Source: Acidimicrobiia bacterium (lineage in GTDB: Bacteria > Actinomycetota > Acidimicrobiia > IMCC26256 > DASPTH01). Taken from it: a stretch of 29,177 bases of DNA. How positions within the stretch are numbered: the stretch's first letter is position 1; every line of letters starts with the position of its first letter. Shown piece by piece: positions 1-29,177 of the stretch. Position numbers and translations under genes: made by a program. The stretch spans positions 1-29,177 of the forward strand of contig DASUMF010000438.1 in the NCBI GenBank assembly GCA_036277835.1. The letters are read 5' to 3'. The notes under the pieces were generated by a model. It had not been told where the DNA came from, ran no database searches, and saw only the letters and a program-made list of their open reading frames with translations.

Positions 1-429
1 CTCGTGTTCGCGACGCGCGCGCCGGGCGAGCAGGGCTTCGACGACCTCGTGCCGCTCGTCGCGTTCGGCGCGAGTCCCCGTGCCACGCTCGGCCTGGTGG
101 CGGGTGCGCGCGCGCTGGCGCTCATCCGCGGCCGCACGTACGTGCTCCCCCAGGACGTGTACGACATCGCCCCCGAGGTGCTCCGCCACCGCATCGTGCT
201 CAGCTACGAGGCGCTGGCCGACGGCGTCGAAGCCGACCACGTCGTGGACCGCATCGTGACCGCGCTGCCGATCCCGCGCATCACGCCCGGGCAGGAGCGC
301 GATCCCGGTACCCGTCCGGTCGGCGCCGACAACTCGGACCTCGGCTCGCCGGACCTCGGCTCGCCGGAGCTCGGTGCGGCCGCGGCGCAGCCGGCGCCCG
401 GGGACGACGAGGCGCAGCGCTCCGCGTGA
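1..429 (+). CDS. moxR: MoxR-family AAA+ ATPase, C-terminal lid region (5' partial, runs off window start)
   Basis: GASPRA..L...ARALALIRGR.YVLPQDV..IAPEVLRHRI is the MoxR C-terminal lid signature; directly followed by DUF58 and VWA genes, the standard MoxR triad. Confidence 0.9.
   Translation, partial: LVFATRAPGEQGFDDLVPLVAFGASPRATLGLVAGARALALIRGRTYVLPQDVYDIAPEVLRHRIVLSYEALADGVEADHVVDRIVTALPIPRITPGQERDPGTRPVGADNSDLGSPDLGSPELGAAAAQPAPGDDEAQRSA
335..374 (+). repeat. 15-bp tandem repeat (~2.7 copies) in the moxR 3' end
   Basis: CGGACCTCGGCTCGC at 335-349 and 350-364, partial CGGAGCTCGG at 365-374; encodes SDLGSPDLGSPELG. Confidence 0.9.
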
Positions 430-1400
430 GCATGGCGACGTCAACGGCGGGCCCGCTCTCCGTCGATCGGGCCGAGCAGGGGCTTCGACGCCTCGAGCTC
501 GACGTGTACCGCCGCCTCGACGGGATGCTCCAGGGCGATCACCTGGGACTGGTCCCGGCGCCGGGGACCGAGCTGGGCGAGAGCCGCGAGTACCGCGTCG
601 GCGACGACGTGCGCCGCATCGACTGGCCGGTGACCGCTCGCACGACCGTGCCGCACGTGCGCGACACGATCGCCGACCGGGAGCTCGAGACCTGGGTGGT
701 CGTCGACCGCACCGCGAGCCTCGACTTCGGCACAGCCCAGTGCGAGAAGCGCGACATCGCGCTCGCGTCGGTCGCGGCGGTGGGCTTCCTCACCAATCGC
801 GTCGGGAATCGCCTCGGTGCCGTGGTGCTGTCGAGCAGTGGCACCACGGTGATCCCCGCCCGCGGTGGCCGGAACAACGCGTTCGCACTCCTGCGCCGCA
901 TCGACTCGGTCCCGCGTGCCGACGACTCGCGCACGCCGGCCGCCGATCTCGGTGACGCGCTGCAGCGCGCCGGCCACATGGCGCGCCGGCGTGGTCGGGT
1001 GGTCGTCGTCTCCGACTTCCTCGCGCGCGACGACTGGGCGCGTCCCCTCCGTGTGTTGTCGGCGCGTCACGACGTGCTCGCCATCGAGGTCGTCGACCCG
1101 CGCGAGCTCGAGCTTCCGCCCGTTGGACTCGTGACGCTCGTCGACACCGAGACCGGGCGCCGCGTCGAGGTGCAGACGGCGAGCGAGAAGGTGCGAGCGC
1201 GGTTCGCGGCAGCCGCGGCCGCGCAACGCGCCGACATCGCGGCGATGGTCAAGGGTGCCGGCGCCGAGCACCTCGTGCTACGCACCGATCGCGACTGGCT
1301 GCTCGACATCGTGCGCTACGTCGACGGCCGGCGTCGGCGCCGCGCCGGCCGCGCGGCGCCGCGTCACCGTCTGCGCGCGACCACGCCGGTGTCGTCGTGA
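426..1400 (+). CDS. DUF58 domain protein (MoxR partner)
   Basis: GDDVRRIDW..TAR, VVVDRTASLDFG and VVVSDF motifs; GTGA overlap with the moxR stop (alternative ATG at 432). Confidence 0.9.
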   Translation: MSMATSTAGPLSVDRAEQGLRRLELDVYRRLDGMLQGDHLGLVPAPGTELGESREYRVGDDVRRIDWPVTARTTVPHVRDTIADRELETWVVVDRTASLDFGTAQCEKRDIALASVAAVGFLTNRVGNRLGAVVLSSSGTTVIPARGGRNNAFALLRRIDSVPRADDSRTPAADLGDALQRAGHMARRRGRVVVVSDFLARDDWARPLRVLSARHDVLAIEVVDPRELELPPVGLVTLVDTETGRRVEVQTASEKVRARFAAAAAAQRADIAAMVKGAGAEHLVLRTDRDWLLDIVRYVDGRRRRRAGRAAPRHRLRATTPVSS

Positions 1401-2341
1401 AGTTCCTCTCGGGGGAGCGGCTCTGGCTGCTGTTGCTCGTCGTCGCGCTGTTGGTGGGCTACGTCGTCGTGCAACGCCAACGTCGCCCGTACGCCGTGCG
1501 CTTCTCCAACGTCGATCTCCTGGCCTCGGTGGTGCCCCGGCACCCGAGCTGGCGGCGACACCTCGCAGCCGCGGCATCGCTGCTCGCGCTCACGCTGCTC
1601 GTGCTCGCGTTCGCGCGCCCAGCCCGCACGATCCAGGTGCCGCGCGAGACCGCCACGGTGATGCTGGCCGTCGACGTGTCACGGTCGATGAAGGCGACCG
1701 ATGTCGACCCGACCCGTCTGCGCGCCGCGCAGCGATCCGTGGAGACGTTCGTGAAGACACTGCCGCGGCGGTTCCGCCTCGGTCTCGTGCTCTTCGCGGG
1801 CTCGGTCGAGGTTGCGGTGCCGCCCACGCACCAACGCGCGCGGGTGAGCGCAGCGGTGAAGAACATCGAGCTCCAGCCCTCCACCGCGATCGGTGACGCG
1901 ATCTTCGCCTCCCTCGATTCCATCAAGGCGACGCCGAGCGACGGCGGGAAGACACCGCCGGCGCGCATCGTGCTGCTCTCCGACGGCAGCACGAACGCGG
2001 GCCGTCCGAACGAGCAGGCGGTGGCCGCCGCGCGGCGGGCGGACGTCCAGGTGTCGACCATCGCGTTCGGCACCGACAGCGGCTCGATCCTGCTCGACGG
2101 CGTGCACGAAGCAGTGCCCGTGAACCGCGAGGCGCTGCGCGACATCGCGCGCGACACGGGAGGGCGCTACGCCGAGGCGGTCACGGAGCAGGGGCTCCGC
2201 CAGACCTACGAGGACATCGGCAGCCGGCTGGCGAGCCGACCCGAGTTCCGATCGATCACGATGTGGTTCGTCGGTGCCGGCATCGTCTTCGCCTTTGCCG
2301 CGGCCGCCGGGTCGCTGGTGTGGACCTCGCGTCTTCCTTGA
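1397..2341 (+). CDS. Membrane-anchored VWA domain protein (MoxR triad)
   Basis: MIDAS elements DVSRS, TAIGD, LLSDG; hydrophobic segments at both N- and C-termini; GTGA overlap with DUF58. Confidence 0.9.
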   Translation: MKFLSGERLWLLLLVVALLVGYVVVQRQRRPYAVRFSNVDLLASVVPRHPSWRRHLAAAASLLALTLLVLAFARPARTIQVPRETATVMLAVDVSRSMKATDVDPTRLRAAQRSVETFVKTLPRRFRLGLVLFAGSVEVAVPPTHQRARVSAAVKNIELQPSTAIGDAIFASLDSIKATPSDGGKTPPARIVLLSDGSTNAGRPNEQAVAAARRADVQVSTIAFGTDSGSILLDGVHEAVPVNREALRDIARDTGGRYAEAVTEQGLRQTYEDIGSRLASRPEFRSITMWFVGAGIVFAFAAAAGSLVWTSRLP

Positions 2342-2374
2342 GGCCGTCTTCCTCGAGGCCGTCTTCCTTGCGGG
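2330..2374 (+). repeat. 15-bp tandem triplication spanning the VWA stop codon
   Basis: CGTCTTCCTTGAGGC / CGTCTTCCTCGAGGC / CGTCTTCCTTGCGGG. Confidence 0.85.
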
Positions 2375-2474
2375 GGTGCCGTCGGTCACACGGCGGGGCC
2401 GCGTCGGGCTTTCCCGTCAAGTCCACGCACGCCGGCGTCGACAGACCGCTGAGCGAGAAGAGCGGGAGGGGCGC

Positions 2475-2825
2475 ATGCGCTACGTCAGCGGTGGAGCGTT
2501 CGTGGAACCGGGTGCCATGTTCTCGTGCTCCGTGTCGCGGGTCGACGACCACGTCACGGTCGGCGTCATCGGCGAGATCGACCAGGCCGCCGCCGGCCAG
2601 TTCCGCAACCACCTCCTGACGCTCGCCAAGGAGCACCCGGCGGTGATCGCGATCGACCTCACCGGCGTCTCGTTGCCCGACAGCGCGTGCGTCGCCGTCC
2701 TCGTCGAGGCGTGGCGCTTCGCGCAGGACCACGGAATCGAGCTCACCGTGCGGTCTCCGTCGGACGCGATCACGAGGGCGTTCGACGTGAGCGCCTCGGG
2801 TCGGCTCCTCACGTTGCGCACCTGA
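2475..2825 (+). CDS. STAS-domain anti-sigma factor antagonist
   Basis: V.GEID..A, IDLTGVSLPDSA (canonical DLSGV.FMDS), EL.VRSPS.AI.RAF; GGGAGG RBS before ATG 2475 (alternative ATG 2517); the ORF track start at 2274 is too far upstream. Confidence 0.8.
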   Translation: MRYVSGGAFVEPGAMFSCSVSRVDDHVTVGVIGEIDQAAAGQFRNHLLTLAKEHPAVIAIDLTGVSLPDSACVAVLVEAWRFAQDHGIELTVRSPSDAITRAFDVSASGRLLTLRT

Positions 2826-2889
2826 CGACCCGGCGGTAACTTTTCGCTGGTCGCGAGCGACCACTCCCCACATCCGAAATCGGACATCC

Positions 2890-2913
2890 GCGCGCGCCCG
2901 CTCGGGCGCGCGC
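2890..2913. terminator. Perfect 10-bp GC hairpin between the STAS and ycnI genes
   Basis: GCGCGCGCCC-GCTC-GGGCGCGCGC; no U-tract, so the terminator role is uncertain. Confidence 0.45.
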
Positions 2914-2941
2914 CCCGTCGAGCAGGGGAGCAGCGAGCACG

Positions 2942-3502
2942 ATGACCAGGAACGCGGGGCGGCTCGGAGTGGTGACGGTCGTGGTGGCGCTCGGGCTGGC
3001 GCTGGTCGGCGGCGGGGTCGCGAGCGCCCACGTGACGGTGAAGCCGTCGTCGGCACCCGGTGGAGGCTTCGAGGTCATCAGCTTCAACGTGCCGAACGAG
3101 AAGGACGACGCCGACACGGTGAAGCTCGAGGTGGAGATCCCCACCAAGAACCCGATCGCGTTCGTGAGCGTGCAGCCGATGACCGGGTGGACGATCGCCG
3201 TCGAGAAGACGACGCTCGCCAAGCCGGTGAAGGCCGAAGGCGGTGAGATCACCGAAGCGGTGAGCAAGATCACCTGGACCGCGACCGCGGGTGGGCTCGA
3301 GCCCGGCCAGTTCGACCTGTTCACGATCTCGGCCGGGCCGCTGCCGACCAAGGTCAAGAAGCTCGAGTTCAAGGCGCTGCAGACCTACAGCGACGGCGAG
3401 GTCGTGCGCTGGATCCAGCCCACCGTGAAGGGGGCGCCCGAGCCGGAGAACCCGGTGCCGACGCTGACGATCACCAAGGCCGGAAGCAGCGACCACCACT
3501 AG
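2942..3502 (+). CDS. ycnI: YcnI/DUF1775 family copper-binding secreted protein
   Basis: Signal peptide ending ASA|HVTV; F.VPNE, ITW, PGQFD.F, FKALQTYSDGEVVRWI, PEPENP.P motifs. Confidence 0.85.
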   Translation: MTRNAGRLGVVTVVVALGLALVGGGVASAHVTVKPSSAPGGGFEVISFNVPNEKDDADTVKLEVEIPTKNPIAFVSVQPMTGWTIAVEKTTLAKPVKAEGGEITEAVSKITWTATAGGLEPGQFDLFTISAGPLPTKVKKLEFKALQTYSDGEVVRWIQPTVKGAPEPENPVPTLTITKAGSSDHH

Positions 3503-3527
3503 CGGAGACGGCCTGGCATCTAGGCGA

Positions 3528-3533
3528 TACGTT
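3528..3533 (+). promoter_or_regulatory. -10 hexamer TACGTT, leaderless-type, for epoxide hydrolase 1
   Basis: TANNNT exactly 6 nt before ATG 3540; no clear SD. Confidence 0.55.
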
Positions 3534-3539
3534 GCCGCG

Positions 3540-4679
3540 ATGAGCGACGACGTGACCCCGTTCCAGGTCCGGTTCGACGACGCGGAGGTGCGCGACCTCC
3601 GGGACCGGTTGGCGCGCACCCGGTGGCCCGATGCGGAGGTGGTCGACGACTGGTCCCAGGGTCTGCCGCTCGCGTACGCGCAGGAGCTGTGCGCGTACTG
3701 GCGTGACCAGTACGACGTCGCGGCTGCGGAGCAGCGGCTGAACCGGTTCGCGCAGTTCCGCACCCAGGTCGACGGGCTCGGCATCCACTTCGTGCACGTC
3801 ACCTCGCCACACCCCGAGGCGCTGCCGTTGGTGCTCACGCACGGGTGGCCGGGCTCCGTGGTCGAGTTCTGGAAGGTGATCGACGAGCTCATCGACCCGA
3901 CCGCCCACGGCGGCGACGCGGCCGACGCGTTCCACGTGGTGTGCCCCTCGTTGCCCGGCTACGGCTTCAGCGACAAGCCGACCGAGCCGGGCTGGGGTGT
4001 CGAGCGCATCGCCGCGGCATGGGCTGCGCTCATGGCGAGGCTCGGGTACGACCGCTACGGCGCGCAAGGCGGCGACTGGGGCACGTTCGTGACCACCACG
4101 ATCGCCCAGCAGGACCCCGAGCACGTCGTCGGCATCCACCTGCAACTCCCCATCGCGAACCTGCTCCCCGAGATGCTCGCCGACCTCACGCCGGCCGAGA
4201 CCGCCTCGCTCGAGGCGAGCGCGGAGCACGCGACCTGGGGCACCGGGTACTCCACGCAGCAGCAGACGCGCCCGCAGACCCTCGGCTACGGGCTGGCCGA
4301 CTCACCGGCCGCGCAGTGCGCGTGGATCGTCGAGAAGTTCTGGGCCTGGACCGACAACGAAGGCCACCCGGAGGACGCGGTGTCGCGCGACGACCTCCTC
4401 GACAACGTGATGCTCTACTGGATGCCGAACAACGGCACGTCGTCGGCGCGCCTCTACTGGGAGAGCCTGCGCAACCGCGACACGAGCCCCGTGACGGTGC
4501 CGACGGGCTGCTCGGTGTTCCCGAAGGAGATCGTGCGCTTCTCGCGCCGGTGGGCCGAGACGCGCTTCACCGACATCCGCTTCTGGAACGAGCCCGACCG
4601 CGGCGGTCACTTCGCCGCGTTCGAGGAGCCCGACCTGTTCGTGGCCGACGTGCGGGCGGCCTTCCGCACGATGCGCTGA
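3540..4679 (+). CDS. Epoxide hydrolase (alpha/beta, EHN N-terminal domain), paralog 1
   Basis: L..RL.RTRWP, HGWPGS, nucleophile GGDWG, RLYWE tyrosine, FPKE acid, GGHFAAFE catalytic His. Confidence 0.92.
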   Translation: MSDDVTPFQVRFDDAEVRDLRDRLARTRWPDAEVVDDWSQGLPLAYAQELCAYWRDQYDVAAAEQRLNRFAQFRTQVDGLGIHFVHVTSPHPEALPLVLTHGWPGSVVEFWKVIDELIDPTAHGGDAADAFHVVCPSLPGYGFSDKPTEPGWGVERIAAAWAALMARLGYDRYGAQGGDWGTFVTTTIAQQDPEHVVGIHLQLPIANLLPEMLADLTPAETASLEASAEHATWGTGYSTQQQTRPQTLGYGLADSPAAQCAWIVEKFWAWTDNEGHPEDAVSRDDLLDNVMLYWMPNNGTSSARLYWESLRNRDTSPVTVPTGCSVFPKEIVRFSRRWAETRFTDIRFWNEPDRGGHFAAFEEPDLFVADVRAAFRTMR

Positions 4680-4688
4680 GCGCACCGG

Positions 4689-5918
4689 TCAGGCGGTGAC
4701 CTTCTCCAGGATGTGCACCGCGCACGTGGAGCCGAGGCCGATCACGTGCGTCATGCCGACCTTCGCACCCTCGATCTGACGGTCGCCGGCCTCGCCGCGG
4801 AGGTGCATCGACACCTCGACCATGTTCGCGGCGCCGGTGCACCCGATCGGGTGGCCCTTCGACACGAGGCCGCCCGACACGTTGACCGGGATCTTGCCGT
4901 CGCGGTACGGGGAGCCCTCGTCGATGAACTTGCCGGCCATGCCGGGCTCGCAGAGGCGCAGGTTGTCGTAGTGCACGAGCTCCGCGGTGGCGAAGCAGTC
5001 GTGCAGCTCCACGAGGTCGAGGTCCTGCGGGTCGACACCCGAGTCCTCGTAGGCGCGGTCGGCGGCCGTACGGGTGAGGGTGTTCACGTCGGGCGCGGAC
5101 GGCGACATGTTGTCTTCGTTGTACGGGTCGCTGTAGAGCGCCGACGCGCTGATCTTGACCGCGCGCTTGCGGACGTCGTCGGGGAGGGTCTTCAGCTTGT
5201 CGCCGCTCACCAGCACCAGCGCGGCCGCGCCGTCGCCCGTGGGACCGCACATCGGCAGCGTGTTGGGCCACGCGATGATGTCGGCCTCCATGACCTCCTC
5301 GAGTGTGAACACCCGGCGGTACTGCGCGTACGGGTTCAGCGCCGAGTGCTCGTGGCTCTTGACCGCGACCTTGGCGAACTGCTCGAAGCCGACGCCCTCG
5401 TTGTTGCGGGCGTACTCCATGCCGATCTCGGCGAACGTGCCGGGCATGGTGTTGGTGCCGAGGATGCCCTCGGTCATCACGGGCACCTTGCCGGGCTCGA
5501 ACACCTTCTTCGGCCGCTCGCCGCCCTGCGCGGCCATCCGGGCGGCCATGTCGGCCTGCCCGGGCACGGTCATGCCGCCCTTGCCCATCTTCTCGTAGCC
5601 GAGCGCGAGCCCGACGTCGGCGATCCCGGCCTTGATCTCCATGAACGGCACGCGCACCGCCATGGCGCCCGTGGCGCACGCGTTGGTGACGTTGTAGATC
5701 GGCACGCCCGGGTTGCCGAGCTCGTTGATGATGCGCTGGCCGGAGCCGTTCTCGAACAGCGAGCCGCACCCGAACACCTGCATGTCCTTCATCGACAGCT
5801 GGGCGTCGGCGAGTGCCGCGAGGATCATCTCGGTGCCCATCTGCAGCGAGGACTTCTCGGGGAAGCGGCCGAAGGGGTGCATGGCCACTCCGACGATGTA
5901 GACGTCTTGTCCGGTCAC
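4689..5918 (-). CDS. SCP2/SCPx-type thiolase (lipid-transfer protein family)
   Basis: IVGV.MHPFG, NVTNACATG (Cys), ELHDCF, SKGHPIG.TG; AGGAG RBS before GTG. Confidence 0.9.
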   Translation of the reverse strand: MTGQDVYIVGVAMHPFGRFPEKSSLQMGTEMILAALADAQLSMKDMQVFGCGSLFENGSGQRIINELGNPGVPIYNVTNACATGAMAVRVPFMEIKAGIADVGLALGYEKMGKGGMTVPGQADMAARMAAQGGERPKKVFEPGKVPVMTEGILGTNTMPGTFAEIGMEYARNNEGVGFEQFAKVAVKSHEHSALNPYAQYRRVFTLEEVMEADIIAWPNTLPMCGPTGDGAAALVLVSGDKLKTLPDDVRKRAVKISASALYSDPYNEDNMSPSAPDVNTLTRTAADRAYEDSGVDPQDLDLVELHDCFATAELVHYDNLRLCEPGMAGKFIDEGSPYRDGKIPVNVSGGLVSKGHPIGCTGAANMVEVSMHLRGEAGDRQIEGAKVGMTHVIGLGSTCAVHILEKVTA

Positions 5919-5936
5919 GGTGAGCTCCTGCTCTTC

Positions 5937-6332
5937 TCAGACGGTCTCGAAGCCGAACGCGACGGCTTCGTTGCCCTCGTCGTCGGTGTCGACGGTGTAG
6001 GTGACGAGCCGGACCGGCGCGCCCAGCTTGTTGTTCTCGAAGTTGTCGAGATCGCCGTTCACGAGGTTGGCCTTGACGTTGCCGCCCCCGTCGAAGTCGA
6101 CGATCGCAGAGATGAAGCCGTTGCCGACCGCGCCCCGCTTGACCACCGAGAACGCCCGGAGGGTTCCCTGCGTCGACAGCTTCTTGGGTGCGAACGGGCC
6201 GGGCGTGTAGCACCGACCGCACTGGATGGGAGTTCGATAGGTGAGCGCGCCGCAGTTCTGGCACTCCATGGCCTGGAGGTGCGGTTCGCCGTCATCGAGG
6301 ACGAGGTAGTTCACGATCGGGATCTTCGACAT
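5937..6332 (-). CDS. DUF35 Zn-ribbon/OB-fold acyl-CoA-binding protein
   Basis: CQNCG...CGRC zinc ribbon followed by an OB-fold (GTLRAFSVV, AIVDFDGG); ATG 6332; adjacent to the thiolase. Confidence 0.9.
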   Translation of the reverse strand: MSKIPIVNYLVLDDGEPHLQAMECQNCGALTYRTPIQCGRCYTPGPFAPKKLSTQGTLRAFSVVKRGAVGNGFISAIVDFDGGGNVKANLVNGDLDNFENNKLGAPVRLVTYTVDTDDEGNEAVAFGFETV

Positions 6333-6338
6333 GGCGAG

Positions 6339-6344
6339 AGTGTG
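6339..6344 (-). promoter_or_regulatory. -10-like hexamer CACACT, leaderless-type, for DUF35-thiolase
   Basis: CANNNT exactly 6 nt before ATG 6332; no SD. Confidence 0.45.
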
Positions 6345-6406
6345 GCACGCCGCGCTCGTGGTGCGCCGATCGGACCCGCGCGTGCGTCCGGGGTCGTGGC
6401 CGGCGA

Positions 6407-8842
6407 TCAGCCCGCGACCCCGGCCTCCCGCATCGCCGCGATGCGCTCGTCGTCGTAGCCGAGCTCGCGCAGGACCGCATCGGTCTGCGCCCCGAGCAGC
6501 GGCGCGTTCCCAGTGACGGTCTCCGACCGTGAGAACGTGACGGTCGGGGTGAGCCGCGGGTAGGTGTCGAGCATGGGGTGCGTCGCCTCCGTGACGATCC
6601 CGAGCTTCTCGCCGAGACCGCCGCCGAACCACACGACCTCCTCGACCGGGCCCGCGACGACCGCGACGCACGCGACGTCGACCTTGGTGAGCCGGCGCTC
6701 CCACTCCTCGGCGGACGCGGTCGCGAACCGCTCCAGCAGCGTGGCCGCAAGCGCGTCCTCGTCGTCGGCGAGCGCGGGGTCGAGGTCGAGCTCCGCCGCG
6801 AGTGCCTGCCACTCGTCGTCGGCGGGCGCGGCGAGGAACACCCAACCCTCGGCGGTGGGGTAGAGGCGGTAGCGCGCGCCGAGCCCGTTGAGGTCGTGGT
6901 CGGGCGTCTGGAGCTCGGGACGGCCGGAGTACTCGATCATGTCCTCGGCCAGGCAGTGGGCCATGGTCGAGAGCATCGAGGTCGTCATCTGCTGGCCTGG
7001 CGCGCCGCGACGCTTCGCGAGGATCCCGAGCAGGAGGGCCGTGCCGACGCCGAGCGCGGAGAAGCCGTCGGCCTGGCCGACCGACATCGTCGCCGCGCCG
7101 AGCCGCGCCGCGTAGAGGCGCACCTCGAGCATCGAGAGCGAGGGATCGCCCGGGACGTTCTGGCGCCCGCCGACGTTGCGGTACCCCAGCCCCGAGCCGG
7201 CGCCGATGGTGGGCGCGTAGGCGGGACGCTGCCCGAACGGCGGACCGGTGCCGTAGCCGGGCGCGTCGAGGTAGACGAGGTCGGGGTTCACCGCGAGGAG
7301 ATCGGCAGCGGTGTAACCGTGGCGCTCGGCGACGCCGGCGCGGAAGCTCTGCAGCACGACGTCGGCGCGTCGCACCAGCTCGTGGACGACCTCGCGGCCC
7401 TCCTCCGACGCGATGTCGACCGCGACGCTCTCCTTGCCCTGCAGGACCTTGATGCCACCGATCTCGGGGAACGGCATGATGTTGCGGATCGGGTCACCGT
7501 CGAGCTGCTCGACCTTGATGACGCGTGCGCCGAGGTCGGTGAGCACCGTGGCGCCGTAGGGCGCGGCGTAGTAGGTGCCGAGCTCGATGATGGTGAGGCC
7601 GGCGAGGGGCGGCGGAGTTGCTTCGTCGCCGGCGGGCGACGCGTCGGGCGATGGCGCGTCGATGGAGGCGCGGATCGCTGCTGCGTGCTCGTCGAGCGCG
7701 GGGGCGGTGGCGCCGAGCTCGGCCGGGGTCTCCGACATGAGCACGATCGGCCCCGGCTGCAGCACCGGGCCGAGGGTCGGGTCCTGGATCTCCGTGGTGC
7801 GATGGTCCTGGACCATCTGCGGGTGGTGCAGCAGCTCGGTGTGGTCGCGGAACATCTCGGCCCACACGTCGGGCTCGCGCTCGAACTCCTGCAGCCACTC
7901 CGCGTAGGTCTTCGACCGGGTGATCTCGAGTGCCTTCTCGGTCCACTTGATCATCCCGCCCGGGTCGTCCTCGGAGGTCGACCCGAGGAACTCGGGGTCC
8001 TCGGAGAGCTTGTCGAGCCCGGTGAGACGGAGGAACGCCTGCCACAGGCGCTCGGCCATCTGCGAGAACTGCATGTACTGGCCGTCCTTGGTGAAGCCGA
8101 CCATCAAGCGGAGGTGGATGGGCGAGGCGATCACCGCGGTCGCGGGCGCGTCGGCGGTCGCGCTGGTGGTGCTCGTCGGCGCAGCCGGGGTGAACGCGTC
8201 GGCGTAGCGCGTGGTGAGCAACCGGATCAGCCAGTTCCACGGGTCGTGCGCGATGACGCCCTGCACGAGCGACGTCTCGACCCACTGCCCCGTGCCGGTG
8301 CTCTCACGGTCGACGAGCGCGGCGAGGATGCCGTGGAGGCCGAGCTGGCTCGCGCTGAAGGTGCAGTACGGCGACGCGACGTAGCACGGACCAGGGCGCG
8401 TCGACAGCGCCGAGAACGCGTCGAGCGCGCCGATCTTGGCCATCACGATCGGCTCGTACGCCTTGAGGTGCGACAGCTCGTTGTCGCGTCCGAACCCGGT
8501 GATCGACGCGTAGACCAGGCGTGGGTTGCGGGCCGAGAGCGTGTCGTAGTCGAGGCCGAAGCGCGCCGCGACGCCGGGGCGCCAGGTGTCGACCACGACG
8601 TCGGCTGCGGCGGCGAGCCCCTGGGCGACCTCGAGGTCGGCGGGATCGTTCAGATCCAGCTCGATGCTCCGCTTGCCACGCGCCCAGAACGGCCACGCCG
8701 GCTCCCGGCGGAGCGGGTTGCCGCCCGGTCGTTCGATCATGACCACGTCGCAGCCGAAGTCGGCCAACGTCTGCGTGACGTGGGCGCCCGTCTGCGTGCT
8801 GGTCAGGTCGACGACGGTCAAGCCTGCAAGCGGTCCGGCCAT
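6407..8842 (-). CDS. Fused double-domain class III (CaiB/BaiF) CoA-transferase
   Basis: Two repeats of PLAGLT.V/I.L...LADFG/LTDLGA.V(I/V)..E, RGK/QGK.S, DVV...R.GVA.R.G; GGAGGGAG RBS before ATG 8842. Confidence 0.9.
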   Translation of the reverse strand: MAGPLAGLTVVDLTSTQTGAHVTQTLADFGCDVVMIERPGGNPLRREPAWPFWARGKRSIELDLNDPADLEVAQGLAAAADVVVDTWRPGVAARFGLDYDTLSARNPRLVYASITGFGRDNELSHLKAYEPIVMAKIGALDAFSALSTRPGPCYVASPYCTFSASQLGLHGILAALVDRESTGTGQWVETSLVQGVIAHDPWNWLIRLLTTRYADAFTPAAPTSTTSATADAPATAVIASPIHLRLMVGFTKDGQYMQFSQMAERLWQAFLRLTGLDKLSEDPEFLGSTSEDDPGGMIKWTEKALEITRSKTYAEWLQEFEREPDVWAEMFRDHTELLHHPQMVQDHRTTEIQDPTLGPVLQPGPIVLMSETPAELGATAPALDEHAAAIRASIDAPSPDASPAGDEATPPPLAGLTIIELGTYYAAPYGATVLTDLGARVIKVEQLDGDPIRNIMPFPEIGGIKVLQGKESVAVDIASEEGREVVHELVRRADVVLQSFRAGVAERHGYTAADLLAVNPDLVYLDAPGYGTGPPFGQRPAYAPTIGAGSGLGYRNVGGRQNVPGDPSLSMLEVRLYAARLGAATMSVGQADGFSALGVGTALLLGILAKRRGAPGQQMTTSMLSTMAHCLAEDMIEYSGRPELQTPDHDLNGLGARYRLYPTAEGWVFLAAPADDEWQALAAELDLDPALADDEDALAATLLERFATASAEEWERRLTKVDVACVAVVAGPVEEVVWFGGGLGEKLGIVTEATHPMLDTYPRLTPTVTFSRSETVTGNAPLLGAQTDAVLRELGYDDERIAAMREAGVAG

Positions 8843-8920
8843 GGTGCTCCCTCCGAGGTGTCCGAGCCGCCCATGTCTAGCGCAGGAGCGTGGCACCTGT
8901 GACAGGGTGCAGTATCGCCG

Positions 8921-11074
8921 CTACTTGATCAGGGGGTCGCGCGGGAGGCCGAGGATCCGCTCGCCGATCTGGTTGCGCGTGATCTCCGACGTGCCACCGG
9001 CGATCGAGAGCGCACGGGTGAAGAGCAACGCGTTCGCCACCAGCGCGCCCGAGCCCTCCAGCACCACGGTGTCGGGACCGAGCAGCGCGAGCCCGAGGTC
9101 GGCCGACCACTGGGCCTGCTCCGCGCTCAGCAGCTTGGTGACGTTGCCTTCGGGCCCCGGCTCGGCGTTCGCGACCGCACGTTCGACGCGACGGAGGTTG
9201 AGCGCCCGCATCGCGGAGCCCTGCGCGACGAACCGGCCGACCTCGGCGGCGAGCGCGGCGGGGCGACCCTGCGCGCCGAACAGCTCGACGACGGGCACAC
9301 CGAACCCGCTGCCACCGCCGCCGATGCTGACGCGCTCGTTGCCGAGCGTCGCGCGAGCGACGGTCCAGCCGTCGTTGATCTGGCCCACGACGTCGTCGTC
9401 GGGGACGAACACCTTGTCGAAGAACACCTCGTTGAACATGGCGGCGCCGGTCGCTTCGCGCAGCGGCCGGACCTCCACGCCGTCGGCGTGCATGTCGATG
9501 ACCATCGTCGTGATCCCGGCGTGCTTCGGGACGTCGGGATCGGTGCGGACGGTCGCGAGGCCGTGCGTGCAGAACTGCGCGCCGCTCGTCCACACCTTCT
9601 GGCCGGTGACCTCCCAGCCGCCGTCGACGCGCACGCCCTTGGTGCGGATCCCGGCCGCGTCGGAGCCCGCGTCGGGCTCGCTGAACAGCTGGCACCAGTT
9701 GAGCTCGCGCTCGAGCGTCGGACGGATCCACCGCGCGATCTGGTCTTCGCTGGCGTGCGAGAGCATGGTGAGCATGATCCAGCCCGTGATGCCGTAGTTC
9801 ACGGGTTGCAGTCCGGCGGCGCCGAACTCGGCTTCGATCACGAGCTGCTCGAGCGCCTTCGCTTCGCGGCCCCACGGCTTGGGCCAGTGCGGCTGCACGT
9901 AGCCGGTGTCGATGAGACGGGTGAGCTGCTCGGCGCCCTCGAGCGCCGCGATCTCCTGGGCCGCGACGCGGGTGGCGTCGCGGTACTCCTCGGCCTCCGG
10001 GGGAAGGGTGAAGTCGAGGTCGCGCGTGACGCCGTCGACCGCGTGCCCGGCGACCGCGGCCGCCGCGGCGCGCGCGTCGACCAGCGCGGCGAGCGTCGAG
10101 GCGCGACGCAGGATGAGGTGGCCGTCGTGCTCCCACGTGAACCCGATGCCGCCGTGGATCTGGATGTTGAGCTGGGCGTTCTTCAGGTACGCGGGGACGG
10201 CGAGGCTCGCGGCGGTCGCGCACGCGAGCGAGAACTGGTCGGCGGGGCCGTCGGCCGAACGAGCGGCGTCCCACACCGCCGCCGTCGCGAGCTCCGCCGC
10301 GACGAGCATGTTGGCGCAGTGGTGCTTCACGGCCTGGTACATGCCGATCGGGCGGCCGAACTGCTCGCGCTCCTTCGCGTACGCGCTGCTCGCGTCGACG
10401 CAGTCCTGCGCGCCACCGGCGGCCTCGGCCGCCGTGAGCAGGAGGGTGAGGTCGCGGGCGACGGCCGCCGCGCCCGTGAGCACGCGCGAGTCGTCGACCG
10501 CCACCTCGTGCAGCGTGACCTTCGCGGCCCGACGGGTCGGGTCGAGGTTCGTGGGTACGTTCACGTCGACGCCGGGCGTGCTCGCGTCGAGCACGACGAC
10601 GTCGTCGCCGACCGGCACCAGGAGCACGTCGGCGAGACCGCCACCGAGCACCAGGCCGGCGTCACCGGACACGGTGCTGCCGCTGCGAGCGGCCGCGCCG
10701 GCGGTTGCGAGCGCACCGGCGCGCGAGCCGTCGGCGAGCCCGGGCAGCAGCGCCGCCTGCTGGGCGTCGGTGCCGCACCGCGCGATCACCGCGGAGGACA
10801 GCACCGTGGGCAGGAACGGTCCGGGTGCCGTGGCACGCCCGAGCTCCTCGAGCACCACCACGAGCTCCGCGAGGCCGTACCCGGACCCTCCGTGCTGCTC
10901 GGGGAGGTGCAGGCCGAGCCAGCCGAGCGCCGCGAGCTCGTCCCAGAACGGCGGACGGGCCTCGTCGGGGCTCTCGAGCAGGTCGCGCGCCGCGGCGCGG
11001 GCCTTGTTGGCATCGAGGAACGAGCGCGCGACGTCGGCCAGCTCGCGGTGGGTATCGGTGATCGCAATCGACAT
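8921..11074 (-). CDS. Fused double-domain acyl-CoA dehydrogenase (FadE22/FadE34-like architecture)
   Basis: N-half LPEQHGGSG...LEELGR..APGP, RxQFGRPIG.YQAVKH; C-half WCQLFSEPDAGSD, GQKVWTS, FNEVFFD, LGNER, IAGGTSEI..N.IGERILGLP. Confidence 0.92.
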   Translation of the reverse strand: MSIAITDTHRELADVARSFLDANKARAAARDLLESPDEARPPFWDELAALGWLGLHLPEQHGGSGYGLAELVVVLEELGRATAPGPFLPTVLSSAVIARCGTDAQQAALLPGLADGSRAGALATAGAAARSGSTVSGDAGLVLGGGLADVLLVPVGDDVVVLDASTPGVDVNVPTNLDPTRRAAKVTLHEVAVDDSRVLTGAAAVARDLTLLLTAAEAAGGAQDCVDASSAYAKEREQFGRPIGMYQAVKHHCANMLVAAELATAAVWDAARSADGPADQFSLACATAASLAVPAYLKNAQLNIQIHGGIGFTWEHDGHLILRRASTLAALVDARAAAAAVAGHAVDGVTRDLDFTLPPEAEEYRDATRVAAQEIAALEGAEQLTRLIDTGYVQPHWPKPWGREAKALEQLVIEAEFGAAGLQPVNYGITGWIMLTMLSHASEDQIARWIRPTLERELNWCQLFSEPDAGSDAAGIRTKGVRVDGGWEVTGQKVWTSGAQFCTHGLATVRTDPDVPKHAGITTMVIDMHADGVEVRPLREATGAAMFNEVFFDKVFVPDDDVVGQINDGWTVARATLGNERVSIGGGGSGFGVPVVELFGAQGRPAALAAEVGRFVAQGSAMRALNLRRVERAVANAEPGPEGNVTKLLSAEQAQWSADLGLALLGPDTVVLEGSGALVANALLFTRALSIAGGTSEITRNQIGERILGLPRDPLIK

Positions 11075-11080
11075 GCCGAC

Positions 11081-11086
11081 AGACTC
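11081..11086 (-). promoter_or_regulatory. -10-like hexamer GAGTCT, leaderless-type, for the acyl-CoA dehydrogenase
   Basis: NANNNT exactly 6 nt before ATG 11074; no SD. Confidence 0.35.
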
Positions 11087-11140
11087 ACCGCTGCGCGCTG
11101 CGATGTCCAACCGGCCCGGTCGGGATCGGGTCGGCCCGCC

Positions 11141-12043
11141 CTACGCGGTCGGCTGCTCCGGCGGCTCCGGCGGCTTCATCCCCGGAAACTCCATGCCCGG
11201 TGGGAGGCGCAGCTCACGCCACAGGTGCTCCTGGGCGATGCTCGCGACGAGGGTTCCGCTCGAGTCGTACACCGAGCCGGTGTAGTAGCCGCGCCCGCGA
11301 GCCAGGCGGACCGCAGCGAGGTCGAACAGCACCCAGTCGTCGAGGCGGACGTCGGGGTCGTGGAACCAGACGGCGTGGTCGAGGCTCGGGCCGCCCATGG
11401 GCGTGTCGCGGGTGGGCAGCTCGTAGAAGCCGGTGCCGACGTCGGAGAGGAAGGTGAGCACGCACTGGTGCACGAGCGCGTCGTCGGGGAGCGGCGCGCG
11501 CGTGCGCGCCCAGTAGCGGTTGAGGCGCCGGTTGCCGTCGGACTGGTTGGGTGCAGGCACGGTCCGGAGGTCGAACATCGGGCCGAAGCCGAAGAACTCG
11601 CCCTCGCTGAGGTCCTCGGGAAGGGGCACGTCGGGGAGCGCAGGCACCTGCAGGTCGTCGCCGGACTCGTCGACGTGGAACGACGCGAGCATGCTGAAGA
11701 TCGCGTCGCCGTTCTGGCGTGCGACCACGTGGCGCGCGCTGAACGAGCGGCCGTCGCGGTCGCGGTCGACGTGCAGGATCGTCGGGCGATCGGGGCTTCC
11801 GGGGCGCAGGAAGTAGCCGTGCAGTGAGTGGAGCATCCGACCCTCGGGTGCGGTGAGGTTCGCCGCGCGCACGGCCTGGGCCGCGACCTGCCCGCCGAAC
11901 AGCCGGAAGCGCTGCGAGTCGGCCGGGTTCGTCGCCCGGTAGAGGTCGCGATCGATCTCCTCGAGCTCGAGCAGTGCGACGAGGTGGTCGACGTCGCGAG
12001 GACTCGCCTCGGCCGGTGTGGGATGCGCGAACGCGTCGGTCAT
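11141..12043 (-). CDS. tesB: Acyl-CoA thioesterase II (double hot-dog)
   Basis: LFGGQVAAQA, HSLHGYFLRPG, ASFH, FLSD, SLDHAVWFH, IAQE motifs. Confidence 0.9.
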   Translation of the reverse strand: MTDAFAHPTPAEASPRDVDHLVALLELEEIDRDLYRATNPADSQRFRLFGGQVAAQAVRAANLTAPEGRMLHSLHGYFLRPGSPDRPTILHVDRDRDGRSFSARHVVARQNGDAIFSMLASFHVDESGDDLQVPALPDVPLPEDLSEGEFFGFGPMFDLRTVPAPNQSDGNRRLNRYWARTRAPLPDDALVHQCVLTFLSDVGTGFYELPTRDTPMGGPSLDHAVWFHDPDVRLDDWVLFDLAAVRLARGRGYYTGSVYDSSGTLVASIAQEHLWRELRLPPGMEFPGMKPPEPPEQPTA

Positions 12044-12049
12044 CGGGCG

Positions 12050-12055
12050 ATCCTA
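12050..12055 (-). promoter_or_regulatory. -10 hexamer TAGGAT, leaderless-type, for tesB
   Basis: TANNNT exactly 6 nt before ATG 12043. Confidence 0.55.
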
Positions 12056-12120
12056 CGCAGCGGCCCGCGCGGCGGGAGCCGCCGGTTGCCTCGGTCGCGT
12101 CCGGCGACTACAAGAAGGCG

Positions 12121-13230
12121 GTGATCGAAACCTTCCGCATCGACGTGCCGCAGTCCACCCTCGACGACCTGCACGAGCGCCTCGCTCGAACGCGGTTCCC
12201 GAACGAGATCGACGGGATCGGGTGGGAGCAGGGCACGCCGCTGGCCTACGAGCGCGAGCTCGTGGAGTACTGGCGTGACGGCTACGACTGGCGCGCGCAC
12301 GAGGCGCGGCTGAACTCGTTCGACAACTTCATGACGGAGGTCGACGGGCAGCACATCCACTTCCTGCACGTGCGCTCACCCCACGAGGGCGCGATGCCCT
12401 TGCTGCTCGCGCACGGATGGCCCGGCTCGGTCGTCGAGTTCCTCGACACCATCGAGGGGTTCACGAACCCGCCCGACCCCGCTGACGCGTGCTCGCTCGT
12501 GATCCCGTCGCTCCCCGGGTACGCGTTCTCGGCGCCGACGACCGAGCGCGGCTGGAACCCGCGGAAGATCGCGGAGGCGTTCGGCGCGCTGATGGCCGAG
12601 CTCGGGTACGAGCGCTACGGGGTGCAGGGCGGCGACTGGGGCTCGATGATCGTGTGCAACATGGCCGACCTCTTTCCCGACCGGGTGATCGGGCTCCACG
12701 TGAACTTCCTCACCGTGCCGCCACCGAAGGGAGAGGCGCCGCCGGAGCCGTCCGCGCCGAGTCGACGGTTCAACACGACCGGAAGCGGCTACCAGCAGAT
12801 CCAGGGCACGAAGCCGCAGACCATCGGCTACCTGCTCGACGACTCACCCGCGGGGCTCGCCGGGTGGATCGTCGAGAAGTTGCGTGAGTGGAGCGACTGC
12901 GACGGCGACGTCGAGCGTGCGTTCACCAAGGACCAGGTGCTCACGAACATCATGCTCTACTGGGTGAACACCGCCGGTGCGTCGTCGGCGCGCCTCTACT
13001 GGGAGATGCGACAGGCAGGCGCGGACGCGGTGCCGCGGGCGAAGGTCACGGTGCCGACCGGCGTCGCGAACTTCCCGGGCGAGATCGGCCGGTGCGAGCG
13101 CGTGCACGCGGAGCGTCGTTACAACATCGTCCACTGGACGGAGCACGAGCGCGGCGGCCACTTCGCGGCGATGGAGCAACCAGAGGCGTTCGTCGACGAC
13201 GTCCAGACCTTCTTCCGGTCGTTGCGCTGA
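12121..13230 (+). CDS. Epoxide hydrolase (alpha/beta, EHN domain), paralog 2
   Basis: FRIDVP...L.ERLARTRFP, HGWPGS, GGDWG, RLYWE, FPGE, GGHFAAME; start placed at GTG 12121 where family similarity begins (start uncertain). Confidence 0.9.
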   Translation: MIETFRIDVPQSTLDDLHERLARTRFPNEIDGIGWEQGTPLAYERELVEYWRDGYDWRAHEARLNSFDNFMTEVDGQHIHFLHVRSPHEGAMPLLLAHGWPGSVVEFLDTIEGFTNPPDPADACSLVIPSLPGYAFSAPTTERGWNPRKIAEAFGALMAELGYERYGVQGGDWGSMIVCNMADLFPDRVIGLHVNFLTVPPPKGEAPPEPSAPSRRFNTTGSGYQQIQGTKPQTIGYLLDDSPAGLAGWIVEKLREWSDCDGDVERAFTKDQVLTNIMLYWVNTAGASSARLYWEMRQAGADAVPRAKVTVPTGVANFPGEIGRCERVHAERRYNIVHWTEHERGGHFAAMEQPEAFVDDVQTFFRSLR

Positions 13231-13239
13231 CGCCCACAA

Positions 13240-13290
13240 CGAACTGGCGTCAAAACAGCTGGATTCTTCAGCCGAATTGACGCCAGTTCG
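13240..13290. repeat. Long inverted repeat between convergent genes (bidirectional terminator or REP-like element)
   Basis: Perfect 14-bp arms CGAACTGGCGTCAA (13240-13253) and TTGACGCCAGTTCG (13277-13290), plus a partial inner stem. Confidence 0.85.
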
Positions 13291-13299
13291 CGGTTTGGG

Positions 13300-13929
13300 T
13301 CAGGCGGTCGTGTTGTCCCAGTGGTTCCAGTACGTGATCTCTTCGATGGGACGACGGACCGCGGGCTTGAAGTCGTCGCCGGTGAAGTACGCGACGGGGA
13401 GCAGGCAGGACTGCACGTAGCCGTCGGGCACGCCGAGCAGCTCGGCCGCTTCGCGCTCGCGGTTGAGGTGCACGGTGGTGATCACGGAGCCGAGCCCACG
13501 GCTGCGCAACGCGAGGATGAAGCTCCACACCGCGGGATACATCGAGGGTTGCCACCCCGCCGCACCTCCCTTGTCCTGCGTGCACGGGATGACGTACATC
13601 GGCACCTCGTGGATGTGGTCGCGCAGGTAGAAGGCGGACTCCATCACGCGCGTTTGCTGCGGCGTCTGCTCGGGCCGTGCTTCACCGGGGCCCCGCGGCG
13701 TGGCCGGCGGGTTCTGGTACAGCTCCGCGATCGCCTGGAGCGTGTCCGGTTCGTCGATCACCAACCAGCGCCAGAGCTGCGCGTTGCTGCCGGTCGGTGC
13801 CTGCACCGCGAGGCGAAGGCACTCGAGGATCACGTCGTGGGGGACCGGGCGCGTGAAGTCGAGGCGCCGCCGCACTGCACGCGTCGTGCTCAGCAGGTGG
13901 TCGACGGTCTCGAGGTCGAGCTTCGTCAT
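13300..13929 (-). CDS. Nitroreductase-family FMN-binding protein
   Basis: LLSTTRAVRRRLDF, AVQAPTGSN.Q.WRW, FILALRSRGLGS..TT, LLPVAY; GAGAGGA RBS; ATGA overlap with the upstream Mo enzyme. Confidence 0.9.
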   Translation of the reverse strand: MTKLDLETVDHLLSTTRAVRRRLDFTRPVPHDVILECLRLAVQAPTGSNAQLWRWLVIDEPDTLQAIAELYQNPPATPRGPGEARPEQTPQQTRVMESAFYLRDHIHEVPMYVIPCTQDKGGAAGWQPSMYPAVWSFILALRSRGLGSVITTVHLNREREAAELLGVPDGYVQSCLLPVAYFTGDDFKPAVRRPIEEITYWNHWDNTTA

Positions 13930-16031
13930 CGCAGGTCCTCTCTCGCGGCGGTGATGGTGACCGGCACGGCGGTCATCCACGGCATGAGGCTGACGGGCTG
14001 TCGGTGCTCGACGAGGCTCAGCAGCCGTGCGGGGCTCGGTGCGCGGGCGTGGGTCATCGACACTACGCCGGTCCGCAGCGTGTGGTCGGCCGCCGCCACC
14101 GTCGTGATCGCGCCGTGGTCGGACGTGACGTCGACGAGGTCGCCGTCGCGCACGCCGAGCATCGCGAGGTCGTCGGGGTGGACGAAGCACGGGTTCTCGG
14201 GTTCGTCGCCGGGCGCCCGCGGCTCGAGCGAGTTCATCGCCTGCTTGCTGCGACGCACCGTGAGGAGGAACGGTCGGCGGCGACGCGTCGCGGCGGCGCC
14301 CAGGCAGTCGTCGAGCGCGACGCGCAGCTCACGAGCGACGTCGTCGGCGAGCAGCTCGAAGCGCGCGTGCGGGTCGGTCTCCTCGGCGACGGTCGGTGGG
14401 CCGACGAACGTCGGCGCGACCTCCGAGAAGATCGCGCCGTGTGGCGCGCTGCGAACCGCGTCGTAGGGCACCTGCGCGCGCGAGGCGAACGATTCGAGGA
14501 GCTCCTCAGCGGTCGGGCGCGGCGCGCCGGGCTCCCAGACCCGGTCGCCGATGTTGAGGAGCAGGCCCATCCGCGAGGACAGCTCGAAGAAGAACTCCCA
14601 ATCGTCGATCACGTCCCCCGGGCGGGGGAGGATGGCGGGGGAGTGCTGCGCGAACGGCTCGGAGAAGAAGTGCTCGTAGCCGCGCGTGTGCTCGGGTCGC
14701 TCGAACGACATGGTCGGCGCGATGACGTAGTCCGCGAGCAACGCGGTCTCGCTGGGGAACGGGTCGACGGTGACGAGCAGGTCGAGCGCACCGAGCGCTT
14801 CGACGATCCGATCCGGGTCGGGGAATGCGGCCACGGGGTTGCCGCCCGAGACGATCAGGGCGCGGACGCGTCCTGGCCCCGCGTGCAGGATCTCGTCGGG
14901 GAGCGCTGGAGAGGGGAGCTCGCCCATGAGCGGCGCCACCCCGGTGTGCCCGAGATGGTGGCCGGGCGCGCCGTGGCGGGCCGGCGGGAGCGGTTGCGCC
15001 CGGAGCGTCCGCGCCCCACTGAGCACTCCCGAGCCTGCGTAGCGGTCGCCGGCACGCGGGTAGCGACCGCACACGACGTTGAGCGATTGCACGAGGTGCT
15101 CGGCCACGTTCGCGTGCGGCCCCATGTCCGGACCGGTGCCGCTCTTCGCCATGCCCCGGCTCGCCCGTCCGAACACGCGCGCCGCTTCGACGAGCAACTC
15201 GGCGTCGAGCCCGGTGACCGAGGCCGCGACCGCAGGCGTGATCGGGTCGACGAGCGCGCGCAGCGCGTCGAGACCCTCGACCCAGCGTGCGCAGAACACC
15301 GCGTCGTGCAGGCCTTCCGCGAGGATGACGCGCAGCAGCGCCGCGAACAGCACGACGTCGGTGCCCGGCACGAGTTGCAGGTGGACATCCGCGTGCGCGG
15401 CGGTCTCGGTGTGCCGTGGGTCGACCACCACGAGCTGCAAGCCGCGCGCGCGTGCCTCCTCGAGACGGCGCAGGCCGTCGTGCACGGGAAAGCCGGTGAG
15501 ATCGCCGCCTTGCATCGACACCAGCGGGTTGGTGCCCGCGAGCAACCACACGTCGGCGTCCTCGAAGCGTTGACGGCCGCCGCCCCACGCGCCGAGTCGC
15601 GTCTCCGCAACCCACTTCGCCGACTGGTCGATCGTCATCGTCGAGTAGCGCTGGCGTGACCCCACTGCGCGCAGCCACGCGCCGGCGAAGCTGTAGGTGA
15701 GCGACGCCGTGTAGGTGTGCGTGCCGACGAACAACGCGATCGAGTCGGGGCCGTGCTCGTCGAGGATGGCGCGCAGCCGAGCCGCGATCTCGTCGATCGC
15801 GGTGTCGGTGCCGATCGGCTCGAGGCCGTCGTCACCGCGTCGCTGCGCGGTGAGGAAGCGATCGGGCGCGTGGTGCAACGCGCCGAGGTGACGCCCCTTC
15901 GTGCAGGTGAACCCGCGCGTCAGCGGGTGGTCGGGATCACCGGCGACGTGCGTGACGCGGCCGTCCTCCACGTCGACCAGCAGCCCGCACAGCGGCGAAC
16001 AGATCCGGCAGTGGGAGACGAACCGCGTCAC
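13926..16031 (-). CDS. Molybdopterin (Mo-bisPGD) oxidoreductase with N-terminal 4Fe-4S site, cytoplasmic
   Basis: CRICSPLCG..V.VEDG...V.GDPDHP...GFTC.KG, AGTNP..S, VVVDPR.TETA..AD, PGTD, SGGNP, ET...ADY, HPDD...LG..DGD.V; start placed at GTG 16031; no Tat signal. Confidence 0.9.
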   Translation of the reverse strand: MTRFVSHCRICSPLCGLLVDVEDGRVTHVAGDPDHPLTRGFTCTKGRHLGALHHAPDRFLTAQRRGDDGLEPIGTDTAIDEIAARLRAILDEHGPDSIALFVGTHTYTASLTYSFAGAWLRAVGSRQRYSTMTIDQSAKWVAETRLGAWGGGRQRFEDADVWLLAGTNPLVSMQGGDLTGFPVHDGLRRLEEARARGLQLVVVDPRHTETAAHADVHLQLVPGTDVVLFAALLRVILAEGLHDAVFCARWVEGLDALRALVDPITPAVAASVTGLDAELLVEAARVFGRASRGMAKSGTGPDMGPHANVAEHLVQSLNVVCGRYPRAGDRYAGSGVLSGARTLRAQPLPPARHGAPGHHLGHTGVAPLMGELPSPALPDEILHAGPGRVRALIVSGGNPVAAFPDPDRIVEALGALDLLVTVDPFPSETALLADYVIAPTMSFERPEHTRGYEHFFSEPFAQHSPAILPRPGDVIDDWEFFFELSSRMGLLLNIGDRVWEPGAPRPTAEELLESFASRAQVPYDAVRSAPHGAIFSEVAPTFVGPPTVAEETDPHARFELLADDVARELRVALDDCLGAAATRRRRPFLLTVRRSKQAMNSLEPRAPGDEPENPCFVHPDDLAMLGVRDGDLVDVTSDHGAITTVAAADHTLRTGVVSMTHARAPSPARLLSLVEHRQPVSLMPWMTAVPVTITAAREDLR

Positions 16032-16057
16032 GACTCCATTCGGGCCTCGCCCGCCGG

Positions 16058-16963
16058 TCAGAGGTTGCCGACGCGGAAGGGCGGGACACCCGAGTCGCGA
16101 TCGGCGAACAGCGTGGCGCGCCCGGCGTTCAGGGCGTCCAACGTCCAGATCTGATCGGACGTGATCTGCGTCACCGGCGTCCACCCCTGCACGATCTGCG
16201 CGACGCCACCGGCGATCTTCAGCACCTGCCCGCTGATGCCCTCCGCGAGCGGCGACGCCAACCACACCGCGCCCGCTGCCGGGTTGTCGGGCGACAGCAT
16301 CGGGTTCTCGGCCATCTCCTCGCCCTGGCCGACGGTGCCGAGGAGCCGGGTGGCGGCAACCGGCGCGATCGCGTTCACGCGCACGCCCGAGCGCTCGAGC
16401 TCGCGGCCGAGCACGATCGTCATCGACGCGATGCCCATCTTGGCGGCGGCGTAGTTGACCTGTCCGGCGTTGCCGTACAGCCCCGACTCCGACGACGTCA
16501 TCACGATCGCCGCGTTCGCCGGCTCGCCACTCGCCTTGGCCTTCTCGCGCCAGTAGCGACCGGCGAAGTGCGACGGCGCGAAGTGGCCCTTGAGGTGCAC
16601 GCGGATGACCGAGTCGAACTCGTCCTCGGACATGTTGAAGCTCATCTTGTCGCGCAGGATCCCCGCGTTGCAGATGAGCACGTCGAGACCGCCGAACGTC
16701 TCGATGGCCTGGTTCACCATGCCCTCGGCGCCGGCCCAGCTCGAGCAGTCGTCGTAGTTCGCGGCGGCGTCGCCGCCGGCCGCCTTGATCTCGTCGACCA
16801 CCTGCTGCGCGGGGGTCTGGTCGGCGCCCTCACCCGCGCCGGAGCCTCCGAGGTCGTTCACGACGACCTTCGCGCCCTCACTCGCCAACAGGAGGGCCTC
16901 GGAGCGCCCGATCCCGCGCCCTGCACCGGTGACGATCGCGACCTTGCCGTCGAACACGCCCAT
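16058..16963 (-). CDS. Short-chain dehydrogenase/reductase (3-hydroxyacyl-CoA dehydrogenase/FabG-like)
   Basis: TGAGRGIG, NAGILRD, TSS, NYAAAK (YxxxK), VRVNAIAP; GAGGGG RBS before ATG 16963. Confidence 0.92.
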   Translation of the reverse strand: MGVFDGKVAIVTGAGRGIGRSEALLLASEGAKVVVNDLGGSGAGEGADQTPAQQVVDEIKAAGGDAAANYDDCSSWAGAEGMVNQAIETFGGLDVLICNAGILRDKMSFNMSEDEFDSVIRVHLKGHFAPSHFAGRYWREKAKASGEPANAAIVMTSSESGLYGNAGQVNYAAAKMGIASMTIVLGRELERSGVRVNAIAPVAATRLLGTVGQGEEMAENPMLSPDNPAAGAVWLASPLAEGISGQVLKIAGGVAQIVQGWTPVTQITSDQIWTLDALNAGRATLFADRDSGVPPFRVGNL

Positions 16964-17056
16964 TTGGTCCGTCCCCTCGTCTGCGTCTGCGGCCACGACC
17001 ACGGCCTCTGAGGTCACGGAACCTAGCGAGTCGGGCGCGTTCGGGGCGAGTGGGCC

Positions 17057-17062
17057 TAGGGT
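17057..17062 (+). promoter_or_regulatory. -10 hexamer TAGGGT, leaderless-type, for the Nudix-like gene
   Basis: TANNNT exactly 6 nt before ATG 17069. Confidence 0.55.
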
Positions 17063-17068
17063 CACCCC

Positions 17069-17731
17069 ATGGTCGACAGGCCGAGGGACACGCCGGACGA
17101 CGGGCCGGTGCGGGAGCGGCTGTTCCCCGACGCGCGGGGGTTCTCGATCCGTGAGGTGCGCGAGCTCTGCGCGCACCTGCCGAAGCCGGAGCTGCGCAGG
17201 CTGCACCACGACGTCGACGAGCCGACCCTCGCAGCCACTGCGGTGCCGATCGTCGATGTCGACGGCGAAGCCGCGGTCGTGATCGTCAGGCGCTCCGCGA
17301 CCGTGGAGAACAACCCGGGCATGTGGGTCTTCCCCGTCGGGCGCGTCGATCGCACCGACGCGACGATGGCCGGTGCGGCGCTGCGGAACGCCGCGGAGCA
17401 ACTCAGCGTCCCACGGGACGACGTGGAGCTGCTGGCGCAGCTCGAGACCCACGGCCCGGTCATGAACGGCTTCCTCGTGTCGACGTTCGTGGTCGAGCCG
17501 CCCGAGGGCTTCACCTTCACGCCTCCTCGTGCACTGGTGAGCGAGCTCGCCGTGGTGCCGCTCGCACACTTCATGGCCGAGGGTCGCTTCGGTGACCGCA
17601 ACCTGCCGGACGGCGGCACGATGGCGTCGTTCGCGCTGCCCAACGGTGAGCTGCTCTGGGGGTTGCAGGCCGAGATCCTGTTGGATCTGCTCGAACGCCT
17701 GGTGCGCGACCGGGTCGATCACACGGCCTGA
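17069..17731 (+). CDS. CoA-pyrophosphatase-like Nudix-fold protein with a degenerate Nudix box
   Basis: AATAVPIV, V.RRS....NPG.WVFP.GRVD..D.....ALR, GFLV..FV, C-terminal LWG..A.IL match the CoA-pyrophosphatase layout, but the box reads RNAAEQLSV. Confidence 0.75.
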   Translation: MVDRPRDTPDDGPVRERLFPDARGFSIREVRELCAHLPKPELRRLHHDVDEPTLAATAVPIVDVDGEAAVVIVRRSATVENNPGMWVFPVGRVDRTDATMAGAALRNAAEQLSVPRDDVELLAQLETHGPVMNGFLVSTFVVEPPEGFTFTPPRALVSELAVVPLAHFMAEGRFGDRNLPDGGTMASFALPNGELLWGLQAEILLDLLERLVRDRVDHTA

Positions 17732-17746
17732 CCCGAGCGGCCAGAG

Positions 17747-18268
17747 CTACGCAGGCTCGTCGAGCTCGGACGCGAGGAGGTCCATGAGGAGGCCGTCGTG
17801 GAAGCGGCCGTCGGCACCGCGCTCGTACTCGCGCATCACGCCGACGACGCGGAACCCGACCTTCTCGTAGCAGCGGATCGCGCGCGCGTTCGCCGCGGCC
17901 GGGTCGATGATCAGGCGGTGGTGTCCGCGCGCGGCCACGAGGTGACGCGCGAGCGTGCGGACCGCGTCGGTGCCGAGGCCGCGGCCGTGCACGTCGGGGT
18001 GCAGCGCGACGTCGATCCCGGCGTGTCGGTACTCGGGATCGAGCTCCTCGTAGTACTGGATGAAGCCGACCGGTCGATCATCCTCGAGCACGAGGAACGA
18101 GTGCTCCGTCGCGCTCGTCAACGTCTCGCGGAGCGAGTCGAGGGTCTCGCCCGGCCACCACTGCGACACCTCCGGTCGCGAGAGGATCTCGAGCACGACC
18201 GGCGCGTCGTCGACGGTCGCAGGACGCAGCAGGACCTGCGCGCCGACGACGGTCGGATCGTCGTGCAC
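17747..18268 (-). CDS. GNAT N-acetyltransferase (RimJ/AAC(6')-like fold)
   Basis: GFIQYYEE, HAGID..L....HGRGLG, IDP...NARAIRCYEKVGF. Confidence 0.88.
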   Translation of the reverse strand: MHDDPTVVGAQVLLRPATVDDAPVVLEILSRPEVSQWWPGETLDSLRETLTSATEHSFLVLEDDRPVGFIQYYEELDPEYRHAGIDVALHPDVHGRGLGTDAVRTLARHLVAARGHHRLIIDPAAANARAIRCYEKVGFRVVGVMREYERGADGRFHDGLLMDLLASELDEPA

Positions 18269-18269
18269 G

Positions 18270-19463
18270 TCAGCTCAGGGTCTTCGACGTCGCCTCGCCG
18301 CCTTCGGGTCTCGTGGCGCCACCGCGCTCCGCGTCGTGCTGGGCGATCATCTGCTGCGCGGCGCTCACCCGCTTCTCGACCAGCTCCGACTGGTGCTTCG
18401 TGACCCACTCGTACGAGCGCTGGCGGTTGTCGTTGGCGCGTGAGAAGTGCGGGATCACGTATTGCGCGTACAGCTCGAACGAGCGTCGGATCGCCGGCCA
18501 GTCGGTCCAGTTGTTCACCATCACCAGGACGGCGCCGAACTCTCCCTGCTTCTCGTAGAGCCGCTCGATGCGCGCGATCGCGTCGTCGGGTGTGCCGACC
18601 ACCGCGATCTCGTGCTCGAGCACCCAGTCGACGTAGTCGACGCCCTCGGGGACGTCGAAGCGCGGTTGGTTGTTGTTGAAGTAGCGGATGTTCTCCTCGC
18701 AACCCCAACGAATGCTCTCGATCGCCTGCTCGCGCGTGTCGGCGAGGTGCATCTGCACGACGCACCGCAGGCGGCTGCGGTCCATCTCGCGTCCGTGCTC
18801 GGCGGCGATCTCGCACGCGACCTCCCAGTTGGTGGCCAGCGCGTCGAACCCGGCGCGGTCGCCGGCCGCCACGCACAGCATTCCGAGGTCGTGCAGACCT
18901 GCCATGCGGCCACCCGACGGCGTGACCGCGCTCGCCACGCACACCTCGGGGTGGGGTTGCGTGTAGGGACGCAGGTGCGTGTGCGCGTCGCGCATCGTGT
19001 ACCAGTCGGTCGTCTCGGTGACGAACTCGCCGCGGAAGAGCCGCAGGATGACGTCGATCCCCTCGGCCATCCGGCGGCGCGTGTCCTCGGGCTCGATGCC
19101 CATCATGAGCGCGTCGGACGCCAGCAGTCCGGGGCCGGCGCCGAACATCACGCGCCCGCGGGTCATGTGGTCGAGCTGGATGATGCGGTTCGCCACGTTG
19201 AGGGGATGGTGGTAGGGAAGTGACACCACACCGGTGCCGAGACGCAGGTGCTTCGTGCGCTGCGCGGCGGCTGCGATGAACATCTCGGGTGAGTCGATCG
19301 TCTCGAGCCCGCCCGAGTGGTGCTCGCCGATCCATGCCTCGTGGAAGCCCAGCTCGTCGAGCAGCTCGCAGAGCTGGAGGTCGCGCTCCATCGCGAGCGT
19401 CGGGTTCTCGGCGAGGGAGTGGAACGGCGCGAGGAACACGCCGTGGCGGAGCGGAATGGTCAT
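18270..19463 (-). CDS. Luciferase-like (LLM) flavin monooxygenase, limonene 1,2-monooxygenase (LimB)-like
   Basis: G.FLAPFH...ENPTLA.ERDL, EAWIGEHHS.G.E.I.SPE.FIAAAAQRTK..RLGTGV.SLPYHHP, LDH.TRGR..FG.GPG.L..DA. Confidence 0.85.
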   Translation of the reverse strand: MTIPLRHGVFLAPFHSLAENPTLAMERDLQLCELLDELGFHEAWIGEHHSGGLETIDSPEMFIAAAAQRTKHLRLGTGVVSLPYHHPLNVANRIIQLDHMTRGRVMFGAGPGLLASDALMMGIEPEDTRRRMAEGIDVILRLFRGEFVTETTDWYTMRDAHTHLRPYTQPHPEVCVASAVTPSGGRMAGLHDLGMLCVAAGDRAGFDALATNWEVACEIAAEHGREMDRSRLRCVVQMHLADTREQAIESIRWGCEENIRYFNNNQPRFDVPEGVDYVDWVLEHEIAVVGTPDDAIARIERLYEKQGEFGAVLVMVNNWTDWPAIRRSFELYAQYVIPHFSRANDNRQRSYEWVTKHQSELVEKRVSAAQQMIAQHDAERGGATRPEGGEATSKTLS

Positions 19464-19469
19464 GACCAA

Positions 19470-19475
19470 ATGCTA
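19470..19475 (-). promoter_or_regulatory. -10 hexamer TAGCAT, leaderless-type, for the LLM monooxygenase
   Basis: TANNNT exactly 6 nt before ATG 19463. Confidence 0.55.
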
Positions 19476-19503
19476 CGGCGAGCGTCTGCGGCCGCGCCTG
19501 CCG

Positions 19504-20541
19504 TCACGCTCGTGAACGCGCCACCATCGCAGGGAGATCGGCGAGCTCGCGCAGCTCGTTGGTGAGGTGGGTGCAGCTCTCGATGCCGAGCAGCGTGCGT
19601 TGCACGGTGGCGCGGAGGTCCTCGACCCGGTGCCCCGCGAGCTTGCCGACCGCGTCGGCGGCCGCCGGGCACTCGCGCCACGGGAGCGCGTGCGGGATCG
19701 CGCGCACGTCGAGCAACGTGTGGGTGGCGGGGTCGACCGTGGCCTCGACGGTGTACTCGTGCAGGGAGCCGAGCGTGCCGTCGGGTGCGCAGTAGGTGTC
19801 GCGGAACCACGCGTCGACGTGCCACGCGTCGGGGCCGGGGAGCACGTCGATGCGGCGGTGTCGCCGCAGGCCAGGCGAGGGGATCGGCGCGCTCGGCCAC
19901 CCGTCGCTGCCGTCGGGGAGCAGCGCGACGGCGGGGATCGGGTGGAAGCGCATCGGCTCGCCGGCGCGGATCATCACCATCATCGTGCCGTCGGAGCGCC
20001 ATCCCGAGCAGAGGTCGGCCTGGCCGCGCTGCAGCGCGTCCGCGGCGTCGACGGGTGAGACCTCGGGCGGAGGCGGCGCGGCGGCGACCATCGCGGCCGC
20101 TTCGTCCGCGTCGAGCGGTTCGGTGCTCATCCGGAGCGCCGTCACGTAGCTGGCCGCGACCATCGCGCCCGAGATGTCGTCGAGGAGCAACCCGACGTTC
20201 GACCCGTCAGGCGTGAAGTGGCTCCGGCTGAGGGCACGGAAGCCCTGGCGCAACGGGTGTCCGACGAACGCCGCGGGATCGAACGGTGCACCGTCCAGCG
20301 CGAACTCGGTGATGAGCCCCGCCGCTGTGACGACGTGCATGGTGGTCTCGTCGTCGACGCGCACCGAGCCGTCGGGCAACGAGGTCTCGTCGCGCGCCGC
20401 GCCGCGCACCACGACGTCGATGGCGTCGACCCAGTCGTAGTCGAGGTGCATCACGCGCCGCACCGACCCGGGCACGCGCGTCGGGAACGAGCGCCGCGGA
20501 TCCTCGGGACGCGTCATCGGCGTCACGCCGGCTGCGCTCAC
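19504..20541 (-). CDS. DUF2889-domain protein
   Basis: C-half RRHRRIDV, DAWFRD, HEY.V.A.VD, LPWRECP.A, G.ESCTHL; N-half LLLDD.SGA and DLCSGW; GTG 20541 overlaps the ECH stop (GTGA). Confidence 0.75.
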   Translation of the reverse strand: MSAAGVTPMTRPEDPRRSFPTRVPGSVRRVMHLDYDWVDAIDVVVRGAARDETSLPDGSVRVDDETTMHVVTAAGLITEFALDGAPFDPAAFVGHPLRQGFRALSRSHFTPDGSNVGLLLDDISGAMVAASYVTALRMSTEPLDADEAAAMVAAAPPPPEVSPVDAADALQRGQADLCSGWRSDGTMMVMIRAGEPMRFHPIPAVALLPDGSDGWPSAPIPSPGLRRHRRIDVLPGPDAWHVDAWFRDTYCAPDGTLGSLHEYTVEATVDPATHTLLDVRAIPHALPWRECPAAADAVGKLAGHRVEDLRATVQRTLLGIESCTHLTNELRELADLPAMVARSRA

Positions 20542-21296
20542 TTGCCGGTCCACTGCGGCGGTCGTCGCTCGGCGAACGCGGCGGCGCCTTCACGCGCGTC
20601 GTCGCTCGCGAACACCGGCGACGCCTTCGACCGGATGGCGCGCCACTCGTCGGCGTCGTGCATCCCCGCCTCGTCCCAGAGGAGCTGCTTGGTCATGTGC
20701 AGCGCGAGCGGTGCGTTGGCGGTGATGCGATCGGCGAGAGCGAGCGCGGCGTCGAGGACCTCGTCGCCCGGCACGACCTGGTTCACGAGACCGAGCTCGA
20801 GCGCGCGGGTCGAGGAGAACGCGTCGCCCACGCAGCAGAGCTCGAACACGATCGCGGGTGGGAGCCGTGCGGCCAGGCGGGTCGTGCAGCCCGCACCGAC
20901 GAGGCCCCGCTTCACCTCGGGGACCGAGAACGTGGCGTGCTCGGCCGCGACGACCATGTCGGAGGCCAACATGAGCTCCAGGCCCCCACCCACCGCGGCG
21001 CCGTTCACCGCCGCGATGACGGGCTTCGGGTAGCAGCGGGTGGTGAACACCTCGATGCCCGGCATGCCCGGAGGGGTGACGCGTTCGTCGCCGACCGCCT
21101 TGAGGTCGGCTCCGGCGCAGAACACGTCGCTGCCCGCACCGGTGAGGACGACGGCGCGCACCGCCGGGTCGTGCTCGGCGTCGGTGAACGCCGTGCCGAT
21201 GCCGCCGAGCGTCGCGCCGTCGAGTGCGTTGCGGCGCTCGGGTCGGTCGATCTGCACGACGACCGTGCTGCCGTGGGTCGACACGTTGACGGGCAC
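20538..21296 (-). CDS. Enoyl-CoA hydratase/isomerase (crotonase)
   Basis: DRPERRNAL, FCAGADL, KPVIAAVNG.AVGGGLE, PEVKRG (both catalytic Glu present), DAREGAAAF.ERR.P; GGAG RBS. Confidence 0.93.
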   Translation of the reverse strand: MPVNVSTHGSTVVVQIDRPERRNALDGATLGGIGTAFTDAEHDPAVRAVVLTGAGSDVFCAGADLKAVGDERVTPPGMPGIEVFTTRCYPKPVIAAVNGAAVGGGLELMLASDMVVAAEHATFSVPEVKRGLVGAGCTTRLAARLPPAIVFELCCVGDAFSSTRALELGLVNQVVPGDEVLDAALALADRITANAPLALHMTKQLLWDEAGMHDADEWRAIRSKASPVFASDDAREGAAAFAERRPPQWTGK

Positions 21297-21307
21297 GGCA
21301 TCTCCTC

Positions 21308-21343
21308 CATGTCTTCAGGCATGTCTTCAGGCATGTCTTCAGG
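21308..21343. repeat. Perfect 12-bp tandem triplication next to the ECH RBS
   Basis: CATGTCTTCAGG x3 (21308-21319, 21320-21331, 21332-21343). Confidence 0.95.
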
Positions 21344-21425
21344 GTCGCTCACTTCGCAGTCTGGTCCGTGTCCGTCGGTGCCACCAACGCATCGACCCCG
21401 TCGTGGCCCGACGCGGCCACGACCG

Positions 21426-21455
21426 TTGAGAAGTTTGGCTCCGTCGAACTACGCT
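21426..21455 (+). promoter_or_regulatory. Promoter TTGAGA-N18-TACGCT with candidate TetR operator O1 (21432-21450) in the spacer
   Basis: AGTTTGGCTCCGTCGAACT, 15/19 identical to the palindrome at 23156-23174. Confidence 0.65.
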
Positions 21456-21485
21456 CCCGCGCTGCCGGCGACCAGGGAGTGTGCC

Positions 21486-22400
21486 ATGCAGCTCGGGGTC
21501 TTCTTCCCGACCAAGGAGTACGGGACCATCGACGAGATGGTCTCCCGGTTCCGATCGACCGCGGGGATGGGGTTCGACTCGCTGTGGATGCCCCAGAGCG
21601 CGGGCTTCGACGCGCTCACCGCGATCGCCGTCGCGGCACGCGAGGTGCCCGAGGTCGCCTTCGGCACCTCGGTCATCCCCACCTACCCCCGCCACCCGGT
21701 CGCGCTCGCAGCCCAGGCGCTCACGGCCAACGCGGCCGCGGGTGGACGCCTGGTGCTCGGCCTGGGCCTGTCGCACAAGATGGCAATCGAAGGCTCGTAC
21801 GGCATCTCCTACGACCAGCCGGCGCGCCACATGCGCGAGTACCTCGCAGCGCTGATGCCGCTGTTGGTCGATCGGGCCGTCAACGTCGAGGGCGAGACCA
21901 TCACCGCTCGGTCGCAGCTCGCCATCCCCGGGGCGGACGCGCCGCCGGTGCTCCTCGCCGCGCTCCAGCCGCGGATGCTCGCGCTCGCCGGGGGCGTCGC
22001 GAACGGCACCGTCACGTGGTGCACGGGACCGATCACGCTGGCCGAGCAGATCGTGCCGCTGGTGAACGCAGCGGCGGCAGACGCCGGCCGGCCCGCGCCG
22101 CGCATCGTGGTGCCGCTGCCGACGATCGTCACCGACGACGAGGCGTACGGTCGCGCCCAGGCCGACAGCCAGCTCGAGGGCTACGGCCGGATCCCGGTGT
22201 ACCGCGCGGTGCTCGACCGCGAAGGCGTCGAGGGCCCGGGTGACGTGTCGATCGTGGGTGACGAGGCGTCGGTGACGGCGCAGCTCACGCGCCTGGCGGA
22301 GATCGGCGCCACCGACTTCGTGGCCATCCCGAGCGGCAACGACGACGACCGCACACGCACCCTCGAGCACCTGTCGTCGGCGCGCTCCGCGCTCCGCTGA
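21486..22400 (+). CDS. LLM-class oxidoreductase, F420-dependent type (TIGR03564-like)
   Basis: GF.SLW.PQ...DALT, GTSVIPTYPRHP.ALA.QALT, GRLVLGLGLSH, AAL.PRMLALAG...GT.TW; AGGGAG RBS before ATG 21486. Confidence 0.85.
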   Translation: MQLGVFFPTKEYGTIDEMVSRFRSTAGMGFDSLWMPQSAGFDALTAIAVAAREVPEVAFGTSVIPTYPRHPVALAAQALTANAAAGGRLVLGLGLSHKMAIEGSYGISYDQPARHMREYLAALMPLLVDRAVNVEGETITARSQLAIPGADAPPVLLAALQPRMLALAGGVANGTVTWCTGPITLAEQIVPLVNAAAADAGRPAPRIVVPLPTIVTDDEAYGRAQADSQLEGYGRIPVYRAVLDREGVEGPGDVSIVGDEASVTAQLTRLAEIGATDFVAIPSGNDDDRTRTLEHLSSARSALR

Positions 22401-22421
22401 CCGGCGTGCGGAGCGTCCGGT

Positions 22422-22441
22422 CGTTGGACCGCGCCTAAACT
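22422..22441 (+). promoter_or_regulatory. Candidate autoregulatory operator O2 overlapping the leaderless -10 TAAACT (22436-22441) of tetR
   Basis: Reverse complement GTTTAGGCGCGGTCCAACG is 13/19 identical to O3; the -10 lies 6 nt before ATG 22448. Confidence 0.5.
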
Positions 22442-22447
22442 TCGTCG

Positions 22448-23161
22448 ATGCCCCGATCTGGCGAGCCAGGGCCGTCCGCGGAGCGCAGGGAGAACGGTCC
22501 GCGCCGCTCGGGTCTTGTGCAGGAGCGGTCGCGACGCACCCGGCGCGATCTCGTCGATGCCGCGATGCGGCTGTGGACCGAGCGTGGGTTCGAGACGGGG
22601 ATCGACGACACGACGGTGGAGGAGATCGCCCGCGAAGCCGGCGTCACGAAGGGGACCTTCTACTTCCACTTCGCCCACAAGGAAGACATCCTCCTCGAGA
22701 TCGGGTGGTTCACCTCGCAGGCGACGCTGCGCGACGCCACCGCCGCGCTCGCCGGCGACGCGCCGGTCGACGCGGTGCTCGACACCCTGCTCACAGGGCT
22801 GGCTCGGCGGATCTCCGAGACCCCGCGCGCTGCGGTCGGCCGCACCCTCGCCGAGTTCTACCGGAACACCGCCCGTCGCGACACCGAGCCTGGCGAGGAG
22901 CGCTACGGGTTCCAGCGGTCGTTCGCGCTGGTGTTCTTCCACGCCCAGCAGTCGGGCCACCTCCCCGACGCGACCGACGCCCGGGTGTTGGGCGAGGTGA
23001 TGGGCACCATGACGGTCGGCGCGATCTCGTCGTGGATCGCAGGCGTCGAGCCCGATCTCGCCGCGGCGTTCCGGCTGCGGGCCGCGCTGCTCCTCGCCGG
23101 GATCCGGGGCCTGGGTGAGGCGAGCGCCTGCCTGGTTGATCCTGCGTCTGCATTCAGTTAG
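22448..23161 (+). CDS. TetR/AcrR family transcriptional regulator
   Basis: RSRRTRRDLVDAA..L..ERGF...TTVEEIAREAGVTKGTFYFHFAHKEDIL helix-turn-helix. Confidence 0.93.
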   Translation: MPRSGEPGPSAERRENGPRRSGLVQERSRRTRRDLVDAAMRLWTERGFETGIDDTTVEEIAREAGVTKGTFYFHFAHKEDILLEIGWFTSQATLRDATAALAGDAPVDAVLDTLLTGLARRISETPRAAVGRTLAEFYRNTARRDTEPGEERYGFQRSFALVFFHAQQSGHLPDATDARVLGEVMGTMTVGAISSWIAGVEPDLAAAFRLRAALLLAGIRGLGEASACLVDPASAFS

Positions 23162-23174
23162 ACTCAGTCCAACT
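23136..23174 (+). promoter_or_regulatory. Promoter TTGATC-N17-TAGACT with candidate operator O3 (23156-23174)
   Basis: AGTTAGACTCAGTCCAACT, 8 of 9 positions self-complementary, covering the -10 and predicted start site of the amidohydrolase transcript. Confidence 0.7.
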
Positions 23175-23240
23175 TTCGGGGCCCATCTCACGGCACGCCT
23201 CGTTCCCGTTCCCGCGCCACCGAGCGACATCAGGAGTGAC

Positions 23241-24533
23241 ATGACCGCGACCCAGTCCAGCGAGCAGTCGGCCAACGCCCTGCCGTACCCCATCAACGAC
23301 GCCGACGAGCACTCGACGCCCGCCCGTGGCGCCTACGAGAAGTACATCGACCCCGACAAGCGCGACATGGCCATCCGCTACGTCACCACCGACAGCGGGT
23401 TCCCGCAGGCGCTCTACAACGGTCGCCCGGCGCGGTTCACGTTCAAGAACTTCCAGGTGGTGGGCTCGAACGACCAGCTCGCCGAGGTCGGCGTGTCCGA
23501 CGCGGGCGGCTCCGAGGAGATGGGTGGCGCGCCGGTGCCGGGGTCGCTCCTCACCCGCCTCAACCCGCTCAAGGACCTCGACGCCGAGGGCCGCAAGGAG
23601 TTCGCGCGGAAGTACCGGGCGATGCAGGAGCAGCTCGACAACCCCGCTGACCGCCTCACCGTCATGGATTCGCAGGGCATCGGCGCCGCGGTCAACTTCG
23701 CGACGCTGCCCGGCACCGAGGTCGAGTTCGAGGACGACTACGACGGCCTCTACGCCAACCTCACCGCGCTGAACCGCTACCTCGGCAACGAGTGGGGCTT
23801 CAACTACGAGAACCGGCTCTTCACGCCCCCGTTCGTGTCGTTCGCCGACCCGGATGCCGCGCTCGCGCAGCTCGACGACATCATGAAGATCGAGGTCCCC
23901 AAGGTCATCCAGACCTCGCAGGGCCCCTCGATGCACACGTCGCCGTTCCGCCCCGAGAACGACCGGTTCTGGGACATCTGCTCCGAGGCCGGCATCAAGC
24001 TGACCACCCACCTCGCCACCGTCACCCGCTACGGCGCGCAGGGCCTCGACTGGTCCGAGGAAGAGGTGATGCTGGGCGACATGAACGCGTTCCAGTGGGT
24101 CTTCTACTACGGCGACCGTCCCGCGATGGAGACCGCCGGAGCCGCGATCCTGCAGGGCTGGTTCGCACGCTTCCCGAAGATGCAGCTCCTCCTGTCGGAG
24201 CAGGGCACGGTGTGGGTGCCCTACACGGTGCGCAAGCTCGACCACTCGTTCCTCATGGGTCGGCGCGCCAGCTTCGGTCGCAAGCTCGAGCGTCGTCCGA
24301 GCGAGTACTTCAAGGACCACGTCTTCGTGGCCCCGTTCCCCGAGGAGAACGTCGATCGGATCGTCGAGGCCGTCGGCACCAAGCCGATCGTGTTCGGCTC
24401 CGACTTCCCGCACGGTGAGGGCCTCCCCGAGCCGAGCATGTACCTCGGCCAGCTGAAGAACCTCGACGAGACCCAGACGAAGGAGATCATGAGCGACAAC
24501 CTCGCTCGCTTCCTCGACCTCCCGACGGCCTAA
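23241..24533 (+). CDS. Amidohydrolase-superfamily metallo-enzyme (Amidohydro_2 type)
   Basis: INDADEH, TTHL, RFPK....SE.G..WVP, FGSDFPHGEG, I...NLARFL; AGGAG RBS before ATG 23241. Confidence 0.9.
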   Translation: MTATQSSEQSANALPYPINDADEHSTPARGAYEKYIDPDKRDMAIRYVTTDSGFPQALYNGRPARFTFKNFQVVGSNDQLAEVGVSDAGGSEEMGGAPVPGSLLTRLNPLKDLDAEGRKEFARKYRAMQEQLDNPADRLTVMDSQGIGAAVNFATLPGTEVEFEDDYDGLYANLTALNRYLGNEWGFNYENRLFTPPFVSFADPDAALAQLDDIMKIEVPKVIQTSQGPSMHTSPFRPENDRFWDICSEAGIKLTTHLATVTRYGAQGLDWSEEEVMLGDMNAFQWVFYYGDRPAMETAGAAILQGWFARFPKMQLLLSEQGTVWVPYTVRKLDHSFLMGRRASFGRKLERRPSEYFKDHVFVAPFPEENVDRIVEAVGTKPIVFGSDFPHGEGLPEPSMYLGQLKNLDETQTKEIMSDNLARFLDLPTA

Positions 24534-24580
24534 CCGCTCTCGGAAGTACCGTCGCCGTCCACACCGGATCGGCGCGCCCG

Positions 24581-24614
24581 CCGGCACGGGCCCGCTCTGG
24601 CGGGTGCGTGCCGG
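24581..24614 (+). terminator. Long GC hairpin after the amidohydrolase gene
   Basis: CCGGCACG-GG-CCCGC-TCTG-GCGGG-TG-CGTGCCGG followed by TT. Confidence 0.6.
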
Positions 24615-24678
24615 TTGCGCGCGACGAAGCGGTCGCCCGATGATGCGCCGCCCGAGCCACTTGCAGGAGAATCACGCC

Positions 24679-26235
24679 GTGGAGTACCCGGAGACCGCGT
24701 TCCGCCCGACCATCCCCGACGCGTTGCACCACGCGGTGGAGATCTCGGGCAGCCGCCCGTTCATCGTCACGCCCGCGCGCCGCATGACCTATGCCGAGGC
24801 CGAGGTCGCGTCGCGGCACCTGGCCAAGCGGATGCTCGCGGCCGGGATGGGCAAGGGCACCCGTGTGGGGCTCTACTTCACCTACGGCCAGGAGTGGGTC
24901 GTCGCGTGGCTGGCGGCGAGCCGCATCGGCGCGCTGGTCATGCCGCTCGCCACCACGTATCGGCCGTCGGAGATCCGCAAGGTCCTGCGCATCGGCGACG
25001 TCGACACGCTGATCATGGCGAGCACCGTGCTCGGCAAGGACATGCAGCAGATGCTCGAGGACAGCGTGCCCGGCCTCGCCGAGGCCGACGGGCCTGCGCT
25101 GTTCCTCGCCGACACGCCGTCGTTGCGCTCGGTCTGGGTGACCGGCGACGTCGATCGTGCGTGGGCGACGCCGGTCGACCTCGAGGCGGAGCCCGACCTT
25201 CCCGCCGGCATCACCGACGAGCTCCTCGCCGCGCTCGAGGCCGAGGTCGTGCCCGCCGACCTCGCGCAGGTCACCTACACGTCGGGCTCGAGCGCCGATC
25301 CCAAGGGCGTCGTGCACACGCACGCCACGGTGATCCGCGCCACCGCGGGCATGTCGGCGCTCCTGGTGCCCGGTTCCGAGCCGCCGGTGTTCTTCTGCGC
25401 CTTTCCCTTCTTCTGGATCGGCGGCACCCTCATCCTCGGCGCCGCGCTCCAGACCGGCGCCACGGTGCTCGTGATCGAGCGCTTCGAGCCCGGCGCCGCG
25501 CTGGCGATGATCGAGGAGTACCAGGCCACCTCGGTGATGGGGTGGCCGTCGCTCATCCAGGCGATGCGCGACGACCCGTCGTTCGCCACTCGCAAGCTGC
25601 CCGAGATCGCGGGGCTCACCGTCGGCCCGGCCGACGTGGCCCTCAACGCGTCCCCGGTCCCGGGGATCCCCGGCCACCGTGGCATGAGCGAGACGGTGGG
25701 CAACATCATGTCGGTGCAGCACCGGGCCATCGATCCCGAGACCGGCGAGGACCAACCCGACATGGCCGAGGGCGAGCTCCTCGTGCGCGGCTACGGCCTG
25801 ATGCACGGGTACTACAAGAAGGAGCGCCACGAGGTCTTCGACGACGACGGCTGGTTGCACACGGGCGACCGCGTGTTCATGCACGAGGGCCGGCCCTACT
25901 TCGTGGGTCGCTTCACCGAGATGGTGAAGTCCCAGGGCGCCAACGTCGCGCCGCGCGAGGTCGAGCTGTTCCTCGAGGAGACGTTCCCCGAGATCCTCTA
26001 CGCCTTCGTCGTCGGGATGCCGCATCCCGAACGCGGTGAGGAGGTCACGGCGGTGCTCGTGCCGTCACAGGGCCACACCATCGATCCCGTCGACGTGCAG
26101 CGCCGCTCGCGCGAGCTGATCTCGGGCTTCAAGGTGCCGACGCGCATCGAGATCTGGGACGAGGCCGATGTGCCGTGGCTGGGGTCGGGCAAGCCCGACA
26201 AGCTCGCGATCAAGGCGCGCCTCCTCGGCGACTGA
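24679..26235 (+). CDS. Acyl-CoA synthetase / AMP-binding (class I adenylate-forming) enzyme
   Basis: YTSGSSADPKG, GMSET, GELLVRG..LMHGYY, GWLHTGD, GRFTEMVKSQG.NV.P.EVE, GKPDK; AGGAGA RBS before GTG 24679. Confidence 0.9.
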   Translation: MEYPETAFRPTIPDALHHAVEISGSRPFIVTPARRMTYAEAEVASRHLAKRMLAAGMGKGTRVGLYFTYGQEWVVAWLAASRIGALVMPLATTYRPSEIRKVLRIGDVDTLIMASTVLGKDMQQMLEDSVPGLAEADGPALFLADTPSLRSVWVTGDVDRAWATPVDLEAEPDLPAGITDELLAALEAEVVPADLAQVTYTSGSSADPKGVVHTHATVIRATAGMSALLVPGSEPPVFFCAFPFFWIGGTLILGAALQTGATVLVIERFEPGAALAMIEEYQATSVMGWPSLIQAMRDDPSFATRKLPEIAGLTVGPADVALNASPVPGIPGHRGMSETVGNIMSVQHRAIDPETGEDQPDMAEGELLVRGYGLMHGYYKKERHEVFDDDGWLHTGDRVFMHEGRPYFVGRFTEMVKSQGANVAPREVELFLEETFPEILYAFVVGMPHPERGEEVTAVLVPSQGHTIDPVDVQRRSRELISGFKVPTRIEIWDEADVPWLGSGKPDKLAIKARLLGD

Positions 26236-26268
26236 TCTCGCGGGCGCCGTCCTCGCAAAGGAAGCGCC

Positions 26269-26291
26269 GCGCGCCCTTGTGGTGGGCGCGC
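26269..26291 (+). terminator. 8-bp GC hairpin after the acyl-CoA synthetase gene
   Basis: GCGCGCCC-TTGTGGT-GGGCGCGC. Confidence 0.45.
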
Positions 26292-26295
26292 AGCT

Positions 26296-26314
26296 GTGAG
26301 ATTCTCCTTTTCAC
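26296..26314. promoter_or_regulatory. Candidate operator copy A upstream of secreted protein A
   Basis: GTGAGATTCTCCTTTTCAC; 16/19 match to the palindrome GTGAAAAG-CTC-CTTTTCAC. Confidence 0.5.
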
Positions 26315-26375
26315 AGGACGTGCAGATCCGCGTCTGCACCGACATCGCCTGCCGTTCGGCCGCATGGGGGGAACC

Positions 26376-27716
26376 ATGGTCGTCTCGGGAAGGTCCAGGG
26401 GCGCGCGCGTCGCGCTCGTCGGGTTCGTGGCCGTGGTGCTCGCCACCAGCGCCCTCTTCGTCGGGCCCGCCGGCGCCGCCAAGTCGGCGGCGAGCGGGAG
26501 CTGCCCGGATCCGTCCGGGTCGATCAAGCTCGGTGTCTCGTACTTCGGCTCGGTGGCGACGAACGTCGGCGACCTCGGCGCCGACACCGCGACCCTTCCC
26601 GCCGATCAGGCGATCATCGACGGCTACAAGTCGGGCGCGGCGGCGTTGAACGCCGCCGGCGGCGTCGCCGGCTGTCAGGTCGAGGTCGTGCCGTTCAACT
26701 TCTCGGCGCGCTCCTCCGACTTCAACCAGACGTCACAGCAGGAGTGCGCGGCCTTCACCCAGGACACGAAGGTGTTCGCGGTGTACTCGACCGCCTACGA
26801 GACGAAGGTCGCGGTCGACTGCTTCGCCAAGGCCAAGACGCCGATGTTCCAGATCAGCACCAACTACCCACCGACGTGCGCGGACGCGAAGAAGTACGCC
26901 GGGTACGTCTACACGCCGGCCGGGATCTACACGTGCCGGTGGGGTTCGTTCATCGACATCTACAAGCAGAACGGCCTGTTCCCGAAGGACGCGAAGGTCG
27001 GCATCCTCGTGCACGACGACGGCTCGGGCCAGGGCAAGGCGCTCGCGGACGACGTCTGGGGACCGAAGCTCAAGAAGCTCAAGATCCCCTACGAGACGTT
27101 CAGCTTCACTGGCGCCACCAACGAGGCGACGTTCGCCAACGTGAACTCGGCGGCGGGCAACGCCATCCTCAAGTTCAAGGCCGACGGCGTCAACGTGGTG
27201 CTGTTCACCCCCTCGGGCGGGCAGGGCGCCGTCGCCTTCATGCCGCAGGCGAAGACCCAGAGCTTCTTCCCCAACTACGGCCTCGACATCTACGACGGCC
27301 TCGGCATCGCGAGCTCGCTCGGTGCGGACGCGATCAAGACGGGCGTGGCCGTCTCGTGGGCGATCTCGGATCTCCCGCTCACCGCGCAACAGGAGCTCCC
27401 GGCCAATCCGGCCATCGAGGCGTGCGCGAGCTGGGCGATGCCGAACCCGGCCGGCCTCACCGGTTCGTCGCCCTACTGCGACTTCCTGAGCATCCTGCAG
27501 GCGAGCATGAAGGGCGCGACCAAGGTCGACGCCGCGACGCTCCAGAAGGGGATCGCGGCGCTCGGCACGAGCTGGCTCTCGTCGACGACCTACGACGGCG
27601 CGACGAAGTTCGTGAAGGCACGCGCCGACGGGGGCGACAAGGTGAGGGTGCTGAAGTACGACCCGACCGCCAAGGCCTGGGAGTCGGTGTCGGACAAGCT
27701 GACCACGATCCCGTAA
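26376..27716 (+). CDS. Secreted 8-Cys periplasmic-binding-protein type 1 fold (LivJ/ABC ligand-binding-like) protein, paralog A
   Basis: Basic N-region, hydrophobic core and PAGA|A cleavage site; IKLGV, LNAAGGVAG..VEV, TQDTKVFAV, KVGIL, KFKADGVNVV resemble PBP1; GGGGG RBS before ATG 26376. Confidence 0.7.
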   Translation: MVVSGRSRGARVALVGFVAVVLATSALFVGPAGAAKSAASGSCPDPSGSIKLGVSYFGSVATNVGDLGADTATLPADQAIIDGYKSGAAALNAAGGVAGCQVEVVPFNFSARSSDFNQTSQQECAAFTQDTKVFAVYSTAYETKVAVDCFAKAKTPMFQISTNYPPTCADAKKYAGYVYTPAGIYTCRWGSFIDIYKQNGLFPKDAKVGILVHDDGSGQGKALADDVWGPKLKKLKIPYETFSFTGATNEATFANVNSAAGNAILKFKADGVNVVLFTPSGGQGAVAFMPQAKTQSFFPNYGLDIYDGLGIASSLGADAIKTGVAVSWAISDLPLTAQQELPANPAIEACASWAMPNPAGLTGSSPYCDFLSILQASMKGATKVDAATLQKGIAALGTSWLSSTTYDGATKFVKARADGGDKVRVLKYDPTAKAWESVSDKLTTIP

Positions 27717-27723
27717 CGCCCGA

Positions 27724-27747
27724 CGCCCGCGCGACTTGCAGCGGGCG
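27724..27747 (+). terminator. 7-bp GC hairpin after paralog A
   Basis: CGCCCGC-N10-GCGGGCG starting 8 nt after the TAA. Confidence 0.4.
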
Positions 27748-27754
27748 CGCGCGC

Positions 27755-27773
27755 GTGAAAAGCTCCTTTTCGG
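27755..27773. promoter_or_regulatory. Candidate operator copy B upstream of secreted protein B
   Basis: GTGAAAAGCTCCTTTTCGG; 17/19 match to the same palindrome. Confidence 0.5.
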
Positions 27774-27819
27774 AGCTTGACACGTCGTCAGCCCGTTCAT
27801 CTCGACTGTTGGGGGGACC

Positions 27820-29169
27820 ATGGTCGTCGGAAAGCGTTCTCGTCGCTCGCGTGCCGCGCTCGCTGCGCTCGCGGTGGTGACACTGGCGGCAGCGGCGTTG
27901 TTCGCAGTCCCGGCCGGTGCCGCGGACTCCACCGCGGCGAGTGACTGTCCCGATCCCTCGGGAACGGTGAAGATCGGCCTGTCCTACTTCGGCTCCGTCG
28001 CCACCAACCTGGGCGAGATCGGCAACGATGAGGCTGCCGAGCTGGTGCCTGCCGACCAGGCAGTGGTCGACGGGTACAAGAAGGGCATCGCCGCGCTGAA
28101 CACCGCAGGCGGCATCGCCGGCTGCCAGGTCGAAGGGGTGTTCTTCAACTTCTCTGCCCGGTCCGACGACTTCAACCAGACGTCGCAGCAGGAGTGCGCC
28201 GCGTTCACGCAGGACGAGAAGGTGTTCGCGGTCTACGCCGGGGCCTACGAGACGAAGGTCGCGGTCGACTGCTTCGCCAAGGCGAAGGTGCCGATGTTCC
28301 AGATCGGCACCAACTACCCGCCGTCGTGCGCCGACGCGAAGAAGTACGCCGGGTTCATCTACACGCCCTCGGGCATCTACACCTGCCGATACGGATCGTT
28401 CATCAAGCTGTGGAAGGACAACGGGTTGTTCCCGAAGGACGCCAAGGTCGGCATCCTGGTGAAGGACGACGGCTCGGGCCAGGGTGACTTCCTCGCCGAC
28501 AAGGTGTGGACGCCCGAGCTCAAGAAGCTCAAGATCCCGGTGACGACGTTCAACTACACGGGCGCCATCAACGGCGCGACGTTCGCCGACGTGAACGCCG
28601 CACTCGGCAACGCCATCCTGCAGTTCAAGTCCGCCGGGGTGAACGTCGTGCTGTTCACGCCCGCCGGCGCGCAGGGTCCGGCGGCGTTCATGCCGCAGGC
28701 GAAGGCGCAGAGCTACTTCCCGAACTACGGCATCGACACCGCCGACGGCTTCGGGATCGTGGCGAGCGCCGGTGCCGAGTCGGTCAAGACCGGGATCGGG
28801 ATCTCCTGGTCGTACCTCGACCTCCCGTTGACCGAGCAGCAGAAGCTTCCCGCCAACTCGGCCGCGGCCGACTGCGCCGCCTGGTCGACGCCGACCACCA
28901 CGTCAACGCCGGGCGCTTCGCCGCTCTGCGACTACTTCCACATCTTGAACCAGGCGATGACGGGTGCGACGAAGGTCGATGCCGCCTCGCTGAAGAAGGG
29001 CGTCGCGGGGCTGGGCACGAAGTTCGTCTCGTCGGTGACCTACGACGGTGGCGCGACGAAGTTCACGAGCAAGCGCACCGATGGTGCGACGAAGGCCATG
29101 GTGCTCGAGTTCGACCCGACGGCCAAGGCCTGGGCCCCGATCGACGGCAAGGTGGTCACGATCCCGTAG
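27820..29169 (+). CDS. Secreted 8-Cys PBP1-fold protein, paralog B
   Basis: Collinear with paralog A, with long identical blocks (DFNQTSQQECAAFTQD, AYETKVAVDCFAKAK, CADAKKYAG, NGLFPKDAKVGIL); signal peptide ending PAGA|A. Confidence 0.72.
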   Translation: MVVGKRSRRSRAALAALAVVTLAAAALFAVPAGAADSTAASDCPDPSGTVKIGLSYFGSVATNLGEIGNDEAAELVPADQAVVDGYKKGIAALNTAGGIAGCQVEGVFFNFSARSDDFNQTSQQECAAFTQDEKVFAVYAGAYETKVAVDCFAKAKVPMFQIGTNYPPSCADAKKYAGFIYTPSGIYTCRYGSFIKLWKDNGLFPKDAKVGILVKDDGSGQGDFLADKVWTPELKKLKIPVTTFNYTGAINGATFADVNAALGNAILQFKSAGVNVVLFTPAGAQGPAAFMPQAKAQSYFPNYGIDTADGFGIVASAGAESVKTGIGISWSYLDLPLTEQQKLPANSAAADCAAWSTPTTTSTPGASPLCDYFHILNQAMTGATKVDAASLKKGVAGLGTKFVSSVTYDGGATKFTSKRTDGATKAMVLEFDPTAKAWAPIDGKVVTIP

Positions 29170-29177
29170 GCGGGACC

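Follow-up and report, generated by a model that had tools for sequence, protein, structure and literature searches.

The window, that is, the whole stretch of 29,177 nucleotides of Acidimicrobiia DNA analysed here, carries on its minus strand three closely packed genes encoding a short-chain dehydrogenase (SDR, 301 aa, positions 16058-16963), a molybdoenzyme of 701 aa (13926-16031, GTG start at 16031, TGA stop) and, downstream of the latter, a nitroreductase-fold FMN protein of 209 aa (13300-13929). The SDR and molybdoenzyme genes lie 26 nt apart and the molybdoenzyme and nitroreductase genes overlap by four nucleotides (spacing of -4 nt). This overlap, an ATGA reported in an earlier note on this DNA, is indeed there: the minus strand reads ...cgATGAcg... 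at 13926-13929, with the nitroreductase ATG and the molybdoenzyme TGA sharing positions 13929-13926. A GAGGA sequence is found 6 nt upstream of the nitroreductase ATG. Given the short gap and the overlap, the three genes look like one operon, of which the SDR gene would be the first. Convergent on the nitroreductase gene, on the plus strand, there is a gene for an epoxide hydrolase (EHN plus alpha/beta hydrolase, 11974-13230), which is kept in the same place in the related loci L001 and L003/L099.

A longer molybdoenzyme reading frame starting at 16265 was rejected, because both the coding signal (GC3 of 0.91) and the N-termini of homologs begin at 16031. The true start of the SDR is the ATG at 16963, and not position 17722 of the long open reading frame 16058-17722: the Pfam domain adh_short covers only residues 260-455 of the long frame, the sequence MGVFDGKVAIVTGAG begins at its residue 254, and the SDR orthologs in L001 (99%) and L003 (84%) span only the 16963-16058 part. 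We also rejected the idea that the SDR, the molybdoenzyme and the nitroreductase form a conserved orthologous trio, since the SDRs of three other loci (L002, L004 and L008) share no more than 27-29% identity with that of the window.

The molybdoenzyme contains the domains Molybdop_Fe4S4 (PF04879, 53.6 bits), Molybdopterin (PF00384, 89.5 bits) and Molydop_binding (PF01568, 47 bits), all above their cut-offs, and thus has both the molybdopterin oxidoreductase domains and the dinucleotide-binding domain IV that characterize the DMSO reductase superfamily. Its N-terminus bears a cluster motif, C8-x2-C11-x3-C15-x27-C43 followed by Lys45, which we read directly at 15903-16010 on the minus strand, and which agrees with the Cx2Cx3C..C pattern first noticed there. 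Among the family representatives that have the residue in question, this FS0 motif is strongly conserved (C8 in 101/101, C11 in 102/102, C15 in 103/103, C43 in 108/108 and K45 in 102/108), as are the cofactor-binding landmarks K45, G166-x-N168-P169, D204-P-R206, P222-G-x-D225 and G396-G-N-P399. The protein is therefore predicted to be a Mo(or W)-bisPGD enzyme with a single [4Fe-4S] cluster (FS0). An alignment-based AF2 model reached a pLDDT of 90.3, and its best Foldseek matches were formate dehydrogenases (FDHs), Nap and acetylene hydratase, with TM scores of ~0.75. No Tat leader is present, the first Cys being residue 8; no Fer4 or membrane-anchor domain was detected among the 22 open reading frames of the window that were scanned, and a hidden ferredoxin was rejected, as a ferredoxin-type Cys motif is absent from every coding frame of the window. 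These results bear out the earlier observation that a Tat peptide, a ferredoxin beta-subunit and an anchor are missing nearby, and support a stand-alone, cytoplasmic, single-subunit molybdoenzyme.

By sequence score as well as by fold, the closest relatives of the molybdoenzyme are formate dehydrogenases, Nap and acetylene hydratase, and yet it can be assigned neither to the formate dehydrogenases nor to acetylene hydratase. No NCBIfam equivalog cut-off was reached, the best model being that of the FDH alpha subunit (TIGR01591, 180.5 bits against a cut-off of 666). Cytoplasmic FDHs (E. coli FdhF/FdhH, 1AA6/1FDO; HDCR FdhF, 7QV7; F420-dependent FDH, 9T1S) gave the best sequence and profile matches, with 150-322 bits, and share with our protein a length of ~700 aa, a CxxCxxxC..C FS0 with its Lys, the same three Pfam domains, the cytoplasmic location and a TM score of ~0.72, but here, according to the HMMER alignment, an Asp-Gln pair stands in place of Sec/Cys-His, and the context is catabolic, not one of formate or hydrogen metabolism. 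Of the solved chains that the family profile covers in a single, almost full-length match, acetylene hydratase of Pelobacter acetylenicus (2E7Z) scored best (profile positions 5-659, 305 bits). It, too, is soluble and monomeric, works without partner subunits and contains a single [4Fe-4S] cluster (TM 0.75). That enzyme, however, has Cys141 as metal ligand and a catalytic Asp13 beside the second FS0 Cys, whereas in our profile alignment D/Q falls on the Cys position, and residue 12, which lies in a variable column, is Ser. Models of assimilatory nitrate reductases (NasC, NasA, NarB) also scored far below their cut-offs (NasC 139.5 bits against 1100, another 94 against 1000), and there is no Cys at or adjoining position 135, the place of the candidate ligand.

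The proposed analogy to ethylbenzene dehydrogenase and steroid C25 dehydrogenase fails at this point. Type II enzymes (NarG, EbdA, PcrA) are 900-1250 aa long, their FS0 is of the HxxxCxxxC type, they come with a four-cluster beta subunit, and many also possess a Tat leader and a subunit with heme or a membrane anchor, features that are absent here. Because the window protein has a CxxCxxxC-type FS0 (C-x2-C-x3-C-x27-C), lacks a beta subunit (no Fer4 domain in the window) and scores only 18 bits with the EbdA model (cut-off 2000) and 28 bits with that of NarG, it is not a type II enzyme; with 701 aa it also remains below the size of more than 850 aa set for that type. In our tree, the family forms a monophyletic group (SH-aLRT 100) separate from the E. 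coli enzymes included, among which NarG falls with DmsA/BisC and not with it.

The molybdoenzyme belongs instead to a large, unnamed and uncharacterized Asp-type clade of the DMSO reductase superfamily, which splits into more than 100 clusters when 50% identity is used as threshold, and of which 498 matching stretches were confirmed in a collection with one genome per species (~185,000 species). Its hosts are Acidimicrobiia, Rhodococcus and relatives, sphingomonads and Steroidobacteraceae, where the genes lie in catabolic clusters, and culturable aerobes such as Rhodococcus, Gordonia, Nocardia, Streptomyces, Sphingobium and Paraburkholderia are among them. We found no study of this family in the literature on DMSO reductase phylogeny, Rhodococcus molybdopterin clusters, Rv0197 or bisPGD clades, and no functional name in the sources checked, the ESM Atlas giving generic names only. 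Since a large unnamed clade occupies the catabolic clusters of culturable aerobes, it marks an unassigned molybdenum-dependent reaction of aerobic catabolism, which is open to direct study in organisms that are easy to work with. Neighborhood clustering of 80 loci revealed diverse contexts (P450, Rieske, LLM, epoxide hydrolase, sulfotransferase, MMPL, TonB receptor) and no common partner. In clusters of Rhodococcus, Gordonia and Nocardia, a fusion of Fer4 and Pyr_redox_2 domains (ferredoxin-FAD reductase) is encoded between paralogous Mo genes, indicating that the clade is served by separate soluble redox partners.

The amino-acid ligand of molybdenum tunes the chemistry of these enzymes. It is also the accepted basis of the classes of the DMSO reductase family, namely Cys/Sec in type I, Asp in type II and Ser in type III (PMC6650914). 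Judged from its sequences, the clade described here resembles type I in architecture and yet has Asp at the predicted ligand position.

The protein encoded downstream is a member of the nitroreductase superfamily (PF00881, 69.4 bits against a cut-off of 23.5) and carries the FMN-type motifs that we looked for, RxxxR near the N-terminus and S-x-N-x-Q-x-W, in the form of RAVRRR and APTGSNAQLWRW. It scored 43 bits with the BluB model (cut-off 150), and the nearest solved relatives, which share its fold and FMN-binding motifs, are a bacterial iodotyrosine deiodinase (6PZ0) and a nitroreductase (4DN2), the best match reaching only an E-value of 1e-9. Conservation of this gene beside homologs of the molybdoenzyme, which the earlier note had taken as decisive, was found in part. 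Every molybdoenzyme ortholog of at least 69% identity with readable flanks has, at most 2 kb away, a nitroreductase of one clade (SH-aLRT 99), making up ~9 loci with at least five gene arrangements, whereas the wider family (at most 59% identity) lacks an adjoining nitroreductase. Because the nitroreductase clade is kept within 2 kb in at least five arrangements, these genomic data support a functional link between the two proteins in the close ortholog group.

Taken together, we consider it somewhat more probable than the contrary that the locus is an operon (SDR, 16963-16058; molybdoenzyme, 16031-13926; nitroreductase, 13929-13300) for a soluble Asp-type molybdoenzyme, an SDR and an FMN protein acting as its likely electron partner, lying within an island of genes for CoA-ester catabolism in an uncultured Acidimicrobiia bacterium from soil. 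The invariant Asp of the motif T-I-D-Q-x-x-K would occupy the metal-ligand position held by Sec, Cys or Asp in other enzymes, and the substrate, presumably an oxygenated or hydroxylatable intermediate of the surrounding pathway, would react at the Asp-ligated Mo center. Through FS0 and Lys45, electrons would be exchanged, in one direction or the other, with a separate soluble partner, which in the lineage of the window is most likely the co-localized FMN protein, linking the molybdoenzyme to NAD(P)H, and whose place would be taken in the Rhodococcus relatives by the ferredoxin-FAD reductase fusion; the adjacent SDR could handle an alcohol or ketone before or after this reaction. The domain make-up, the conservation, the alignment of Asp135, the cytoplasmic location and the synteny are shown by the data, whereas it is inferred that Asp135 binds the metal and that the two proteins exchange electrons, as are the reaction's direction and its substrate. 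The closest precedents for this proposed way of working are assimilatory nitrate reductases of the NasC/NasB type, with an NAD(P)H flavoprotein, or the ferredoxin-dependent NarB, in which a soluble one-cluster Mo-bisPGD enzyme works with a separate soluble flavoprotein or ferredoxin. In those enzymes, however, the ligand is a Cys and the partner either an FAD/NADH reductase or a ferredoxin, and we know of no assimilatory nitrate reductase whose partner is a nitroreductase-fold FMN protein.

It is also possible, with a probability that we put well below that of the operon with an FMN electron partner, that the molybdoenzyme is as described and the nitroreductase catalyzes a catabolic step of its own in the same pathway, for example an FMN-dependent reduction or a dehalogenase-like step on a neighboring intermediate, the electrons coming from a general ferredoxin or flavodoxin. 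Nitroreductase-fold enzymes usually carry out two-electron hydride chemistry on small molecules; to our knowledge, they do not serve as donors to Fe-S proteins, and no member of the superfamily serves a molybdoenzyme. The nearest solved relatives, such as iodotyrosine deiodinase and nitroreductases, act on substrates. Besides, the family is widespread and multi-copy in Acidimicrobiia (matches in 129/401 genomes), among the 29 best-matching homologs from the ~400 genomes sampled just one adjoins a Mo gene, one nitroreductase of the linked clade lacks a Mo gene in the surrounding 10 kb, and the wider molybdoenzyme family works without a nitroreductase. Translational coupling is found in only two of the ~9 linked loci, several of which have an opposite-strand gene between the pair. 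Nevertheless, the co-localization survives at least five rearrangements while all other neighbors change, which is more typical of partners in one step, and the window contains no gene for another redox partner. We keep the FMN protein as the likely electron partner; if it proves to be one, the nitroreductase superfamily would gain a new role.

The placing of Asp135 rests on a comparison with E. coli FdhF, NapA, NarG and DmsA (from MG1655) by HMMER and MAFFT alignments. The segment YSTMTIDQSAK is present as first described, with the Asp135 codon at 15627-15629 (minus strand, 15629-15627) within the motif T-[ILV]-D-Q-[SP]-[AG]-K. Asp135 is conserved in 107/109 family representatives (one for each cluster at 50% identity), is invariant in A1 and A2, and is also kept in the deep Rhodococcus paralogs Mo2 and Mo3 (~30% identity). 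The HMMER family model aligns it with Sec140 of FdhF, the Cys of NapA and Asp222 of NarG, and the Sec of the F420-dependent FDH also falls on it. The match to NarG extends gap-free over 44 residues with high posterior probability and with equal spacing to the GxN strand (31 residues from ligand to GxN in the family and in NarG, 34 in FdhF and NapA). On the other hand, posterior probabilities in the ligand stretch are low for FdhF and NapA, and two HMMER alignments place the ligand off by one residue; the DmsA alignment was uninformative, since a D-D match shifts it by two residues from the known Ser. The conservation and the HMMER placements speak for the suggested Asp as candidate ligand; a MAFFT L-INS-i alignment disagrees, matching D135-Q-S-A138-K139-W-V141 to FdhF D134-C-C-A137-R138-V-U140.

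In that pairing, Asp135 would be the structural aspartate of the NN[VI]D-x2-AR-x-[C/U] motif of FDH and Nap, the hydrophobic V141 would stand at the position of Sec140, and Mo would have no protein ligand, as is the case for the Mo center of arsenite oxidase. We regard this as improbable, even with the low HMMER posterior probabilities noted above in its favor. The same MAFFT column takes the known ligand Asp222 of NarG, in conflict with what we take to be its accepted structural equivalence with Sec140 of FdhH, and the pairing therefore looks drawn by D-D identity. It also needs a deletion of nine residues before the GxNP strand, against three for HMMER, and in the AF2 model a strand ends at residue 130 and a helix begins at residue 137, in keeping with a ligand at 135. 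Asp135 is retained as the candidate Mo ligand, at a position where the closest relatives bind the metal via Cys or Sec. More tentatively, and at clearly less than even chance, this widespread one-subunit Mo-bisPGD clade may have acquired its Asp ligand independently of NarG and ethylbenzene dehydrogenase, one branch in Acidimicrobiia having recruited a nitroreductase-fold FMN protein as a dedicated NAD(P)H-linked partner; if so, it would represent a new two-component class of molybdoenzymes in the aerobic breakdown of CoA esters that resemble lipids, terpenoids or steroids.

A water-dependent C-H hydroxylase similar to ethylbenzene dehydrogenase, from which the FMN protein would carry electrons away, had been suggested for this locus, and we hold it to be still more doubtful than a Mo center without protein ligand. 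It would account for the Asp at the ligand position and for the SDR directly upstream, much as ped follows ebdABCD, and the SDR-Mo gene order does recur in ~9 loci from four lineages, although with non-orthologous SDRs. However, the EbdA score is minimal and the His-type FS0, the beta and gamma subunits and the Tat leader are all missing. Moreover, hydrocarbon hydroxylation needs on thermodynamic grounds a high-potential acceptor, whereas flavoproteins linked to NAD(P)H and, in Rhodococcus, the ferredoxin-NAD(P)H reductase fusion suggest electron donation instead, and many Asp-type enzymes, such as NarG, PcrA and SerA, are reductases.

Finally, it is very unlikely that the molybdoenzyme is a relic that has kept the fold but lost the cofactor, like NuoG or QrcB, and whose role is structural or limited to the Fe-S cluster. 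A weak MobA match in the genome (35 bits) and a deletion in a domain IV loop might suggest this, but the motifs that bind pterin and guanosine are all conserved across a very diverse family, as are the Cys and Lys residues of FS0, and MoeA is present in a genome only 72% complete. The loop deletion itself explains the atypical C-terminus SMTHARAPSP to which the earlier note had drawn attention, and which is real: most family members have TH[CG][YF]G..PG..DDP at this site, and the alignment places here a lineage-specific deletion of 12-13 residues (TH-A...RAPSP, 14040-14051, minus strand), common only to the window protein and its closest ortholog (P0004/L001).

Third-position GC marks three consecutive minus-strand genes in the window (G+C of about 70%): an SDR (16963-16058), a 701-aa protein with a GTG start (16031-13926) that carries the Pfam domains Molybdop_Fe4S4, Molybdopterin and Molydop_binding (the Mo protein), and a 209-aa protein with the Nitroreductase domain (13929-13300). 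Between the stop codon of the SDR and the GTG at 16031 lie 26 nt, the second and third genes overlap by ATGA (13929-13926, minus strand), and GAGGA is found 6 nt 5' of the nitroreductase ATG. A 554-aa SDR ORF (16058-17722, minus strand) was rejected as over-extended, the real gene beginning at the ATG at 16963; the 780 bp freed by the shorter SDR contain a plus-strand ORF (17069-17731) with a GC3 of 0.91. The cluster motif of the Mo protein is C8-x2-C11-x3-C15-x27-C43 and, since its first Cys is residue 8, there is no room for a Tat leader; an in-frame upstream extension of the ORF is excluded by the coding signal and by the N-termini of homologs. Ferredoxin and membrane-anchor domains were found in none of the 22 window ORFs scanned, and a ferredoxin Cys motif in no coding frame of the window. 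All the sequence features listed in the earlier note on this DNA are present, and the enzyme is stand-alone, as that note had claimed.

Other genes of the window encode a thiolase, a fused CoA-transferase, a fused acyl-CoA dehydrogenase, TesB, LLM, DUF2889, an enoyl-CoA hydratase, a TetR-controlled ligase operon and two epoxide hydrolase paralogs (EHN plus alpha/beta hydrolase) in one island (3540-4679 and 11974-13230, both plus strand). The second of these is convergent on the nitroreductase gene, a place kept in loci L001 and L003/L099.

No NCBIfam equivalog model was reached by the Mo protein, which scored 180 for Fdh-alpha (cut-off 666), 139 for NasC (cut-off 1100) and, also below cut-offs, 28 for NarG and 18 for EbdA. 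Among solved sequences it comes closest to cytoplasmic formate dehydrogenases (FDH), acetylene hydratase, polysulfide/thiosulfate reductase and Nap. An alignment-based AlphaFold2 model (mean pLDDT 90.3) matches the fold of this same group with TM values of 0.72-0.75, whereas EBDH (ethylbenzene dehydrogenase) and PcrA give lower values (0.67-0.71). One search returned 2480 homologs, all with no more specific label than "molybdopterin-dependent oxidoreductase" or "anaerobic selenocysteine-containing dehydrogenase", and the ESM Atlas likewise gave generic names only. Of clusters at 50% identity, more than 150 score above 278 bits. Scanning a single genome for each species yielded 498 confirmed matching stretches; the 80 loci retained are from Acidimicrobiia, Rhodococcus, Gordonia, Nocardia, Williamsia, Streptomyces, sphingomonads, Steroidobacteraceae and Burkholderiaceae. 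Cofactor landmarks conserved in the family are K45, GxNP, DPR, PGxD and GGNP. In two Acidimicrobiia loci, a second molybdopterin-enzyme gene, 25% identical, lies shortly downstream of the family member (L013:4482-6494 and L024:12722-14119).

The window's own MAG (72% complete) encodes MoeA, shows only a weak MobA-like match and has at least four Mo paralogs. At least three further copies of the Mo gene are on contigs C111, C67 and C354 (L086-L088), and at least three nitroreductase paralogs are on contigs C175, C473 and C151 (L093-L095), all too short to reveal Mo/nitroreductase pairing.

Asp135 (codon 15629-15627, minus strand) is invariant among 41 close and 63 diverse homologs and is present in 107 of 109 full-length cluster representatives, within the motif T-[ILV]-D-Q-[SP]-[AG]-K, as well as in the Rhodococcus jostii paralogs Mo2 and Mo3 (about 30% identity to the window protein). 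When E. coli FdhF, NapA, NarG and DmsA were aligned to the family HMM, Asp135 fell on Sec140 of FdhF, on the Cys ligand of NapA and, with high posterior probability and 44 ungapped residues to the GxN strand, on Asp222 of NarG (223 counting Met1); DmsA was displaced by a D-D match and is hence uninformative. Among PDB sequences, the Sec of F420-dependent FDH aligned with Asp135, and HDCR FdhF and acetylene hydratase were off by one residue. MAFFT L-INS-i gave a different solution, in which Asp135 pairs with the Asp that closes the NN[VI]D motif of FDH and Nap, A138-K139 matches A-R and V141 takes the place of Sec140. However, the same MAFFT column also receives NarG Asp222, a known ligand, and this solution requires a 9-residue deletion against 3 residues for the HMM solution (ligand-to-GxN spacing is 31 in the family and in NarG, 34 in FdhF and NapA). 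Given these points and the AlphaFold2 model, in which the strand ends at 130 and the helix starts at 137, the MAFFT solution is less likely. Asp135 quite probably occupies the ligand position, which makes it a candidate metal ligand, as the earlier note proposed.

In a quick maximum-likelihood tree with only seven outgroups, the family together with Mo2 and Mo3 was monophyletic (SH-aLRT 100), and NarG joined DmsA and BisC (97), not the family. This tree, the CxxCxxxC motif of the FS0 [4Fe-4S] cluster, the short protein and the lack of a beta subunit, all three unlike type II enzymes, exclude type II membership. The earlier interpretation is supported in part: the enzyme is stand-alone, its Asp ligand is probable and the link to the nitroreductase is real, but the analogy with EBDH fails on these same grounds and on the EbdA score. 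Since the accepted scheme assigns the Asp ligand to type II (PMC6650914), a type-I-like enzyme with Asp would be a new variant, and the tree indicates that the Asp of the family likely originated independently.

The C-terminal SMTHARAPSP, which the earlier note described as lacking the usual turn, reflects a 12-13-residue deletion in a domain IV loop (14040-14051, minus strand) common only to the window protein and its closest ortholog (L001, 83% identical); most family members read TH[CG][YF]G..PG..DDP there. Other shortenings of this loop occur in family proteins P0018, P0038 and P0042.

The nitroreductase has FMN-type motifs of its superfamily, matched no defined subfamily (for BluB it scored 43, the cut-off being 150) and has a bacterial iodotyrosine deiodinase as best solved relative (E 1e-9). 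From the Mo side, a nitroreductase of at least 66% identity was near the Mo gene in only 5 of the 80 genome loci. It follows the Mo gene immediately in L001 and L003; in L002 and L004 it is upstream, beyond an intervening, unrelated SDR of opposite strand; and in L008 (Mo 55%) it lies on the opposite strand, 2.6 kb downstream. Close Mo orthologs added by a metagenome scan showed the L002/L004 arrangement (L131, L132), an LLM-like gene between an upstream nitroreductase and the Mo gene (L142), or a nitroreductase directly upstream (L143). Because L133 and L138 (both 78%) end on the side where the nitroreductase would be, the count is restricted to readable flanks: all such Mo orthologs of at least 69% identity have this nitroreductase no more than 2 kb away, and at least five arrangements occur. 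Relatives of 59% identity or less lack it, except L008 and apart from a distant type beside L005 and L011. This distant gene (about 25% identity; L005:2385-3188 and L011:2028-3443, minus strand) lies about 3 kb upstream of, and opposite to, a different Mo paralog, in two MAGs that also hold a close Mo-nitroreductase pair.

From the nitroreductase side, a homolog was present in 129 of 401 genomes (about 400 Acidimicrobiia and the window's own), and a Mo gene adjoins it in 1 of the 29 best loci; two of these, L102 and L115 (unpublished genomes G212 and G389), enter only as loci with no Mo gene, and the conclusion is independent of both. The Mo-linked nitroreductases form one clade (SH-aLRT 99), one member of which, from G299, has no Mo gene within 10 kb. 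The pairing claimed earlier holds for close Mo orthologs but not for more distant relatives or for most of the 29 best nitroreductase loci. These data support a specific functional link between the two proteins in this lineage, whatever its kind. The nitroreductase may be the electron partner of the Mo protein, as the earlier note proposed. Many of the nitroreductase matches in Acidimicrobiia genomes contain a single in-frame TGA or TAG stop; most likely, the match extends beyond the true start codon.

The family member of Rhodococcus, Gordonia, Nocardia and Williamsia is part of a conserved gene row: enoyl-CoA hydratase, CoA-transferase III, CoA ligase, MFS transporter, Mo1, Mo2, a Fer4 + Pyr_redox_2 fusion and Mo3. 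Examples, in culturable strains, are L025:1-14112 (Rhodococcus jostii NBRC 16295), L026-L048 and L139; we found no study of this three-Mo cluster in the literature. The fusion joins a ferredoxin to an FAD/NAD(P) reductase, lies between the second and third of three Asp-type paralogs, and shows that clade enzymes rely on separate redox proteins that are soluble. Reductases of this kind normally pass electrons from NAD(P)H to ferredoxins, an analogy that tilts towards clade enzymes acting in the reductive direction. Outside this row the neighbours vary: non-orthologous SDRs directly upstream in about nine loci, P450, Rieske oxygenase, luciferase-like monooxygenase, amidohydrolase_2, sulfotransferase, MMPL, TonB receptor and epoxide hydrolase, the last again near family members in L055, L080 and L135.

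What the first reader, a model, noticed from the sequence alone, without database searches (positions are those of the whole stretch)
21426..23174. Three copies of a 19-bp palindrome, each on a predicted promoter, define a candidate TetR regulon
Seen: O3 AGTTAGACTCAGTCCAACT (23156-23174) is almost perfectly palindromic and covers the -10 of TTGATC-N17-TAGACT before the amidohydrolase. O1 AGTTTGGCTCCGTCGAACT (21432-21450, 15/19 identical) fills the spacer of TTGAGA-N18-TACGCT before the F420-type LLM gene. O2 (22422-22440, 13/19 on the reverse strand) overlaps the -10 of tetR itself. Shared core: TTnGRCnCnGTCnAAC. Established: TetR repressors bind such palindromes over promoters and usually autoregulate. 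Inference: this TetR co-represses the F420 oxidoreductase, itself and amidohydrolase(-acyl-CoA synthetase), which links three genes of unknown substrate into one pathway. The motif does not resemble the KstR or KstR2 consensus.
Basis: partly seen in the sequence, partly recalled or inferred. Interest (0 to 1): 0.75.

Follow-up and report, generated by a model that had tools for sequence, protein, structure and literature searches.

The report
FadR-type TetR repressor and its operators
The three palindromes are real and are most likely operators of an ordinary TetR-family repressor of the Thermus FadR (acyl-CoA-sensing) type, which controls an amidohydrolase/CoA-ligase operon and an F420-oxidoreductase/tetR operon in an uncultured soil Acidimicrobiia bacterium.

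Summary
All three sites, their coordinates, the identity counts and the hexamer spacings are correct.

The sites differ greatly in strength. I scored them with a matrix built only from distant genomes.
- O3 (23156-23174) is the best 19-mer in the whole 2.7-Mb genome.
- O1 is in the top 10.
- O2 is weak (top 92) and occurs in only 2 of 4 close relatives.

An O3-type palindrome (consensus AGTTGTACTCAGTACAACT) lies upstream of the orthologous amidohydrolase in 22 of 33 Acidimicrobiia loci, and also upstream of distant Amidohydro_2 paralogs. It travels with orthologs of this TetR.

- The inner 15 nt of O3 match its experimentally determined consensus TTRNACYNRGTNYAA perfectly.
- The predicted structure of this TetR has FadR as its nearest solved neighbour (Z 19, next 15.2).

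Best reading: a local FadR-type repressor, probably released by an acyl-CoA made by the co-regulated CoA ligase. It autoregulates through O1 (LLM-tetR operon), with O2 as a lineage-specific extra. A wider regulon is not supported statistically.

This is a new member of a known kind, of modest interest. No binding, transcription start or ligand has been measured. The earlier notes of this scan that I looked up hold nothing on this feature.

The parts
21426..21431 (+). Putative -35 (TTGAGA) of the LLM promoter; not conserved in relatives
   Evidence: Sequence. The alignments show other bases here in G001 and L029.
21432..21450 (.). O1, medium-strength operator with one good arm (GTCGAACT) and one degenerate arm (AGTTTGGC)
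   Evidence: 14.8 bits with the independent matrix, top 10 in the genome. The arms are conserved in 3 close genomes, while the centre and the N position vary. It has 4 mismatches to the Thermus FadR 15-mer.
21450..21455 (+). Putative -10 (TACGCT) of the LLM-tetR operon promoter
   Evidence: Invariant in G000, G001 and L029 within a diverged intergenic region.
21486..22400 (+). F420-dependent LLM-class oxidoreductase (TIGR03564 family)
   Evidence: Pfam PF00296. NCBIfam TIGR03564 at 329 bits, cut-off 234. The genome encodes CofE for F420 biosynthesis. Orthologs in other genera sit next to the CoA-ligase ortholog.
22422..22440 (.). O2, weak, lineage-specific candidate operator overlapping a TAAACT -10 (22436-22441) for a probably leaderless tetR transcript
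   Evidence: 6.7 bits, 92 genome positions score as high. It has 2 mismatches to the Thermus FadR 15-mer. It is present in G000 and L029 (16/19 identical) and absent in G001 and L028. No Shine-Dalgarno sequence precedes the ATG at 22448.
22448..23161 (+). tetR, a FadR-type TetR-family repressor of 237 aa
   Evidence: PF00440. AF2 model with pLDDT 88.5. Nearest solved structures are T. thermophilus FadR 3ANP/3ANG. Residues 18-30 are conserved in 34 homologs, and 22448 is the only start codon upstream of them.
23136..23141 (+). Putative -35 (TTGATC) of the amidohydrolase promoter, inside the 3' end of tetR
   Evidence: Invariant, with fixed 17-nt spacing, in 4 close genomes.
23156..23174 (.). 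O3, the strong operator; it contains the -10 TAGACT (23159-23164) and the tetR stop codon
   Evidence: Rank 1 in the genome with the independent matrix. Identical or nearly so in 4 close genomes. Homologous sites occur in 22/33 amidohydrolase loci. Its inner 15 nt match TTRNACYNRGTNYAA perfectly.
23241..24533 (+). Amidohydro_2-family enzyme of unknown substrate, the conserved target gene
   Evidence: PF04909. Nearest solved structure by sequence is 4DZI, an uncharacterised TIM-barrel hydrolase. Orthologs of 62-92% identity occur in 30 Acidimicrobiia loci.
24604..26235 (+). AMP-forming acyl-CoA synthetase, probably co-transcribed with the amidohydrolase; candidate source of the inducer
   Evidence: PF00501 and PF13193. 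It starts 70 nt after the amidohydrolase stop, and no site lies between them. The order is the same in L028.

Best explanation
The gene at 22448-23161 encodes a TetR-family repressor of the Thermus FadR type. As a dimer it binds the 19-bp palindromes.

O3 is the high-affinity operator. It covers the -10 of the promoter of the amidohydrolase-acyl-CoA synthetase operon, and that promoter lies inside the 3' end of tetR.

O1 is a weaker operator in the spacer and -10 of the promoter of the LLM-tetR operon. It gives autoregulation.

O2 is a low-affinity, lineage-specific site over a probable leaderless tetR promoter.

Repression is most likely relieved when an acyl-CoA binds the C-terminal domain. 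The probable source is the thioester made by the co-regulated CoA ligase from the pathway's acid intermediate.

Shown here: the sites, their conservation, their statistical rarity, the match to the FadR consensus, the structural neighbourhood, and the co-occurrence of motif, TetR and amidohydrolase.

Inferred: that this TetR is the binder, that binding represses, where transcription starts, and which ligand acts.
For: Site strength:
- With a matrix built from distant genomes only, O3 ranks 1, O1 is in the top 10 and O2 in the top 92 of 2.72 million positions.

Footprints:
- O3 with TTGATC-N17-TAGACT is invariant in 4 genomes whose flanks have diverged.
- The O1 arms and TACGCT are invariant in 3 genomes, while the centre triplet and the N position vary.

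Family-wide conservation:
- 22/33 amidohydrolase upstream regions carry a site of 18-30 bits. The control 99th percentile is 8.7 bits.
- 18 of these 22 sites are within 1 mismatch of the Thermus FadR consensus.
- Exact-consensus sites in other family genomes fall at the starts of distant Amidohydro_2 paralogs in 5 of 9 cases.

Link to this TetR:
- A TetR homolog lies within 3.5 kb in 10/22 loci with the motif and in 0/11 without it.
- Genus g8 has the order TetR-DUF2889-site-amidohydrolase.
- The TetRs near amidohydrolases are spread over one well-supported clade (98/95).
- The six family genomes without a TetR ortholog have no consensus site. Four of the five that I searched also have no amidohydrolase ortholog. 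The fifth, 96% complete, has four homologs and no site.

FadR type:
- The REPSA consensus is TTRNACYNRGTNYAA, with optimum TTGGACTTAGTCCAA at KD 0.17 nM. Thermus FadR sites overlap core promoters, and its own operon is a likely target, which would give autoregulation (PMC5597230).
- Thermus FadR takes the top five Foldseek places, and VIA-align gives Z 19.0 against 15.2 for the next entry.
Against: - There is no binding, expression or transcription-start data. The one RNA run gave only two contigs on the amidohydrolase 3' end.
- In many genomes with the motif the nearest TetR ortholog lies 10-85 kb away. Adjacency is therefore not required, and a paralog could be the binder.
- By sequence the HTH region resembles CprB and AcrR as much as Thermus FadR. 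Overall identity to Thermus FadR is only 24%.
- O1 has 4 mismatches to the FadR 15-mer, its -35 is not conserved, and LLM orthologs elsewhere have no site.
- O2 is absent from 2 of 4 close relatives.
- The generic promoter scan finds nothing.
Confidence: 0.62

Rival explanations
1. The palindromes are genuine operators, but a different FadR-like TetR encoded elsewhere binds them. The adjacent TetR would then have another, unseen target.
For: Sites with the motif occur upstream of amidohydrolase orthologs and paralogs in genomes where no ortholog of this TetR lies within 1.5-3.5 kb. G000 has at least one paralog of 36% identity.
Against: - The TetR is adjacent in all four close genomes, and O3 overlaps its stop codon.
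- O1 heads the operon that contains tetR.
- The phyletic pattern of motif and TetR ortholog agrees.
- No site lies near the G000 paralog.
Confidence: 0.18
2. Only O3 is a functional operator. O1 and O2 are promoter sequence or chance look-alikes, so there is no co-regulation of LLM and no autoregulation.
For: - O1 and O2 score far below O3.
- The conserved O1 block also contains the -10, which alone could explain part of its conservation.
- O2 is dispensable in relatives.
- LLM orthologs elsewhere carry no site.
Against: - About 0.001 hits of O1 strength are expected in the searched space.
- The outer AGTT/AACT arms are invariant, while the centre and the N position vary. This is the pattern expected of a dimer operator.
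- O2 is conserved 16/19 between G000 and L029 within diverged flanks.
Confidence: 0.15
3. The palindromes act as RNA hairpins, for example a tetR terminator at O3, or are chance inverted repeats.
For: O3 lies at the 3' end of tetR and can form a short stem.
Against: - The O3 hairpin has -4.5 kcal/mol and z +0.38, so it folds no better than shuffles. No T-tract follows it.
- Conservation is of sequence rather than pairing, and it holds in loci where no gene ends upstream.
- O3 ranks 1 genome-wide.
Confidence: 0.02

Closest known systems
Thermus thermophilus HB8 FadR (TTHA0101), a TetR-family acyl-CoA-responsive repressor
   Same: - It has a TetR fold and is the nearest solved structure (Z 19.0).
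- It binds a 15-bp pseudopalindrome TTRNACYNRGTNYAA, which O3 matches 15/15. O3 differs at 2 positions from the optimum TTGGACTTAGTCCAA.
- Its sites overlap core promoter elements.
- Its regulon contains CoA ligases.
- Its own operon, in which fadR is the last gene, is a likely target and would give autoregulation.
   Different: - Identity is only 24%, and the phylum differs (Deinococcota versus Actinomycetota).
- The main target here is an Amidohydro_2 enzyme plus an F420-dependent LLM, not classical fad genes.
- It appears to be a local regulator, with 0-2 consensus sites per genome in this family.
- The ligand is untested.
Bacillus subtilis / B. halodurans FadR (YsiA), a TetR-family long-chain acyl-CoA sensor
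   Same: The sequence aligns to it over its full length, and the structure is similar (1VI0, 3WHB, 5GP9). It is an acyl-CoA-released repressor of beta-oxidation genes.
   Different: Structural scores are lower (Z about 14) than for Thermus FadR. From my own knowledge, not tested here, the Bacillus FadR box is a different palindrome.
Mycobacterium tuberculosis KstR / KstR2
   Same: They are actinobacterial TetR repressors of lipid and steroid catabolic clusters with CoA-thioester ligands. KstR is among the next-best structural matches (Z 15.2).
   Different: This does not fit O1-O3, which have GAC/GTC-type arms spaced by 3 nt.
Rhodococcus erythropolis qsdR-qsdA-qsdC
   Same: The architecture is the same: a TetR repressor next to an amidohydrolase-superfamily hydrolase (a lactonase) and a fatty acyl-CoA ligase, with palindromes in the promoter region (PMC6262395).
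   Different: - QsdA is a phosphotriesterase-like lactonase, not PF04909.
- QsdR is divergently transcribed and senses the lactone ring rather than a CoA ester.
- No sequence relationship was tested here.

Membership tests
TetR family of transcriptional regulators | N-terminal TetR_N helix-turn-helix domain | tested here: met
   PF00440, E 3e-16, residues 35-85.
TetR family of transcriptional regulators | All-helical two-domain fold with about 9-10 helices | tested here: met
   The AF2 model has pLDDT 88.5 and ten helices of at least four residues between residues 22 and 226, plus a short C-terminal one. 750 TetR chains match with Z >= 8.
Thermus-type FadR (TetR-family acyl-CoA-responsive repressors) | Operator fits the experimentally derived 15-bp consensus TTRNACYNRGTNYAA | tested here: met
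   O3 has 0 mismatches, O2 has 2 and O1 has 4. 18 of 22 orthologous sites have at most 1 mismatch.
Thermus-type FadR (TetR-family acyl-CoA-responsive repressors) | Protein specifically related to T. thermophilus FadR | tested here: met
   3ANG/3ANP take the top five Foldseek places. VIA-align gives Z 19.0 against 15.2 for the next entry. Identity is only 24%, so this rests on structural rather than sequence-level kinship.
Thermus-type FadR (TetR-family acyl-CoA-responsive repressors) | DNA binding is released by medium- or long-chain acyl-CoA | not testable with these tools
   This needs EMSA or ITC with acyl-CoAs. The only support here is the structural match to the acyl-CoA-bound FadR entries and a CoA ligase in the regulated operon.
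Thermus-type FadR (TetR-family acyl-CoA-responsive repressors) | Regulon made of fatty-acid degradation genes | tested here: inconclusive
   - A CoA ligase is in the O3 operon.
- Extra candidate sites lie before a CoA ligase (C267), an enoyl-CoA hydratase (C283) and an ACAD pair (C477).
- Permuted matrices give as many intergenic hits in 5/60 trials.
- The ACAD site is not conserved in G001.
Thermus-type FadR (TetR-family acyl-CoA-responsive repressors) | Autoregulation of its own operon | tested here: inconclusive
   O1 precedes LLM-tetR. In G001 and L028 the tetR ATG overlaps the LLM stop. There is no expression data.
KstR / KstR2 steroid-catabolism repressors | Operator of the KstR (TnnAACnnGTTnnA) or KstR2 (AnCAAGnnCTTGnT) type; both consensus sequences are from my own knowledge | tested here: not met
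   O1-O3 have TTnGAC-N3-GTCnAA architecture. KstR is a weaker structural neighbour than FadR.

The most novel reading that the evidence does not exclude
The FadR-type operator and this TetR clade mark a module that is widespread in Acidimicrobiia. In that module Amidohydro_2 enzymes, both orthologs and distant paralogs, are the primary regulated targets. They work with an F420-dependent LLM oxidoreductase and a dedicated CoA ligase in an undescribed catabolic route. One speculative version is F420-linked oxidation to a lactone, ring opening, then CoA activation feeding the neighbouring beta-oxidation genes. If so, a DNA specificity first defined in Thermus has been conserved across phyla and re-used for a non-fatty-acid pathway in abundant soil Actinomycetota.
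Probability: 0.3. Interest if true: 0.5.

Novelty: new member of a known kind. Interest (0 to 1): 0.3.

Why it matters
The finding gives an uncultured soil Acidimicrobiia lineage a concrete, testable regulator-operator pair and a predicted class of inducer, acyl-CoA.

It links four genes of unknown substrate into one unit on independent grounds. These are the F420-dependent LLM, tetR, the Amidohydro_2 enzyme and the CoA ligase.
- They share operators.
- LLM and the CoA ligase are neighbours in other genera.
- The motif and the amidohydrolase co-occur.

The conserved site can serve as a marker to find the same module in other metagenomes. The repressor-operator pair could be used as a biosensor to identify the pathway's substrate.

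The mechanism itself, a TetR dimer on a palindrome over a promoter with autoregulation, is textbook.

Tried and rejected
- **RNA hairpin or terminator reading.** The folds are no better than shuffles.
- **Generic sigma-70 promoter scan.** It finds no hit. The promoters therefore rest on TANNNT-type -10 hexamers and conservation only.
- **Wider regulon in G000.** 11 hits of at least 12 bits, 9 of them intergenic. Permuted palindromic matrices reach 9 or more intergenic hits in 5/60 trials. Three hits (C267, C81, C257) belong to a separate hairpin-flanked repeat. The ACAD site (C477) overlaps the ribosome-binding site and decays in G001. The ECH site (C283) is conserved only within an intergenic region that is nearly identical anyway.
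- **Motif upstream of LLM orthologs in other genera.** None was found.
- **Motif next to more distant TetR orthologs.** Only weak sites were found, for example TATTGCACGGCGGCCAACT in the ACAD-tetR region of genus g2.
- **Metatranscriptome and metagenome read laying.** It gave no transcription-start information. Two RNA contigs fall on the amidohydrolase 3' end, and one DNA contig identical over O3 is probably the same strain.
- **Sequence-level HTH comparison.** The top phmmer hits are CprB, gamma-butyrolactone receptors and AcrR, not FadR. The FadR link therefore rests on structure and operator.
- **Residue-level comparison with Thermus FadR.** I could not obtain its sequence through the tools, so this was not done.
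- **Literature searches.** Searches for an Acidimicrobiia TetR/F420 system or for this motif in actinobacteria found nothing relevant.
- **Complex prediction.** Not used, because it gives no verdict for protein-DNA or ligand jobs.
Full report
**What is in the sequence**

The window is contig C438 of a soil Acidimicrobiia metagenome-assembled genome. The genome has 2.7 Mb in 495 contigs and is 72% complete; the window is 70% G+C.

The region reads as follows.
- enoyl-CoA hydratase, 20538-21296, minus strand
- F420-dependent LLM oxidoreductase, 21486-22400. It fits TIGR03564 above the curated cut-off, and the genome also encodes CofE.
- tetR, 22448-23161
- Amidohydro_2 enzyme, 23241-24533
- AMP-forming acyl-CoA synthetase, 24604-26235

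- O3 contains both the TAGACT hexamer and the tetR stop codon.
- The TTGATC -35 lies inside the tetR coding sequence.
- tetR must start at ATG 22448. Residues 18-30 are conserved in 34 homologs, and no other start codon lies upstream of them.
- No Shine-Dalgarno sequence precedes that ATG, and TAAACT ends 6 nt before it. In Actinobacteria this is the usual signature of a leaderless transcript (established knowledge). It is inferred here, not shown.

**Is it more than chance?**

I therefore built a matrix only from sites found upstream of the orthologous amidohydrolase in 17 distant genomes and scanned the whole genome.

| Site | Score (bits) | Genome positions scoring as high, of 2.72 million |
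|---|---|---|
| O3 | 28.2 | 1 (the single best) |
| O1 | 14.8 | 10 |
| O2 | 6.7 | 92 |

For the about 320 nt of the three intergenic regions the chance expectations are about 0.0001, 0.001 and 0.01. All three sites are thus individually unlikely by chance, but they are very unequal in strength.

**Close relatives (phylogenetic footprints)**

Three further genomes or contigs have the same LLM-tetR-amidohydrolase order, with TetR 79-80% identical: G001 (= L006/L032), L028 and L029.
- Upstream of the amidohydrolase, the flanks have diverged and carry indels. The block GGTTGATCC-N-...TCAGTTAGACT(C/G)AG(T/C)(C/G)CAACTTT is conserved with fixed 17-nt spacing, as is the ribosome-binding site and start.
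- Upstream of LLM, AAGTTTGGC-nnn-GT(C/T)GAACTACGCTCC is one of two conserved blocks. The other, at 21352-21376, is listed under things noticed in passing. The centre triplet varies (TCC, GGA, GGC), and so does the position that is N in the FadR consensus. The outer AGTT/AACT arms and TACGCT do not vary. The -35 TTGAGA is not conserved.
- O2 is present in L029 (CGTTGCACGGCGCCTAATC, 16/19 identical). The whole segment is missing in G001 and L028, where the tetR ATG overlaps the LLM stop codon (ATGA). In those genomes tetR can only be transcribed with LLM. O1 is therefore the general route to autoregulation, and O2 is an extra in some lineages.

**Family-wide conservation**

A scan of GTDB representative genomes returned 30 loci with amidohydrolase orthologs of 62-92% identity, all from Acidimicrobiia MAGs.
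- Iterative matrix refinement on the 220 nt upstream found a site of 18-30 bits in 22 of the 33 loci analysed (these 30 plus the window, L028 and L029). In 597 control windows from the same loci the 99th percentile was 8.7 bits.
- The consensus is AGTTGTACTCAGTACAACT.
- Loci without a site are mostly second and third paralogs in the same genomes. Two of them carry a different palindrome.
- Across 32 genomes of the family, exact matches to the 15-mer consensus are rare: 13 sites in all against 4 for the reversed control, or 0-2 per genome.
- Of the nine sites outside G000 and G001, five lie at the start of distant Amidohydro_2 paralogs of 24-27% identity.

The motif is therefore a specific mark of Amidohydro_2 promoters in this lineage. 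It is not a global signal.

**Which protein binds?**

- A homolog of the window TetR lies within 3.5 kb in 10 of the 22 loci with the motif and in none of the 11 without it.
- Genus g8 has the order TetR-DUF2889-site-amidohydrolase paralog.
- In a maximum-likelihood tree these TetRs form one clade (98/95) apart from paralogs. Members near amidohydrolases occur in several of its subclades, which suggests an old association.
- Six family genomes have no TetR ortholog, and none of them has a consensus site. Four of the five that I searched also lack an amidohydrolase ortholog. The fifth, 96% complete, has four homologs and no site.
- These counts are not phylogenetically independent, but they all point the same way.
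- Against this, in several genomes the nearest TetR ortholog is 10-85 kb from the site. A paralog as the binder cannot be excluded.

**What kind of TetR?**

- The inner 15 nt of O3 (TTAGACTCAGTCCAA) fit TTRNACYNRGTNYAA at every position. This is the consensus obtained by in-vitro selection (REPSA) for T. thermophilus FadR. Its optimum, TTGGACTTAGTCCAA, binds with KD 0.17 nM (PMC5597230).
- 18 of the 22 orthologous sites fit within one mismatch. O2 has 2 mismatches and O1 has 4.
- An AlphaFold2 model of the window TetR was built independently (pLDDT 88.5). Thermus FadR bound to acyl-CoA (3ANG/3ANP) takes its top five Foldseek places in the PDB. On re-alignment those entries score Z 19.0, well above the rest of the family at 15.2 or less.
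- In Thermus, FadR sites overlap core promoter elements. The regulon includes CoA ligases and acyl-CoA dehydrogenases, and its own operon (TTHA0103-TTHA0101) is a likely target, which would give autoregulation.
- By sequence alone the HTH region is as close to CprB and AcrR, and identity to FadR is only 24%. I therefore call this protein FadR-type on operator and structure, not a demonstrated ortholog.

**Mechanism proposed**

A TetR dimer occupies O3 and blocks the amidohydrolase-CoA ligase promoter. It binds O1, and O2 where present, more weakly and so limits its own synthesis and that of LLM.

The CoA ligase converts the pathway's acid to a thioester. That thioester binds the regulator and releases it.

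Two observations independently tie the enzymes together.
- LLM and the CoA-ligase ortholog are immediate neighbours in other genera.
- The window is full of beta-oxidation-type genes.

The substrate is unknown. A lactone-opening role for the amidohydrolase is speculation. It is prompted by the analogous qsdR-qsdA-qsdC arrangement in Rhodococcus and by known Amidohydro_2 lactonases (my own knowledge).

**What did not hold**

- A larger regulon in G000 is not supported.
- The palindromes are not meaningful RNA hairpins.
- No transcription-start data could be obtained.

**Verdict**

This is a new member of a known kind, a local FadR-type TetR circuit. It is useful mainly as a handle on an uncharacterised Amidohydro_2/F420/CoA-ligase module that is common in soil Acidimicrobiia.

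Noticed in passing
window 21308-21343: Perfect 12-nt tandem repeat (CATGTCTTCAGG x3) in the leader of the minus-strand enoyl-CoA hydratase gene. It lies 12-47 nt upstream of that gene's GTG start and is not present in G001.
   Followed up: partly
window 21352-21376: A second conserved block, CACTTCGCAGTCTGGTCCGTGTCC, lies in the hydratase-LLM intergenic region. It is shared by G000, G001 and L029 and is not palindromic. It may be the hydratase promoter or another regulator's site.
   Followed up: no
L063 (G000:C267) 4770-4830; L064 (G000:C81) 1190-1250; L107 (G000:C257) 60-100: A repeated element of about 70 nt. A FadR-like half-palindrome (TTGCAC..CAA) is flanked by two perfect GC-rich palindromes, AACGGTTCCGCGGAACCGTT and CGGTCCCGCGGGACCG. 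One copy precedes an acyl-CoA ligase next to a tRNA gene. There is no Rfam match.
   Followed up: partly
L033 about 3327-3345 and L045 about 3323-3341: Two amidohydrolase orthologs (82-83% identity) lack the FadR-type site. Instead they carry a different palindrome, GTGAAAA-N5-TTTTCAC, about 175 nt upstream. This suggests that the regulator was swapped.
   Followed up: no
L076-L078, L086-L088, L091: In other genera the LLM ortholog (65-77% identity) sits directly beside the ortholog of the window's acyl-CoA synthetase. The two are in tandem in genus g2 and divergent in L086-L088 (genera g5 and g8). In the window's clade tetR and the amidohydrolase lie between them.
   Followed up: partly
L028 630-700: A short tandem duplication (ATCTGATGACCGC-like units, about 3 copies) spans the LLM stop and tetR start junction in one close relative.
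   Followed up: no
L030 (G004) 1745-10693 versus window 6407-12043: The nearest TetR outside the window's clade (71% identity) sits among a fused-domain ACAD, an acyl-CoA thioesterase, class III CoA-transferases and DUF2889. The window carries the same gene families 10-16 kb upstream of tetR.
   Followed up: partly
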